IMG/VR virus record: IMGVR_UViG_3300031841_003747
Coordinates: 1-56,033 of that record
Reading direction: 5' to 3' (one strand)
Source of the DNA: a virus
Taxonomy: Duplodnaviria; Caudoviricetes
DNA length: 56,033 nucleotides
In this document: positions 1-56,033 of the stretch, one piece after another
Position numbering within the stretch: position 1 is the stretch's first letter
Layout of the letters: each line of letters opens with the position of its first letter
Notes under the pieces: generated by a model
The model's input: only the letters and a program-made list of their open reading frames with translations
What the model was told of the DNA's origin: nothing
Databases searched by the model: none
Translations under genes and position numbers: made by a program

Positions 1-2
1 GT

Positions 3-491
3 AAGGTATATAGGACAGGCGTGTATCCTGAGTGGTGCTTCGATGCAAAGCTAATGGATATCCCCAAAGGTGTACCACCTGTGCTACATCGCATCCTTAC
101 TGAGTGTATAGAGCATGCCTCATCCAGTTACCACTTGCCACTAGAAGATGGGTCATTGGACTACCACCCCCTATTCTATTGTTGTTGGTATGGTTGGCGA
201 GAGCCATGGATGGACAAGCGACTAGAGCGTATGGTGCTAAACAATTACAACTATGCTTACACACCAGACCATGTACTCGACTCACTCAAGTCAAGGCCGG
301 GAGATCAGGGGCAAGGGGATGATCTAACATGGAAGGTGTACGAGGATCTATGGAAGTACAATGAGAATACAACAGATCAAACATGTATGCCCGAATGTCA
401 TACACTATGCGAAGCAGAGGAGATCATAAACAAATTCAAACCATTCGCACAACTAATCAAATATATAAGCCATGAGATACAGTACGTTTAA
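3..491 (+). CDS. Hypothetical protein, probably 5'-truncated by the window edge; sits where PRTRC protein F normally lies
   Basis: Frame is open from base 3 through the GTG at 21; overlaps the E2 gene; the PRTRC-F identity is from position only. Confidence 0.55.
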   Translation, partial: KVYRTGVYPEWCFDAKLMDIPKGVPPVLHRILTECIEHASSSYHLPLEDGSLDYHPLFYCCWYGWREPWMDKRLERMVLNNYNYAYTPDHVLDSLKSRPGDQGQGDDLTWKVYEDLWKYNENTTDQTCMPECHTLCEAEEIINKFKPFAQLIKYISHEIQYV

Positions 492-1083
492 TGCAAAGCA
501 TTGCTTGATGGTGTACGAGGATGAGCAATCAACACTAGATCGTCCAGCCTGCCTACTCTATGACAAGCAAGATAACAAGTGGGGCAACGCAAGGACACTA
601 TCCCCAGAGGAGGTAGATACTATCTTCAAGTTTCGACAGGATCAGTTCTTCTCAAAGCCAGCGGTACTCCCTGAGTGTATGCTGTGGTACGAAGCAGATA
701 AGTGCTTGATGTGGTATCAGAACCCATGCACTAGACCAATGACGGTACGAGGAAAGAAGGTAAAGTACTCACACCCAGGCTTAGTGTTCATGGTATCTGC
801 CAACGCCATGCGTATCTGTGTGTACTCAAAGAAAGAAGCATTCCGCCCGACATTCACCACCAAGCTATATGAGAATCCATACTCCAATGTGGATACACAC
901 TATGGTCATGGCAATGTGGGTCTATGCCGTGTGCCTAAGTTCACTCAAGAGTATGCACATAAGCTAGATGCGTGGGAGGAGTGGACAGATATGTTCTACG
1001 AGAGTGGGTTCAACAAAGTACCTACACCAAGAAATAAAATAAAACAAAAAGACTTAACACTAGGAGAATGGATATGCGGATAG
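472..1083 (+). CDS. Prokaryotic E2 family D protein (PRTRC system protein B-like)
   Basis: LMWY, HPGLVF, TKLYENPYSNV-GNVGLC and WTDMFYESGF resemble Prok-E2_D motifs; directly upstream of a PRTRC-type ThiF. Confidence 0.8.
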   Translation: MRYSTFNAKHCLMVYEDEQSTLDRPACLLYDKQDNKWGNARTLSPEEVDTIFKFRQDQFFSKPAVLPECMLWYEADKCLMWYQNPCTRPMTVRGKKVKYSHPGLVFMVSANAMRICVYSKKEAFRPTFTTKLYENPYSNVDTHYGHGNVGLCRVPKFTQEYAHKLDAWEEWTDMFYESGFNKVPTPRNKIKQKDLTLGEWICG

Positions 1084-1739
1084 AAAATATATCAGTGTAC
1101 GGATGTGGTGGTACGGGATCACATATACTCAACGGACTTGCCCGTATAGATCATGCGTTGAAGAGCTTGAACAAGTTTACATTCCAGGTAACTGCGTATG
1201 ATCCAGATACAGTAACCGAACAGAATGTAGGCAGACAGGCATTCTACCCATGCGATGTGGGTGTCAATAAAGCCAAGGTACTATGCGAGCGTATCAATCT
1301 CTACTACCATACAAGGTGGCGAGCAGTACCAAGCAAAGCACCATCGTCAGATAAGACAGACCTATTCATTGCCTGTGTGGATACGGTCAAGTCACGGGAA
1401 GCAATCGCTAAGTCATGGCATAAGAAAGGTACATACATGATCGACTGCGGTAATGCCAAGTCATCGGGTCAGGTACTACTTGGCCAATTCAATGGCAAGC
1501 TACCCAATCTATATACCGAGAATGATGAACTAATCTACGGGGATGAACCCGAGGATGACTTCTCATGTACCGATCAGTACTACAGGCAAGACCTATTTGT
1601 TAATAACGCCGTCGCATTACAGGCTCTGCAAATCGTGTGGAGTATGGTGCGGTGGGGCAAAATAAACCATAGGGGTGTGTTCCTTGATATAGAACGAGGA
1701 GCGATGAACCCCATAAAAATAGAAGAGGATATCATATAA
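1068..1739 (+). CDS. PRTRC-type ThiF/E1 ubiquitin-like activating enzyme
   Basis: GCGGTGS Rossmann loop, YDPDTV-NVGRQ, NKA, CVD, DCGN-GQVLLG, SC(x6)QDLFVN with the putative catalytic Cys. Confidence 0.92.
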   Translation: MDMRIENISVYGCGGTGSHILNGLARIDHALKSLNKFTFQVTAYDPDTVTEQNVGRQAFYPCDVGVNKAKVLCERINLYYHTRWRAVPSKAPSSDKTDLFIACVDTVKSREAIAKSWHKKGTYMIDCGNAKSSGQVLLGQFNGKLPNLYTENDELIYGDEPEDDFSCTDQYYRQDLFVNNAVALQALQIVWSMVRWGKINHRGVFLDIERGAMNPIKIEEDII

Positions 1740-2428
1740 TGGATATGAACGCATACAGGCAGAAGAAAGCTTCTGCCCCAGGAATAAAGAAAACATCATC
1801 AGGTGACAATGTAGTAGTCATTGATGCCACAAGGGATGCAGACCCTGCTATCCAAGAGGCGATCGAGAACCACTATCACGGCACTCAGTTAAAGAAGGAT
1901 GGCACAGGTTTGGTTGAACAGTCCAAATACTTACAGCGTGTTGTTCGAAAGAGGCTCTTAGCTAATCGCTCAGAGGATAGACCTAAGCGATTTGAGTTTA
2001 AGGGTGAGGTGCATGGTGAGAAGCATACCGTCAAGGTGACCGTTAAGACTAGTAATTATAAACCATTCGATGATGGTGTCCGTCACGAGATCGAGCAGAT
2101 CGGCGTAAAGTATGACGAGGACGGGAAGAAGGTTGGTAAGTCTGCGGGCGAGCAGTTCCTTGAGCGGGCTGTTACACAAACTGCAGTATGTAAGGTAGAC
2201 TTCAGCTTGATACCGGAAGACATGAAGAACGAGGTGTTCAACCACATATTACAAGTCAATGCGATGTGTGGTATTACTGAGAAGGATATCGAGGATGGTG
2301 CTATACCTATCGTGGATATCTCATTCGGTAACACTCCGACCAGTGAGTACCACAACTTGCGTACCCTACTGACTGAGGGTGATGACAAACTCCTAGAAGA
2401 TATAACTCCTGCATCGCTATCGTACTAA
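1739..2428 (+). CDS. Hypothetical protein (229 aa)
   Basis: TAATG overlap with ThiF; no recognisable motif. Confidence 0.75.
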   Translation: MDMNAYRQKKASAPGIKKTSSGDNVVVIDATRDADPAIQEAIENHYHGTQLKKDGTGLVEQSKYLQRVVRKRLLANRSEDRPKRFEFKGEVHGEKHTVKVTVKTSNYKPFDDGVRHEIEQIGVKYDEDGKKVGKSAGEQFLERAVTQTAVCKVDFSLIPEDMKNEVFNHILQVNAMCGITEKDIEDGAIPIVDISFGNTPTSEYHNLRTLLTEGDDKLLEDITPASLSY

Positions 2429-2911
2429 ATGAAGAAGAAATACGAAAAGGCAGAGATACTAGACCTCTGGAATACTTATACTGTGATGCTCGGACATCAA
2501 GAGAGGCAGGAGAAGTACTCAAAGACTAAATATAGAAACAAACACCTTGAGAGGTATGAAGGTCGCACCCGCGGGAGCTATGAGGCATTCATGATGAATA
2601 TCTCTACCGCAAGAGATAAGCACGGACTACCTGTACTCAAGGGATACAAGCCATCCATGCCTAACTACAATAGATATCTCGATAAGATATGTGAGACTAC
2701 TCTGGGCATAAAGGATACCCCACCCCAAAGGATAAGATATGTAGCGAACTGCATAGAGGCAGGTGAACTATTCTCCACGACATTCATTAGCGTGAAGACT
2801 GATCCTCGTGAGCTGAAGCGTGAGGGTATGGAGCTAGCCGCCGGATGGGGTGCTGAGTGTATAAGTGTACAGAAGGATACCAATCAGGAGAACCTAGACA
2901 AAAATGAGTGA
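2429..2911 (+). CDS. Protein resembling the N-terminal DNA-binding domain of HNH/DUF3883 restriction-like nucleases, without a nuclease domain
   Basis: GRTRGSYEAFMMNIS-HGLPVLKGYKP-NY resembles the GRSRGSIE..QNIS..LG.P.I.GYKP..NY pattern, recalled from memory. Confidence 0.55.
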   Translation: MKKKYEKAEILDLWNTYTVMLGHQERQEKYSKTKYRNKHLERYEGRTRGSYEAFMMNISTARDKHGLPVLKGYKPSMPNYNRYLDKICETTLGIKDTPPQRIRYVANCIEAGELFSTTFISVKTDPRELKREGMELAAGWGAECISVQKDTNQENLDKNE

Positions 2912-3182
2912 GCCTCAGACATTCAAGTCGCCTACAGGATCGGAGTACAGCATCACACCTAGAACAGAGCGCCCTGGTTGGATCGTCACTCGCTTGGCAA
3001 CAGGCAAGGAGGAGATCGTCAGTAAGCTAATGGTAGAAAAAACCATGACTAAACTGAGGGCAGGTGAAGCTATACCATTCCGTCAGATCAATTATACTGT
3101 GGCTATTGAGCAAGCAGTATTGTTCCTACTGATCGACAAGATACATATCAATCCATTCACCAAGGAGTACACACTACGATGA
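2904..3182 (+). CDS. Hypothetical protein (92 aa)
   Basis: Overlaps both neighbours in the operon. Confidence 0.7.
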   Translation: MSEPQTFKSPTGSEYSITPRTERPGWIVTRLATGKEEIVSKLMVEKTMTKLRAGEAIPFRQINYTVAIEQAVLFLLIDKIHINPFTKEYTLR

Positions 3183-3484
3183 GTGAGTATGAGTTTGAAG
3201 ACCTCGATGTGGAACACAAGGGGCAGTCATTCACATGTGCTGGCACATTGAAGTATAGCTATACCCCAGCCTGCCCAGACGAAGCATTCGGATACTGGGG
3301 CGCAACACCTGGTCATGGCGAGATATTCGAGGACTTAACGGTCACTGAATTAACTAGCGTTGAGTGGGAGGATGAGGACGGAAACCTTATTAGGGATACG
3401 AACTACCTACCTACTGACATATCCGAACTGAAAGAAACAATCGAAGGATACTTCGATGCGAACACAGATAAAATAGAAAAATGA
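3179..3484 (+). CDS. Small acidic hypothetical protein
   Basis: ATGA overlap; very D/E-rich. Confidence 0.7.
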   Translation: MSEYEFEDLDVEHKGQSFTCAGTLKYSYTPACPDEAFGYWGATPGHGEIFEDLTVTELTSVEWEDEDGNLIRDTNYLPTDISELKETIEGYFDANTDKIEK

Positions 3485-3834
3485 ATTATTACTTAATTAC
3501 AGACTTCAACCGAGATGGTGAACACGAATACTATGACCGTGTGCCCATAAAGTCATCCAAACCCAAAGAGCAATGGCATGAAAACTGGGAGAACTTATAC
3601 CTGTGCTGGCAATATGGCGCAGGATGGATTGATGAAAAGAATGGAGACTTCTGGTCTGATGACAGGATTGTAAGCGTATATGAAGTGAGGGATATGACCG
3701 AAGAGGAATACAATGTCTTCACCAAGTTTACGTCTGAGTTCGATATTGATGAAATCATCACGGAGGGTAAGGAAAATTGGGACGAGGCAGAGCTTCAACC
3801 AGCATGGGATAAATACAACGAAAAATGCCAGTAA
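3481..3834 (+). CDS. Small acidic, Trp/Tyr-rich hypothetical protein
   Basis: ATGA overlap; D/E- and aromatic-rich. Confidence 0.7.
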   Translation: MNYYLITDFNRDGEHEYYDRVPIKSSKPKEQWHENWENLYLCWQYGAGWIDEKNGDFWSDDRIVSVYEVRDMTEEEYNVFTKFTSEFDIDEIITEGKENWDEAELQPAWDKYNEKCQ

Positions 3835-4271
3835 TAAAGGAATACTTGTTCGTGGGAGAAAAGCGAAGCAACCTAGCAATCAAGATGAATGTAACCTGGA
3901 AAGATGGTAGGCTTGCCGCCAAGCAGTTGTTTGATGCTCTTGACGCATGTGGCATACCAAGGAAGAAATGTAGTTTCCTTAATTGGTGGCCAGAATTTGA
4001 CCGTAGAACAAAAACATGGTCAGAGCAAACGCCACGAGCCACTATCCGTAACATCGACAACCGTAACAAAGAGGGCGGATGGGGATCAGGTGACATCATA
4101 CAGATTGTAGCATTGGGAAATAAGGTGCAGAAGGAGCTAAGTAAAGAAGGTATAGATTTTATACCTGTAATTCATCCTGCGGCACGCGGAACAATCAGAA
4201 AGAAAGAAAACTATGCCGAGCATATTCGGCAACAACTAATAGAAAGTAACACGAAATATAATGTTAAGTAG
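3825..4271 (+). CDS. Minimal uracil-DNA glycosylase-fold protein
   Basis: LFVGEK, IVALG and IHPAAR motifs of the UDG superfamily in 148 aa. Confidence 0.65.
   Translation: MPVIKEYLFVGEKRSNLAIKMNVTWKDGRLAAKQLFDALDACGIPRKKCSFLNWWPEFDRRTKTWSEQTPRATIRNIDNRNKEGGWGSGDIIQIVALGNKVQKELSKEGIDFIPVIHPAARGTIRKKENYAEHIRQQLIESNTKYNVK
4245..4268 (+). promoter_or_regulatory. Degenerate copy of the 24-bp TGTAACAC motif
   Basis: AGTAACACGAAATATAATGTTAAG; contains TATAAT (4257-4262); overlaps the ATG at 4261. Confidence 0.5.
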
Positions 4272-4443
4272 GTACTTGGTATCCTCGGACGGTCATTGCT
4301 TATGCGATGATCGTACCGAGGGTACAGTAACCTTCAGCAAACAAGATGCTGAAGATATTGTTAATCAACTAAAAGAGAAAGGAATAAACGCCCAAGTAAT
4401 TGAGGTGAGGATAAGAAAATGGCTATCTATGATTTGGAGATAA
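4261..4443 (+). CDS. Hypothetical protein (60 aa)
   Basis: Fills the gap between the UDG-like and helicase genes. Confidence 0.55.
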   Translation: MLSRYLVSSDGHCLCDDRTEGTVTFSKQDAEDIVNQLKEKGINAQVIEVRIRKWLSMIWR

Positions 4444-7073
4444 CATCGGACGGTAAGCTCCGATCGTTCCCACAAACCGCACCTGGCGATCTGCAGATGG
4501 ATCTGGAGATTGTGGCAGGTAGATCCCCCATATCACTCGTAGTATCCCTATCGGACTATCGGAGGTTGAGTAAGCTATTCAATCATCCCAAGTGTTTGAT
4601 GTCAGAGGATGCTCGCATTGCAATCGAGACAGCATTGGAAGCGGGTAAGAAGGTCGCACGACCTATTACTAAGCCTACTGATTTCGAGCTGACTGCGTAT
4701 GTCGAGGAGGTCAAGAAACTAAAATGTATAAAGGATGTACACATAGAAGGAGATGATAAGTTCTCAGGACTTCAGCTAACTAAAGGCAGAGAGTATGAGT
4801 TTGTCTCCAAGAAGATTGAGTTCGTTGAACCATTCACCAAGGAGAAGTATCTCTTCGATGAAAGCACCGAGCAGATCGCTACTCGTACACACCAAATGTC
4901 ATTCAAGGGTAATGACTATGCCTTGCAGTTTGTTGATGACCGAGGATGGACAATGAGATTCAGAGATCATCCTACCATTCATACAGATATCAATGAGGCA
5001 AAGATATGGGAGTACTTCGAGAGACCTGATGTACCTACTGTAGCTAGTGACAACATGGATAAATACAACGATGGACTAGATATACTTAGGTATATGGAGC
5101 ATTCTGCTCAGCCCAAGTTCTCGTTTTTCCCAGGTCAAATGAAGTATATTGCATCTGCATCATGCTCTGACTCTGCACTGATTGCCGCCGAGACAGGGTG
5201 TGGTAAGACATTGATTGCGATATCACTTGTCATGATGAAAGCTCCCGGTCGTGCATTGATCTGTGCCCCCAAGGGTACAGTGGCATCTAAGGACTCAAAG
5301 GTACATGCTCAATGGGTTAAGGAGTTTAGGAAGTTCGCACCCGATATTCCTGTGTACAAGCTATTCACGCCAGGTGATTATGAGAAACTAAAGAATGAGA
5401 ATGGTGGTGAACTACCCTATGGGGTTTTCCTCACCTATGACCATGCTATGTTTCGTGGTGGTATGGAGCATATACCTAACGCTTGGTTTGAGAAGAAGAA
5501 AGACGAGGCAGGCAAGGTCATTACCCCAGACCCAGAGGCTAAGTATCGTGAACACCTCGAGGAACGGAAGATAAAGGTACCACCATTGTTTGATGCCATC
5601 GGTACCCGTGACCGAAACAACTACCACTTCGGTATTGGTGAGCAACGCACTATGCCCGTACTCAATAAGGGTGCAGTTACTGGTGAGAAGGTATGTATCC
5701 GTTGTGTATCTGAGCCATGTATGGCAACAGAGATCGGACTAGAGATGTGGGACATGGTGATCTTGGACGAGGCACATGCTATATGTAACCTTGATGCACA
5801 GATGACCAAGAACTTCATCCGGTTGCAAGCTAAGTACAGATTCGCTCTGACTGCTACTCCTATACCTAATATGATCTGGAATATCTTCTCTCTGATGGGT
5901 TGGCTCAGTGTACCTCATTGGTACTTCGGTGATCGATCCAATGCCGCTTGGCCTTACAAAGTGGATGAGATGACTGGCAGAGGTGGCTTCATTGATGAGT
6001 TCGTCACCAAGGAGATCGACCATACGCAAGCAAAGATGAATCAGAAAGCTGGCAAAGGTCCCGCCGCGGTTAAGCGATCACCTAAGATCAGTCAGCAAGC
6101 TAAGCTACTCAAGCTGATTAGACCAATGGTGGCATTCATACCCAAGGATAGATGTAATCCTAATCTACCTAAGCTAAATGTACTCAAGATTAGTGTGCCG
6201 ATGTCCAAGGAACAGAGACAGAATTACAGTCACTACATGAACCCAGCCCATGTTAAGACCAAGAACAAGATGACTAGGTATGGTACTCAACTAGCATATC
6301 TGCGTGGTATTGGTAACAATCCAAAGTCATGCGGTAAGAATCGTACAGAAGGTTCATACAATCTGTTCTCCAGTACAGACTACACACCTAAGACACATGC
6401 TGCTCTTGAAAATGTATACAATATACTATCCAAGGGTGAGCAAGTACTCATTGCTGGTGCGGCTATTGACCAGCTCAACGAGATGCAACGCAGGCTATCG
6501 GAAGCTAAGATCAAGTACACGGTTATCAATGGTGACAACTCAGATAAGGCAAGTGCGGCAGAGAAGTTCAAGTCAGGTGAAGTACCTGTACTATTCATGT
6601 CTAATAAGTGTGCCCAGGCACTATCCTTTGAGCAATGCTCCAACATGATTATCATGTCCCTTGACTGGGCATTCGGTGTATTCGATCAGACGGTGGGTCG
6701 TTGCTATCGTGTTAATTCACCCAAGGATGTGAACTGCTACATCTACCTACACTCTGAGTCACTCGATGAGTTGATGTTCGACAAGCTATGCTCCAAGCAA
6801 GATGCGGCAACCATTGCCCTGCATGGCGAGAAGGTAGATAACGAGGTAATCACAGTAGATAAGCAATCCATACTTGGTGAGCATATGTTGCAGTGGCAAA
6901 GCCTCCGTGGTCAGATTGATCTATCCGAGGAGACCGAGGCTGAGTTGTTAGCTAAGTGGCCTAGTCTACTCGACAAGCTAAAGACTATCACGGCAGGTGA
7001 GGAATTAGGAATCACCAAGGAGGATCAGGATGCAGTGGCTGAGTTACTAGAGGAGATGGAAGACTATGCCTAA
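4419..7073 (+). CDS. SNF2-family (SF2) helicase/ATPase
   Basis: ETGCGKT (Walker A), ILDEAH (motif II), LTATP (III), QTVGRCYR (VI). Confidence 0.9.
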   Translation: MAIYDLEITSDGKLRSFPQTAPGDLQMDLEIVAGRSPISLVVSLSDYRRLSKLFNHPKCLMSEDARIAIETALEAGKKVARPITKPTDFELTAYVEEVKKLKCIKDVHIEGDDKFSGLQLTKGREYEFVSKKIEFVEPFTKEKYLFDESTEQIATRTHQMSFKGNDYALQFVDDRGWTMRFRDHPTIHTDINEAKIWEYFERPDVPTVASDNMDKYNDGLDILRYMEHSAQPKFSFFPGQMKYIASASCSDSALIAAETGCGKTLIAISLVMMKAPGRALICAPKGTVASKDSKVHAQWVKEFRKFAPDIPVYKLFTPGDYEKLKNENGGELPYGVFLTYDHAMFRGGMEHIPNAWFEKKKDEAGKVITPDPEAKYREHLEERKIKVPPLFDAIGTRDRNNYHFGIGEQRTMPVLNKGAVTGEKVCIRCVSEPCMATEIGLEMWDMVILDEAHAICNLDAQMTKNFIRLQAKYRFALTATPIPNMIWNIFSLMGWLSVPHWYFGDRSNAAWPYKVDEMTGRGGFIDEFVTKEIDHTQAKMNQKAGKGPAAVKRSPKISQQAKLLKLIRPMVAFIPKDRCNPNLPKLNVLKISVPMSKEQRQNYSHYMNPAHVKTKNKMTRYGTQLAYLRGIGNNPKSCGKNRTEGSYNLFSSTDYTPKTHAALENVYNILSKGEQVLIAGAAIDQLNEMQRRLSEAKIKYTVINGDNSDKASAAEKFKSGEVPVLFMSNKCAQALSFEQCSNMIIMSLDWAFGVFDQTVGRCYRVNSPKDVNCYIYLHSESLDELMFDKLCSKQDAATIALHGEKVDNEVITVDKQSILGEHMLQWQSLRGQIDLSEETEAELLAKWPSLLDKLKTITAGEELGITKEDQDAVAELLEEMEDYA

Positions 7074-7257
7074 GTATAAGCCTGTAAAGATAGAGCAAGG
7101 TTGGATCACAGGGAATGACGGTAAAGGTGGTTTACCATATTGGGCCGCTTACGGAGACACCCAGTGGGGACGCAGACAGCGACTCCTAAATGGTACATAC
7201 TGGTTAATAAGGAGACTTAAAGGTGAGCCAACTGGACCTGAGTTTACAGTTAGATAA
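7066..7257 (+). CDS. Hypothetical protein (63 aa)
   Basis: Overlaps the helicase stop; GGAG upstream. Confidence 0.5.
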   Translation: MPKYKPVKIEQGWITGNDGKGGLPYWAAYGDTQWGRRQRLLNGTYWLIRRLKGEPTGPEFTVR

Positions 7258-8032
7258 AGAGTCGTGCGTTCCACCCGGTCTTAAATGGATTAAGAGTGAG
7301 GGGGATATGCCATCTTACCATCTGTATGATCGATTAAAGTACACAGGCTGGAGAGTTGACCATTGTGGTCACCCTACCGCCCTTCGTCCTTATGCTATTA
7401 GTGATGACAATGAGGAGAAAGCATACGCTACACATAATGGATTCGCATTCAGTCATGTATACTGCGCGAGGTGGTCTGCCGAGGAAATGTACAAAGCCAA
7501 GAAGCCCGAGACATGGGAGCATATAGATATACGGATCCGAGACCTACATCAGAGCCGAGCGATCGAAAGGTGCATGAACTATGATGCATTTCCCCGTGTG
7601 CCATATAAGTTCCGCGGGAGCATGGTGGAGCATGTCTATCTGGGCTTGAGATATATCACCCCAAATGTAAAGAAGTATCAAGTAGACCTAGTTAATAAGC
7701 ACAGGCGTGGCAGAAAAAGAGTGGTCGATTCTGTAAAGATTGAGGCAAGGGATAGGTCTGACGCCAAGAGGATAGCTCGATCTCATTGGGTCGGTGGTCA
7801 TGAATATGTATATGACATAAGGCAAGCAGGCTTAAAGGAGCCAATAAAGGATACTGATGAAATGATCGCTCTACTTAAAAAATTAACTGACGAGGGAATG
7901 AAGTTTCCGAAGGCAGGTTATATGAAATGGGAAGATAAATATAAAATAAGTCAGGACTGGACATTCTTTGAGCCTGGTGGATGGAAGTACAGAGGTCTAC
8001 CTGACGGATACGATGTAATAGTAAGGAGGTAA
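7223..8032 (+). CDS. Hypothetical protein (269 aa)
   Basis: Long ORF in the operon; no recognised motif. Confidence 0.7.
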   Translation: MSQLDLSLQLDKESCVPPGLKWIKSEGDMPSYHLYDRLKYTGWRVDHCGHPTALRPYAISDDNEEKAYATHNGFAFSHVYCARWSAEEMYKAKKPETWEHIDIRIRDLHQSRAIERCMNYDAFPRVPYKFRGSMVEHVYLGLRYITPNVKKYQVDLVNKHRRGRKRVVDSVKIEARDRSDAKRIARSHWVGGHEYVYDIRQAGLKEPIKDTDEMIALLKKLTDEGMKFPKAGYMKWEDKYKISQDWTFFEPGGWKYRGLPDGYDVIVRR

Positions 8033-8036
8033 TAAT

Positions 8037-8228
8037 ATGAGTGAATTATATGCATGCCCGCAATGCGGAAAGAAAGATTCTGCATGGGATGATGGACTCT
8101 GTGGAGCTTGTGAGAAAGCTCGAAGGGAGTGGGATGAAAAGATAAAACGAGAAGAACAAGAAGAGTATTGCAAGAAACATGGTGGATACTTCGATCGCGA
8201 TGGCAACTGGAGGGAGGGAGAAGAATGA
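8037..8228 (+). CDS. Small zinc-finger protein
   Basis: CPQC-x10-CGAC; AGGAGG upstream; ATGA overlap with the next gene. Confidence 0.7.
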   Translation: MSELYACPQCGKKDSAWDDGLCGACEKARREWDEKIKREEQEEYCKKHGGYFDRDGNWREGEE

Positions 8229-9040
8229 AGGAATACTTCGTAGGATGTGAAGACCCCAAGCGGGTACACGAACTAGATGCGGCAATGATGAACGCATACT
8301 CATTAAGGAATAGAAAAGAACCACTCAAAGTAAACAGATGGATGTTGGATAGTGGTGCGTTCTCACAGATCGGACTAGGTGAACATGCACCAGGTAAATT
8401 CGTGCAGACACCAGAGGAGTATGTACGCCTTGCCGTACGCTTACAGGACTGCGGAAACCTAGCATGTATTGTCACGCAGGACTATATGTGTGAGCCGGAA
8501 GTGCTAATCGCACAACGCAAGAAAGGATTCACCGCTACTATTACCAAGCATCAGTGTTGGACGGTAGAGCGATACTTTGCGATCTTAGAGGAAGCAGAGA
8601 TACAAGGACTAAGAGTGCCCGTCATGCCTGTACTGCAAGGTGATGACCCGCATGATTACTTGAGGCATTGGCAGATGTACTGCAAGTGCAAGGAAATCGT
8701 GGGTGATTATCGTCCTTATGAGTGGATCGGTATAGGCTCTACATGCAAAAGGAATAATAATCCTGAGTCAGTTGCGGAGATACTAAAGCTACTCGATGAC
8801 CACTACGGTCCACTTACCGACTACAAGGTTCATGCGTTTGGATTAAAGCAGACAGCCCTAGGGTTTTCCGATGTGCGAGATATGTTATACTCTGCCGATT
8901 CCATGGCTCCAGATTATTCTCATAGAGTCGAGTGCAGAGAGAAAGGTATCCCAAGGACCAGACGATCACGCATGGATAATATGCTAAAGTTTCAGGAGCG
9001 TATAAGAAACCAACCCGTGCAAACTTGCTTGACATTGTGA
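8225..9040 (+). CDS. TGT/DpdA-like guanine transglycosylase (candidate 7-deazaguanine DNA modification enzyme)
   Basis: MLDSGAFS, QDYMCEP, MPVLQG, IGIGS, VHAFG, SADS motifs of the TGT barrel; start set at ATG 8225 (ATGA overlap). Confidence 0.8.
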   Translation: MKEYFVGCEDPKRVHELDAAMMNAYSLRNRKEPLKVNRWMLDSGAFSQIGLGEHAPGKFVQTPEEYVRLAVRLQDCGNLACIVTQDYMCEPEVLIAQRKKGFTATITKHQCWTVERYFAILEEAEIQGLRVPVMPVLQGDDPHDYLRHWQMYCKCKEIVGDYRPYEWIGIGSTCKRNNNPESVAEILKLLDDHYGPLTDYKVHAFGLKQTALGFSDVRDMLYSADSMAPDYSHRVECREKGIPRTRRSRMDNMLKFQERIRNQPVQTCLTL

Positions 9041-9045
9041 AGTAA

Positions 9046-9069
9046 AGTAACACTTAGTGAAGTGTAACA
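9046..9069 (+). promoter_or_regulatory. 24-bp motif directly before the recombinase ATG
   Basis: AGTAACACTTAGTGAAGTGTAACA-ATG; TTGACA at 9029-9034. Confidence 0.7.
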
Positions 9070-10131
9070 ATGAAATTAATTAAGTCAGATAAGACAGGTA
9101 TTTACTCCGTTCAGTACAGAACTGCATCGGGTAAAAGACGAACAACATCACTGCAAACGACTAGCAAGAAAGAGGCTACATCTATTGCAAAGGATATCGA
9201 ACAGGCTGAAGGGTTGGCTAAGAGAAACCTACTGACCAAGGAAATCCTTACCACCATGATTACGGATAGGAATATATCTTTCCAGGACTGCGTGAACGAG
9301 TGGTATAACTATTCCAAGGTCAGATCAAAGTCTGGCAATACGATCTATACTCAGTCCACATTGCTCAGTAATTTTAAAACCTCTGCAAAGATCAGTAAGC
9401 TGAGCGAGCTTGAGTCTAAGATGATATCGGACTGGGTGAACGAGAAGGGCAATATGAATGCCAACTCACGCAATCAAAGGCTTGCCGCTATTCGTTCGTT
9501 CTGTGGATATGCTGTAGCAAATTGCTACATGACCAAAGACCCATCGTATGGAATCAAGGTAGACTTATCCAAGCTAGATCATCAGCAAAAGGAAAAGAAC
9601 ATTAGGGTTCCGTTCACCAAGGAAGAGTATGATGCTATGCTCGCCTACGACCCACCCTACTTTATGAAGCAAGCGATCGTGCTTGGTTGGTGGACTGGAC
9701 TAAGGATCATAGATATCTCCAAGCTTGAGTGGGCAAGTATATCAGACACCCATCTAACAGTTTGGACAGAGAAGCAAGACAAGCGAGTTAATCTACCACT
9801 AGACAATCCACTAATCGGAGGCGGTAAGATCAGGGATGTACTTAGCGAAGTGCCTTACGAGGATAAGAAGTATTGCTTCCCTGAGTGGGCTGAGCTTGCC
9901 GATGATCCCAAGAGACGATCAAGATTTAGTGTATACTTTAAGAGATTTCTAGGGCATGTATCAGAGTTCGGTGATTGCGTAATAGAAGGGAAGAGCTTCC
10001 ATTGCTTCCGACACTCTTTTGTTACTCGTATAAAAACTGAGAGCTATGATTCGTCACTTGAAAAGATTGCGGAATGGGTGGGTCATTCTCGAACAGAGAC
10101 CACGAAGGGTTATTTGCACGATGCTTCCTAA
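9070..10131 (+). CDS. Tyrosine recombinase (recombinase A)
   Basis: TGLRIID (R), FHCFRH (HxxR), VGHS, TKGY (Y); arm-binding-like N-terminus and SAM-like region. Confidence 0.93.
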   Translation: MKLIKSDKTGIYSVQYRTASGKRRTTSLQTTSKKEATSIAKDIEQAEGLAKRNLLTKEILTTMITDRNISFQDCVNEWYNYSKVRSKSGNTIYTQSTLLSNFKTSAKISKLSELESKMISDWVNEKGNMNANSRNQRLAAIRSFCGYAVANCYMTKDPSYGIKVDLSKLDHQQKEKNIRVPFTKEEYDAMLAYDPPYFMKQAIVLGWWTGLRIIDISKLEWASISDTHLTVWTEKQDKRVNLPLDNPLIGGGKIRDVLSEVPYEDKKYCFPEWAELADDPKRRSRFSVYFKRFLGHVSEFGDCVIEGKSFHCFRHSFVTRIKTESYDSSLEKIAEWVGHSRTETTKGYLHDAS

Positions 10132-10273
10132 ACTCTTTGGATCCGAATATAAAATCGCCATCAAGACTATGGAGTGGAATGCCACGCCTTTCAAAAAATT
10201 CACGATGCGCTTTATCGACCTCACGCTTAAATCTCTCCGAGTAGATCGTATACTCTTCAGTCTTCTTCCCCAT
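10022..10273 (-). CDS. Hypothetical protein, last gene of the leftward arm
   Basis: ATG at 10273 (MGKKTEEY); 3' end overlaps the convergent recombinase by 110 nt. Confidence 0.5.
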   Translation of the reverse strand: MGKKTEEYTIYSERFKREVDKAHREFFERRGIPLHSLDGDFIFGSKEFRKHRANNPSWSLFENDPPIPQSFQVTNHSSQFLYE

Positions 10274-10466
10274 CGAGATCAATCTCTGAAATAAATTCAA
10301 CCTCGTCCTCCTCTTCTTCGTATAATTCATCTATAGCTTCTGATACGCAGTTCAGGATTTCGTTACTCTCTAGGTCGGACTCAGCTTCCCACCTCTTTAA
10401 AAAAGATATGAACTCATTGGTGCATTTCTTCTTAGCATCATCGTCCTGTTTATCGAACACGCTCAT
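10257..10466 (-). CDS. Small, highly acidic hypothetical protein
   Basis: ATGA overlap with the HNH gene; E/D-rich C-terminus. Confidence 0.7.
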   Translation of the reverse strand: MSVFDKQDDDAKKKCTNEFISFLKRWEAESDLESNEILNCVSEAIDELYEEEEDEVEFISEIDLDGEED

Positions 10467-10693
10467 TTTCTGCTACGATTTCGACTCTTACTTACGCATG
10501 ATAAGTTAGAACGCTTGTTATTACGAGGGTTGCCATCTTTATGATGCACATCCTTGCCCTTGCACCCCTTTAGCTTTCTGCGTGCCTTATTCCGAGATGA
10601 TCTATTTTTCCTTTGCTCGGGTTTACCCTGGTATTTTCTCTGCCTTTTACTCCTTGGTTTGGCGTTAGGGTCTCTGTATCCGGGTTTAGGCAT
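10463..10693 (-). CDS. Small HNH endonuclease-domain protein
   Basis: DVHHKDGNPRNNKRSNL-S-NR with a basic N-terminus. Confidence 0.8.
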   Translation of the reverse strand: MPKPGYRDPNAKPRSKRQRKYQGKPEQRKNRSSRNKARRKLKGCKGKDVHHKDGNPRNNKRSNLSCVSKSRNRSRK

Positions 10694-10811
10694 GGCACAA
10701 CTGCTTTGTTATTATTTGATCGAGAATACTTACTAGGTCTACTTCAGCCTTATCAGAAAAAATAACTAAATGTAGGCCGATATCATGATTCACGATTATA
10801 TGTTGGTGCAT
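10686..10811 (-). CDS. 41-aa ORF absent from the ORF track (MHQHIIVNHDIGLHLVIFSDKAEVDLVSILDQIITKQLCHA)
   Basis: ATG lies 3 nt after the 24-bp motif; stop overlaps the HNH start. Confidence 0.4.
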   Translation of the reverse strand: MHQHIIVNHDIGLHLVIFSDKAEVDLVSILDQIITKQLCHA

Positions 10812-10814
10812 ACT

Positions 10815-10838
10815 TGTAACTTACCTTTTCGTGTTACA
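10815..10838 (-). promoter_or_regulatory. 24-bp motif
   Basis: Minus strand: TTGCCA-tgg-TGTAACACGAAAAGGTAAGTTACA-agt-ATG. Confidence 0.65.
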
Positions 10839-10848
10839 CCATGGCAAA

Positions 10849-11757
10849 CTATTTTGCACGAATTGCCTCAATAATAGGCTCACACACATCAATTTTATCC
10901 TTACTGGTTTTACGCATACTCATCCTAAGCCACACAGCACCAGTAGGTTTGGGTGGTCCTCCCCTCTCAATATGCCATCCACCATAGCCATCAACATATT
11001 CTTCTTTGTAGGACGGAACCTTCAAGTGTAGTTGTTCATCATGGTATACCTTCCCTTTATTAGTTAATCTAATACGAGGGATAGGGAACTGCCATTCATT
11101 GTGAGTATGACCAGTAGCTACAATGTGAGCATCGGGTAGATAAACCGCTTGCCTACTTGTTTGGATAGTTCCCTTAGTCACGGGAGCGTCCCCTCCGTAT
11201 CCATGGTGGTACCACAAATTAACCGACCTTGCTTCTCCAAATAGTAGTAATTGAAACTTTACCCAACCACTAAAACCACCTACATGAATCTTTGTGTTAT
11301 GCCTATCGTTAAGCATACTAACTAATCGCTCAGTTAAGTTTGTCTCGTGCCTCTTAGATATATTTGTTTCATGATTGCCTGGTGCCATGATTGCAAACTG
11401 TTCGGCGTAAGGTCCATAGAAGTCTGCCGCAGTCTTTACTAATGAGTCAAGGTAGTCTCCCTTCTGATGCTCTGGCTTTACATCTCGCTTATCTGATCTT
11501 GGATCATACTTGCCTTGCATAGCACAGAATAGATCACCTCCATCTATTATTATAGCGTTTCTTTCCTTTGCCTGTCGAAGATGTCTAAGCTCCATGACAT
11601 TATCAGACTTCGGATTGTCGTGGTGTCTATCAAAACTGAGTAGTACCCAAAAGGAATCTTTTTCTTTTGTAGACTTAAGTTGGTGTTTTATAAAATGTAC
11701 ATTACGACTCTTCTCTATGATTTCTGTCGTACCGGGGGTTAGTCTTTTGATTGGCAT
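10849..11757 (-). CDS. Calcineurin-like metallophosphoesterase
   Basis: DRH, GGDLF, GNHE, HHG and GHTH motifs. Confidence 0.88.
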   Translation of the reverse strand: MPIKRLTPGTTEIIEKSRNVHFIKHQLKSTKEKDSFWVLLSFDRHHDNPKSDNVMELRHLRQAKERNAIIIDGGDLFCAMQGKYDPRSDKRDVKPEHQKGDYLDSLVKTAADFYGPYAEQFAIMAPGNHETNISKRHETNLTERLVSMLNDRHNTKIHVGGFSGWVKFQLLLFGEARSVNLWYHHGYGGDAPVTKGTIQTSRQAVYLPDAHIVATGHTHNEWQFPIPRIRLTNKGKVYHDEQLHLKVPSYKEEYVDGYGGWHIERGGPPKPTGAVWLRMSMRKTSKDKIDVCEPIIEAIRAK

Positions 11758-14700
11758 TATTGCATCATCATTTGTAAAGCGAGTAGTCTCGCGTCCTCCT
11801 GTCTCATCTGTGACCGCATAGAAGGTTTACGATATCCACCGCCAATTAAGTTGAGGTAGTGTTCATGGGAGGCTTCAGCCTGTTGTACGCGCATGCGATC
11901 TTCTTCACTTAATGCACTCAGGATCATTTCCCACTCCCTTTCGGAAAGTTTTGTTTTAGTTACTCCAGTCTTTAGGCTCCTGCGCTTGTAACTTTCTATT
12001 ACGCTACGCTCGGGGTCTTCTCTTCCATCCACTTTAGCGGCTTCCATTGCTTGCTGGTACTGCTCTAAGAACCCTTGACTATCACCCGCATACGCCGCTC
12101 TTGCCATTTGCCTGGTGTTTACACTTACTCCGGTGGGTCTTCCTCCTCCCTTGTATGGAGGTCTAAGCTCTAGTCCCATCATGAATGCTGTCTTCTTGAT
12201 GGTGTTCTTGAGTCCAATGTAATCTGCTACCCTACGCTCCTCGGAGTCGATATCTAATTGTGCAGTAGCTAAGTCCATCATTTGTATGACAGAATTACCA
12301 CCCACTCCGTATGCGATCGGACGACCTACTGTCTCCCAATCCCACTCACCTTGGTGTATCCATGTGCCAAAAGCATCATAAATATTTTTAATCATGGAGA
12401 ACGCAAAGATTCTAGTATCCAAGCTAAGCTCTCGGGACGCACCATACGGGTCACCTTTAGAGAATATACCATTGATTAGCTCAGTACCCATACCAAATGG
12501 TACACCCGCTTTAGCCAGTCGTGAGGTTACTGAGTAGATAGTAAAGTTAGGATCGGATGCGGCAATAGGTATACCTACGATCGGAAGAGCAGCCCATGGT
12601 GTGATTGGTGGCAAGTTATTTGGTTTCTCCAGCATCTCATCATCATACCAATCAATCATCATACCAAAGGATAATGACAATGGCATATACACAGCAGATA
12701 GTAAGCCGATGTATTTAAGTAAAGCTATGTATGTGGTGGTAGGATCATCGGAGTCACGGATCACTGCGGTAAGGTCACGACCCATCTTACCAAGAGGCCA
12801 ACCAAGGAAGGTATTAAAATATCTTAGGTAGTCATTGGAGTACAACCAGGCAGGTTTTGCATTAAACCCATCCCCTGATATCTGATCCATTGCGATCGTG
12901 TTGATCAGTATCGCAGTTCTTTGCTCAATCGGGAAAGCATTTTTGTCTGCCTTCTTACGATCTATGAAATCAAATGCTAAACGGGTAACGGATGGTAAGC
13001 CGTGAGATATCAGAAGTTCATTCATTCTTCTGTACCCGTCTGCTTCACCAATGATCCACTCTCCAGTCTTGTCCCCCATGCCTAGGTCTTCTGCGGTGAA
13101 CTCGCCATCATACTCGGTAATACCTCTACGCTCTATTTCTTCAGTAACTTGCAGTACCAAGTCGTTGTATGAGTGGATAGCACCTACTCCGATCGAGTGG
13201 TTGACCACATTATTTATATAAGGAAAGATGCCTTTGACTGCGGTAAGGAAATCGAATGGGGCACGAGTACCATCTACATTCTTTCTCTTATTAAACATCA
13301 TGGCACGCTTTACCATCCGTAGATACTTCTTGGCATTCGGTCCATCCATGTCACCACCTGACCCCAACTGCCCTGTAACATACTCCTTAAACGAGAGATC
13401 CATTTCATCTAGTCTAAAGTGAGTATTGTTTAAATACTGGGCATAGCGTCCTGTCTTCTCCATCTCCATACCCATAGCCTCAGCGATACCACCGAATGTC
13501 TGGTTTACGAAGTTACCTAACGCAGTAACCGTCCCCTTCCCTGCCATTTTGTTTAACCCACGAAAAGCCATCGGGAACTCAAACAAACCAAGATTCTGCC
13601 AGAAGGAAGACTTCGGATTGTTCAGTACGGATAATGCTTGAACCCCAAGTAACTCAAGTAGAAGGTTCGCATCCTTGTAAGGACCCGCCGCATTGTCCTT
13701 GCCGTAGTATCTAGCAAGGTGTTCCATTGCTTTGTTTAATTCACCAAGTGCTACTGCTTTGGCATACAATTGATTCCATGCTTTCTCGGCATTAGGCTCT
13801 CCCTCCCGTCTTAGTATGCGGTAAGCTTCTTTCTTTTCTTCCCTGGTATAACTTCTTTGCGGGGAATCATGTTTACCATTGGTTGCTTGAGCCATGATCC
13901 TATTGAACTTGCCCCGTGCTTTCTCGAAACTATCCCGCCCCTCAGTAAATGCAGAACCTGCCTTATCCCCATTCCTACCAAATGTTTTAGTAGCTACTTG
14001 TAAAGCCAAGCGGATACTGGAAGTAACCTCATCATACATGGTATAATAGAAGAACTCCTTCGGCAGACGACTCTCCATCATACGAGCATCCAAACTCTGT
14101 GGAGTATTTCTCATGAGGTGCGAGTCCTTCAGTCCTTGGTGTACTCTATCCCGAAGTAAGCGGTCTGCTACTTTCTTTAACTCCATGTACTTACCATCCA
14201 TCTGTCTAAGGAAGTATGCTTTCCATTGCAGTCTGGACTCTAGTGTTTGACTCTCTGATACCCGATCAAAGATTATGTCAGTCATCTTAAAGATATCCCC
14301 ACCACTCTGACGATATGCTTCCCTTACAAATGAATTACCCATGTATGCGTTGTGACCATCGGAGTCTGCGGGTCCACGGAATACAGATTGTCTTACATCT
14401 GAGTGGAGGAATGGTCTCACAAACCTACCAACTATTTTCTCAGGGAAGATCCGCTTATAAATCTTCTCCATAGTCTCTAAGTCTTTTACACTACCCGCTT
14501 CATTTAGTAGCTCACTTGCCGCTTCCCCACGCCAGCCCACTGACTGCATGAGTTCATTGGTATCTATTACCAAACCATCATTGATGGATCGTGGCATGGT
14601 AGCGTATCCGATATCAATCGGGCGACGATAGAAGTCTACCATCTCTCCATCTATATAAGACTGTACCTTAAACTCATCATCCTTGATACGATTACCAAGC

Positions 14701-17700
14701 TCCATGTTTATCTTCTTCTCGAAGTCACGAGCGGCCAATGCCTTGGCAATCATGTTCTTTACTAGCTTCCTAGCATTAGTATCTAGGAGGGTACGATCCG
14801 GTACATTGGCATACTTGCGGAGGTTTGACCATAGCTGTGAAAATGCTTCCTCTTCATTGCCTGCATACTCGGGATGGTTATCAAACCACCACCAAATGTC
14901 CTGGTATAATCCTGAGTAAAACTCTCTACCACCTAGCTTGAGTGCCCCCATTACTTGCTGTGCGGAAGCATTGAATTGTAGTGCTAGGGATTGAGACTTT
15001 GAGGAGTAGTCACGGAACAAAGCTACTGTCTCGGATGACATCTGCGAGAGCTTCATGCCCTCGTATCCGAGCTTGGAAAACCGCTCGGTCAATCCTTGTA
15101 GTCCGCTCAACCAACTAGCTCTTTGTACATGGAAGAACTCATCTGCTATTGGTTCATGTAGTGCCATGAGTGCTTGCTCACGCATGAGGTCAAACCATGG
15201 CTCCTCCCTGTATAACTTCTGCATCTCAGGGTCTCTTGTAAATCGTAGTGTTTCCTTATTGACCTTAACAAAGTTCGCACGATCCACGATCTTACCATTC
15301 CTGTACTGCACCTTAAAGTTCTTACCCCGTACCCACTCACCACTCTTATCATCCCAACGCATGGTCAGTAGCTCAGCACCATCATGTATAGATACTGGCA
15401 TAAGTTCACCAAGAGATGCTCGGAGACGATCACTACGCACCTTCAAGGATAGGTCGATCTTATTATATATCTCCTGTTCCTTCTTTAATTTCTCTAGGTT
15501 CGCACGCTCAATGATCTCTCCTGCTTTCAGTCTAGCAAAGTATCTAAGTGGAGTACCCTCTACTCCGCTCTTAATAATGATCTTATCTAATTGTTTCTGA
15601 TCTGTTGCTTTGGCGATTTGATGTGCCACATCCATCATGGCTTGCTGGCTCTCTCCGATCCTGCCCTTGCTCAATCTAAACAATGCCATCTGACCAGTAC
15701 TCTCCCGTACTGCTCTCATGATTGCTAGTGCTTTGATGGTAGGTATGCCCATTGCCTTGATTGAATCGAGTAGCTCTCCCTTCTTTTGGGTCTCTGCTAC
15801 ACCAGGTAAATCAATCAGTTGCTCCATGACTGACTCTACCTCACGCTTACTAATTTCTTGTATCGTGCGGATATCTGATTGGGTAAGATCAGCGTTGGGT
15901 AAACTCGTCACATATTCCTTTAAGGTATCAAATGATACCGCATTGGCTTTGGATAGTATGGACTCTACTTGCTTCTCTGCGGGCGGAAATCTTCTAGCTA
16001 ATAGATCTTCATAGAGATGTAAGCTATCTGTGATTGCCTTACTTGCTAAGTCCTCCGCTATGACTCGCTCTTGTAGCTCAGTCCTTGCCTTGGCTCTTAC
16101 TGCCTCAAGATTGGCTACTGCCTTTCTTCTTCCCCAATTAAATGCAATACGATTCAGCCCAGCATCATCCAGTCTTACACCATCAGAGGAATCCATGAAT
16201 GGTTTGAGGTCTCTATCTAGTCTCTTCTTGATCGTGGATATGTTTGAAGTACCGGGTGATCCGTAAAGATCCATGAAGTCTTCAAGCTCTATACCTACAT
16301 CCTTGGCTACCTGTTGGTATACCTTTACTAGCTCGGTTACTAGATCATTGAATCCCGCGGCGTTAGCTTCCATCATTACCCGCATATTCTCATCGGGATT
16401 AGCGTTCTCTAGTCCGTCTTGGAATTGTTCTTGGTACTGAGAGTCAAGTGCTGATGCTTGGATATCCCTTGAGTTGAGGTAGTCTGCTTCAGCTTGCAAG
16501 CTCTCCAACTGATTAGCTAAGTCCTCAGTATTCCTTAAATTGAATCTTTCCTTGTACTTGGTTGCCTCGGGGTGGCGGTCGTACCTTACATCCCCTGCCA
16601 AAATCTGTCCAATTATAGCAATCTCACTCTCAAGGTCATTAAGGGATTGGCTCCACCCTTGGTCGATAAATGGATCGAATAAGAATACTTCTCCGTTTTG
16701 TATTATTGCATTACGGGAGGTTAAATCTCTTACCTGTATATTCCCACGAAGATAAGTATTGTATGGTTCTCCTTCAGATATTCCTTGGATTCCTTGGTTA
16801 CGGAATCCCTTCTTGAGCATCTCGGTATTTATAAGACCAAGCGGAGTGCCTGCTTTTGAGTCTGCCTTTAATGCTTTCTGACTGACTACTGGCATAAGCA
16901 TACGCTTGCCTGAGTCACTCGCTTCTCTTTCTACGAACCCATCTAAGTTTAATTTAACTTCGGGGAAAAATTCATTATGCAAGAGCAACCTTTCAAGGTA
17001 CTCAGATAGTTCGGTATCACCTCTGTATGCTTTTACATACTCTTGTCTATTCTCATCGAAGTAAACATCATGCTCTCCACTAAATACTTGCCCCCAATCT
17101 AGCTCTTCATTGATCTCGCTTTCGTCAATAAGTTGGCTATTTCCTCTCGCAAGTTCCTTAACCTTACCCTTTCGCTCGGTGTCAATTTCTGGGGTGGTGG
17201 TGGCTTTCGATTGAATAATTGGACTGCCATCTCCCTGCCCTCCTCTAAGGACATTGATCGCTTGGATGATGTTGTATTCGGTTGTTCCTGGTTTTGATCT
17301 TTTGCTGATGTCATTTAATACCTCTCTTTGAAAATAAGGTCCTTCAGACCTTAAACCTTCTTGAAACTGTGGGTCAAGCGCAGAAGCTTGGATGTCCTTA
17401 AATTCCAATTCTTTTAGTTTTGGATCAAAGTCTACAGTGCTTAAATTAGTTCCTTGCAGTCCTACTTCTTTTAAGTCTATGCCTTCCTCCTTAACATACT
17501 TATCCATACGCTTTTTAATTTTTTCATTAGCGTTGTTTAAGTAGAATTGTAAACTATCTGCACTGTACTCCCCTCCAGTGAAATCTTCTTTTGCTATGGC
17601 ATCCTCAAGGCGTTTCTCTAAATCCCGTATATTCATATCTTCCCCGAATACCGAAACAGGAAAGTCCATTTTAATTATATCACGCTCTTGTTTAAGTCCT

Positions 17701-20700
17701 AGTACAGTGCTGTATTTTTGTTTCTCTCCGTAGTAGAAACGATCCAAGTCTTGAAACTGTGGGTCAAGCGCAGAAGCTTGAATATTCTCCTTGGGGATCC
17801 CCACCCTATTTCCATCCACATCTATTGCATACTCCAATGGCTGGACAGCATTGACGAGTTGGTTCAACTGATCGGTGGCGTAGGATAGTGCGTTGTCGTT
17901 GGTTACAGTGGCAAAGTTTAGTTTAGCAAGTATGCGGTAGATGAAGTCTAGTACTGTGTTTAGTACTCCCTTCCTTCTCATGCTCTTGGGTAGACTTGTC
18001 TTACTCAGGAAGTCTCTAAAGTATGGGTCACTTGCAAATACTGAAAAGAACTCGTCTACTGATGTCAGCCCATAGGATAGCTTAAGATCGCCAGATGCTT
18101 GCTCTCGCAGATAAGGGAGCATGGTTTCTGTCATGTTCGTCCATAGATCACCCGCGAGTTGCTTGTGCTGTAAAATGTTTTCGTCCGCAATAAACTCAGT
18201 ATTACCTTTATAGATTGCTTCCCCGAAGTCTAGGATCGGATTGAGTACCGGGTGTAGTAGCTCATGCACAATCGTACCCGCCAGTATATCATCTGCTTTG
18301 TGTAGTTCGTTATCCTGAAGGAACGCATCAGATATAATAATCTTCTTCTTGGATGGTATATGTACTGCCGCAGTAAGGATTCCATTCACCCGTGCGTATG
18401 GTCGGTAGTCCTCCCACTTAGCAAACTCTATGGTATAGTTATCAAGTAGCTTATTACCATTTAGCATCCGTGCCACATTTCCAATGAATGGTACATTTGT
18501 CCTGGTAATTATCTGATTGATTGCAGTCTGTGCCGTGAATGGTAAACCCTCCATTGGGGCAAACCTCTTGAATGCCGCCTGTGCTTCCTCTACTGAATTA
18601 GGATTCTCTTCAGCTACTGGGTTTTGTTTTGGTGCTAGATATCTGCGTGGGTCACGGCGTGCCTCCTCATATGAGTGGTCGATTGCTTCCTCGCTTGTGG
18701 TAGCGGTCTGCCTGATCTCCCTGCGATTCGTAGTAGGATCAATGATGGTAACAGTACTTGAGTTTGGATTCAACCTGGCATGATCCACATCTGGCTTATC
18801 TGCTTCATACCCTTCCTTGAGTTGTAACCCCTGTGCGTCCGTAGTATCTGCTACCCGTATTCTCCCAGGTGAATCAAATAGATCAAGTAGCTCCTCTTCC
18901 GAGAATGCTCCACCTATATCCATCACGAAGTCCCGCTGACTTGGAGGATCAAATATATCTAGTATCTCTTCAATAGCATCCTGCTTGAAGGTGTCTCGAT
19001 TGACTACGGGGCTTTGACCAAAATCATTTAATCTATTCCAACTATCGGTATTAAGACTACGATCGTAATCCTTGAGTATACCCCTAAGTTTCTCTCTTGC
19101 TAATTGCTTTCGGGACTTAGGCTTCTCTACCTCTTCTTCTTGGACAGGCTCTTGAGGTTTTGGCTCAGGTGCGGGTTGTAGGTCGCCAGACCTTACTGCT
19201 TTCTCACTTCCTCTCTCTTGCCTCTCGTACTCAAAACTTTCTATTGCTTCTGTTAGCTGAGGTCCCCTAGCCTTTATAATCCGCTTTATAAGCCCACGCA
19301 TGGAATTGAGTTTAGCGGGAACATCTATGGGGCGGTCGATAGGATCGAGCATGCCATCCTTTCGGGTGGCGTATGGTTTTATTGCTTTGTCATTTACCAA
19401 CCTTGTATAAAACTCCTGAAGGAAACTATCGAAGGAGCTAGGCATACCAACATATAAAGACAGTAACCCTTCCTTTATTCCTCCAACTGGGCCACCCACC
19501 ATATCCCTGAAGGTATCAAGGAACATTTCACCGAGCTTGGTTTGCTCTAGTAGTCCAAAGAATTGCGGAATGGTTAGGGCATCAAAGTTCTTCTTCGCAC
19601 CCTTGGCTGACCCAGCTCCTTCAGCTAGTGCCTTGCTTTGTTCATTGGTTGCAGTAAATCCATCCTTACCATCCTCTGCGCCATCTACTCCCTGTCTTAC
19701 TGTTCCTGTACGGGCATCAGATATCTTTTTGTTTTTTAACTCGGCACGATCTGCTTCAATAGCTCTCTTCTTTTCCTCTATCTTTTTTTGTATCTCTTTT
19801 CGTAAAGCTATTGTCTGCTCAATCTGTGCTTTAATCCTGGCTCTTACTTGCTCTTTAGTTTCGCCTCCCTCAAGCGCCATACCTTGGTCATCACTTTCCT
19901 CATCCAGCTCCTTGAGCATTGCTTGCAAGTCCTCAAGGCTAGCCGTGGAAGCGTCTAGTTGTGCCTGTAAGTCCTCTAGCTCTCGATCCTTCTCAGCTAC
20001 TTTCGATTGGGTCTCTATATCTGATACTGTTTGAGTCTGCTCATCTTGGGCACGCACTGCCGCCTCTGCGATCTTTGGGTCGGACTCAAATGCTTCAAGG
20101 GAAGTATAAAAAACATCAACATCTCTACCTACGCCTCCGGTATTCCCTGTTGAGTTTACCTTGCCAGTTAATTCCCACCCCTGTTCTTCTTTTAACTTAT
20201 CTAGTCTAATATACCTACTGCTTGCAGAACCTCCTCGGGTTGCATCGTACACTAGCACTATCTTGTTTTTTATGTATGCGGATGTTATGCGGATCTCGTT
20301 ATCTTTCTTAAAGATAAGTAGTGCCTTGGTTCTCGACCTCTGATCAATTCCTACCGACGCAGACTTATTAGATCTATGTAGCTCCCCGTCACTTATCAGG
20401 TCATCGTAATCTACTTGCTCTAAAAATATTTGCCCAGGTGTTTCACCAAAAGAATCAAAGACAGAAGGATTGTATTCTTCCTGTACTGCCCCCTCGGTCT
20501 TGCCTCCTACTTGAACAGTATTGATAACCACATGGTCGGGTAGTTGTATGGTCTGCGGTGTAGCACCCTTATCACTTTTCCTTGGCGGCTTGCTTACTAT
20601 GCCCGCTTGCTTGATTTCCTCAAAGGTGATCTGTATGCCACCAAAATTAAACAACTCACGCTCCGCATCACGCTCCGCAATAAATGTTTCATCTCCGATC

Positions 20701-23012
20701 TCAATAGCACCTATGTTGCGGATTGCTGTATTCGGATTCTTTAGTCGCTTAGATAGAAAAGTAACAAGTTGTTCCTTGAGGGTAGCTTCATCTGCAAATG
20801 CTCCGACCGCTACCTTCTTCTTTCTACCATCATTCTGTTTGTAATGAAGAGTTACCTTCTTGTCCTTGAAATCAAACCCACGAGGGATCGGATTAAGTGG
20901 GGTGTCATCCTTGGGGTTGTTAGGGTCTTTAGGAGTGGTAGTCTTTGGTGTTGATACTGGTTTAACCTTTACCTTGTAGAGGTGCTTGGGGTCATACAAT
21001 TCCCCATCAACCACGACAAACCCATCCTTGTTTACCTCCTGTACCTCACCTAGTTCGCCGTATAAGTCTTTTACTCTTTTACCTGGAGCGAGGTAATTGT
21101 CATCTGAGTTCTTGATACGCTTAATTCTCGCAAGCCTATCCTCTTTTAATCTCTTAAGTTCTGCTTTCTGGAACTGCTCGTCTGCTTTGGTAGGAGTAGA
21201 TATCTCACCATTAGGGTCAAGGAATCCTAGCGCTCGTAGTGCCGCTTTATTCTTATCTCCCCGCTTACCACGAATAATTGCTTTATCGGGACCGAGCATG
21301 AGTTCCATACGAGCCCAGTCATTACTTCCCCATCCCTTCTTTGCCCTGTTCGCACGACCACGGGACTTGTACATCTCCCCGCTACGCTTCCACTTCCCGT
21401 AGTACTTAAATAGTTTATCTAGGTCAGATTTGGTCTGCTCAGTAACAGTTACTTTATTTTCGCCAAACTCTACATCTACACTTACTTCTTCGGGAGTGGG
21501 GTCTTTATGCTCAGGCACTTGCTCCTCAGATACTATCTCTTCGGCTTGTGCTTTAGGCACTTCCTCCTTACCTTCCGCAGGAGTAGGCTCAGTAACCTCT
21601 GGTTCGATAGGATCAAGGGCGGCGGCTAGTCGGTCGTTTCTAATCTCCCGTATGCTACCATCCTTCATTTCTACCACAGAGACATCTTTCCTCGCCTCCA
21701 TGATTGTACCTTTTTCTCCGTATGCAGTTTGTACCTCGTCCCCTACTTCGTATCTATTTAGGTCTACGGTTGGTGCATCCTGTATCTCTTCAAGTAATTC
21801 CTTTTGTGCCTGTACCTCGGGTGTTTCTGATGCGATCTCTTCTGATCTAGCTTCAGGAGTTGGTGGGTCTTTCGGTCCGGGGATCGCGCCGATCGCAGAG
21901 AACCCAACACCACCAATAGCACCCAATATACCCGCATCCACCATGCGTAGTATCTCCTGGTCAGAGAACTCAATCTCCTCCCCCTTGGCATACTTCTCGG
22001 CGGCAATATTGATTAACTCTTGTACACTCTCCGTACCACCCTCGATTACTAGACCTTCAGGTAGTCCCATAAGTAATCTCTTTAGGTAGCTCTTAGCCTT
22101 GCCCTCGGTAGAGCCTGTTAGGCGACTAAGTAACTTACCGGCACCCATCATGTCCAGGCTACCCGCTAGTGTACCAAATGCAGTAGATACTCCCCGTGCA
22201 GTTTCAGGTGAAATATAATCAGGGTGGGTAGGGTCTAGTTGCGTGTTCGGATATAGTTCTCCGTAGATCTCTCCAACCCCAAGACCAATAGAAGAGGTAC
22301 CTAATCCCACCATTGATCCTGTGGCAAAGCCTTGGCGTGCCTTGGCTTTTACTACTTCTTGGAATACATCCTTGATCTTCTCATCGGCAGTTTCCCCTAA
22401 CCTATTCTCGATAGATTTCCTAAGTGCTTTCTTGGCTGACTGCTTCGCAATTCCGTACCCTACCGCACCCGCACCAGTAAATGCTAAAGCTGATTCTGCA
22501 ACTGATGGTACGGCATATCCCACACCTCCTAATAGATATCTAGCTACCTCGGATGGATTGTCCCAACGGATATCATCAAATGATTGTATGGTGCGTGGAT
22601 CGTCCTGCCCTTTGGATGCTATTTCATTAGCCTTCTCCATTAAGTAGTCCTCTACTCCGAGGTCTACTCCCACCGCATCACCTACTGCACCCGCGGCCAA
22701 TCCCGCCGCTTGTAATGGCATAGCAGATAGACCATAGAGTGATTCCTTGAATCCTGATCCTATCTCACCCAAGTACCCTTGATTGGGGTCGGGACGATTC
22801 TTTATGTCGTAGTACTGGTCAGTAAATTCGTCACCATGAAGGTCACGCATACTGGACTGAGTATATCCTTTCTTTTCTAATCCTTGAGCATAGCGAAATA
22901 GCAGTGCTTCATTGGATAGATCGGATGTATCTACATTTAGTTCTTCAAGGTAACGCCGACGAATTTCATCTACGATCGGGTTCTGTATATCATTGTCGAA
23001 CTGTGTTGCCAT
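11757..23012 (-). CDS. Giant (3751 aa) polyvalent internal-virion/ejection protein with KOW-like repeats, coiled coil, zincin metallopeptidase and kinase-like domains
   Basis: Last of the ejection cluster; Gly/Ala hydrophobic N-region; IVHELLH (about 18250); kinase-like GEHDVY-VK-YLERLLLHNEFFP-VVSQ-DLTSRN-FDP (about 16660-17100). Confidence 0.8.
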   Translation of the reverse strand: MATQFDNDIQNPIVDEIRRRYLEELNVDTSDLSNEALLFRYAQGLEKKGYTQSSMRDLHGDEFTDQYYDIKNRPDPNQGYLGEIGSGFKESLYGLSAMPLQAAGLAAGAVGDAVGVDLGVEDYLMEKANEIASKGQDDPRTIQSFDDIRWDNPSEVARYLLGGVGYAVPSVAESALAFTGAGAVGYGIAKQSAKKALRKSIENRLGETADEKIKDVFQEVVKAKARQGFATGSMVGLGTSSIGLGVGEIYGELYPNTQLDPTHPDYISPETARGVSTAFGTLAGSLDMMGAGKLLSRLTGSTEGKAKSYLKRLLMGLPEGLVIEGGTESVQELINIAAEKYAKGEEIEFSDQEILRMVDAGILGAIGGVGFSAIGAIPGPKDPPTPEARSEEIASETPEVQAQKELLEEIQDAPTVDLNRYEVGDEVQTAYGEKGTIMEARKDVSVVEMKDGSIREIRNDRLAAALDPIEPEVTEPTPAEGKEEVPKAQAEEIVSEEQVPEHKDPTPEEVSVDVEFGENKVTVTEQTKSDLDKLFKYYGKWKRSGEMYKSRGRANRAKKGWGSNDWARMELMLGPDKAIIRGKRGDKNKAALRALGFLDPNGEISTPTKADEQFQKAELKRLKEDRLARIKRIKNSDDNYLAPGKRVKDLYGELGEVQEVNKDGFVVVDGELYDPKHLYKVKVKPVSTPKTTTPKDPNNPKDDTPLNPIPRGFDFKDKKVTLHYKQNDGRKKKVAVGAFADEATLKEQLVTFLSKRLKNPNTAIRNIGAIEIGDETFIAERDAERELFNFGGIQITFEEIKQAGIVSKPPRKSDKGATPQTIQLPDHVVINTVQVGGKTEGAVQEEYNPSVFDSFGETPGQIFLEQVDYDDLISDGELHRSNKSASVGIDQRSRTKALLIFKKDNEIRITSAYIKNKIVLVYDATRGGSASSRYIRLDKLKEEQGWELTGKVNSTGNTGGVGRDVDVFYTSLEAFESDPKIAEAAVRAQDEQTQTVSDIETQSKVAEKDRELEDLQAQLDASTASLEDLQAMLKELDEESDDQGMALEGGETKEQVRARIKAQIEQTIALRKEIQKKIEEKKRAIEADRAELKNKKISDARTGTVRQGVDGAEDGKDGFTATNEQSKALAEGAGSAKGAKKNFDALTIPQFFGLLEQTKLGEMFLDTFRDMVGGPVGGIKEGLLSLYVGMPSSFDSFLQEFYTRLVNDKAIKPYATRKDGMLDPIDRPIDVPAKLNSMRGLIKRIIKARGPQLTEAIESFEYERQERGSEKAVRSGDLQPAPEPKPQEPVQEEEVEKPKSRKQLAREKLRGILKDYDRSLNTDSWNRLNDFGQSPVVNRDTFKQDAIEEILDIFDPPSQRDFVMDIGGAFSEEELLDLFDSPGRIRVADTTDAQGLQLKEGYEADKPDVDHARLNPNSSTVTIIDPTTNRREIRQTATTSEEAIDHSYEEARRDPRRYLAPKQNPVAEENPNSVEEAQAAFKRFAPMEGLPFTAQTAINQIITRTNVPFIGNVARMLNGNKLLDNYTIEFAKWEDYRPYARVNGILTAAVHIPSKKKIIISDAFLQDNELHKADDILAGTIVHELLHPVLNPILDFGEAIYKGNTEFIADENILQHKQLAGDLWTNMTETMLPYLREQASGDLKLSYGLTSVDEFFSVFASDPYFRDFLSKTSLPKSMRRKGVLNTVLDFIYRILAKLNFATVTNDNALSYATDQLNQLVNAVQPLEYAIDVDGNRVGIPKENIQASALDPQFQDLDRFYYGEKQKYSTVLGLKQERDIIKMDFPVSVFGEDMNIRDLEKRLEDAIAKEDFTGGEYSADSLQFYLNNANEKIKKRMDKYVKEEGIDLKEVGLQGTNLSTVDFDPKLKELEFKDIQASALDPQFQEGLRSEGPYFQREVLNDISKRSKPGTTEYNIIQAINVLRGGQGDGSPIIQSKATTTPEIDTERKGKVKELARGNSQLIDESEINEELDWGQVFSGEHDVYFDENRQEYVKAYRGDTELSEYLERLLLHNEFFPEVKLNLDGFVEREASDSGKRMLMPVVSQKALKADSKAGTPLGLINTEMLKKGFRNQGIQGISEGEPYNTYLRGNIQVRDLTSRNAIIQNGEVFLFDPFIDQGWSQSLNDLESEIAIIGQILAGDVRYDRHPEATKYKERFNLRNTEDLANQLESLQAEADYLNSRDIQASALDSQYQEQFQDGLENANPDENMRVMMEANAAGFNDLVTELVKVYQQVAKDVGIELEDFMDLYGSPGTSNISTIKKRLDRDLKPFMDSSDGVRLDDAGLNRIAFNWGRRKAVANLEAVRAKARTELQERVIAEDLASKAITDSLHLYEDLLARRFPPAEKQVESILSKANAVSFDTLKEYVTSLPNADLTQSDIRTIQEISKREVESVMEQLIDLPGVAETQKKGELLDSIKAMGIPTIKALAIMRAVRESTGQMALFRLSKGRIGESQQAMMDVAHQIAKATDQKQLDKIIIKSGVEGTPLRYFARLKAGEIIERANLEKLKKEQEIYNKIDLSLKVRSDRLRASLGELMPVSIHDGAELLTMRWDDKSGEWVRGKNFKVQYRNGKIVDRANFVKVNKETLRFTRDPEMQKLYREEPWFDLMREQALMALHEPIADEFFHVQRASWLSGLQGLTERFSKLGYEGMKLSQMSSETVALFRDYSSKSQSLALQFNASAQQVMGALKLGGREFYSGLYQDIWWWFDNHPEYAGNEEEAFSQLWSNLRKYANVPDRTLLDTNARKLVKNMIAKALAARDFEKKINMELGNRIKDDEFKVQSYIDGEMVDFYRRPIDIGYATMPRSINDGLVIDTNELMQSVGWRGEAASELLNEAGSVKDLETMEKIYKRIFPEKIVGRFVRPFLHSDVRQSVFRGPADSDGHNAYMGNSFVREAYRQSGGDIFKMTDIIFDRVSESQTLESRLQWKAYFLRQMDGKYMELKKVADRLLRDRVHQGLKDSHLMRNTPQSLDARMMESRLPKEFFYYTMYDEVTSSIRLALQVATKTFGRNGDKAGSAFTEGRDSFEKARGKFNRIMAQATNGKHDSPQRSYTREEKKEAYRILRREGEPNAEKAWNQLYAKAVALGELNKAMEHLARYYGKDNAAGPYKDANLLLELLGVQALSVLNNPKSSFWQNLGLFEFPMAFRGLNKMAGKGTVTALGNFVNQTFGGIAEAMGMEMEKTGRYAQYLNNTHFRLDEMDLSFKEYVTGQLGSGGDMDGPNAKKYLRMVKRAMMFNKRKNVDGTRAPFDFLTAVKGIFPYINNVVNHSIGVGAIHSYNDLVLQVTEEIERRGITEYDGEFTAEDLGMGDKTGEWIIGEADGYRRMNELLISHGLPSVTRLAFDFIDRKKADKNAFPIEQRTAILINTIAMDQISGDGFNAKPAWLYSNDYLRYFNTFLGWPLGKMGRDLTAVIRDSDDPTTTYIALLKYIGLLSAVYMPLSLSFGMMIDWYDDEMLEKPNNLPPITPWAALPIVGIPIAASDPNFTIYSVTSRLAKAGVPFGMGTELINGIFSKGDPYGASRELSLDTRIFAFSMIKNIYDAFGTWIHQGEWDWETVGRPIAYGVGGNSVIQMMDLATAQLDIDSEERRVADYIGLKNTIKKTAFMMGLELRPPYKGGGRPTGVSVNTRQMARAAYAGDSQGFLEQYQQAMEAAKVDGREDPERSVIESYKRRSLKTGVTKTKLSEREWEMILSALSEEDRMRVQQAEASHEHYLNLIGGGYRKPSMRSQMRQEDARLLALQMMMQ
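16429..16460 (-). repeat. Linker repeat copy C (diverged; IQASALDSQYQ)
   Basis: tcttggtactgagagtcaagtgctgatgcttg; 7 mismatches to copies A and B. Confidence 0.8.
17359..17390 (-). repeat. Linker repeat copy B (IQASALDPQFQ)
   Basis: tcttgaaactgtgggtcaagcgcagaagcttg, identical to 17749-17780. Confidence 0.95.
17749..17780 (-). repeat. Linker repeat copy A (IQASALDPQFQ)
   Basis: 32-bp exact direct repeat of 17359-17390. Confidence 0.95.
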
Positions 23013-23526
23013 TTGGTCTAAGCACTCCTGTTGAGGATGAATCCATATATGGATCCTGTTGCTGTATAATAGAGGGTCCGCTATTTAAAAACTCCTGCCC
23101 TTGGTCAAAATCGTCACCTAGTGGGACTACTCTTTTATTTTCGGGATCATTAAGAGCATCTACCAGTTTATCGGAGTAAGGTTTAACATAAGGACTAGAC
23201 GCTATAGCACCTACTATCGGGGTCACTACTCTGCCTATGGGGTGCATTTTAGTGGCATTAGCAAGGAGACTTCCACCTAACGCTCCAGGCGTACCAGAAA
23301 CCGCATCCTTAACATAGTTCTCTTCAAACTCATCCTTTGTCTGTATCTCCTGTTGGGACTGCTTGAGCATATGTTCGGTTACTTTTATCCCTTTACCCAT
23401 TTTAGCCACTGGTTCATTTTCCGATGCAATCCTTTGACGTAGCATGGATGCTTCCCGACTACGCTCCTGTGCGTCGGTGATTAGTTCTATGCGTGCGATC
23501 TCTCTATTGATCTCTTCCGAGGTCAT
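22990..23526 (-). CDS. Hypothetical protein in the ejection cluster
   Basis: Overlaps both neighbours; small-residue hydrophobic segment. Confidence 0.7.
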   Translation of the reverse strand: MTSEEINREIARIELITDAQERSREASMLRQRIASENEPVAKMGKGIKVTEHMLKQSQQEIQTKDEFEENYVKDAVSGTPGALGGSLLANATKMHPIGRVVTPIVGAIASSPYVKPYSDKLVDALNDPENKRVVPLGDDFDQGQEFLNSGPSIIQQQDPYMDSSSTGVLRPNGNTVRQ

Positions 23527-25358
23527 GGTCTAAGGGGACTAGGTTGCCCGATTAACTCATCAATTCTGCTTCTTTGATCCTCACTCTCTGGCGCATTACT
23601 TTGTAGCATTGATTGATGAATAGATTTCTCGGCTTCCAATATAGCCTGCCCCTCGCTCACGATCTTTTGTTTCTCTGATTCATTACCGGGGGACATTAGC
23701 CAAGTTTTAAAATCTAGTGCGGCAAATATAGCACCTATCCATCCAGCACCTTGTAGCTTCTTACTCTTCTTGAAGTCATCTAGGTTTATCTTTCTGCGAC
23801 CACCCTCTCCGTCATCCATAGTAACGGTTTTTAATCCGAGCCTACCTAACCTAGATAGCCAACCACCCTTTGCTTTACTTACAGTCTTACCAAATTCTTC
23901 AGGGTCTAACTTCTTAAAGAAGTCCAAGTCTTTCTTTCCTAAACCATTGGGGTCTAGTTTCTTGGCATGCTCCATCATTACCTGTGGAGCAATAGACCTT
24001 GCCTTTACCTTCTTGGCGGCACCTGTAAGCTTCTTGGTCTCTCCAGTATCCTCTACTCGATAGGAGTTTGCTTTATCTATCTTATTATTAACCTCGGTTA
24101 ATTTCTTATTTAAATTCTTACGCTCCCCGCGAGATAGGCCCTGATCCTTAAGTTTCTTTTGTAAGTCAGCACGCTCACCCTTAAGTGCATTCATCTCTTT
24201 TCGAGATATCTTGGTTTGCGGATCTTTTACTGTGCGGGTCTTAGTAATATCTGTTTCACTTGCTTGGAAATCTAAGTCCTCTGCAAATTTAGCCTGTATC
24301 TTTTGAAAGTCTGGACGACTGAGTAGTTCAGTGGCAGTCATACTACCAAGACCTACTATGCCTAATGTGCCTGCTGAGTCTGGGTTTTCTTTAGCCCAGT
24401 TAATCATCGCTTGAGCGGCTTCCAATGTATTCTTTGGTGCGTCCAGTATGAAGTATGGGTCTTCTTCTGCCTCGGCTTTTGGCTTTGGTCCACCTCCACC
24501 AAAATCGAAATCATTAGCGGGGTCTATGGTGTTTATGTTTGCTTTGATTGGTTTCTCCTGAGTAGGCATCAATGCTCCACCTCCGCCACCCTGTGCCCCG
24601 CCTGATAATGAGAATCGTAATGTTCTCACAGTATCCATAGCAGACTTAAAGGATGATGCATAGTTGCTGTTCTGCTGAGCAATATCCCGATCGACCATTG
24701 CCTTGACACCCGCTAACTGACCAAGTCCTTCTTCAGTACTACCTAAAATTTCTAATGCTTTCTTTCTGTACGCAGGAGTACCTGGTTTTGGTGTAGCTTC
24801 TGGAGTGAAACCTTTTTCAGCGAATGCGGCGATCACTGTCTCCCTTGGCACATTAGCTTCTGCGAACCTACCCGATTGTTCAGTATATAGACGCTCCCGC
24901 TCTAACTCCATTTCACCATTAATCCATGCTTGGTATTGGTTGGCTATTTCAGTGACCTGTCCGCGAAGTGGTGCATATTGCTCGTCTGCTAATGCAGTTA
25001 ATGCTCGGTTCTTTTCTACCTCAATAGCTATGGAATCTTCCTGTCTTTTTCTTACGAGTTGATCCTGTTGCTTTTGTGCATCCAAAACATTTTGGTGTCT
25101 TGTCTGCTCTTGCATTATATTCCAGACCGCTTCCTTATTTCTCTGATCCCTATTTAAAGCACTATCTATATACTTATATTTATCTACTTCCCGTAGCTGT
25201 GTAGCGGGAGCATTCATCATCTGCGGACGAGCGGGAGTATTCATATTAGCATATGCTAATAATGGATTAAGCTCCTGCGCCCCTTGGGACTGAACTCCTA
25301 CTGGCGTCATTTGGTTAGCCTGACGAGCGGCTACCATAGCTTGTAGTGGATTCATCAT
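23523..25358 (-). CDS. Putative internal virion (ejection) protein
   Basis: Q/A-rich and helical with hydrophobic patches; lies between other ejection-like genes. Confidence 0.6.
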   Translation of the reverse strand: MMNPLQAMVAARQANQMTPVGVQSQGAQELNPLLAYANMNTPARPQMMNAPATQLREVDKYKYIDSALNRDQRNKEAVWNIMQEQTRHQNVLDAQKQQDQLVRKRQEDSIAIEVEKNRALTALADEQYAPLRGQVTEIANQYQAWINGEMELERERLYTEQSGRFAEANVPRETVIAAFAEKGFTPEATPKPGTPAYRKKALEILGSTEEGLGQLAGVKAMVDRDIAQQNSNYASSFKSAMDTVRTLRFSLSGGAQGGGGGALMPTQEKPIKANINTIDPANDFDFGGGGPKPKAEAEEDPYFILDAPKNTLEAAQAMINWAKENPDSAGTLGIVGLGSMTATELLSRPDFQKIQAKFAEDLDFQASETDITKTRTVKDPQTKISRKEMNALKGERADLQKKLKDQGLSRGERKNLNKKLTEVNNKIDKANSYRVEDTGETKKLTGAAKKVKARSIAPQVMMEHAKKLDPNGLGKKDLDFFKKLDPEEFGKTVSKAKGGWLSRLGRLGLKTVTMDDGEGGRRKINLDDFKKSKKLQGAGWIGAIFAALDFKTWLMSPGNESEKQKIVSEGQAILEAEKSIHQSMLQSNAPESEDQRSRIDELIGQPSPLRP

Positions 25359-28084
25359 CCGTTATCGCTCCAGATATCTGCGATCCCCTTGATACCACTA
25401 AGTACTTGTGGTGCCATCATTGCATAATCATACCACTCATTCTTTTGTGTAGGTGGAGCAATAGGAGAGAATGTAGTAACCGGAGCAGGTAGCTGTCCAG
25501 TTGTAGTAAATGGTGAGGTATTTCTGATAAGTGGACCCATTGGTGCGAGCGCCGCCTCGAGCAATGTAGCTGGAAGTTGCGCATTCTGCATGCCAAGTGC
25601 GGGTATAAGGGAAGTATTACCAAGACGCATATTAGTAAGGTCGCTAAGTAACCTACGCTCATCATCAAGAGTTGCTTGGTCGATACCAATATTCGCACCA
25701 AGTGCATTAAGTATCTGATCGCCGTACCCAAGAGCCCGAAGCTGGTTTTGTAGGTTTGCTTGGGATGCAAGTACATCGCCAGAACCTGGATCAAGTTCCG
25801 ATAAAGTCTTAAATCTATCTGCCTCTACTCTTGCCCCTAGTTCATCCGCATCTGAGTATAAGATATCCTCAAGTTGATTTCGGTATTGCGTCTCTGCCCC
25901 ACCAACTCGATCGGCTAAGTTAATATTTGATTGTCCAAGTCTGCCCGCTAAACCGATATCGGAAGCACCTAGTTGATCTGCTCGATCTACCAATGCGCTA
26001 CCTATTCTACTTGCGTAGTCTATGCCTGCTTGACCAAGTCTATCAGATCTGTTCATGCCCGCAGTACCTAGTCTCGTAGCTAAGTCTACACCTGCACCAC
26101 CCATTTTATCAGCAAACCCAATACCCGCATCACCCATTCTGTCTGCAAATCCAACACCAGCACCACCAAGTCTTTCTGCGAGTTCTATATCTGCCTGACC
26201 TCTGCGATCTGCATCGCGAATAAGTGCATCTGCCAATAGGTCGGATCGTTGCTGACCAAGTTGTGCGCGTATCATGGCATTACCCATGCTTTGCTGTGTG
26301 CCACCACCTTGACCCACCATGGCACTGCGCATACCTCTTTGGTTTGCGTTAGCCATATTTTCTGCGTTCGCACCTGCGGCTAAAGACTTTGCGCGTTCGG
26401 CATCTCTTATTCTGTCCGCGGCGCCTTGGCGTGCTCCAAATATACCAAATGCTTCATCATCTTGCGCACCCAATATTCCACGGGCATTATCCTGTCTCGC
26501 ACCTAGTCCACCAAGCGCATCACTTGCGGTAGAGTCAAAGATACCTTGGGCTGATCCAACCTCTGACCCAAACATATTATTTGCATCATCTGTTCTAGCA
26601 CCAAGTATACCCCCGGCCTCTCGACCTCTTGAGCCAAATAGTCTATTTGCCGCCCCATACTCTGCATTACTTAATCCAGTAGCCGCCCCATACTCTGCAT
26701 CACTTAAATCAAAAGCGGCATTTTGCCTGGCGTCTCTTGTGTCAGCGAATCTATTGCTCTGCTCTAAGTTCTGCATGCGCTTGATATCCTCTAACGAGGA
26801 TAACGCATCAAAACTTTTATCCATTAAGCTAGTCTGGAGATTTTTCGAGTCAGCTAAAGATGCCGAGTACTGATCTCCTGCGTCTAATACATTATCAACC
26901 AGTCCTTGATTTGACTCTGCGGTCATTGTGTTAAGGAGTTTTTGACCCTCAGCTAATGTATTGAAATCATCTTGAAATCCACGATACTGTGACTCTAAGC
27001 CTCCCTCCCCTTTGTCAAATATAGAACCAAGTGTGGACATAGCATCGAGGTTCATACCCTTCATCCGATCCAAGATCGGCATAAAGTCATACATCCTCTG
27101 GTCTGCGTCCCCTAAATATTCTCCAGCATAGTACCCTGTATCATCTATAGTGCTATTGATTCTATCGCCCGCACTTCTAAGCCAACTAGGGAATGGGTCC
27201 ATATCTTGACCACCAATAGAGAATCCCTCGACATAGTTCTCGTCCCCTGGTGATGCAAGTAGTGAAGATAGTCTACCCGTATCTGATGGGTCAATAATTC
27301 CAGCTTTACCCCTACCCTGTAATGCTCCAGCTACAGCCCTTAAGTTTGCGATACCCTCTTCGTCATATCCTTTGGGCGTAGTACTAGCCGCGGCAGTTGA
27401 TCCTTGAGTATTTCCCGCACTACCATACCGAGCAGAACCATCATCATTGTTATCAGAATAATACTCCTTGCCCTGGAAAAAGAATGTTCTATCTCCTCGC
27501 TCTAGTGCCGCTTGCCTGTCTGCCTCAAAAGCATTCTTTAATTCAGCAAACTCTTCTCTTTGTCTCTGTCTACCACTTGTGTCTCCCGAGTTATTCTCGA
27601 TAACCTTATCCAATGCAGACATCCCAAGACTTGCTAATCCTCCCGCAGTACTAGCCGACATACCAAGCTTTGCTCCGAGAGGACCACCAACCGCAAACCC
27701 TACAAGCGTGGGTAGTAAGTCATCCCATGTTGCATCACTAATACCCCAGCTCTTAGTGGAGTCATTTCCTAGCCAATCATCCCATACCTTATGACCAATA
27801 CCTCCAAGGAATGTATGTTTCCCCATACCGAGGAACTTATTGTCATCAATCCCTAGGATATCATCGAATACTTTTTTCTTAAACCACTTCCATGCTCCAT
27901 AAGATGGTACATCAGGGTCAGCTTGCTCCTCAGCGGACGGAATGATTATCTCACCCGATCCACCAATGGATTTAAGTATTTCTTCCTCTAAGGGATTAAG
28001 GTACGCAATTCTTTCCTTCCCGAACTGTCCGTCAACGGGAGCTTTGGAATTAAGTAACTTAGCTGCTTTTTGGTACTTGTCCAT
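25355..28084 (-). CDS. Putative DNA-ejection/pilot protein with two blocks of 11-residue repeats
   Basis: N-terminal IAYLNPLEEEILKSIGGSG motif typical of podophage internal proteins; Gly-rich hydrophobic stretch; hendecad repeats. Confidence 0.7.
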   Translation of the reverse strand: MDKYQKAAKLLNSKAPVDGQFGKERIAYLNPLEEEILKSIGGSGEIIIPSAEEQADPDVPSYGAWKWFKKKVFDDILGIDDNKFLGMGKHTFLGGIGHKVWDDWLGNDSTKSWGISDATWDDLLPTLVGFAVGGPLGAKLGMSASTAGGLASLGMSALDKVIENNSGDTSGRQRQREEFAELKNAFEADRQAALERGDRTFFFQGKEYYSDNNDDGSARYGSAGNTQGSTAAASTTPKGYDEEGIANLRAVAGALQGRGKAGIIDPSDTGRLSSLLASPGDENYVEGFSIGGQDMDPFPSWLRSAGDRINSTIDDTGYYAGEYLGDADQRMYDFMPILDRMKGMNLDAMSTLGSIFDKGEGGLESQYRGFQDDFNTLAEGQKLLNTMTAESNQGLVDNVLDAGDQYSASLADSKNLQTSLMDKSFDALSSLEDIKRMQNLEQSNRFADTRDARQNAAFDLSDAEYGAATGLSNAEYGAANRLFGSRGREAGGILGARTDDANNMFGSEVGSAQGIFDSTASDALGGLGARQDNARGILGAQDDEAFGIFGARQGAADRIRDAERAKSLAAGANAENMANANQRGMRSAMVGQGGGTQQSMGNAMIRAQLGQQRSDLLADALIRDADRRGQADIELAERLGGAGVGFADRMGDAGIGFADKMGGAGVDLATRLGTAGMNRSDRLGQAGIDYASRIGSALVDRADQLGASDIGLAGRLGQSNINLADRVGGAETQYRNQLEDILYSDADELGARVEADRFKTLSELDPGSGDVLASQANLQNQLRALGYGDQILNALGANIGIDQATLDDERRLLSDLTNMRLGNTSLIPALGMQNAQLPATLLEAALAPMGPLIRNTSPFTTTGQLPAPVTTFSPIAPPTQKNEWYDYAMMAPQVLSGIKGIADIWSDNG

Positions 28085-28104
28085 GACGGGGAGTTCCCGT
28101 CATA

Positions 28105-30183
28105 TTACAATGCCGAGATGATGAATGAGTGGAGCTGTTCGTATCTCAATGAATATTCGTCGTAAGCCTCAAAGGTTACATCGTCAGCAATTCCAGTAAC
28201 TGGTCGCTTACCACCTCCGGAATAATTTTCATCCGAAGGATCAGGTGCTGGACCATAAGTCTTCTCAAGGGATTCATACAACTGTTCATCAAGAACGGCG
28301 TGCGCTGTCCTTTGAGTAAGCCCTGTGTCTACCCCATTAACAATTACTTTATAGTGGGTGTCCTTACAAAGCACTGCATAGTCAAAGCCATTAAGTCCTT
28401 CTGCTGTAAATGCTTCCTCTACTTCTTGGGCGATCCACCCAATATGTACGCGCGCTTCTTCACCTTTTTTCTTAACAGAGGATTTAAGACGGTACTTCTT
28501 TACCATACCCTTAAGAGCAACAGCTACACGCTTTTCAGCATCAGAAAGAGCTTCAATATCTTGTTTTAAATTTCTGTCAGAAGAAACAGTTGGACTATTC
28601 TGGATAAACAGGTCTCTCCACTGCTCACCAGTGTTACCCAAGTCCATATTACTGCCTTGTGGAGCTAGACTGCGCTTCATGCTGGAATTACCTAATCCTT
28701 CTCCATAAATATAAAGACCACCAATATTTCCAACACTACTTCCGCCAGTTGTTACTAATCCATTCGATGTGGAAGAGTTGTACCAAAGATTGGGATCTTC
28801 AACATGACAGATATAGTTCACTGAGAACCTACCGACCGATGCTTGTATCTGTATATTTCCTTGGTGATCTATTACATTACCACGCGGATAGTCATCATCT
28901 ACACCGTAGGTTGTACCACTGTATGTACCTACATTTCTTTTAACTTCTGCTTCAGCATTGAAACCATCAACATTTTGCTCCAACTGTAATACCGTACCTC
29001 CTGCGGCACCACTTCCGATCGTACCAGCAGAACCTTCATTCTTAATGAACATTCTATGGTATGTGGCGTCTTCCCTAGCTCTAAAGTTCCAGGATAGACC
29101 TAAATCCATGTAAAAACATGCATTGTTATTACCAAGAATCAATCGATCTGTAACATCAGATGTATCAAGTGGTCCCAAAATAATAGCACCAGCCCAATTC
29201 ATTTGCCCCCATATATTGTGAGTAACATCAGATGCCCATCCAAATTTACCGTCGGTTACATTTGTGTCACCATCTAGTGCTTTATGCGGGTAAATTTGAA
29301 GTATGCTCGAATATTTTGTATAGTCAGCACTAATTGAATCCAGACCAAACTTACCATTACTACCAACGATATTGAAGTTTCTGTATGCTTGCTCTTGGTC
29401 ATGAATGAACCATGCCCCAGTGTTTGGGTCTTGGTGTTCTGCGGCAGTATATGTTGTACCTGTAGGGAACTTATCTCGGAGTGCTATGAGATTAACACCG
29501 CCTTCTAAAACAAGACCCGCAAGACCACCATTAGTATTGTCCTGCCCACCGGAACCAGTGCCAGTAGCTGTCTGTGTTTCAATTAAAAGTGCCGCATCAC
29601 CATAAGAACTTGCTCCCGTCTTAGTTATGTTTAAGCCTGCGTATGCATCACTATCCTCTATCCTGAGGGTACCATCTACATCCTGACTTAAATTAGAGAG
29701 AGAGGACCCTCCGCCAGCCGGACCTTGTAGTCCTTGCGTTCCTTGGAGACCTTGATTTCCTGTCCCTGTAAGGCCCTGCCTTCCCTGAGCACCTTGTGTG
29801 CCTGTACCTGTTGTTCCTTGACTTCCGGTAGTGCCTTGCCTTCCTTGTAATCCCTGAGTTCCTTGCGTGCCTGTACCTGTGAGACCCTGTGTTCCTTGGT
29901 TACCCGTAGTTCCCTGGCTTCCTGTAGTTCCCTGACTTCCTGTGGTTCCCTGACTTCCGGTGGTTCCCTGAGGGCCTTGGATTCCTTGGGTGCCCTGCAC
30001 ATCACCATTAGTTATTGCATTTACATCACCGATGGTAGTGTTGAGCTTTAATCTCAAATTTTCAAAATTACTATCTACATCATTATGAGACAAAGGGTTG
30101 CCACTATTGTGTGCGCGTAATTTTACATTTTGACTCGTAGGGTTAAAATCCCCACTAACATTAAGGTCAGATATATTTGGCAT
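28105..30183 (-). CDS. Tail fibre/spike with collagen-like stalk and C-terminal peptidase S74 intramolecular chaperone
   Basis: [11 protein letters not shown]-terminus, (GxQ/GTT)n repeats, [27 protein letters not shown]. Confidence 0.88.
29718..29997 (-). repeat. Collagen-like G-X-Y repeats (18-bp units encoding GTTGSQ)
   Basis: Tandem gttccctgacttcc-type units. Confidence 0.9.
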
Positions 30184-30185
30184 GA

Positions 30186-30209
30186 TGTTACAATATTTTT
30201 AGTGTTACA
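30186..30209 (-). promoter_or_regulatory. 24-bp motif
   Basis: Minus strand: TGTAACACTAAAAATATTGTAACA-tc-ATG. Confidence 0.75.
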
Positions 30210-30258
30210 TTAAATTTAGGATGCAATATGATATCAGTCAAGCATCCATGTGAATAAA

Positions 30259-30861
30259 TTAGGCATTAAGTCCTGCGGTAAAATCTGCATAGTCTCCAAG
30301 TGCTTGGGTTGATGCCCTGGTTCCGATTAGTAGACTATTAACTGCTAGTGCCCCAAGTGACACATTACCAAGGGATACTGCATCTCCAGTTCCATCGGTA
30401 AGACCTACCTCAAATCGGTCTTGTGATTCCTCAAAAAGGATTGCACCATTCTGAGTACCGCTAGCCCGCTCAAACAAAAATCCGCCATCTTTTGCTTCTG
30501 TAGAAGAATCATTAGCACCTTCGTTGATAACAATGAGGTTATCCTGGATTTCAGTATTTGTGGTTTGAACTGAAGTTGTAGTACCGGTGACACTAAGGTT
30601 TGATACGCTTAGGGTGTCAGTAGATGCGTCATAAGTAAACCCAGCTTCGGTTCTTAGTTTTCCGTCTGCATCAGAATATACAACACCATTATCCGTATGA
30701 TCTGTGATTTGTATCGTATTTCCTGTACCAATTATTATATCAGCAAAGGTTTGCGTTCCTGTGAATGTGTTAGCTACGCTTGTATCAAACGCGCTATCCG
30801 AAATTTGTTGAGCAACTGCTTGCCCGACTTGGTAAAAAACTGAGGTTGTATCTGCTGACAT
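30259..30861 (-). CDS. Short tail-fibre-like structural protein
   Basis: ANTFTGTQTF and LSVTGTTTSVQTTNTEIQDNLIVIN fibre motifs. Confidence 0.7.
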   Translation of the reverse strand: MSADTTSVFYQVGQAVAQQISDSAFDTSVANTFTGTQTFADIIIGTGNTIQITDHTDNGVVYSDADGKLRTEAGFTYDASTDTLSVSNLSVTGTTTSVQTTNTEIQDNLIVINEGANDSSTEAKDGGFLFERASGTQNGAILFEESQDRFEVGLTDGTGDAVSLGNVSLGALAVNSLLIGTRASTQALGDYADFTAGLNA

Positions 30862-30880
30862 TGTATTAGTTTGTTATTGG

Positions 30881-33487
30881 TTAAGGTGCTGTTGTTTTAT
30901 AAGTGTGCCCTGCTGGTAGTTTGCTTTCTATGCCCCATTTATGAGCAAGGTAGCCTTCTATCTTTACGCGGTCTGATAAATTATCTGTTGCAATAAACTC
31001 GCAGAACTCGCCCTCAAGAAAGTTCTGTCCATTGTTGTACATCATAAATTTCCAGGCACTTGTGCCTGTAGGCGAGAGCGGGTTGCTCGTGTTTGTGTCT
31101 TGCGGTCTGTTTACAGTACCATCAGATGTACCGTCCACCCACATACTGGTAGTGCCGTTTGTTTGCCCACCTGTTGCCCAATTCATTTGGATAGCAAGTA
31201 TACTTACTTCATTATTAGGTAATGTATTGGTGGTGGTATTGAGTATCTGATTATTTGAATAGAATCTTCTTAAGCTAGAAAGGTAGGTTATCGCATTAAC
31301 CTGGAACATTCCGTCAAATGCAGAAGCTCCAGTATCGTCTGTGCCTATATTTATTGGCTTAACAACAAAGAACCATATTTGATTATTTGATGACATTGCC
31401 GAAGCTAACGCACTTGATGCTATATAATCAGAACCGAGCCCACCCGCTCCACCTGTAGCAGTGGATGAATCATCCTCAAATGTTAAAGTTTGTAGACCGT
31501 TCTCAGTACCGGCAATGATGTTTCCTGTTGCACTAAATGTGTTACTACCTACCGAGCCATCACTGTTCTTGTCTGTAATGCTTACAAGATTAGAGCCACT
31601 AAATGTAGTTGTGTTAGTATCAGACGCATCAAGCCAAAGCTCAATATCATCAGGTTGCCATAGTGAATTTGTGTTTCCAGATTTTGCTAAGTCCATCTGA
31701 TCGGCATATGCACGACCAATAGCAAACATATCATTTACTCCGTCACCATTGAAGTCTGGGCCACCAACTGAATCACCAATACTACCACCATATCCATTAT
31801 CAATATCATTTTGGTCGGCAGTATATGTTTCATTAGAGCCAGGATGGACAAGTGTTCTGTCAGCCCACGCAGGAGCGGCTAAATCTTGTGAATTAACGAA
31901 CCCAACATAACCATCTAGGTTTGCCACATTTGCCTCATAAGTGCTTCCCCAGTAATCAGTCGTACCTGTTATAACAAATGGGAACTGAGCCTTTGGCATA
32001 CTTAGATAACTGTTGTCATCTAACCATGTACGGATGTGGTCAATAAATGCGATTAAGTCACTATCTGCACCACCACTCTCCCCTTGCCACCAGATCATAC
32101 CAGCAAGCCTATAACTATATCCTGCATTGGTAAGCTTAGTGAGTCCATCTGCCACTGCTAACTTGAATGCACGCAAAGCATCTCCTTTTCTGTCACCTGT
32201 GGCAGTCAAATCCCAGTCAGATAAATCTGTAGATCCGCCAACGTCCGTTAAAGTACTTGCACCAATCGCATGTTTTAATACTCCAATGGGTTGACCATCG
32301 GTAAGATTTATAGCGTTAGCACGCTCAACAAATCCTAGCTCAGGACCGAACATTGTACTACCACCAATCGTAGAACTACCGCTATCCCCTCTTGTATTTC
32401 CCGCCACCAAGGAAGTTGCCCAAGATGTGTAGTATTGAGTAGAGGAGGCATTGGATGTGTTATCATGCCAAGATGTGTAAAATAGTCCGTCTTGGGTTTT
32501 CTGCACTTCATCTAAGTCACTAACATCAGCATGACCATGTGCATTTGACTGACCAGCGAGCAAGAAAATATCTATCGTTTGATCGGTAATTTCAGAGTTA
32601 TCTAATGTGCGGAACCATTTACCTTGGTAAAAGTATGCCATTGTTGGGTCACCCGAAATCGTACCATCTGTAACAAGTGCTAAGTCTGCTGATGATCCAT
32701 TTAATGGAAGGGTAGCTTTTGTATAAGTTGCCGCAGATCCACCACCACCTCCTGCCTGTAAGGTAGCTACATCATTCTGAAGATTTGCAATATCTGAATC
32801 ATTAGATGCTATATTTGCTCCCGCGGTATTAAGATCGGTGTACATTTGATGCACATCAATCCATCCAGTAGCATAAAGTCCTGTCTTAAGGATTCTAATT
32901 TTTGCAGAATATGCGTAACTACCAGAAGCAACAGTAGCAAGGTCAGGATCATACACCCCTTGGAATGTAGAAGCTGCGACAGGAGTGGAAAATTCACCAT
33001 TAGTGTCAGCAAAGCACGAATTTGTTTCTGGATCATAACTTCCATTCGATGAACCGTCAGGCACTCCAAACTGCGTACCATCATCCGTCCCTTGGCAAGT
33101 TGGCTCACCCCCATCTATTCTTATAAAGTAATCATTGCCGCCGGCTCCATACTCATCGGCTATCCTAAGATACCTAATGGTATTATTGGGAGTGCGCCAG
33201 ATGATGGTATGTTCAGAAATATTTGTGATGTCATGCTCATCGCCAGCATTGATCTGTAGGTATGGTCTATGATGAAGTAAGTTGTTCATCATCCCTCGGA
33301 ACTCGCCATCTACCACAAAGTTATTACCTACAAACTCAAGAGCCGTGCCAGTATCATTTAATTTAAGATTTGGCTTATTTGAGGCGTATGCGGATGGGGT
33401 GTCAGTAAGCTCGAGGAAAGATTGCGCCTCGCCAGCATTTTTGACTGCCTGTCCGATCTGATATAAAATTGAATTTGTGTCTGTCAT
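30881..33487 (-). CDS. Receptor-binding protein with SGNH sialate O-acetylesterase (SASA/CE6-like) and C-terminal LamG-like domains
   Basis: LAGQSNA, FGPELGF, WWQGES, VHP; LWLDASD...EGYLAHKWG. Confidence 0.82.
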   Translation of the reverse strand: MTDTNSILYQIGQAVKNAGEAQSFLELTDTPSAYASNKPNLKLNDTGTALEFVGNNFVVDGEFRGMMNNLLHHRPYLQINAGDEHDITNISEHTIIWRTPNNTIRYLRIADEYGAGGNDYFIRIDGGEPTCQGTDDGTQFGVPDGSSNGSYDPETNSCFADTNGEFSTPVAASTFQGVYDPDLATVASGSYAYSAKIRILKTGLYATGWIDVHQMYTDLNTAGANIASNDSDIANLQNDVATLQAGGGGGSAATYTKATLPLNGSSADLALVTDGTISGDPTMAYFYQGKWFRTLDNSEITDQTIDIFLLAGQSNAHGHADVSDLDEVQKTQDGLFYTSWHDNTSNASSTQYYTSWATSLVAGNTRGDSGSSTIGGSTMFGPELGFVERANAINLTDGQPIGVLKHAIGASTLTDVGGSTDLSDWDLTATGDRKGDALRAFKLAVADGLTKLTNAGYSYRLAGMIWWQGESGGADSDLIAFIDHIRTWLDDNSYLSMPKAQFPFVITGTTDYWGSTYEANVANLDGYVGFVNSQDLAAPAWADRTLVHPGSNETYTADQNDIDNGYGGSIGDSVGGPDFNGDGVNDMFAIGRAYADQMDLAKSGNTNSLWQPDDIELWLDASDTNTTTFSGSNLVSITDKNSDGSVGSNTFSATGNIIAGTENGLQTLTFEDDSSTATGGAGGLGSDYIASSALASAMSSNNQIWFFVVKPINIGTDDTGASAFDGMFQVNAITYLSSLRRFYSNNQILNTTTNTLPNNEVSILAIQMNWATGGQTNGTTSMWVDGTSDGTVNRPQDTNTSNPLSPTGTSAWKFMMYNNGQNFLEGEFCEFIATDNLSDRVKIEGYLAHKWGIESKLPAGHTYKTTAP

Positions 33488-34056
33488 TACTGAATCAATT
33501 TAAAGTTAGCGCGGACATACTGATCCTCTTTTATTTGTAGTACTGTTTCTGAATCAAGTGGCTGATTGATATTATCTCCCTGCCAGTAATCAAACTCATA
33601 GCCTGCAAATGGGCTTGCGGTAATGGTAACTAAATCATTCAGGTTGAAAACATTGTCGGTCCCATCGTAAGATGCAGTACCTCCTGTGCCTGCCGCTAAT
33701 GTTAATACGTATTTCGGCGTGCCCCCTGAAAGTCCTGCAATAAATTCATTTACTCCCTGCTCGTCATAAACTTTAAATTTTGCACCAAAGTATTCTACTG
33801 CTCCTGTTACGGAATTTACATACTCTGGTAGAACCGATGAGTCATGTATTACTGTTCCTGCCGCCTCAGAATCTCCAACGCTATAGTAATTTAAATCGTT
33901 CCATGCAGTTTCACCATCTCCAATTTTCAGTCGCCTAGTGTCTAATTCCCATCCCGGTTCACCCTCAAGTAGGATAGTATTTTCTGATTCCCAGGCATCT
34001 TTCGTTCCTCGACGAATAGACAATCTTGCTGTTACATATCTACTTGGTTGTGGCAT
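33487..34056 (-). CDS. Tail protein with an Mtd/hyaluronidase N-terminal-type domain and a C-terminal InlB B-repeat-like domain
   Basis: IRRGT-W-N-ILLEGEPG-E-DT-LKIGDG-AWNDL; VTITASPFAGYEFDYWQGD. Confidence 0.78.
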   Translation of the reverse strand: MPQPSRYVTARLSIRRGTKDAWESENTILLEGEPGWELDTRRLKIGDGETAWNDLNYYSVGDSEAAGTVIHDSSVLPEYVNSVTGAVEYFGAKFKVYDEQGVNEFIAGLSGGTPKYVLTLAAGTGGTASYDGTDNVFNLNDLVTITASPFAGYEFDYWQGDNINQPLDSETVLQIKEDQYVRANFKLIQ

Positions 34057-34058
34057 TA

Positions 34059-34082
34059 TGTTACAATAGTTATCGTGTTACA
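34059..34082 (-). promoter_or_regulatory. 24-bp motif overlapping a sigma70-like promoter
   Basis: Minus strand: TTGAAA-gat-TGTAACACGATAACTATTGTAACA-ta-ATG (TTGAAA-N17-TATTGT). Confidence 0.75.
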
Positions 34083-34098
34083 ATCTTTCAAGTTAGTT

Positions 34099-34452
34099 TT
34101 AGGCATCATGCTCATAGATGTCCTGTACTTTACGCCCAGCAGAACCAATATCTGAGGTATTGTGAGTGTAAGGAACTAAACTCCCGTTTGATGTTATCTC
34201 CCAAAACTCTACAAACCTAGCAAGTTGCTCAGCTTGGGCATCAGTAAATTGATTAGTTATACCCGATAAACCCTCCAGCTGAGTACTTAATGATGCGTTT
34301 TCCGCCTGAAGTTCAGTTATTTTATCTTTCAGTCTCTCTAGGTTATCTCTTGTCTCAGCCCACCATGCTTGTAATTCTTTTGGCACAGAATCTTCTTCAA
34401 GAAATCGAGCCTCAATATTTCGAGAAAAACTTCTGACCGTAGGAGTGCTCAT
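34099..34452 (-). CDS. Small coiled-coil tail-associated protein
   Basis: Follows the tail hub gene; heptad segment. Confidence 0.65.
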   Translation of the reverse strand: MSTPTVRSFSRNIEARFLEEDSVPKELQAWWAETRDNLERLKDKITELQAENASLSTQLEGLSGITNQFTDAQAEQLARFVEFWEITSNGSLVPYTHNTSDIGSAGRKVQDIYEHDA

Positions 34453-37088
34453 CCTTGATTATAGGCTTGGGTTGCTGATCTTGTGTCCACTCCGCTAACT
34501 TCAAATGTTCTGCCAACAATTTTTACAGGGTTTGGTTTTATGTAAAACTCATCATCAGCAAAATCTACATCGTAATACTCAGGCACTGCATATGCACCTT
34601 CCGCGTAATACTCTGTGTTAATAGATATCTCATCTCTAATGTATGGAGCCCGCACATACATGGGGATCATATTTTCATCAGCTATTCGATTTAACTCTAC
34701 ATAGTCAATATCCACCCCATCAATAGTTTGCATGGTTTCAATTTGCTCTATGCCCTGCGGAGCAGATGTAGTACTGATTCTTACCTGAACTGGAGTAGTT
34801 CCGTACTTGGATGACAACTCAAGTACATAAGATCTAATTTCTTTATCTGAAAAAGAGTCCCCGAAATCAATTAGTCCACTTTTAATTATAGATTTATAAC
34901 CCAGTCCTAATCTTCCATAAACTCTGTATGGTTCGCGCTCGCCCACCTTGGGAGGTCCGTACCCGTACCTAACCATCACTCCACCATATTGGTTATCATC
35001 ACGATATTGAGTGCCCGGGTATATAGTTCCAAAATCATCAACCTGATGTATACCCATAACAAACCATGCTTCTTCTGGTCCTATTCTATTATGCTTAGGT
35101 TTTCTAATAAAAGCACATGCAGTAAATGATGCGTCTATTTCGGAAAGTGTTTTATTTACATAGTCAAATGCTATTGTTCCCCACTGTAGCCTCGGTCTTG
35201 CATCTATGTTTGTTGCTTCTGTTGAAAAATAGGGTTGATCCCCAATTCTAGTTAGATCATCTGCGTAAATTTTACCATCTGGTGATATCGAGTACTTGTA
35301 GTTTTGCTCGGAGAATACAGTATCGCCACGCTCATCAATAAGGTCCCCATTAGAGTTTGTTAGTATACCCATTGGGCAATTAATAAATATTTCCCTAGTA
35401 ATCGGGTTGTCTACGGCATAAACATACTCAGCTAAATCAGGTGGAACTATTTGCCAAAATGGAGGACCGATCTCAAACATACTTATTGGTTGTGGTTCGG
35501 TGGACGATCTAGTGATTGAATAGATCCCACTATTACCCATAAATATATGTTGCTTCCCATCTATATCTATAATGGTGTGCCTAAAGTCTGCCACCCTTCC
35601 ACCAGTATACCTAGGCTCAACCGCAAATGGTACTCTTGATGAGTTTGTTTTTGATATGAAAAAGAACCCCGAATCCCTGTATACCACCAATTTATCATTT
35701 AGTGGTTTCATTTTTAATATCCTAGAGCCATCCTGTGAGAACTCATTATATGATGCTGGAGATCTTAATTGCTCAGCATAGGGACGCAAAACAACTGTGT
35801 ATACACCCGCAGTTAATGGCTGTCCCGTGCTTGGGTCTATTAGTATTAAGTCTTGTGCGTCCTTGTCTACTAATTTTAAATCCCCAATTTCTGCAAAGTA
35901 CCCTTCTTCTGCATATGAAGCGTCGACATAAGGGTTTGTGTTTGTTGTGGTAGCTTGAAGAAATATACCTGATATGATTAAGCTGTTAGGGTCTTCATTT
36001 ACCGTTTTTACTGCACTTACTGGGGTTACCATATTTACGGTCAGCGCATCTTCCCCTTGGAATGTGCCATTACTTAAGTACTTATACATACTAAGGGGCG
36101 TATTTATTGCATAGTTGTAATCCGTTGAGAAATTATATTCTCCAGTATTGGTCACAGTAATTATACCTGGTAGTCCGCCAGTCTCCATAACTACTGCACT
36201 ACCAGTATCCACTCCTGTATTAAATAGCTTGGGTTCTCCCTCGGCTGAAAAAAGTGTCCTGAATTGATATCTTTGTGTTAGTACTTGCCCATAAAGACTA
36301 CTTGATAATATATCTCCATATGGGTTAGTTGCTTGCTCAAACCATGTGTCAAAGCCATCTGTTATAATTGTTATATCAGCACAAAACAATCTATCTTGAT
36401 ACTCGCTAATTGTACCCACGGACACTACTCCATTTTCCCTTAAGGAATAAAGTGGCTCAGCCTGATCGTACTCACTTTTGTATACTATTGGTAAGTCTAC
36501 GCCATTATTGATTATTACATGATTCTGTACATCAACTATCTCCCACCTGTACGCACCCCCCTCATATGGATCAAGTAGGTCTGGCCCTGACTTTTTGTCT
36601 ATGAAGCTATCGAATATATATATTTGCTTCCAATAGAAATCTTCGCCCGCACCTAGCCAATATTCATTGCCAAATGTGTCCACTGCATAAAGCGCATTAG
36701 GATTCTGGTAGTCTTTTGCGTAAGTGTCAGCACTAGAGAATAGTCTTAGTACATGGGGGCCAGCAATAGCTATAAGCACAGGAGTTCCATCTGTCCCAGG
36801 GAACTGATGTATTGCCCGTATCGGATACTCTGAGTTAATAAAATCAAATGAGTTACCAATACCCCAACCTTCACTACCATTTCCCGAAGGAGTAAAAAGC
36901 TCCCAGCCCTCTCTTCTTAATTCCCCATCTGTCTCTCTACGGAAGTTTAATTTTGTAGTATAATTAGCTGAAGATGAAAGAAAGTTTTTCTCTTGAGTTA
37001 TTGGTACATCATCTGAAGCAGACCCAATCAAAGCACCACCTTGTGCTGGGTGGATCGTAATATTTTTATATGCTTTCCGTCTAGCCAT
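34449..37088 (-). CDS. Putative tail nozzle/hub (beta-propeller, T7 gp12/P22 gp10-like)
   Basis: Size, position after adaptor and fibre genes, beta-rich repeats. Confidence 0.6.
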   Translation of the reverse strand: MARRKAYKNITIHPAQGGALIGSASDDVPITQEKNFLSSSANYTTKLNFRRETDGELRREGWELFTPSGNGSEGWGIGNSFDFINSEYPIRAIHQFPGTDGTPVLIAIAGPHVLRLFSSADTYAKDYQNPNALYAVDTFGNEYWLGAGEDFYWKQIYIFDSFIDKKSGPDLLDPYEGGAYRWEIVDVQNHVIINNGVDLPIVYKSEYDQAEPLYSLRENGVVSVGTISEYQDRLFCADITIITDGFDTWFEQATNPYGDILSSSLYGQVLTQRYQFRTLFSAEGEPKLFNTGVDTGSAVVMETGGLPGIITVTNTGEYNFSTDYNYAINTPLSMYKYLSNGTFQGEDALTVNMVTPVSAVKTVNEDPNSLIISGIFLQATTTNTNPYVDASYAEEGYFAEIGDLKLVDKDAQDLILIDPSTGQPLTAGVYTVVLRPYAEQLRSPASYNEFSQDGSRILKMKPLNDKLVVYRDSGFFFISKTNSSRVPFAVEPRYTGGRVADFRHTIIDIDGKQHIFMGNSGIYSITRSSTEPQPISMFEIGPPFWQIVPPDLAEYVYAVDNPITREIFINCPMGILTNSNGDLIDERGDTVFSEQNYKYSISPDGKIYADDLTRIGDQPYFSTEATNIDARPRLQWGTIAFDYVNKTLSEIDASFTACAFIRKPKHNRIGPEEAWFVMGIHQVDDFGTIYPGTQYRDDNQYGGVMVRYGYGPPKVGEREPYRVYGRLGLGYKSIIKSGLIDFGDSFSDKEIRSYVLELSSKYGTTPVQVRISTTSAPQGIEQIETMQTIDGVDIDYVELNRIADENMIPMYVRAPYIRDEISINTEYYAEGAYAVPEYYDVDFADDEFYIKPNPVKIVGRTFEVSGVDTRSATQAYNQG

Positions 37089-40000
37089 TATGCCGCTTCC
37101 GCTAATGACGGTTCATAGGCATAATCCTGATCGGCAGTATTGTCACCGTCATCTGCAGTTCCATATATGCCATCCGCACCGTAGTCTATTGAGTAATTAC
37201 CTCCCGCTCCAGCGGAGTATTCAGGAGCCAAAAGAGTTCCATTATTTGCCGCGACAATCATTTCAAGCATTTCTTGCCTAGTTGGAAATGTCGCGGCAAT
37301 AGCATCAACTTCAGCTTGGGTGTAATATCTAACATCTCCTTCTGCTTCAGTAAGATATTCAGATGGTACTGAAGTTAAATAATTACCCTCTACCTGTGCG
37401 CCTATATTGGTTCTTGCTTGTAATTTCTCTGCGTCTGTTAATGTTTGCGCTCCATCATATGCAACATAACCTTCAGCCTCTCCAAGATAAAAGGTTCCAT
37501 TTGCTCCTCCGTCATTAACTTGCCACCTATTTTCGTCTAAAACATATTTAATAGAGGGATTTGGATCTAAACCTGCATCTACCGTTAATCCTGCGTTATT
37601 ATATGCACTCTCCTCAATCTCGAAATAGTCTTCAGAGTCATCATCATCAGCTGTGCCAAAGGTATTGTCTGCACCATAATCTATTGAGTACTTTTGACCC
37701 ACGAGCGTGCCTGTACCATCATCATACTCCGAGTATGCGTACCCATTCTTTTCACCCCCGGTAGTACCATCAACTGTAAGGCTTTGCTGAACAATAGTCT
37801 GCTCTAGCACAGTCGTATTAGTGATGTTATCACCCTCGTTAATGATGGTTGTGGATGCCCCTATTGTCTCGAGAGTTGACCCGTTAAAAACCTGCCACTC
37901 ACCAGCTACCGAATCAAACCTTATGTATGGGTCTGCAGTAGTACCAGGTAAATCAACAAAAAGTTCTACAGGGACATTATTGATTGCCTTATACCTGCCA
38001 TCCGACTCAGTCTTTGTGTAGTAATTACCGTCTGATTGTGTTTTTGAGTAGTACCTGTCATCCGACTCAGTCTTTGTGTACGAGTCTCCAAGGTGGAAAG
38101 TTCCATTACTTCCACCCTCTTTTACTTCCCACTTATTTTCAGTAGGATCATACAAGATAGAAGGATTTGGATTTAATCCTACATTGACTGTTAGACCAGA
38201 ACTCTGATATGACTCGGCATCAACCTCGAAGTAGTCCTCAGAATCATCATCATCAGCAGTTCCGAAAGTATCATCGGCTCCATAGTCTATTGAGTATTTC
38301 CCGGAACCTTCCGTAAAGGCATATCCGTTTTCCTCTCCGCCTGATTGCGCATCTATTGTGAGCCCTTGCTGAATAATGGTCTGCTGTAATACAGTGGTCT
38401 CATTAATAGTGGTGTTTGTAGTGGTCGACTGACCAATATTTACTAGCTGTGTCCCATTAAATGCTGTCCACTGACCTGAAACTTCATCGAATCTTATGTA
38501 TGGGTCTGAGCCTTCTTTTTCAAATAAAAGCTCAGCTACTACAGGAGTTTCTCCAATTACAGTTATGTCTTGTCCGTCAAATACATCCCACTTACTACTA
38601 AATATATTGTATCTTATATATGGATTAGTCGCAGGATCACCAAAGTCTATTATCAATCCAGTATTGACGGCACTTGCAGTAGTAAGACTCCAGTACTCTT
38701 CATCGACATCATCTCCAGTTCCATATGTCTCATCTCCTCCGTAGTCTATAGCATACTTGCCGGACGGACTATAGGCGTACCCTGATAATTCACCCCCAGT
38801 TACGCCTGGAATTATGATATCCGTTTCCGTACCCCCTGTGTTATTTTGTTCCGTGGAATCATTACCAGAAGTGGGAAGATCGCTCTTAAGGGCATAATCA
38901 GATAAATCAGGCAGATCAGACTTATATGCTACCTCAAAAAATCCATTCTGAGGGTCTGATATAATGATTCTTGACGCAATATCTCCATTAAAATGATTTA
39001 TGCTAAGCCCTGTACTTTTCGATACAGTCTGTGGATCATTAAAGAATCCAGGCTCTCTAAATGTTACTTCACGAGTATTAAGAAGCTCAAGGTCTGAAGA
39101 TGGAGCTACTAAATTGCCTTCGATCGTGGTCGGACTGCCTATATTTAAAGTGGATGATTCGGTCGTAATATCACCCCCGATATGGGTAGATCCGGTTACG
39201 GTAAAATCACCCGTCACTTCCGATTCACCAGAAAGCACTATTTTCTCTGTTTCCGAGGAAGAGGTTATTGTGTCAATAGTTGCCGTACCAGAGATTGTAG
39301 TATCACCAGAGATTGTAGTATTACCAGTGATTGTAGTGGTTCCGTCAATCGTGGTGTTATTCTCAATCGTTATGTTTTCTGTGGTTGATGAAATGCTTCC
39401 GCCAATCGTGACATCACCCGCGTTTGTGACCTTAAATACTTCTTCGTTTGTAACATTTGTTACGCTGAAATCATTATTTTGGATAATCGTATCACCCTGA
39501 ATGGTGGTGCTATCCTGTATGATTATTTGCTCTGTTGAGGATGAGATATTCTCATTGATAATTGTATCACCTTCAATGGTAATATTTTCAATAGACGTAC
39601 TCGTTAGGTGGACATCTCCTTCTTCGGTTATGTTAAATACCTGGTCTCCTTCATTATTTGTTATATTGAAGTTTTCCGTAATATTTATTTGAGTGACCTC
39701 TTGTAGCTCTACTTCGTTTACTGTTATGAGGTCCCCAACTGAGTTTGCCAGTCCTGCATCTACATCTTCCTGATTTGCTGGTCGTTGTATATATACAGGA
39801 TTAAGTGGAATTTTTCCCCACTCTGAATTACTTACCTTAAAGTATAAGTTGCTTTGGTCATACGCAAAGTCTCCTACAGCACCAGCGGAGTCGTTATTTG
39901 CAAGCGGCGTGAATGCGTACCTTAGTGAATCAATATAAAATTGAGTTCTAGCATCCGCCTCTGCGGTAGCGTAAACATCAAAAAAGGAAAGATCTATATT

Positions 40001-41116
40001 ATGGGGATTAGAATCAGTTAAGTGGTCAAATAGTAATACGGATACATCTACATTAGGGACATTCGATAGCCCGACATCTGATTTAGTTACTCCGTGCGGA
40101 TTATTTGAATCAGCTATATGTGTACTTAATGAATTAGTAACAGTATCTATATCAAGCTGACTAACTCCTCCTGCTTGAGAAATTATTTCGGAAGGGGTAA
40201 GATTTTCTACCTTATCCAAACCTACCTGTGCCTTGGTTACATTGTGAGGATTGTTTGTTGCAGAGCTATGGTCAGATACAAGTAGATTGGTTTTTGACTG
40301 AACCTCTGCGTTAAAATCAGTTATATCCGCAGTTACATGCTTATGATCTTCCAGTTCGATATCTGCAATAAGTGAGTTTACTGTATCTATGCTTGCCAGT
40401 TTCACCCATGCACCAGCATGCGCAAAGTATGCGGAACCCTCTGCATGAACATGAGCAAACATGCCATGATTATCTGTGGCGCTTGGTAGATCACTTAGGT
40501 TGGTATAAAGAGGGTGAGAGTTTACCTTGGTTTCCAAGGCATCAACTTCGCTATTTAAATTAGCTATTGATGAGTTTATACCCGTTAGGTCTACAGATCC
40601 ATCCACTCCGTCTATTGCATTTATGCTTGCAATTAAAGAATCTCTTACATCATTGAGTTGAGCAACAGTTGCTCTTGTATCTAGTTCTGTTTGTAAATTT
40701 ACAACCGAAGATATTTCCTGTGTGTGGCTAATATCTGCTTTGCTTGATAATGATTCGTTAAGGTCGGTTATTTGACCGCTTAAAGTTGAAATATCTGCTC
40801 CGTAAGGAAGGTCGTTAATTACATTGTCTACAGCTGTAATCTTGTTATCTACCTCTGTCTTATTGTAATAGTTGCTGGCAAATGTTGCTTCGGTGTTCTC
40901 AAGAGAAGTAATTCTTAAATCAAGTCCGTCAATCGAGTCCCCTAAAATTTTACCCATTGCCGCAGAAAGCGGATCAGAGGTTGATGTAGATGTTAGGCTA
41001 TCTACTATATCTTCTACCAATAAGGTAGAATCAATAAGGTCACTGAAGTCCGACTCACTAGGAGAAGCTCCTGTTATAAAGTATGACTTTAGGGTAGTTC
41101 TGTTTTGTACGGTCAT
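37088..41116 (-). CDS. Large acidic tail-fibre-like protein with internal repeats
   Basis: RTTLKSYFITGASPSESDFSDLIDS N-terminus, NNPHNVTKAQVGL repeats, Thr/Ile beta repeats, four DYG(A/G)DxxxGT(A/G)DD motifs. Confidence 0.72.
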   Translation of the reverse strand: MTVQNRTTLKSYFITGASPSESDFSDLIDSTLLVEDIVDSLTSTSTSDPLSAAMGKILGDSIDGLDLRITSLENTEATFASNYYNKTEVDNKITAVDNVINDLPYGADISTLSGQITDLNESLSSKADISHTQEISSVVNLQTELDTRATVAQLNDVRDSLIASINAIDGVDGSVDLTGINSSIANLNSEVDALETKVNSHPLYTNLSDLPSATDNHGMFAHVHAEGSAYFAHAGAWVKLASIDTVNSLIADIELEDHKHVTADITDFNAEVQSKTNLLVSDHSSATNNPHNVTKAQVGLDKVENLTPSEIISQAGGVSQLDIDTVTNSLSTHIADSNNPHGVTKSDVGLSNVPNVDVSVLLFDHLTDSNPHNIDLSFFDVYATAEADARTQFYIDSLRYAFTPLANNDSAGAVGDFAYDQSNLYFKVSNSEWGKIPLNPVYIQRPANQEDVDAGLANSVGDLITVNEVELQEVTQINITENFNITNNEGDQVFNITEEGDVHLTSTSIENITIEGDTIINENISSSTEQIIIQDSTTIQGDTIIQNNDFSVTNVTNEEVFKVTNAGDVTIGGSISSTTENITIENNTTIDGTTTITGNTTISGDTTISGTATIDTITSSSETEKIVLSGESEVTGDFTVTGSTHIGGDITTESSTLNIGSPTTIEGNLVAPSSDLELLNTREVTFREPGFFNDPQTVSKSTGLSINHFNGDIASRIIISDPQNGFFEVAYKSDLPDLSDYALKSDLPTSGNDSTEQNNTGGTETDIIIPGVTGGELSGYAYSPSGKYAIDYGGDETYGTGDDVDEEYWSLTTASAVNTGLIIDFGDPATNPYIRYNIFSSKWDVFDGQDITVIGETPVVAELLFEKEGSDPYIRFDEVSGQWTAFNGTQLVNIGQSTTTNTTINETTVLQQTIIQQGLTIDAQSGGEENGYAFTEGSGKYSIDYGADDTFGTADDDDSEDYFEVDAESYQSSGLTVNVGLNPNPSILYDPTENKWEVKEGGSNGTFHLGDSYTKTESDDRYYSKTQSDGNYYTKTESDGRYKAINNVPVELFVDLPGTTADPYIRFDSVAGEWQVFNGSTLETIGASTTIINEGDNITNTTVLEQTIVQQSLTVDGTTGGEKNGYAYSEYDDGTGTLVGQKYSIDYGADNTFGTADDDDSEDYFEIEESAYNNAGLTVDAGLDPNPSIKYVLDENRWQVNDGGANGTFYLGEAEGYVAYDGAQTLTDAEKLQARTNIGAQVEGNYLTSVPSEYLTEAEGDVRYYTQAEVDAIAATFPTRQEMLEMIVAANNGTLLAPEYSAGAGGNYSIDYGADGIYGTADDGDNTADQDYAYEPSLAEAA

Positions 41117-41883
41117 CCTATTACAAATCCTCCTCCGCCAACACCTGTGCTATTGGCAATCTGTTCTATCGACGATGTTTGATATTCTTTTCGGTTAATA
41201 AAAATTTGAGCCCGCTCTTTTTGGTACATTTGCATGTAAGCTTGGTACTGAGCTAGGTCATTATCTACATCGCGCGCAAGGTGCGCTTTTACATATCCAG
41301 CAGATGCCTTTGCTTCCATTTCATCAAATATGACAGGGGCATTTTTCTCATCATCAGTGGCTCTATAGATTGGGGTTGGTCTAAATTCACCCTCAAAGTA
41401 AATATACATAGCCTCGTCATCACGAAGTTTTGGGGCGGTCCAGAATCGGTCCTGACCAAAAGTTATTCTTCCAGGTATATTATTTGTTCTTTCAGTTACC
41501 CCACCATCTATTAAAGTAAATCTTGACTCCCATGGGATAGATATTGGGTAAAAATACCTTGAGTATGTCTGCCCATTTTCTTCAGTTGCAACTCTTCGTA
41601 CAACTACTTGCTTAATCCGTACATTGGACATAGCAAACTCGCCCTTATGCACATCTAAATCTTCCGAATTTACGTTACTTAAGTCGTCTGGGTTTGGTTC
41701 GACCAAACTAGAGTTAGAATAAAACTTGTACTGGTTCTGCCTAATTGCAGGAACATACCTTTGTAGGTCTACCACAGAAGCAACAATAAGTGAGTCAATA
41801 TTCTCTTGTACCCCCCTACCTTTTCGCTCGCTATCTACAATAAGAAATACTCGTACTTGATCGTTAAATTCTTGCCAATTCAT
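41113..41883 (-). CDS. Putative head-tail adaptor (T7 gp11-like position)
   Basis: Size, position, helical termini. Confidence 0.55.
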   Translation of the reverse strand: MNWQEFNDQVRVFLIVDSERKGRGVQENIDSLIVASVVDLQRYVPAIRQNQYKFYSNSSLVEPNPDDLSNVNSEDLDVHKGEFAMSNVRIKQVVVRRVATEENGQTYSRYFYPISIPWESRFTLIDGGVTERTNNIPGRITFGQDRFWTAPKLRDDEAMYIYFEGEFRPTPIYRATDDEKNAPVIFDEMEAKASAGYVKAHLARDVDNDLAQYQAYMQMYQKERAQIFINRKEYQTSSIEQIANSTGVGGGGFVIG

Positions 41884-42347
41884 TATCTTCTACCTCCGGG
41901 AGTGTAGTAAAATCCGACGACCATGGGGCATATAATTACAACGAAGTAGGTCGCTAGGTGGCCGGTAGTTAGCGATATAGGGGCTTGCTTAGCTGGAAAA
42001 GAGAAGAGCCCAAAGAGGAACTCTGTTGAACCCTCTCCACTAGGGTTGGTGAGGGTAATGATTTCTGCACTTGGGAAGAGGGTGCAGAGGATGACGACGG
42101 CTGAGAGCGTGGAGACAAGTATGAGCGCGAGCATCCTGCGAGTAGCACGAGTAAACTTACCACCTTCACCGCTGTTAAGTTGTTCTTGAAATTTAAGTGC
42201 AAATTCATTTCCACGTGCCTCCCTAGCTAATTCTAATTCAAACTTTTGCTGACGAGAGTCATTTATTGCACCAAATACACCTTTCAAGATAGATCCAAGT
42301 GCGGCACTCCCGCCACCAGTTAAAAACATTGTTATCAATTCAAACAT
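41883..42347 (-). CDS. Membrane protein, holin candidate
   Basis: Start at ATG 42347 (MFELITMFLTGGG); two or three hydrophobic helices. Confidence 0.55.
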   Translation of the reverse strand: MFELITMFLTGGGSAALGSILKGVFGAINDSRQQKFELELAREARGNEFALKFQEQLNSGEGGKFTRATRRMLALILVSTLSAVVILCTLFPSAEIITLTNPSGEGSTEFLFGLFSFPAKQAPISLTTGHLATYFVVIICPMVVGFYYTPGGRR

Positions 42348-42348
42348 A

Positions 42349-43104
42349 TCAGTATGCAGTTTTTGCCTCATTCCAGATCTTATCCGCACCATACCTACTT
42401 AAGTCTCCGTCGTGCATGGTACACTCTACAAAAGTTCCCGAAAAGAATCTGTCTTTCTCTCTCCCTATGGCAGTAGTAGTAAAGTTTGTGGATATGTTAT
42501 CGTTAAGGTTTTGACCTCTTCCACCTCCATCACTTTTCATAAGTAATACCCTCTTGCCATTCTGAGAAGCATCTATACCAGAGAAGAGTTGGTTTATTTT
42601 GTCATTTGCCTCTCCACTGATGGAGCCAGAGTTGCTGTTAAATGTAAATCTAGTTGGCTCACCAGGCTCTAATGTGATTGAGTCAGTTTCTCCAAATACA
42701 GAAAACATTGGCCTCGGTCTATCTCCGTCACCAATTAGGGTTACGGTAAAATTTTCGTTTACATATTGCTCCGGGTTTCCTGTTAGTTCTAGGTATTGAC
42801 CTATCTCAAAATCTGCAGAGTAGTACCCATTTGTCTCAATTATTTTAGGTTGCTTACTTTCATCGTTCTGAACTGCATTAAATTGAGAATATCCAAATTT
42901 TGATTTTTGGTCATAGATCTCGATCAAGTATGCGTCATTACCAGGATTTCTATTTGGGTATGTATATTCGACCCCGCCCTCTCTGTATCTAAAATACTGT
43001 CCCACATATGCTCCTCTAAGCTTTCTTCTCATGGAAAGAGCAAATATTGGATGCTGGGCATCAGCTGGTAACTTCAGCTCAGTATTATCAATAAGTGCGA
43101 TCAT
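42349..43104 (-). CDS. Concanavalin A/LamG-like structural protein
   Basis: ALSMRRKL-Y-G, IYDQ and NAVQ-QPKI patterns. Confidence 0.6.
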   Translation of the reverse strand: MIALIDNTELKLPADAQHPIFALSMRRKLRGAYVGQYFRYREGGVEYTYPNRNPGNDAYLIEIYDQKSKFGYSQFNAVQNDESKQPKIIETNGYYSADFEIGQYLELTGNPEQYVNENFTVTLIGDGDRPRPMFSVFGETDSITLEPGEPTRFTFNSNSGSISGEANDKINQLFSGIDASQNGKRVLLMKSDGGGRGQNLNDNISTNFTTTAIGREKDRFFSGTFVECTMHDGDLSRYGADKIWNEAKTAY

Positions 43105-43853
43105 ATTAAGTCACCCATTCCGTACCATCCACTAGCGTAGTATATTGTGCATGCAGAAAACTTGGCTGTTAATTGAGTCCCTTTTGCGTTTTGTAGGTTC
43201 GGAAATGTTACGGTCTTACCTGTGCCTGTGAGCATAATTGTAAAATACACCCCATCTGTTGCATCATTAGGAAACCTGAAATTAGTATTACCAGCACTCG
43301 GATCACATTGCAATATGGTGCCAGTTTCACTAGCAGATAGATTATACTCTGCCTGCGTTACATACTTAACGGGTGCAGTAATCCTTGCCTGACCAGTTAT
43401 GCTGTTACAGGTAATATCTCCGCTTGCTGTTATATCTACAGAGTTAAGGCTCCCACTAACTTCTATTTCTCCGGAAAATGTTACCTCTCCGTGTATTACT
43501 AAATCTCCATACACCGTGGCATCATCTACATACAGGTCATAATTATGTATAGCGGATGGTACTCTCAGTGTATTATAATTTGAAATACTAAGATCAAAAT
43601 ATGGCCTAATTTTATCTCCATCTAGCAGTCCTTCCCAATACTCGCTACTTGGGTAAACGAGGATATCTGTAACCCATGGAGCAAATCCATCAGTAGGGTC
43701 TCCTCCATCTAAGTGATTTAAGTTATGATCTGCCTCAAGGACTTGTAGTGGGTATGATGATGGATCAGGTGCCTCAGATGATGAGCCTTCTACGAAGCTG
43801 ATATATTGATGGGCGGGCTGATACCCCTCGCTAACTTTAATTTCATCTTGCAT
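43101..43853 (-). CDS. Putative structural protein
   Basis: Beta repeats plus a C-terminal fibre-tip-like domain; lies in the structural operon. Confidence 0.6.
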   Translation of the reverse strand: MQDEIKVSEGYQPAHQYISFVEGSSSEAPDPSSYPLQVLEADHNLNHLDGGDPTDGFAPWVTDILVYPSSEYWEGLLDGDKIRPYFDLSISNYNTLRVPSAIHNYDLYVDDATVYGDLVIHGEVTFSGEIEVSGSLNSVDITASGDITCNSITGQARITAPVKYVTQAEYNLSASETGTILQCDPSAGNTNFRFPNDATDGVYFTIMLTGTGKTVTFPNLQNAKGTQLTAKFSACTIYYASGWYGMGDLI

Positions 43854-44622
43854 AAAACCCGCTTATTGAGATGGTTTGCGTGTTATCCGAGTAATTCATT
43901 GCGTCACTACCAAGATTTACTATCTCGTACTCAGATGTGCTATTATCGCATGGATAAGTGTAGCTACCTCCGTGACCAATATGTTCTACTGAGTAATCTA
44001 CTTTCTGATTGTATATAATTGGGTCTACCAGCAACCTTTGATTGGCCTCAATTAACACAAGCGAATTTTGAAGAAGTCCTGACCCGTAAGTGCCTGTTCC
44101 TGATGATAACTCTATTCGATCTTTACCTGGTTCCTCGATGTAGGATACATAAGTAGATTTTATTGGATTTAGCACAAGAGTGACATCATATATCGTGTTA
44201 CTCTTTGAGTTAGTATTGTCTATCGTTGCATAACTTGCATAACCTAAGCCAATCCTAGCCACATCATCTATTACAGATAATGTATATGAGTAATTGGTTG
44301 CAGATGTGGTTCTTATGCGAAAAACTACCTCCGATCCTTCTTTTACAATTTGATCGGTAAGAACCCTGTGGGCTGTGCCGTCTACTACTGCACTTCCTGT
44401 ACCTTCAAGCTCTTCCTCTAAGTACTCGATATCCCCATTCCACTCAGAAAAGTCCCTATCGTTGAATCCATCAACCAGTAGGGAGTTGTGCTTTCGGCGT
44501 ATACCTACTACTTTGCCAGTAAAATTAGTTACACGAAAGGATTTAGCACGATGGTACGGAATTGTGTTGTAATTATTGTCTGTAGTAGCCGCGAATGTAC
44601 CTGTTTTATTTAGATCCGTCAC
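43843..44622 (-). CDS. Putative structural protein
   Basis: GTG start; T/N/S-rich beta protein downstream of the capsid gene. Confidence 0.6.
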   Translation of the reverse strand: MTDLNKTGTFAATTDNNYNTIPYHRAKSFRVTNFTGKVVGIRRKHNSLLVDGFNDRDFSEWNGDIEYLEEELEGTGSAVVDGTAHRVLTDQIVKEGSEVVFRIRTTSATNYSYTLSVIDDVARIGLGYASYATIDNTNSKSNTIYDVTLVLNPIKSTYVSYIEEPGKDRIELSSGTGTYGSGLLQNSLVLIEANQRLLVDPIIYNQKVDYSVEHIGHGGSYTYPCDNSTSEYEIVNLGSDAMNYSDNTQTISISGFYAR

Positions 44623-44776
44623 TTTGTTTGTCCTTCCCCTTGAGTTTCACATATATGCTAACACTAAGATGGACAGCCGTCAATACGGCACAAACGGTAG
44701 CCGCAACCAAATGAACAGTATCCAAGGTGAAGCTGGCAAATGTTCCAGCTAAACCTACGGCCGTGTCTCTATTCAT
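44606..44776 (-). CDS. 56-aa membrane protein absent from the ORF track (holin-like)
   Basis: MNRDTAVGLAGTFASFTLDTVHLVAATVCAVLTAVHLSVSIYVKLKGKDKQSDGSK; TAATG overlap; hydrophobic core with basic tail. Confidence 0.65.
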   Translation of the reverse strand: MNRDTAVGLAGTFASFTLDTVHLVAATVCAVLTAVHLSVSIYVKLKGKDKQSDGSK

Positions 44777-45138
44777 TACTCAGTTCCTTCTAGCGGATCT
44801 TCTACGACTGCTTCACTTACCTCTACTAAATCCTCTGCGTCAGACGATGCTGATTGGTTGCTTTCTTTGTCTGCATACACTGCATCCGGATTGCGCGCGG
44901 GATCTTGGGGTTGCGTCGCGAAAACTCGAAAACTCGTTGGTGGAAGATTCAGCTTTTTTTTTAGCTCCTCATATCTTTCTTCAGATATCTCCTCAACCAG
45001 GTCTCCATGAAGTTCAAGTAGGATTTCTGCATCCTGCTCTTCGTAAGCACCAATACCACGCTTAACAACTCCGTTAGTAAATCTCTGGTACTCGGCTCCG
45101 TAGTCGTAGGGTACTCGTTTGAATAAAATGTATTTCAT
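44776..45138 (-). CDS. Hypothetical protein after the capsid gene
   Basis: ATG 45138 (MKYILFKR) just after the terminator; acidic tail. Confidence 0.7.
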   Translation of the reverse strand: MKYILFKRVPYDYGAEYQRFTNGVVKRGIGAYEEQDAEILLELHGDLVEEISEERYEELKKKLNLPPTSFRVFATQPQDPARNPDAVYADKESNQSASSDAEDLVEVSEAVVEDPLEGTE

Positions 45139-45140
45139 AT

Positions 45141-45188
45141 AAAAAAACCCCACCCTCTCCCCCGTTACTCAAGGGGAGAGGAATGAGG
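45141..45188 (-). terminator. Rho-independent terminator after the major capsid gene
   Basis: Minus strand: CCTCTCCCC-loop-GGGGAGAGG stem, extendable with G:U pairs, followed by T7. Confidence 0.85.
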
Positions 45189-45202
45189 CGTTAAGGAGTT
45201 AA

Positions 45203-47077
45203 TTAAGAGATGTAGTCAGACCAGTTGGCAACGTCGGAATTAGCATCGAAGTTTTCAACAATCAAGTGACGAGCAGGAACATCCATCATCGTGGTCCACT
45301 TGGTGGAACGGAGTGAGTACTCAGTTTCCTTGTGAGCCATGCGACATTTGTACAAGCGATCCGTTTCAGGATGTGGTTGCTTGCGAGTGATGGAGTTAGT
45401 TCCAGCGATACCGATTTTTACATCAGACCAATCAACAAACCACATGGAGCGCATAACCTTTGAGTAGTTAGCGTGTCCACCGGAATTAGCGGCGATTGCG
45501 GAACGATTTCCTTCCTTATCAACTACCTTGTCACCATCTGGATCAAGAGTAGCACCGAACAATGGAGCTTGGTGATTGATGAGGTCATCGAAGTAAGGAT
45601 CGTGGAATACAGCAAGCTGACATCCAACCTCTGGCAAATCGAACATCGAGTAGTTGAATAACAAGATGCCATTGTGAGTGATTTGCTGGTTGATTTGAGC
45701 ATTGCGATCAAGTCCCCATCCGTAGCGAGCCTTGTAGTATTGATTAAATACTTCGAAAAGCTTGTTGTAGGTGAAGCGGTCGGTCATTACATCAACGACG
45801 CTGATGTTTGATCCGTCTTGCTCGCGGTTGCGCTTCAAGTAGTAGATATCCTTTTGGAGATCCTCTACGGTGTAAACACCACCAGCTTTGTTGACCACAC
45901 GATTGGACTCAGCCAAGAGAGCTTTAATACCAAGTGCGTTGGATTTGTACTCAAGCGTACAAGTGTCATCTTCTGGGTCAGTGACCGCAGGAAGTTGCAT
46001 GTAAGTCTCAGGAGTTTGAGCGGCATTGATTGGTTGATTGAACCAAGTAGCACGCAACCATTGCTCCTGGGATGCTTGAGCGGCAATTTTGTTTTGCTCA
46101 GCAAGAGGAGTGTAAACCATGGATTTGAGGTAGCTGTTGACATCCCCGTTCATGATTTTTTGCAATGTTTCACGATAGGTTTGGTCAATCGTGCGGGACT
46201 CACGAGTGGTTTGTAACCAGTTGACGATCAACTTAACGCTGAGGTCGGTTGGCTGATTACGGCACCATTCTTCGAAGTCGTTAACATTGTTGGCGACGGT
46301 CTGCACAACACCATAGGAAGGAGCGTACTGAGCCTTGAAGTCTGCATCAAGAGCAGTCCACTCAGAATCAGTGTATCCAGTAGCAGAGATTTGCTTACCA
46401 ATCGGACGAAGAGTTACTTTAGCTTGGGAAAGCTTATTAGTAGAATCGTCAGCATTAGTAGCACCAATGATTTGGAATTGTACTTCGATTGGATCGGTTC
46501 CGCTCCAGTGATTAACAATAACAAAACCTCCGGTAAGGAAGTAACGCTCGATGTGATCGATTGGAGTAGCCCAATCAGAAGCACCCATATTTACGGTGAT
46601 CTCATAGTCTCCACCTTTGCGGTCAAAACCAGCAGAGATTGGGGAGCTTCCATCAGCAAGCTTACCGCTACGAATTGCGAAGTAACCACTGTTAATTACA
46701 GAACGCTGACGGCGTTGGATGTATGGAAGAATGATGGACTGCTCGGAAATGTTTACCTTATTGATTAAAGGCTTAATGTTTGTGATCGAGCTATTAAGAA
46801 GGTCAACTAATCCTCTTTCGCGGACTCCAAGCATTTTTGCTTCGGCAGAGCTTGCGATGACACGAGCTAAGTCAATTTCCTTATTGGAAAGAGCTTCAAA
46901 TTCCGCAGGAGTTAAACCCTTAATGGAGGCGTTAGTAAGTGTACAACCAGTGGAATCATCAACTTTAATGATGCGACCTACGCCTGCGTCCCTAATTAGG
47001 GTTGAAGCGCTACTGCCACTTGTTGGTCCGGAGATGGCGGTAGGTACCGCACTAATGTTTTGATCTGTTTCAGCCAT
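45203..47077 (-). CDS. Major capsid protein (large, 624 aa)
   Basis: Follows portal and scaffold; has its own upstream motif and downstream terminator; codon use looks highly expressed; identity is positional. Confidence 0.72.
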   Translation of the reverse strand: MAETDQNISAVPTAISGPTSGSSASTLIRDAGVGRIIKVDDSTGCTLTNASIKGLTPAEFEALSNKEIDLARVIASSAEAKMLGVRERGLVDLLNSSITNIKPLINKVNISEQSIILPYIQRRQRSVINSGYFAIRSGKLADGSSPISAGFDRKGGDYEITVNMGASDWATPIDHIERYFLTGGFVIVNHWSGTDPIEVQFQIIGATNADDSTNKLSQAKVTLRPIGKQISATGYTDSEWTALDADFKAQYAPSYGVVQTVANNVNDFEEWCRNQPTDLSVKLIVNWLQTTRESRTIDQTYRETLQKIMNGDVNSYLKSMVYTPLAEQNKIAAQASQEQWLRATWFNQPINAAQTPETYMQLPAVTDPEDDTCTLEYKSNALGIKALLAESNRVVNKAGGVYTVEDLQKDIYYLKRNREQDGSNISVVDVMTDRFTYNKLFEVFNQYYKARYGWGLDRNAQINQQITHNGILLFNYSMFDLPEVGCQLAVFHDPYFDDLINHQAPLFGATLDPDGDKVVDKEGNRSAIAANSGGHANYSKVMRSMWFVDWSDVKIGIAGTNSITRKQPHPETDRLYKCRMAHKETEYSLRSTKWTTMMDVPARHLIVENFDANSDVANWSDYIS

Positions 47078-47118
47078 TGTTATTATTGATTGTGTGTTAT
47101 ACGAAAATTCGTGTTACA
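47078..47118 (-). promoter_or_regulatory. 24-bp motif (47095-47118) plus a third degenerate half-site in 17-bp register before the capsid ATG
   Basis: Minus strand: TGTAACACGAATTTTCGTATAACA-cacaatcaat-AATAACA-ATG. Confidence 0.72.
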
Positions 47119-47236
47119 CCCTAATAATAACAGAAAAGCTCCCTAAATCATTGAACCTACGAAATTTTTGCAAATTTCCCCAAAATTGGGGTTTTGCTAT
47201 ACTCTTACTAAAAAACCTAAAACTATGTTTTAGTAT

Positions 47237-48598
47237 CTACAAACCTAACGCACCAAGTAGTGCATTTTGTTTAGGATTAGCTGGTTTAGAGTCCACGGTA
47301 TTACCTTGCCTAGGTGTTGCGGAAACAGAAGGTGGTTTTGGCTTAGTTTGCGCAACAGGTTGTTGTTGAACAGGTTGTTGCTGAACGGATTGTGATTTTG
47401 TGTAACCCGCCGCTTCCATCTGTTGTTTCTGTTGATTTAGTGCATTATTCACAAGGTTCTGATACCTGATTGCTAGAATCTTCATGATATCATTATCAGA
47501 CCAGGTATAGTACTCCGCTCTTTTGTTTTCTGGCAGAGCATAGTACCGCTCTCTTCTCATGAACAACTTACCATCTTCTTCGGTTTGTCCAGATTGTATA
47601 AAAGATTCCTGCTCTTTTTCTATCCACTGATTTAATTCTTGATGGATAGGATTATTCTCCAGGTCTAGTTGTGTACTAGGGTCTAAGAATATATCAGTTA
47701 GCGCATCACTATAAGTAAGTAACTGTTGAGTAAAGTTCTCAAGTATTTTGTACTCGAATGGGTTTTCTTGCGCAAACTTCTGGATATCCTCCTGTCTGCC
47801 CTCTCCTAGCATCTTTTTATATTCTTCAGGTATGATTGTGTTCTGTGCTACCCTGCGGAAATTAGCTTTTGCTTGCTGGACTTTTGGCTGGACCTCGTAT
47901 CTTTTTAATTGACGCTCTAAGTTTTCAATACGATCTGAGGTCTTTCTGTATGATCGCTTTTCAGCTTCCTCCAGGATCATCTCCCGATATGCTTTATCTT
48001 CATCAGCCCGACTAAAGGCTGGTCGGTTCTTTTTAATGAAATTGGTATAGTCTTCGTCCTGTGATGGATCATAGAAGTCATCCTCTGACATCTTCTTTTC
48101 TATGTAATCCTTACTCTTCTTCAGAAAGGACTTAAATTGACTGGATTTACCTTTGTACTCACCACCCAGTTTTTTATCAGCATAAAGAATTTTTTCGTAC
48201 ACTACTTTTTCTTCAGGAATCAAAGAGTCCATAAACTCTTGATCCTCAGTATCTATGTAGTGATCTTCCGCCTCTTGTTGTTGAAATGCTGGTTGCTTCT
48301 TGACTGCATCAGGAACATCTGGGTCTACTACCTTGCGCAGTTTCTTTTTCTTAGGCTCTTTTTTTTCAGGTTCTACCGCTTCCGGCTTAGCCTCTTCTTG
48401 TACAGCTTCCTGTACAGGTTCTTCCGCATCAACTGCTTCTGATAAATTTCTTATTGGAGCCTTCTGCTCCTCCTCTACTTCTTCCGTTACTTCCTCTGCA
48501 ATATCAAAGAGGGTCTTGTATAATGGATTAGATTGCTCCTCTTGCTTGGGAGCTTCTTCTGTTTCTACTTGTTCAGTTGCGGTTTCTTCTTCGCTCAT
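47237..48598 (-). CDS. Putative capsid scaffolding protein
   Basis: Acidic, helical, low-complexity termini; between portal and capsid genes. Confidence 0.7.
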   Translation of the reverse strand: MSEEETATEQVETEEAPKQEEQSNPLYKTLFDIAEEVTEEVEEEQKAPIRNLSEAVDAEEPVQEAVQEEAKPEAVEPEKKEPKKKKLRKVVDPDVPDAVKKQPAFQQQEAEDHYIDTEDQEFMDSLIPEEKVVYEKILYADKKLGGEYKGKSSQFKSFLKKSKDYIEKKMSEDDFYDPSQDEDYTNFIKKNRPAFSRADEDKAYREMILEEAEKRSYRKTSDRIENLERQLKRYEVQPKVQQAKANFRRVAQNTIIPEEYKKMLGEGRQEDIQKFAQENPFEYKILENFTQQLLTYSDALTDIFLDPSTQLDLENNPIHQELNQWIEKEQESFIQSGQTEEDGKLFMRRERYYALPENKRAEYYTWSDNDIMKILAIRYQNLVNNALNQQKQQMEAAGYTKSQSVQQQPVQQQPVAQTKPKPPSVSATPRQGNTVDSKPANPKQNALLGALGL

Positions 48599-50859
48599 AG
48601 TTGGACTTGTTGTTCAGGTGATGTCATTGCTTGTTGCTCAGGTTGAGAAGGTGCGGGACGGGAACCAGGTTGTCCTTGACCTTGCTGTGCCTGTGCTTCC
48701 TTTTGGACTAAAGCTTCTAGCATCTTGAGAACTTGGGGCCATTGCTCTCTGAGTTGCGCAAGGAATTGCTCATTCCCTACATTTGTTAATTCTTGTGTTT
48801 CATCTGCCTCATCTGTTTCTAACTTGAGGTCGTGCGCTCCCGACATACGGAAGATTTCATTAAACATATTAAATATACGCTCCCTGCCTAGAGATTTTGC
48901 CATATCGGGCACCTGTAATAGTTGCATGAGTAGCTGACCAAGCACCTGGGCAGATTGTGTATCCCTTGCTCTCTCAGCTCCATCTCTAGCACTAAACAGA
49001 TACTCGTAAATAAGGTTTTCTGGTTTTCCAATTACATTCCTCTTGGAAGCCATAGGCTCACCTGATGTCTCTACATCAAATCCAGCTTCTTTGATGATCT
49101 GCTCGGAGTATCTGCCCTTAATTGGTACGATGAAAGTATCTGAGGAACAACTAACTAGATGTTCGTAGATTATTTTCTTCATGGCGGCACGCATATCATC
49201 CACACCCTCAGATATAAATGAGTAGATACTATTAGTAGTATTTGCAATCTCTGCTACTTCAGTTGCAGATATCTCCCGAGGAGCGGGCTGTCCTAACTCT
49301 TGTGGAGAAAGGATCAGCAAACGCTCAACGAGATTCAGTAGTTGGAGGATAGCTTGGATCGATTGATTGATCCCTGCGGATAGTTCTTTCTGTACATCTA
49401 CTACACGAATAAAGTCATTGTTATTGATGCCGAGGTCTGCCGCTTTCTGACCAGAGTAGAATAACGCTTTTGGTTTAGCATAGAAGCTATCGTCCGCTAG
49501 TGCGTTCTTGATATACTCCTTTACATCGTCATCTAGTGCGTCCTGGTCTATGGCAAAGATTTTAAACATACTCATTTTCATCTGCTCTAGCATAGAGTTG
49601 AGTATATTTGTTAATTGGTCTTGGTATGGCATGATTTCGTGAGCGACTGATATATTCGCCATGCGATCATCATTCTCATTTATACCACCATAAACGGCTG
49701 GTAACGATGGGAGGTACTCCGCATATAGTACTGTCTCGTCACTAGCTACGGTTAGCTTGAGCCAAACATCATGTGGGTAATCACCTAGCTTGTCCCGTTT
49801 TGGATTTACCCGCATATACATTTGAGTAACGAACATGCCTTTGTCCTCGTCCTCTGCGGCATACAATCCAGTCTGTGCTACACGCTCGTTCTTAAATGAG
49901 AACATATCTCCGATCCTAGGAAAGGTTACATCATCCTTAAAGTAATACCCAAAGAAGTCTGCATATGTATTATATATAGACGAAAGACTATTGGTAAAAC
50001 TGATCTTGTCTGAGTTCCATGTTGCAGGATTCTTATTGATATCCCCGTACCTCACGATATCCCAGTAACCTATCCACTCGGGGCCTTGGTTATTATTTAC
50101 ATCATGCAAAGGACGAGATATGTCCCTTATCACCCTAGTTGGATGAGGAGTAATAAATTTAACCCCTGCTTTTTCTGCATATGACTCTAAGTCATCCCCT
50201 CCAGTAAGATCATCTTTGGAGTATCTCCATTGTATGTCCTCCGTCCATGCCGTCTCAGGAAATGCAATCGAGTGCCCATACATAAACATGTGCCTAATAA
50301 CCTGTTCAAATTGATGCCTATAGCCAAATTGCTCAGCCATAATCTCAACCCGCTGAGATAAAACATCTGCCCTTAGCTTATCTGTGAGCGAAGTGCTTCT
50401 TGGCTCATACTTGAAGTATGGGAAGAGATTACAGAATCGACTAGCTTGAGCAGCAACACGCCGAGTAACATAAGACCTAATAATATTAACGGAAACTTCA
50501 TATAACCTAAGTGCATTGATGTTCTTTAACTGCCCTTCGTCATCATACTCGCAAAACTTATCTGCCACACCGATATCTTGCAGTTTATCGTGGCAATCCT
50601 CTAAATTGATTTTACCCTGCGCATACTGGAGTAAAGGAATGGTCGACTTATTGATGGGCAATGAATCCCATGCCATATCAACGGACATATATAGCTTAGC
50701 ATGCTCTGCACATGAGCGGATACCCTCGAGTATCCTGGACTGAATCATGTCTTGGAAATGTTGGCGGGTGTAAAAATCCTCTCCTTCCGTAGCAGTGAAT
50801 ATTTCACGGAGCCTATCCTGTGTGCATCCGAACTTCCTAAGTATTTCCTTATTGACCAT
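48595..50859 (-). CDS. Portal protein
   Basis: 754 aa, downstream of terminase; SATEVA motif and Q-rich tail as in podophage portals. Confidence 0.8.
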   Translation of the reverse strand: MVNKEILRKFGCTQDRLREIFTATEGEDFYTRQHFQDMIQSRILEGIRSCAEHAKLYMSVDMAWDSLPINKSTIPLLQYAQGKINLEDCHDKLQDIGVADKFCEYDDEGQLKNINALRLYEVSVNIIRSYVTRRVAAQASRFCNLFPYFKYEPRSTSLTDKLRADVLSQRVEIMAEQFGYRHQFEQVIRHMFMYGHSIAFPETAWTEDIQWRYSKDDLTGGDDLESYAEKAGVKFITPHPTRVIRDISRPLHDVNNNQGPEWIGYWDIVRYGDINKNPATWNSDKISFTNSLSSIYNTYADFFGYYFKDDVTFPRIGDMFSFKNERVAQTGLYAAEDEDKGMFVTQMYMRVNPKRDKLGDYPHDVWLKLTVASDETVLYAEYLPSLPAVYGGINENDDRMANISVAHEIMPYQDQLTNILNSMLEQMKMSMFKIFAIDQDALDDDVKEYIKNALADDSFYAKPKALFYSGQKAADLGINNNDFIRVVDVQKELSAGINQSIQAILQLLNLVERLLILSPQELGQPAPREISATEVAEIANTTNSIYSFISEGVDDMRAAMKKIIYEHLVSCSSDTFIVPIKGRYSEQIIKEAGFDVETSGEPMASKRNVIGKPENLIYEYLFSARDGAERARDTQSAQVLGQLLMQLLQVPDMAKSLGRERIFNMFNEIFRMSGAHDLKLETDEADETQELTNVGNEQFLAQLREQWPQVLKMLEALVQKEAQAQQGQGQPGSRPAPSQPEQQAMTSPEQQVQL

Positions 50860-51214
50860 CGGTAAAATTAAATAAGTTGTCTATTGTATCCTTTGTGTAG
50901 TTATACAGATATCTTCTCTCTATTATCGTAAGAAGTAAGCACAGTGGGCCATCTAATGGTTTTGGTGATGTTATCTTTCTAATGAACTCCGCATGAGGCA
51001 TGAGCAGTAGACTTGCTATCTCCCCGTAATTCATTCTTAAAAAACCACATAGCCTATCTACTCTTTCTTTATTCCATCTTTTCTTAATTCCCAGACGCGC
51101 ATAATGCGCATCCATAATGATCGAAGCAGATGTCGCATGCGTTGAATCACCCGGAAGCTTCTTGAGTTTCGGGCTCTTCCTCGTCTGTATCGTCTTCGTC
51201 CTCGGAGTCTTCAC
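50849..51214 (-). CDS. Small basic protein, possible HTH
   Basis: MNYGEIASLL HTH-like segment; start uncertain (68-nt overlap with the upstream ORF). Confidence 0.55.
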   Translation of the reverse strand: MKTPRTKTIQTRKSPKLKKLPGDSTHATSASIIMDAHYARLGIKKRWNKERVDRLCGFLRMNYGEIASLLLMPHAEFIRKITSPKPLDGPLCLLLTIIERRYLYNYTKDTIDNLFNFTDGQ

Positions 51215-51401
51215 TCTTATTTACGATGCTGATATCTGCGTCACTATCGTCAAAGGAGGCTGTAAATCGCTTGTCGGACAACTCCTTAACCTGAAAGGAG
51301 CCAGAAATGCGAACTACATCTCCTACTTTTACCCCGTCTAGCATCTCCAAAATGTCCGGATACATCTCAAGGTCGAAGTTGGTTATAGAATCCATGTGCA
51401 T
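51147..51401 (-). CDS. Small acidic protein
   Basis: VKVGDVVRISGSFQV beta motif with acidic tail; preceded by the 24-bp motif. Confidence 0.7.
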   Translation of the reverse strand: MHMDSITNFDLEMYPDILEMLDGVKVGDVVRISGSFQVKELSDKRFTASFDDSDADISIVNKSEDSEDEDDTDEEEPETQEASG

Positions 51402-51406
51402 GATAT

Positions 51407-51430
51407 TGTTACATTTGTTTTAGTGTTACA
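51407..51430 (-). promoter_or_regulatory. 24-bp motif
   Basis: Minus strand: TTGACT-ttt-TGTAACACTAAAACAAATGTAACA-atatc-ATG. Confidence 0.75.
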
Positions 51431-51435
51431 AAAAG

Positions 51436-52980
51436 TCAAGAGCCAATATCCATGATTTCTGTCTTTGGCTCAGGTCTATTACCTAAGTGCATGGAGTCGT
51501 AATAAATAATGACATAAGACATCGCATCAAAGGCATGAACATAAACTGATCGCTTAGGTTTAAATGCTATATTGGGGTCGTATGTTTTACCTGGTTTCTC
51601 AGATATTAAGTTCTGAAACATTTTTTTAATATTGGTGCATTGGTATGACACTAAAAGTTCCTCAGATTGTAGTTTGGCTATAGTAAGCCTAACCCGTGCC
51701 TCCACTGACCCGTTAAACTTTGGAGCCGCTCTCATACGAATCGGACTCATATTAAAAGTCTCTGCCTTAGATTTTGATATCTCCTCGATATCTTTTACAT
51801 CATAGGAGCCCGTTTTCGCGCGGAACTGATTAAAAGCAGAGTTATCACTCACATGTATGTAGTTAAATTTGTGCCCGCACTTTCTATTCCAGTATGCCAT
51901 CTTACGCATAACCAATGGAACTAGCGTGGTGTATGGTAGCTTTTTATTTATAGTTACAAACTCATCGAACACCGTCCATATAGTCTTATCTGCACCAGGT
52001 AAGGTTTGCATAAAGATTATGGCATTGTTTACCGAGCCGGGGTCCCATCCTACTACTATAGGGTAATTCTTATTAGGGAGTATGCCCTTCTTATTGTCCC
52101 CACGGATATGCAATGTTTTATTGAAGTAAGGGCCGAATATAGCATTACCCGCTGGGCGGTCGATCCATTCCCCGCGAACCATTCGTGCTTCCTCGATGGG
52201 GTCTGACTTAACTGCCTCCTGAATGCGGTCGTAATACCCCTTTGGGAGGTTATCTATATTGTCCTCAATCTTTACATGATAAACTGCATAGTCCTTATTC
52301 CAGTTTCCATCGTCATCATACGGGTCTTCAAAGAATCTCTTATACACCCAATGGCTCGGACCATCGGGATTGCATGCCGCTAGATACTGTTGCGGGCCGT
52401 GGATACCTTGCCTTCTACCCAACTGCTGAACTACCGCATTGAAGTAATCATCAGTATCCAAGTTGGTAAGCTCGTCTACAAAAATTAAGCTAGGCTCAAA
52501 ACCTTTTATTCGATCCTTGATAAAAGCACCGTAGGGTATGGAAATAAGGCACACTCTTGAGTGTCCACCAAAACGATTCTCGATATCTATATATAGGTTC
52601 TTTTGGGTATCCTGTCTCTCATCTGTGTGAACTAATCCTATACCTTCTACCCACTCGGGTAGTATTTCAACCTGTAGCTTATGCCACACGCCACCCATAG
52701 TCGCCTGTGACCTGACGCCAACTATGATTAAAGCTAGTGCATTAAAGTTTTCGTAGCAATGTCGGACCAGTTTATGACCACCCAAGGAGTATGTTTTTCC
52801 GGAACCTCTCTCCCCATATGCAAGGATGTACTTAGCTGGATCGTCAAAGATTTTTCTCTGCGTGATAGTCAAAGACGGCATCCAAGGCTCGGTATCTTTC
52901 TGATCTAAGGTCTCTTCTTCTGGAGCAAACTTCTCCAGTAGTATCTTATGGTCAACCTTAGTTTTCTTCTTCCTCGGCAT
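51436..52980 (-). CDS. terL: Terminase large subunit
   Basis: GERGSGKT (Walker A), IFVDE (Walker B), ACNP, GWDPG nuclease Asp, HAFDAMSY. Confidence 0.93.
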   Translation of the reverse strand: MPRKKKTKVDHKILLEKFAPEEETLDQKDTEPWMPSLTITQRKIFDDPAKYILAYGERGSGKTYSLGGHKLVRHCYENFNALALIIVGVRSQATMGGVWHKLQVEILPEWVEGIGLVHTDERQDTQKNLYIDIENRFGGHSRVCLISIPYGAFIKDRIKGFEPSLIFVDELTNLDTDDYFNAVVQQLGRRQGIHGPQQYLAACNPDGPSHWVYKRFFEDPYDDDGNWNKDYAVYHVKIEDNIDNLPKGYYDRIQEAVKSDPIEEARMVRGEWIDRPAGNAIFGPYFNKTLHIRGDNKKGILPNKNYPIVVGWDPGSVNNAIIFMQTLPGADKTIWTVFDEFVTINKKLPYTTLVPLVMRKMAYWNRKCGHKFNYIHVSDNSAFNQFRAKTGSYDVKDIEEISKSKAETFNMSPIRMRAAPKFNGSVEARVRLTIAKLQSEELLVSYQCTNIKKMFQNLISEKPGKTYDPNIAFKPKRSVYVHAFDAMSYVIIYYDSMHLGNRPEPKTEIMDIGS

Positions 52981-53629
52981 CCTTTAGTTCCTTTAGTGGT
53001 CGGAAGCCAGGCTTCTTTTTAGTTTCACGCTTATCCTTCTCGTTGGCTAATTTAAGTTGAAACTCTAATCCTTTTAGTAGTCGGTCGTAGAACTTTCCTT
53101 GTTGTTCAGTTGCCTGGAGAAATAGTCTCGTCTGAAGTATCCTTTCTTCGGGGTCCATATCATCTCCGTCAAGTGCATCCTTAAGTGCTTCCGTAACCTC
53201 AAATAAGCTCATATTCTGACGGATATTTACTTTCTGAGTAACACGCAAAGCCTCTGCCATTAGTAAGCCCACGGAGTCATCAAAGTCTTTGAATATCTGT
53301 AGTTTCTCTACATTGTCCTTATTTGAAAGTATACCTTCTAGTTCGTTATTAAAAACATACCTACTGTTTTTATCTAATGCCTCGAGCAGGCGTGATCCTT
53401 TCTCGTCATCAAATTCATGCTGACGCTCCATAAGCTCTATGCCATCTGGCTTCATTTCTTTAACTCCGTTCTTAACCCATATAGAGTAAAGTTGGGGGTC
53501 ATGGTATACCCGCTCCCGTATTTTCTTTGCAGTTGTTCCAAAATGTTCAGCTACCTTTTCGTAGTTCCCGTCATACTCCTTGAGGGCGGCGGCGAGAACA
53601 TCTGTCTTGATTTTATGCGTTCTGGGCAT
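52958..53629 (-). CDS. Putative terminase small subunit
   Basis: N-terminal HTH (ALKEYDGNYEKVAEHFG) and helical region; immediately upstream of terL. Confidence 0.65.
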   Translation of the reverse strand: MPRTHKIKTDVLAAALKEYDGNYEKVAEHFGTTAKKIRERVYHDPQLYSIWVKNGVKEMKPDGIELMERQHEFDDEKGSRLLEALDKNSRYVFNNELEGILSNKDNVEKLQIFKDFDDSVGLLMAEALRVTQKVNIRQNMSLFEVTEALKDALDGDDMDPEERILQTRLFLQATEQQGKFYDRLLKGLEFQLKLANEKDKRETKKKPGFRPLKELKDAEEEEN

Positions 53630-53990
53630 CTTGAAATATTTTAATAAGTGGTAGAAATGTAGTATCCCAGTGGTCGCTCCTTCGTAAGAAAGCGTATGTA
53701 CCTCGGCGTGAGTATGCAGATATCCTGTTTCTATCTAAGTAATTGAATGGGTCGAAGTTGCATCCTTTACAGAATCTCTTCGCATCCCCAATAGTGACAT
53801 CCTCCCATGAGGTCATGCGAGATATCCTTCTTACTCTATCGACAGGCAGATTTGACCTTATAGCTATCTCTTGATCGCTTAAGGCACAGTGCATTCTTTG
53901 ACCTGTTCTCTCCTTGGCGTATAAACGCACAAAGACAGGTGGGTACTTAATTAGAATCTGCCAGGGTGTTTGCTTTCCATTTTTTGGCAT
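53613..53990 (-). CDS. Cro/CI-like HTH protein
   Basis: LSDQEIAIRSNLPVDRVRRIS-x-VTIGDAKRFC. Confidence 0.6.
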   Translation of the reverse strand: MPKNGKQTPWQILIKYPPVFVRLYAKERTGQRMHCALSDQEIAIRSNLPVDRVRRISRMTSWEDVTIGDAKRFCKGCNFDPFNYLDRNRISAYSRRGTYAFLRRSDHWDTTFLPLIKIFQDAQNA

Positions 53991-54180
53991 TGGACATTAG
54001 TTGTTTCATGTCGGGTTTCTTTTGACTGTAGTCCCCGATTATTACTTTTGTTCCGCAACCAGCTCGACGACCAGTTATAATCCAGTCATCGAAGTATTCA
54101 GAAAGCAAAGGCTTAACTCGCTCATAGCAAGACATAGCCTCATCCTGTCTCCAGATGTTTTCTTTTTCCTTATCCTCCAT
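53947..54180 (-). CDS. Hypothetical protein (77 aa)
   Basis: First ORF after the 54211 motif. Confidence 0.6.
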   Translation of the reverse strand: MEDKEKENIWRQDEAMSCYERVKPLLSEYFDDWIITGRRAGCGTKVIIGDYSQKKPDMKQLMSNAKKWKANTLADSN

Positions 54181-54210
54181 GTTTTAGAAAGTAAAAAACT
54201 ATTTTTTAAA

Positions 54211-54245
54211 TGCAACACGAAATTTCGTGTATCGGGGGTGTAACA
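54211..54245 (-). promoter_or_regulatory. 24-bp motif (54211-54234) with perfect inner palindrome, plus an extra TGTAACA (54239-54245)
   Basis: tgcaACACGAAATTTCGTGTatcg, at the head of the packaging operon. Confidence 0.65.
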
Positions 54246-54254
54246 TATTGTTTA

Positions 54255-55271
54255 CTACCCCGCTTGACATATTCCGAAATATTCGGACGCAGATTCCGGA
54301 TCTACTCTATTGTTCTTGTAGTTCTTAAGGAATGTTTCTGATGACATATGCCCCATAATATCAAGTGCGGATTCAAACCCTAGGTGCCAATATCCATAGC
54401 TTGCGAAAGAGTGCCTTGCCCCATTTGGTGGATATTCAAACCCCAACCTCTTAGCGGCTCTATATCTAGCTTTATTTACTGAGTTATAGCTAGGCATTAT
54501 ATTAATTGGTTTCTTGGGCAACCAGCTCCATAGGTTATCGGGTGGCTTGATCCACCTCTCCCTGCCCGTCTTTGTAAGTTCTGCTTTTAGTCCGATAGAT
54601 TTACCCCAGCGGATCCTTGAGTAATCCAGGGTAAGCATCTCGACTTCCGGCCTGATCCCCGCAAAAAGCATAAGGGCGAGTGCAGGACGGTATTTGTCCG
54701 TTATCTCATTTAGTAAGCCTTCTGCCTGTTTAGGTGTGACTATTTCTGGGAGCTTAAAATAGGTCTTTTTCTTGGTCAGCTTTAGATCGGGATTAGTTTG
54801 TGCATACCAGTCCGTAACTTTACCTCCAAGGTTTTGCTTAGCACACCATGCCATGAAAGTTCTTACAGCCCGACTATACCCAGCTTTTGTTTCCTCTGAC
54901 CACCTCCCAGAGTTCACATATTTCTTGTAGTCCTCTACCGTTACCTCATGAACTGCTCGACCCTCCCCAAACCAAGTAGTGAATTTATTTACCCTCTCAA
55001 CGGTGGTTCTGTATCCCTTTTGCTTTGGCTTATTTGGATTGTAGTTATTATTTAAGTAATCTTGGTAATATAAATCCTTGGCTATATATAATAGTGTTTC
55101 TTCACCAACGGGTTCTTTTTTCTTAATTTCCGTGAACCACTCCAAAGGATTAAATGTTTTAGCCTCCATTGCAGAATTAAAAAATTTTCGCTTTCTTTTT
55201 CCTTCATGGAGCATATCCACCACCCATTTCTTTTTACCTCTTACTTTATGCTCCTTAATGCTTACCTTCAT
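54255..55271 (-). CDS. int: Phage integrase (tyrosine recombinase B)
   Basis: AGIRPE (R), K, NGARHS, MGH, KNY (Y); arm-binding N-terminus; adjacent to a tRNA-derived att core. Confidence 0.9.
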   Translation of the reverse strand: MKVSIKEHKVRGKKKWVVDMLHEGKRKRKFFNSAMEAKTFNPLEWFTEIKKKEPVGEETLLYIAKDLYYQDYLNNNYNPNKPKQKGYRTTVERVNKFTTWFGEGRAVHEVTVEDYKKYVNSGRWSEETKAGYSRAVRTFMAWCAKQNLGGKVTDWYAQTNPDLKLTKKKTYFKLPEIVTPKQAEGLLNEITDKYRPALALMLFAGIRPEVEMLTLDYSRIRWGKSIGLKAELTKTGRERWIKPPDNLWSWLPKKPINIMPSYNSVNKARYRAAKRLGFEYPPNGARHSFASYGYWHLGFESALDIMGHMSSETFLKNYKNNRVDPESASEYFGICQAG

Positions 55272-55293
55272 GTTGACAAAACTGTTGACAAAA
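55271..55293 (+). repeat. Putative integrase arm-type sites (TGTTGACAAAA x2)
   Basis: Copies at 55271-55281 and 55283-55293; similar pair on the other side of the core. Confidence 0.65.
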
Positions 55294-55337
55294 AAACCAT
55301 GAATTAGTGGGTATTTATGAAACTTAGTGAAGTAAAC

Positions 55338-55367
55338 AAAAAAACACCCCCCATTTCTGAGAGGTGC
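55338..55367 (-). terminator. Rho-independent terminator downstream of the tRNA 3' fragment
   Basis: Minus strand: GCACCTCTC-AGAAAT-GGGGGGTGT followed by a T run. Confidence 0.65.
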
Positions 55368-55397
55368 TTATTTACTGAGATTGACGCTATTTTAAAG

Positions 55398-55449
55398 TGG
55401 TCGGGACGGTGAGATTCGAACTCACGGCCTCCTGCTCCCAAAGCAAGTG
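55398..55449 (-). other. attP core: 3' half of tRNA-Pro(TGG)
   Basis: Minus strand: CTTGC-TTTGGGA-GCAGG anticodon arm, GTGAG-TTCGAAT-CTCAC T-arm, CGTCCCG-A-CCA; no D-arm or correctly placed 5' acceptor strand upstream. Confidence 0.88.
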
Positions 55450-55473
55450 ACTTGTCCCGCCAATACTACGATT

Positions 55474-55872
55474 CTAGTCCTTGTTGACAATCTGTTGCCA
55501 TTTGCCGTCTTTCCATGTCCACCCGAGCGCAGTTAGTTTTTTAGCATAACTTTTGCTTTGTTTTTCTAACTTAATGATTCTTGCTGAGAATCTATCTTCT
55601 GCAGTGTCCATGGTTGATGCTATTTGCTCTTTGTTAGTTGCAAGCCAAGATCCGACATAAACCCCCCATGCAAGTGCAATAATCGCTAGAAATGTAGCCA
55701 TCACTGCAAGGGTTTTAATGACCGTAGTCATTCTGTCGATCTTGAGAGCTAGATCATGAATATCGTTTAGTTTTCTTCCATCCACTCTAATCTCGCCAAT
55801 CTTACCCTCCAATTCGGTCTTCCACTCTTTTGAGTCGTGTAATACAGTTATTGTTGAAGGGGCTGATTTCAT
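55474..55872 (-). CDS. Single-pass membrane coiled-coil protein
   Basis: TLAVMATFLAIIALAWGVYVG hydrophobic helix. Confidence 0.65.
   Translation of the reverse strand: MKSAPSTITVLHDSKEWKTELEGKIGEIRVDGRKLNDIHDLALKIDRMTTVIKTLAVMATFLAIIALAWGVYVGSWLATNKEQIASTMDTAEDRFSARIIKLEKQSKSYAKKLTALGWTWKDGKWQQIVNKD
55482..55500 (+). repeat. Putative integrase arm-type sites (TGTTGACAA / TGTTGCCA)
   Basis: Same motif as 55271-55293, on the opposite flank of the core. Confidence 0.55.
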
Positions 55873-55873
55873 T

Positions 55874-56032
55874 TTATTTTTCCTTTCTAATTAGGTTCAC
55901 TGTGAATTTGTCAATTTGGTACGGATCCTGGTCGGTTAATTCCTGTCCGTACAAGTGGGCAATGTACCATTCAACCGCGTATGTTATGAAGGTAGTACTC
56001 GGTTTTCCGGATTTGTCTAAAACTGCGTACAT
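55874..56032 (-). CDS. Short or edge-truncated hypothetical protein
   Basis: Open frame MYAVLDKSGKPSTT...RKEK ending 1 nt before the next ATG. Confidence 0.4.
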   Translation of the reverse strand: MYAVLDKSGKPSTTFITYAVEWYIAHLYGQELTDQDPYQIDKFTVNLIRKEK

Positions 56033-56033
56033 T

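Follow-up and report, generated by a model that had tools for sequence, protein, structure and literature searches.

The PRTRC cassette (ParB-related, ThiF-related cassette; NCBIfam TIGR03734-03742) is the same as the operon that Iyer, Burroughs and Aravind (2006, PMC1779556) describe as type 6d, and a passage of a 2026 paper still calls its function unstudied. In the canonical order, ParB-E-C-F-B-A-ThiF, protein C is a ubiquitin-like protein (Ubl), B an E2-like protein, A a JAB peptidase and ThiF an E1-like enzyme. Phages carry it as well. It is found in Ralstonia phage Dina (NC_055026), Burkholderia phage BgVeeders33 and the B. gladioli prophage AB2 (PMC13366799), and PRTRC in prophages is mentioned in portions of two 2026 papers. 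Dina and BgVeeders33 carry full cassettes, with the RefSeq gene names E, C, F, B, A and ThiF in Dina. A first-pass annotation of the locus described below had placed PRTRC mainly on plasmids and ICEs. That view is outdated in the light of these phages and of the 193 IMG/VR stretches that encode the E1 discussed here, which make this kind of cassette widespread in viral sequence. Since PRTRC in cultured phages is already annotated and known, the cassette described here is a variant of a known, functionally uncharacterised one; the variant without JAB is new.

The locus lies at the left end of IMG/VR record IMGVR_UViG_3300031841_003747, whose entire 56 kb form the window (the whole stretch of DNA that was analysed, 56,033 nucleotides). 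The window holds ~72% of a ~78 kb genome from an uncultured marine tailed phage (marine or estuarine), in a lineage with genomes of ~78-81 kb. Its cassette shares with PRTRC the E1 family (over the cut-off), the Pfam family of the E2, carriage on mobile elements and, as seen in relatives, a Ubl family with a G.KG end. The order in the lineage, E-C-[F position]-B-ThiF, is the canonical one minus ParB and protein A (JAB with JAB-N). Compared to canonical PRTRC proteins, the E1 is ~40 aa shorter, the Ubl of the window clade has a 9-residue insertion, and the protein in the F position is without detectable homology. The E2 is ~40-50 aa shorter than canonical PRTRC-B and has its Cys two residues later; the His that follows this Cys is replaced, and the window clade has a D-x-H 9-11 residues before it. 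In the cassettes of cultured temperate phages, the order is the same up to the E2, the E1s are 38-39% identical to the window's, and Dina and BgVeeders33 likewise have no full-length ParB. However, a JAB gene still separates E2 from E1 in these cassettes, the Ubl is extended C-terminally by ~60 aa, and the genomes that carry them measure 33-39 kb.

Other bacterial conjugation systems are more distant. The Bil system (BilA-D) also has separate genes for Ubl, E2 and E1 and no E3; its E2 is proposed, in a section of PMC11601596, to choose targets directly. The same text gives Bil a JAB peptidase and an E1 of several domains, namely inactive and active adenylation domains and a Cys domain, whereas the window E1 is a single domain of 223 aa, the cassette has no JAB and a sequence-family match to Bil was not seen. 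Type II Bub (6E.2) operons, which part of PMC11601596 describes as "typically" without a JAB peptidase, are similar to the window cassette in being ubiquitination-like operons without JAB. They differ in their E2-E1 fusion, Ser/Tyr oxyesters and DUF6527 serine protease; the window E1 and E2 are separate, each with an invariant Cys, and Pfam scans of the window gave no match to DUF6527. The E1-E2 fusion Cap2 of CBASS bears a weak likeness to the nucleotide-binding region of the window E1 (E ~8e-6 against PDB Cap2; 32 bits on NCBIfam 6A-MBL cap2_3, far under its cut-off of 320 bits). Unlike CBASS Cap2/Cap3, the window cassette is without fusion, cyclase or JAB.

The E2 and E1 genes

The window opens with three overlapping reading frames on the (+) strand, 3-491, 472-1083 and 1068-1739, all of them intact and the first open at its 5' end. 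The overlaps are 20 nt between the first two, 16 nt between E2 and E1, and 1 nt between E1 and the next ORF (1739-2428). The 16-nt overlap leaves no space for an intervening gene, and contigs from two other studies span the first ORF, the E2 and the E1 without insertion. A contig of 3.5 kb in run X1 and one of 13.5 kb in run X5 extend 3.4-5.6 kb to the left of position 1. In read mapping to the window, some bins were empty in runs X4, X5 and X8. The E2-E1 pair belongs to the phage's non-structural arm, whose genes are co-oriented on the (+) strand. The cassette is co-oriented and overlapping with genes for replication and DNA modification, such as those for a SNF2 helicase and DpdA, and is not an isolated moron. 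In the complete relative G002, the SNF2 helicase lies immediately 3' of the E1. This, together with the lack of kinship between ORF 1739-2428 and the ORFs 3' of ThiF in Dina or Cupriavidus, excludes that ORF from the cassette. Megablast of positions 1-4400 against GenBank phages gave no match; neither did tblastn of the E2 against phages, nor single-protein viral scans with the E1, P0002 and P0003.

The E1-like adenylating enzyme of the PRTRC ThiF family (1068-1739, + strand; 223 aa, a single adenylation domain) scores 201.4 bits on NCBIfam PRTRC_ThiF (TIGR03736), over the curated cut-off of 144.75, and 47.9 bits on Pfam ThiF (PF00899; cut-off 28.1). Its nucleotide-binding loop, GCGGTGS, can be read at 1101-1121 (residues 12-18). 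G12, G14, G15, G17 and S18 are invariant in 7/7 aligned E1s, as are R56 and D105. From the ThiF/MoeB literature, we take G12xGGxGS18 to be the Gly-rich ATP loop, R56 the Arg finger and D105 the Mg-binding Asp. The motif DDFSCTDQ at 1554-1577 contains Ser166-Cys167 (1563-1568), invariant in the aligned E1s, of which Cys167 is the presumed thioester Cys. When the E1 profile was searched against PDB, the active adenylation domains of eukaryotic E1s ranked first (E 5.6e-10), with ThiF and MoeB further off (E ~7e-6).

The E2-like protein (472-1083, + strand; 203 aa) belongs to a short clade of PRTRC protein B. It scores 68.3 bits on Pfam Prok-E2_D (PF14460; cut-off 25, E 9e-19) and 68.7 bits on NCBIfam PRTRC_B (TIGR03737), under that model's cut-off of 131.45; canonical B proteins of the loci L006 and L007 reach 206-234 bits on it. 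The HMM scores of the cassette are far beyond chance. The motif GNVGLC at 910-927 ends in the codon of Cys152 (925-927), the presumed thioester Cys. It is the only Cys of the protein and sits within a conserved G-x-C-x-V motif in 18/18 clade sequences, two residues C-terminal of the canonical Cys ([VI]C.G) in two alignments. P136, G150, C152, V154, S178 and F180 are invariant in all 18. According to the text on operon type 6d in Iyer et al. (2006, PMC1779556), a His C-terminal to the Cys is "absolutely conserved". The canonical FTH aligns with FN[YRQK] in the short clade: the T position is N in 16/18, and at least 17 of the 18 have another residue in place of the His.

The readings made from the sequence at first pass (an overlapping PRTRC-type E2 and E1, an intact nucleotide loop and SC motif, no JAB gene between the two, and an E2 Cys moved by two residues) have thus been borne out. 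That annotation had also made its case depend on a UBC fold in the E2, and here the family assignment stands but the fold was not confirmed. In an AF2 model with a pLDDT of 81.5, a resemblance to UBC is weak at best: Foldseek found nothing in PDB at E <= 0.001, and the best Z in a VIA-wide search was 3.1. Among the 50 rows listed in that search, 13 are E2 enzymes by title and 7 more are of the RWD, FANCL or UEV type; all of these span model residues 56-203, with Z of just 2.3-3.0. The E2 profile had 0 matches among PDB sequences at E <= 10, and the E2 alignment is too variable to serve for locus scans.

The upstream genes and the 332-aa protein

To the left of the window, related contigs carry an E-like gene, then a Ubl gene, then a gene for a conserved 332-aa protein. 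No Prok_Ub Ubl is present within the window, which begins downstream of its expected place, so the Ubl and E-like genes of the cassette are known from relatives and may be presumed for the window phage. In L004, ~92% identical in nucleotides, a Prok_Ub fragment (Pfam 33.7 bits) lies two genes 5' of the E2 gene. L010 has a full Prok_Ub of 79 aa, with 50.6 bits on Pfam (cut-off 25) and 46.5 bits on PRTRC_C, just above the cut-off of 45.95. The C-terminus reads ...YGTKG in 7/7 clade Ubls, and the L004 fragment is identical in its ending. The E-like protein has weak homology to PRTRC_E (hhalign E 5.6e-5, 66% probability); a canonical-E HMM matches 4/7 E-like proteins, and the one from L010 has no TIGR03741 match.

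The first ORF of the window (3-491, + strand; 162 aa) is the C-terminal part of the 332-aa protein and matches residues 171-332 of L004:168-1166 at 93% identity. The family counts 13 sequences, and its invariant residues include C205, D277, H303, D63 and R110. It has no match in Pfam, NCBIfam, PHROG or PADLOC. Its agreement with protein F lies in position and size: there is no TIGR03742 or alpha-hel2 match, and hhalign against canonical PRTRC_F, with E values such as 0.38-0.44, did not reach significance whether 2, 8 or 13 sequences were used. The AF2 model of the protein (pLDDT 57) was too poor for a structure search, the ESM Atlas gave no usable match, a genome scan with the family found nothing, and a predicted complex of the E2 with the 332-aa protein scored 0.04 against a mark of 0.32. 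Compared to the relative that is ~92% identical in nucleotides, dN/dS is 0.17 for ORF 3-491, 0.27 for the E2 and 0.08 for the E1.

The missing JAB peptidase

The first-pass annotation had suggested that both the Ubl and the JAB genes might lie just left of the window. The Ubl is there in the relatives L004 and L010; the suggestion for JAB was wrong. Neither Prok-JAB (PF14464) nor PRTRC_A (TIGR03735) has a match anywhere in the window or in G001, a relative's record that covers the part missing from the window. In G002-G006, among which G002, G003 and G006 are complete relatives of ~80 kb, nothing scores above the PF14464 cut-off. The same search gave 271 bits for phage Dina, used as a positive control. 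A weak match in G002 (17.1 bits) comes from a RadC protein (128 bits); since it scores as RadC and occurs in 1/5 records searched, it is not a member of the cassette. A JAB-like role could be filled by another, unseen peptidase family. As for ParB, PF02195 has no match in the window or G001, and ParB HMMs have no local match at six clade loci.

Cassette architecture was surveyed in the best 80 of the 193 IMG/VR loci that encode this E1. A canonical cassette with JAB is present in 62; 12 are without JAB in another way, and 6 have the JAB-less architecture of the window. In these six, the five-gene order is retained with E1s 54-67% identical, and the records behind them measure 37-81 kb, three being rated 100% complete and one having direct terminal repeats. 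Viruses thus carry at least three PRTRC cassette architectures.

The ending of the Ubl varies along with them. In JAB-bearing viral cassettes, a tail of 57-100 aa follows the G.[KR]G motif of the Ubl in 55/60, whereas the Ubl of JAB-less viral cassettes is untailed; in a second JAB-less group it terminates at the Gly in 10/11. Because the presence of JAB tracks the C-terminal tail, Ubl maturation becomes a concrete candidate role for JAB in tailed cassettes. The non-viral bacterial loci L005 and L006 have JAB together with an untailed Ubl, so JAB also has a function other than trimming, one that the window cassette is missing. Judged from these sequences, the loss of JAB is coherent and not decay, as the Ubl ending co-varies with the absence of JAB. 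The JAB-less cassettes are minimal three-enzyme systems suited to reconstitution.

A proposed cascade and its rivals

We put at about 0.6 the probability that the window begins inside a five-gene operon (E-like, Ubl, 332-aa protein, E2, E1) that is a reduced and diverged derivative of PRTRC, or "type 6d", and tags proteins during infection. JAB (PRTRC protein A) and ParB would have dropped out of the cassette, and the Ubl would be made already ending in Gly (...YGTKG), so that no trimming would be needed. The single-domain E1, presumably as a dimer, would adenylate the Gly of the Ubl and then load it on Cys167. From there the Ubl would be handed to Cys152 of the E2 and then to lysines of target proteins, which may be those of the host or of the phage. 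The fast-evolving 332-aa protein is possibly a substrate selector or some other accessory enzyme. With no peptidase in the cassette, the phage itself would not reverse the tagging, and transcription of the operon together with genes for replication and DNA modification, such as those for the SNF2 helicase and DpdA, would point to action during infection. Against this reading stand an E2 that scores under the PRTRC_B cut-off and has lost the conserved His, its unconfirmed UBC fold, and the bacterial loci L005 and L006 with both JAB and an untailed Ubl.

A more specific version of this reading is possible but doubtful. In it, the ~80 kb marine phage lineage would run a self-irreversible Ubl-E1-E2 cascade, with a pre-matured Ubl and without a deconjugating peptidase, that acts during infection by tagging proteins of the host, for example factors of defence or DNA handling. 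The 332-aa protein, with its invariant Cys205, Asp277 and His303, would be a substrate selector or a new accessory enzyme, and the loss of JAB and of the Ubl tail would be one coupled step, taken at least two times in viral PRTRC cassettes. The first-pass annotation had put forward conjugation for counter-defence as a possibility. Should the cassette indeed be turned on the host, phages would have their own counterpart to Bil and CBASS, the conjugation-based defences of bacteria.

With the same chemistry, the cassette could instead serve defence in the manner of Bil: it would protect against phages or exclude superinfection by tagging the proteins of competing phages. In its favour, the introduction of PMC11601596 describes those bacterial E1-E2-Ubl systems that have been characterised, Bil and type II CBASS, as anti-phage. 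PRTRC is carried by mobile elements, and the neighbouring ORF 2429-2911 scores 47.7 bits on PDC-S36, a candidate model of PADLOC. A report on a Phocaeicola prophage also names PRTRC protein B, together with a receptor-binding protein next to a diversity-generating retroelement, as a recurrent site of hypervariability, and this variability suggests an arms-race interface. However, PADLOC 2.0, a 2023 release in which models for Bil and Bub may be absent, matches neither the E2 nor the Ubl nor the 332-aa protein, and the E1 reaches at most 20.8 bits on its Cap2-type E1-E2 models. The placement of the operon among overlapping replication and DNA-modification genes, the direct terminal repeats of one complete relative and the lack of an integrated copy in representative bacterial genomes, as scanned with the patterns used, also speak against it. 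The phage is putatively temperate, two tyrosine-recombinase genes being the sole ground for the label. All in all, a defence role is unlikely.

Conjugation would not take place at all if the E1 did no more than adenylate or thiocarboxylate a small beta-grasp protein, as in ThiF/ThiS and MoeB/MoaD sulfur transfer, with the E2-like protein as a non-catalytic binder. This would suit a minimal, single-domain E1 of ThiF type and an E2-like protein whose UBC fold is unconfirmed. It is quite improbable, given that the single E2 Cys is invariant within its conserved motif, that the E1 profile is nearer to the active domains of eukaryotic E1s than to ThiF or MoeB, and that four libraries, scanned with the longer ORFs of the window, gave no thiamine or molybdopterin biosynthesis family.

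It is still less probable, indeed very much so, that the genes are a non-functional remnant of a canonical PRTRC cassette after JAB and ParB were lost. Two canonical components are missing, the E2 is under the curated cut-off and the F-position protein is unrecognisable, but the frames are intact and overlapping, with dN/dS of 0.08-0.27. The five-gene order is conserved across phages whose E1s are just 54-67% identical, and the C-terminus of the Ubl co-varies with the absence of JAB.

Finally, it is barely credible that the E2-E1 left arm comes from another element than the structural genes through assembly error, a possibility raised at first pass and suggested by the uncultured, metagenomic nature of the record and by a drop in GC from ~0.45 to ~0.41 beyond 30 kb, since the independent record G001 contradicts it by joining the left part of the cassette to collinear structural genes and to a TerL that shares 87% identity with that of the window. 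The cassette is also present in the records behind the six surveyed loci, three of them rated complete, and two contigs from other studies, 13.5 kb and 8.5 kb in length, cross the window's left end.

The E2 and E1 genes

The best-supported reading of the left end of this phage genome is that it carries a functional, peptidase-less derivative of the PRTRC (ParB-related, ThiF-related; operon type 6d) cassette for conjugation of a ubiquitin-like protein (Ubl). The PRTRC kind is already known, if functionally uncharacterised, and the peptidase-less form is the new part. The overlapping PRTRC-type E2 and E1 genes noticed in the first-pass annotation are borne out by family matches, overlap and motifs. 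The E2 gene (472-1083, + strand) shares 16 nt with the E1 gene (1068-1739, +) and 20 nt with the ORF upstream of it (3-491, +), and the motifs GNVGLC, GCGGTGS and DDFSCTDQ lie in the sequence where they had been placed. The 223-aa E1 scores 201.4 bits with PRTRC_ThiF (cut-off 144.75) and is also matched by Pfam ThiF. Its residues G12xGGxGS18, R56, D105 and S166-C167 are invariant in 7/7 aligned sequences, and the active adenylation domains of eukaryotic E1s ranked ahead of ThiF, MoeB and Cap2 in a profile search.

The E2, of 203 aa, matches Prok-E2_D of Pfam at 68.3 bits (cut-off 25) and reaches 68.7 bits with the NCBIfam model PRTRC_B, which is under that model's cut-off of 131.45. Canonical PRTRC-B proteins have their Cys in [VI]-C-x-G, whereas the Cys of the window E2 aligns two residues later, in [MV]-G-x-C-x-V. 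An exhaustive search for homologues returned 60 representative proteins at E <= 0.001 (13 at E <= 1e-10), the nearest forming a short clade (proteins of about 200 aa) in which P136, G150, C152, V154, S178 and F180 are invariant (18 of 18 aligned sequences). In the passages of Iyer et al. 2006 (PMC1779556) on this operon type, a His C-terminal to the Cys is described as absolutely conserved. The short-clade E2s are without it, having FN[YRQK] where canonical proteins have FTH; D141 (17/18) and H143 (16/18) lie 9-11 residues N-terminal of their Cys. The Cys shift is not exclusive to the short clade, since two homologues of canonical length, P0018 and P0027, keep FTH yet read V-Q-L-C-G, with the Cys at +2.

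An AF2 model of the E2 (pLDDT 81.5, built from 15 aligned sequences) is rich in beta structure towards the N-terminus and has a beta-meander (residues 70-119), the loop with the Cys, and helices. With this model, Foldseek gave no match at E <= 0.001, and a VIA search of 48,161 chains gave none at Z 5. Among the 50 VIA matches listed, 13 are E2 enzymes by title, aligned over model residues 64-203, and 7 further are of RWD, FANCL or UEV type, all at Z 2.3-3.0. The model search is compatible with a UBC-like core, short of proof.

Genes to the left of the E2 and the missing peptidase

The window's record ends at base 1, and the upstream cassette genes were read from relatives. In L004, a metagenome contig of about 92% nucleotide identity to the window, the protein partly encoded by ORF 3-491 is complete at 332 aa, the ORF covering its C-terminal half. 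Directly 5' of the full-length gene is the 3' end of a Prok_Ub gene (33.7 bits), whose product finishes in ...YGTKG. The IMG/VR record G001 (locus L010) terminates within the 332-aa gene (55% identity) and has 5' of it a complete 79-aa Ubl with the C-terminus ...YGTKG, scoring 50.6 bits with Prok_Ub and 46.5 bits with PRTRC_C (cut-off 45.95). This Ubl gene is preceded by that of a 185-aa Lys/Glu-rich protein, weakly related to PRTRC_E (hhalign E 5.6e-5, 66% probability); the canonical E HMM matches 4/7 short-clade E-like proteins. The first-pass annotation had proposed that Ubl and JAB genes may both lie just left of the window. In these relatives the Ubl is there and the JAB is not.

In canonical order, as in the Undibacterium locus L006, the cassette runs ParB-E-C-F-B-A-ThiF, the A protein comprising DUF2016 and the Prok-JAB peptidase. 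Prok-JAB, PRTRC_A and ParB_N have no match in the window's record or in G001; the positive control, PRTRC_A of phage Dina, was recovered at 271 bits. Nor is there a Prok-JAB over cut-off in the clade relatives G002 (80.8 kb), G003 (80.6 kb, with direct terminal repeats) and G006 (78.3 kb), all rated 100% complete. A sub-threshold JAB match in G002 (L016:10635-11084) is a RadC protein (PF04002, 128 bits); its gene, about 3 kb 3' of the E1 gene, is not found in the window's record, G001, G003 or G006.

The 332-aa protein has zero matches in family searches (including PADLOC), its homology to canonical F is undetectable, and its AF2 model is poor (pLDDT 57). Its family of 13 sequences (24-94% identity to the first) has C205, D277, H303, D63 and R110 invariant. 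The canonical counterpart gene is described in the same passages of Iyer et al. 2006 as coding for a "rapidly diverging alpha-helical protein" that "may function as an enzyme". Against relatives at about 92-96% nucleotide identity, the C-terminal half of the 332-aa protein has a dN/dS of 0.17, the E2 one of 0.27 and the E1 one of 0.08. Between G001 and the window, the 332-aa protein is 55% identical and TerL 87%, a gap pointing either to much faster evolution of the cassette than of the structural module or to an exchange of the cassette.

Viral PRTRC cassettes and the Ubl tail

Scanning IMG/VR with an alignment of the E1 yielded 193 stretches confirmed by tblastn, and the best 80 of these 193 loci were surveyed with local HMMs built from the cassette loci studied earlier. 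Among these 80, the canonical architecture with JAB between E2 and E1 is found in 62, a JAB-less one with the Cys in canonical position in 12, and that of the window (E-like, Ubl, 332-aa family, short E2 and E1, without JAB) in 6. The second JAB-less group (L048, L065, L073, L079, L086, L088-L093 and L095) has E2 and E1 adjacent in most loci and, at the F position, a 359-421-aa protein of marginal F similarity at best (hhalign E 0.004). In the Dina-like loci L044, L051, L053, L060, L062 and L084, an ORF of about 265 aa right after ThiF weakly matches the local ParB HMM (27-38 bits).

Phage-borne PRTRC is not new in itself. The full E-C-F-B-A-ThiF set is present in Ralstonia phage Dina, with every PRTRC protein named in RefSeq, and in Burkholderia phage BgVeeders33. 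The relevant part of a 2026 paper (PMC13366799) mentions the cassette for prophage AB2 of B. gladioli, and that of a 2026 preprint reports that, in a Phocaeicola prophage with a diversity-generating retroelement, PRTRC protein B is a recurrent hypervariable hotspot. The three architectures of viral cassettes are new as far as the literature searched shows, as is the co-variation of JAB presence with the Ubl tail. All 7 short-clade Ubls and the L004 fragment terminate at ...YGTKG, and 10 of the 11 Ubls in the second JAB-less group terminate at Gly (the other at Ala). In the JAB-bearing viral loci (L022-L094), 55 of 60 Ubls extend 57-100 residues past G.[KR]G and 5 extend <=7. Every JAB-less cassette seen encodes a ready-made Ubl, which we read as evidence that these are working systems and that JAB may mature the Ubl in tailed cassettes. 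In the bacterial loci L005 and L006, JAB occurs together with an untailed Ubl, so JAB is needed for more than trimming. From family knowledge and the conserved residues, the terminal Gly of the Ubl would be adenylated, and the Ubl would then pass to Cys167 of the E1, to Cys152 of the E2 and finally to a target.

Genome setting and role of the cassette

The record (56,033 bp, linear class, 72% complete by CheckV) has two arms. The + strand arm (1-10,131) holds the cassette, seven small ORFs, an SNF2 helicase (4419-7073) with partial ZorD and DpdE model matches, a DpdA homologue (8168-9040; PF23859, 92.5 bits) and a tyrosine integrase (9070-10131). The order SNF2, DpdA-like, integrase is found again in the complete relative G002, and these genes suggest DNA modification of the 7-deazaguanine type. 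We favour a cassette that acts during infection, given its presumed co-transcription with genes for replication and DNA modification, and the terminal repeats in a relative. The main rival is a role in defence. The E2, the Ubl and the 332-aa protein are not matched by any PADLOC model; for a neighbouring 160-aa ORF (2429-2911, +) the only match is PDC-S36, a PADLOC candidate model for defence (47.7 bits, E 4e-13).

An assembly chimera is rejected on the TerL identity with G001 and on collinearity, G001 23.0-44.5 kb running with window 55.4-34.8 kb (longest aligned block 75% nucleotide identity). The first ~22.4 kb of G001 therefore bridges the window's right and left ends, giving a genome of about 78 kb, consistent with the CheckV estimate. 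In contigs of two other studies, the 332-aa gene, E2 and E1 are joined without insertion and extend past the window's left end.

The - strand arm (10,849-55,872) carries a 3751-aa polyvalent-type protein, tail fibres, the portal, the large terminase and a second recombinase. The 3751-aa ORF (11757-23012) has Kinase-PolyVal (residues 1974-2116, 36.6 bits) as the sole domain identified, and we take it to resemble the giant "polyvalent proteins" described for phages and conjugative elements. The tail-fibre genes (28105-34056) encode a collagen repeat, a Peptidase_S74 chaperone, a SASA-type acetylesterase domain and an Mtd_N N-terminal domain, Mtd being the major tropism determinant; no reverse transcriptase was seen among the window ORFs scanned. 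The second tyrosine-recombinase-like gene (54255-55271), at the far end of this arm, matches a PHROG integrase at 72 bits and has no Pfam match at 1e-3. No tRNA genes are found in the window, and GC falls from about 0.45 at 1-30 kb to about 0.40-0.43 at 30-56 kb, the drop lying inside the structural arm. The first 4.4 kb is present in metagenomes from 9 studies (seawater, marine, estuary). Within it, a 765-base stretch (3478-4242) that takes up almost the whole of ORFs 3481-3834 and 3825-4271 is missing from contigs of runs X4 and X5, which come from two other studies; this looks like strain-level indel polymorphism.

Follow-up and report, generated by a model that had tools for sequence, protein, structure and literature searches.

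Within a 56,033-nucleotide stretch of DNA from an uncultured marine tailed phage (the window), the open reading frame that closes the structural block encodes a giant 'polyvalent' virion protein that contains a variable module slot. We assign a probability of about 0.6 to this reading, in which modules would be exchanged by recombination within the codons of a short linker peptide and the zincin-like domain of the same protein would most likely cut the linkers. The features concerned are the following.

11757–23012, minus strand: giant open reading frame (P0001), 3751 residues
19872–19886, minus strand: QGMAL (residues 1043–1047) in a coiled-coil region; linker-like motif at a possible second slot, which is empty here
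17850–18788, minus strand: zincin-like domain (residues 1409–1721), with HELLH at residues 1583–1587 (18252–18266)
17751–17783, minus strand: linker A, IQASALDPQFQ (residues 1744–1754); exact DNA repeat copy 17749–17780
17394–17750, minus strand: AT-rich orphan module of 119 residues (1755–1873), between linkers A and B
17361–17393, minus strand: linker B, IQASALDPQFQ (residues 1874–1884); exact DNA repeat copy 17359–17390
16464–17360, minus strand: kinase module (residues 1885–2183), between linkers B and C
16431–16463, minus strand: linker C, IQASALDSQYQ (residues 2184–2194), the older copy; diverged repeat 16429–16460
11757–16406, minus strand: conserved C-terminal part (residues 2203–3751), beginning at NPDENMRVMMEANAAGF, with a hydrophobic segment at residues 3429–3453

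Overall architecture

The linkers are encoded by a 32-nucleotide direct repeat that is identical at 17359–17390 and 17749–17780 and has a third copy at 16429–16460 with 25 of 32 nucleotides matching (78% over 40 nucleotides). The start-to-start spacings of 390 and 930 nucleotides are multiples of 3, and all three copies lie in frame in the minus-strand reading frame and code for IQASALD(P/S)Q(F/Y)Q. An earlier sequence-only reading had described this arrangement, and the coordinates confirm it, including the start of the array directly after the HEXXH zincin domain (HELLH at residue 1583, linker A at residue 1744).

The giant protein was compared with 34 homologues and with metagenome loci. 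The protein also has a conserved N-terminal part. All 34 homologues retain the zincin domain and the C-terminal ∼1550 residues, and the stretch separating these two ranges from 39 to 768 residues. Judged by eye, the slot modules include Kinase-PolyVal, second HEXXH modules of at least four kinds, and several others that are unknown. As the sequence-only reading had anticipated, the alignment displays conserved flanks and varied in-frame content between the linkers; the breakpoints lie at the linkers. The aligned sequences establish that this architecture, with each module followed by a lineage-specific linker, holds across the family. In a tree of the C-terminal flank, different architectures (labelled by eye) sit on near-zero branches. 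No relatives were found in 50,697 GenBank phage records or in the genomes of 185,579 species, and the family is known from metagenomes only.

The Pfam family Kinase-PolyVal (PF18762) matches residues 1974–2116 (16665–17093) of the kinase module with 36.6 bits, against a gathering cut-off of 27, and was the only match in a scan of the whole 3751-residue protein at E values up to 1. BLASTP located homologous kinase modules in 17 of the 34 family proteins, and Pfam confirmed Kinase-PolyVal in seven of the 12 homologues scanned. Most of the modules between linkers have no known function, which makes them a clearly delimited set of candidate anti-host proteins that act early.

Junctions and natural variants

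Comparison of close relatives locates the module boundaries at the linkers. P0003 is 96.4% identical to L006 from the Q of linker B through the end and 98.4% identical to L007 over the first 491 residues, but in both comparisons the sequences between linkers A and B are unrelated; high-identity BLAST blocks from the window protein to P0003 and L006 likewise begin at linker B. In four presence/absence pairs (P0007/L013, P0005/P0008, P0031/P0034 and P0012/P0006), the one linker present in the shorter protein can be aligned with each of the two that flank the extra module of the longer one. These alignments show that close relatives gain, lose and exchange modules and that the junctions coincide with the linker.

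A sequencing run from another study (X6) supplies an example of natural variation at the slot. A 3844-nucleotide contig matches 16861–17390 and 17806–17900 with six differences (flanks ∼99% identical) and carries 841 nucleotides in place of 415; both lengths are 1 mod 3. The joint at 17390 is the first base of repeat B. Instead of an unrelated module, the 841 nucleotides may represent this region in a longer and highly divergent form. In run X4 the module is matched over 85 nucleotides with four differences and is followed from 17752 by unlike sequence, of which 30 nucleotides, translated by hand, give another Q-A-S linker variant. Low-depth contigs of sample X2 diverge inside the kinase module, with loose ends at 16792, 17223 and 17279; some breakpoints therefore lie away from the linkers. 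Strain-level turnover of effector modules is visible in wild marine phage populations in two cases: ∼99% identical flanks with different slot content, and a fresh orphan insertion with its scar intact (described below).

The zincin-like domain

All 35 family proteins have the HEXXH motif. Its H, E and H and a downstream D/E-F-F are invariant across ten aligned sequences, and the invariant D254/E255 (alignment numbering) are candidate metal ligands. The AF2 model of the domain core has a pLDDT of ∼70–85; linker A, just after the domain, falls in a stretch with a pLDDT of ∼30 that is probably disordered.

Foldseek of the zincin region returned zinc peptidases as best matches, weakly (E of 0.04 or worse), and VIA gave weak matches with Z of ∼5 to zincin-like and YbeY-type proteins. 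The best VIA match was the PhiM1 ejectosome chain 8vb2_A, residues 278–516, with a Z of 8.7, an r.m.s.d. of 4.1 and 158 aligned residues, which is near background for such searches; the next match had a Z of 5.1, and the query was the modelled zincin region alone. No Pfam peptidase family was detected in the giant protein at E values up to 1, and no sequence similarity of the giant protein to solved structures was found. The putative assignment as a zincin stands on the HEXXH motif together with these weak fold matches. Two homologues, P0009 and P0010, possess the zincin domain and have neither a module nor a Q-G motif, and the domain must therefore have another or an additional role.

The linker peptide and its proposed processing

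The repeats that bound modules differ by lineage and take the form Q-G/A-S/N-x-hydrophobic, LGNQF or RYSQVEVP. Matches to lineage-specific five-residue patterns fall inside the slot in ten of 12 cases for clade 1, 13 of 13 for clade 2, ten of 14 for clade 3 and 11 of 11 for clade 4 (RYSQV type). The boundary that immediately follows the zincin domain in clades 2 and 3 carries NLRxIxTLAxRFD, unlike the motif of the later boundaries. Among seven-residue linker cores, 35 codon comparisons contain 16 synonymous and three non-synonymous differences; the linker flanks contain seven synonymous and 62 non-synonymous differences in 70 codons. Likeness of linkers within a protein is also expected from duplication alone, and it is only the contrast between synonymous and non-synonymous differences that argues for function. 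On that contrast, selection acts on the linker core at the peptide level.

In the mechanism that we propose, a module would enter by recombination inside the linker codons, leaving the linker duplicated on either side, after which synonymous changes would accumulate in both copies. Lying in a flexible stretch, the linker peptide would be a proteolytic processing site, and its cutting would free the effector modules and separate the N-terminal, zincin and C-terminal parts of the chain. We infer that the linkers are cleaved, by the zincin of the same protein or by any other protease; the conserved zincin domain would be the most likely enzyme. The giant protein is probably carried inside the capsid and enters the host by ejection, as suggested by the gene position and by one near-background fold match (Z of 8.7, 158 residues). 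The full picture, a self-processing ejected vehicle whose own zincin cuts the linkers, with strain-specific effector sets and population turnover by linker-codon recombination, is a tentative one that we regard as doubtful in its entirety. If true, the giant protein would be the phage counterpart of multi-effector autoprocessing toxins: each strain would inject its own free effectors (a kinase, extra peptidases, orphans) into the bacterium, from in-frame modules drawn from a shared pool.

The strongest competing explanation accepts the slot and the module exchange and leaves the linker uncut, as a conserved flexible hinge or docking motif within one working chain. Conservation at the peptide level suits any peptide function, and P0009 and P0010 retain the zincin domain without linkers. 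Such a protein would be comparable to the N4 virion RNA polymerase, packaged unprocessed according to Iyer et al. (2017; PMC5512222). A plain spacer, however, need not hold a core of 5–7 residues while all flanking residues change, and the motif is always found where a module ends and immediately ahead of the conserved C-terminal part, including in proteins free of modules (P0006 and P0034). The small residues after hydrophobic-Q also resemble, presumably, the sites of 3C-type (Q↓G) and assemblin (A↓S) proteases. We consider an uncut linker unlikely, if the most serious of the alternatives.

Less likely still is cleavage by a different enzyme: an unrecognized prohead protease, a second-zincin module or a host protease acting after ejection. 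No prohead protease family was recognized, and the portal-adjacent head genes are themselves unrecognized, so that a protease may hide there; the slot of several relatives contains additional HEXXH modules, and we take the pattern of hydrophobic-x-A/G followed by S/N to resemble assemblin-type sites. A general maturation protease would, however, be expected to cut neighbouring proteins as well, and the full linker motif is absent from the other open reading frames of the window and from those neighbouring the giant gene in five related loci (up to 10 kb on each side). The window itself, moreover, has no second zincin module. Cutting by the protein's own zincin is the version of processing that we prefer.

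Relation to known systems

The closest class is that of the polyvalent proteins (Iyer, Burroughs, Anand, de Souza & Aravind, 2017; PMC5512222), which are likewise many-domain phage polypeptides that combine a zincin-like peptidase with Kinase-PolyVal and are encoded among virion genes. The giant protein shares these features of the class: a HEXXH domain, the signature Kinase-PolyVal and further modules in one phage open reading frame. A further trait of the class, entry into the recipient cell together with the DNA, would accord with the place of the gene at the end of the structural block and with the one ejectosome fold match. That work proposed, from domain architectures, that polyvalent proteins are processed by their zincin domains, and alluded to recombination of a cassette-like kind; autoprocessing was never tied to sites, and the accessible text does not use the word 'linker' or define a cleavage or boundary motif. 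Members of the giant-protein family may be listed in its supplementary files. Compared with that part of the published account, the present family adds a defined slot, a repeated boundary peptide, lineage-specific forms of it and strain-level replacement at the peptide. A repeated, selected peptide at each module border provides candidate cleavage sites that can be tested by proteomics or with a recombinant fragment.

The MARTX toxins of Vibrio are alike in outline only, and the giant phage protein is not a member of that group. In MARTX, conserved N- and C-terminal parts flank a recombination-variable effector array, and a protease in the same chain is thought to release the effectors. That protease is a cysteine protease domain, whereas the phage protein has a zincin-like HEXXH domain; neither a MARTX-type cysteine protease domain (Pfam, E up to 1) nor RTX-type repeats were found in the giant protein. 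Here, a virion protein of a phage carries the modules, and the target cell is bacterial.

In polymorphic toxins, boundary motifs such as VENN of CdiA and the DPxGL type of Rhs place a short peptide between a conserved carrier and exchangeable modules, with allele breakpoints at the peptide. These toxins have one border and one terminal toxin, whereas the phage protein has a border peptide after every internal module and a conserved C-terminal part after the modules. No Pfam pre-toxin or boundary family (e.g. PT-VENN) was detected in the giant protein at E values up to 1. Viral polyproteins and capsid-internal proteins are cut at short motifs by proteases of the 3C type (Q↓G), assemblin (A↓S) and the T4 and phiKZ-type head proteases. 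They and the giant protein share short small-residue motifs at the domain borders of a long chain, but no protease of these families was found in the window. Podovirus ejectosome proteins, exemplified by PhiM1 8vb2_A, are likewise large and encoded where the structural genes end; the PhiM1 paper (PMC11440229) does not mention a peptidase.

The exact repeat as an insertion scar

The 32-nucleotide repeat is the longest exact direct repeat of the giant gene and of the whole window. Linkers A and B use the same codon at ten of 11 positions; given the codon usage of the giant gene, the probability of all 11 codons being identical for one peptide is ∼1e-5. Linker C differs from A and B by three to four synonymous differences within the seven-codon core. 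The near-identity of A and B, unlike the drifted linkers of relatives, bears out the earlier suggestion of a recent event.

The orphan module enclosed by linkers A and B has a GC content of 36.4%, the lowest in the giant gene (mean 45.2%); only 0.22% of 357-nucleotide windows are as low, and every one of them overlaps the module. The statement that the inserts are A/T-rich thus stands for this module and applies just weakly to the kinase module (42.4%). The orphan module had no matches among 1.84 billion representatives and no counterpart was found among the 34 family members; its AF2 single-sequence model, with a pLDDT of 48, is unusable. On composition and codon identity, linkers A and B are a recent duplicate bracketing a compositionally foreign module. 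Linker cores persist at the peptide level although their synonymous sites have diverged, and we therefore read the exact DNA repeat as a scar left recently by insertion of the AT-rich orphan module and not as a conserved DNA handle.

The sequence-only reading had cast the repeat as a recombination handle, and a primarily DNA-level role, with homology kept for recombination, would account for the exact 32-nucleotide identity and for the X6 breakpoint at the repeat edge; short homologies are usable by phage single-strand annealing recombinases. As a general explanation it fares poorly and we regard it as improbable: the linker copies within L004, L006 and L016 retain the peptide core, share exact runs of just 5–11 nucleotides and differ at synonymous sites, five related giant genes have no other exact repeat of at least 18 nucleotides, and the 32-mer has no match in other IMG/VR contigs. 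A chance match or an assembly artefact can be dismissed with near certainty: the source record was assembled from a metagenome, and contigs made with 31-letter words do break at the repeat, but the longest repeat in 100 codon shuffles of the giant gene averaged 13.3 nucleotides and never exceeded 17, contigs from two other samples (X2 and X3) contain both copies and the enclosed module at flank depth, and the reading frame is maintained, with natural variants in the module mostly synonymous (nine versus four non-synonymous). In X3, the 32-nucleotide unitig at 17749–17780 has a depth of 41.5, compared with 13.5–16.1 for its neighbours.

A fourth apparent copy at 18013–18052 (60%) was rejected as a linker, being a part of the zincin domain that is conserved in homologues (EFFSVFASDPYFRDFL). 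At the place matching QGMAL, P0003 has QGSAL, and L006 has a second-zincin module directly after QASSASG.

Organization of the giant gene

The giant protein of this phage carries a slot in which modules are exchanged at a short boundary peptide that is itself held by selection, and one of its modules was inserted recently. The record is linear, comprises 56,033 bases with an estimated completeness of 72% and contains genes for a terminase, a weak SU10-type portal match, tail fibres and two integrases. The linker copies (A, B and C) and the other features of the gene are as follows.

Features of the giant gene
11757..23012, minus strand: giant ORF of 3751 aa, which closes the structural block
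aa 1583 of the giant protein, minus strand: HELLH, the HEXXH motif of the zincin-like domain
17749-17780, minus strand: copy A of an exact 32-nt direct repeat, IQASALDPQFQ in the gene frame at aa 1744
17359-17390, minus strand: copy B, identical to A over 32 nt, IQASALDPQFQ at aa 1874
aa 1974-2116, minus strand: Kinase-PolyVal, between copies B and C, the sole Pfam family in the whole giant protein
16429-16460, minus strand: copy C, diverged (25/32 matching), IQASALDSQYQ at aa 2184

No PHROGs family was found on the giant protein. A reading of the region as an RNA element is without support: neither an Rfam match (E up to 1) nor a tRNA was found, and there is no meaningful tandem repeat.

A variable slot between conserved flanks

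Two protein searches gave 34 relatives of the giant protein, all metagenomic and 2341-4249 aa in length, and scans of IMG/VR and metagenome contigs gave 20 related loci. Nothing related to the giant gene turned up in 50,697 GenBank phage records (queried with the region as DNA and with the module array and the C-terminal part as protein) or among genomes from 185,579 species. Every one of the 34 relatives retains the HEXXH region as well as a C-terminal flank that starts near NP(D/R)DNARVMxEANAAGF. Read by eye, the slot between them is empty in P0009, P0010, P0006 and P0034 and otherwise contains the kinase module alone, the kinase together with a second HEXXH module (of which there are at least four kinds), or modules without a known family; the kinase is the only slot module recognized by Pfam, in seven of the 12 homologues scanned. 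The claim of the sequence-only reading that this is a payload slot, with in-frame content that varies between conserved flanks, is supported by the aligned homologues, in which the slot spans 39 to 768 aa, and by exchange at the linkers. In one IMG/VR locus (L005) the giant gene shifts frame near base 12300, with the N-terminal 800 aa in another frame, owing either to a sequencing error or to a real frameshift.

The boundary peptide

Modules end in a short peptide that is repeated within a protein and differs between lineages. The window clade has Q-(A/G)-(S/N)-A-(L/I)-(D/K), and the second and third clades have T-(V/I)-Q-G-(S/N)-x-F and (I/V/L)-L-G-N-Q-F, respectively. The homologue P0024 has K-I-R-G-N-(R)-F, and in the most distant module-bearing clade the peptide is (Y/N)-R-Y-S-Q-V-E-V-P and unrelated to the rest. 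Matches to five-residue linker patterns fall inside the slot in 10/12, 13/13, 10/14 and 11/11 cases in four clades. The exceptions are clades with an HEIQH module, which have no clear linker, and clades 2 and 3, in which the first post-zincin boundary has a different conserved motif, NLRxIxTLAxRFD. P0024 has an independent form of the bracketed-module arrangement, with a module of ~190 aa between two SNTKIRGN(R)F copies at aa about 1700-1900.

Both non-slot matches found in the first clade coincide in position within the coiled-coil region (QGMAL here, aa 1043-1047, 19872-19886; QGSAL in P0003 and QGAKA in P0004). At this place the related loci L006 and L007 carry a second-zincin module directly after QASSASG (aa 634-867 in L006), 35% identical to that in the main slot of P0003, which suggests that the coiled-coil region has a second slot for modules.

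It is the peptide rather than the DNA that is conserved. Linker copies in L004, L006 and L016 share exact runs of only 5-11 nt, and the five related giant genes contain no exact repeat of ≥18 nt. Over the seven-codon linker core, five within-gene pairs (the A/B pair of the window excluded) show 16 synonymous versus three non-synonymous differences in 35 codons, compared with seven versus 62 in 70 codons for the 14 flanking codons of the same pairs; the core is therefore held by selection on the peptide, with its synonymous sites drifting freely. Thus, while the payload slot of the earlier interpretation stands, its view of the repeat as a general DNA recombination handle is not supported, given these short shared runs and selection at the peptide level. 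The A/B pair of the window, with one synonymous difference in the core, must be a young exception, and copy C, with three to four, is older.

Exchange of modules at the linker

Starting at the Q of linker B and continuing to the C-terminus, P0003 is 96.4% identical to L006, and over the first 491 aa it is 98.4% identical to L007; despite these near-identical shared parts, its content between linkers A and B is unrelated to theirs. The BLAST blocks of the window to P0003 and L006 begin at I1874/Q1875. Four pairs are distinguished by a single module (P0007/L013, P0005/P0008, P0031/P0034 and P0012/P0006). In each, the one linker in the shorter member aligns with each of the two linkers that bracket the module in the longer member, the signature of insertion with linker duplication; three other pairs examined showed no simple presence/absence difference. 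Different architectures occur on branches of about 0.005 to 0.1 in a C-terminal flank tree (39 rows, quick search). The kinase modules of the window and P0003 are only about 34% identical, compared with 72% for the adjoining flank, and modules therefore evolve or are replaced faster than their carrier.

The 32-nt repeat and the orphan module

Neither the gene nor the rest of the window contains a longer repeat, and its copies are spaced in frame (390 and 930 nt), as had been noted from the sequence; in codon shuffles (n = 100) the longest repeat was ≤17 nt. Copies A and B are identical in 10 of 11 codons (probability about 1e-5 under the codon usage of the gene). A 60% 'fourth copy' at 18013-18052 (aa about 1655-1668) was rejected as a linker, as it encodes FFSVFASDPYFRDF, a helix of the zincin domain that every close homologue conserves; the resemblance to the linker (ASxxDPxF) could be accidental or could hint at a pseudo-substrate.

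The orphan module (119 aa between linkers A and B) has a GC content of 36.4%, against a gene mean of 45.2% (s.d. 2.5), and is the lowest stretch of the gene; windows of equally low GC amount to 0.22%, each overlapping the module. It has no phmmer match among 1.84 billion representative proteins, no usable ESM Atlas match and no counterpart in the 34 family members. It is a real coding domain, because nine of its 13 natural variants are synonymous, and it fits a recent arrival. That the A/B event was recent, as first proposed from shared synonymous positions, is borne out by the near-complete codon identity, the one synonymous core difference and the low GC of the enclosed module. A single-sequence AF2 model of the 141-aa linker-module-linker stretch (mean pLDDT 48) was too poor for a fold search.

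Variants in other samples

The repeat is real in nature. In the public sequencing runs X2 and X3 (further samples of the source study), contigs cover both copies and the 390-nt unit at flank depth, and these contigs, built from 31-letter words, break at the repeat, as expected; in X3 the 32-nt piece has a depth of 41.5, with neighbours at 13.5-16.1. A 3844-nt contig (depth 15.5) in X6, a run from another study, has six differences from the window over 16861-17390 and 17806-17900, with 841 letters in place of the window's 415 (both lengths 1 mod 3) and a joint at the first base of repeat B. The 841 letters may be unrelated content or a strongly diverged longer version of the window stretch; no variant of this type was found in IMG/VR with the 32-mer or with the kinase module. 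An X4 contig follows the orphan module for 85 nt (four differences), is unlike the window from 17752 and has another Q-A-S linker variant directly before the module (hand translation of 30 letters); several bins of the stretch are without cover in X4 and carry no evidential weight. In X2, contigs of low depth diverge within the kinase module, which counts against a strict breakpoint-at-linker rule.

Candidate processing and ejection

The linker is a candidate proteolytic processing site. This is favoured by its position just past the zincin core, in a stretch with a modelled pLDDT of about 30 compared with 70-85 for the core, by small residues following a hydrophobic-Q pair, by the absence of the motif from the other ORFs of the window and of five related loci, by retention of HEXXH in all 35 family proteins and by the lack of a recognized prohead protease in the window, where the head genes themselves escape recognition and one may be hidden. 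Eight consecutive ORFs in the portal-to-tail interval (41113-48598, minus strand) match nothing in Pfam, PHROGs or NCBIfam, which leaves the capsid, the scaffold and any protease of the phage unrecognized. We put cleavage of the linker at roughly even odds; that the protein's own zincin would be the protease, as the sequence-only reading suggested, is less likely. Zincin autoprocessing of polyvalent proteins was proposed by Iyer et al. (2017; PMC5512222), according to whom some such proteins travel uncut. Prediction of a complex between the zincin domain and a 40-aa peptide containing linker B scored 0.01 in a run without controls and has no bearing on binding either way. An N-to-O acyl shift (G|S type) was considered as a route to self-cleavage and set aside by reasoning, as S and N alternate at the position and the site lies in a region modelled as disordered.

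A family-profile sequence search of solved structures gave no match. By fold, the zincin region matches a PhiM1 ejectosome chain (Z 8.7, r.m.s.d. 4.1, 158 residues; next match Z 5.1), near the background of such searches. Together with the gene position, likewise weak, this match would point to ejection of the giant protein into the host. The only two strongly hydrophobic 19-residue stretches of the protein lie at aa 354-378 (N-terminal part, glycine-rich) and aa 3429-3453 (C-terminal part), and the N-terminal 400 aa contain several G-x-x-x-G-rich segments; these features would fit membrane insertion.

Relation to known systems

The giant protein belongs to the polyvalent-protein class by its Kinase-PolyVal domain and its combination of several domains. 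In outline it works in the same way as MARTX toxins and as polymorphic toxins that have boundary motifs, but it is a member of neither, as the Pfam scan showed no cysteine protease domain or RTX repeats and no pre-toxin domain, respectively. New here are a defined slot, a repeated and selected boundary peptide with lineage-specific forms, and module turnover at this peptide, some of it observed in wild populations; no paper in the literature covered describes them. When that literature was searched for linkers or cleavage motifs reported in proteins of this type, it gave only Iyer et al. (2017), whose supplementary files may already list the family.

Other genes of the phage

A queuine tRNA-ribosyltransferase-like gene (PHROG 1279, E 4e-39) adjoins an integrase gene, and towards the opposite end of the window there is another integrase-like gene (8168-9040 and 9070-10131, plus strand; 54255-55271, minus strand). 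These genes may indicate 7-deazaguanine DNA modification and a temperate lifestyle, although the 185,579 species genomes yielded no giant-gene relative. Among the products of the tail genes (28105-30183, 30881-33487 and 33487-34056, minus strand) are a fibre that combines collagen repeats with a Peptidase_S74 chaperone domain, a protein of 868 aa bearing a SASA sialate O-acetylesterase domain, and a small protein in which Mtd_N and InlB B-repeat-like domains occur.
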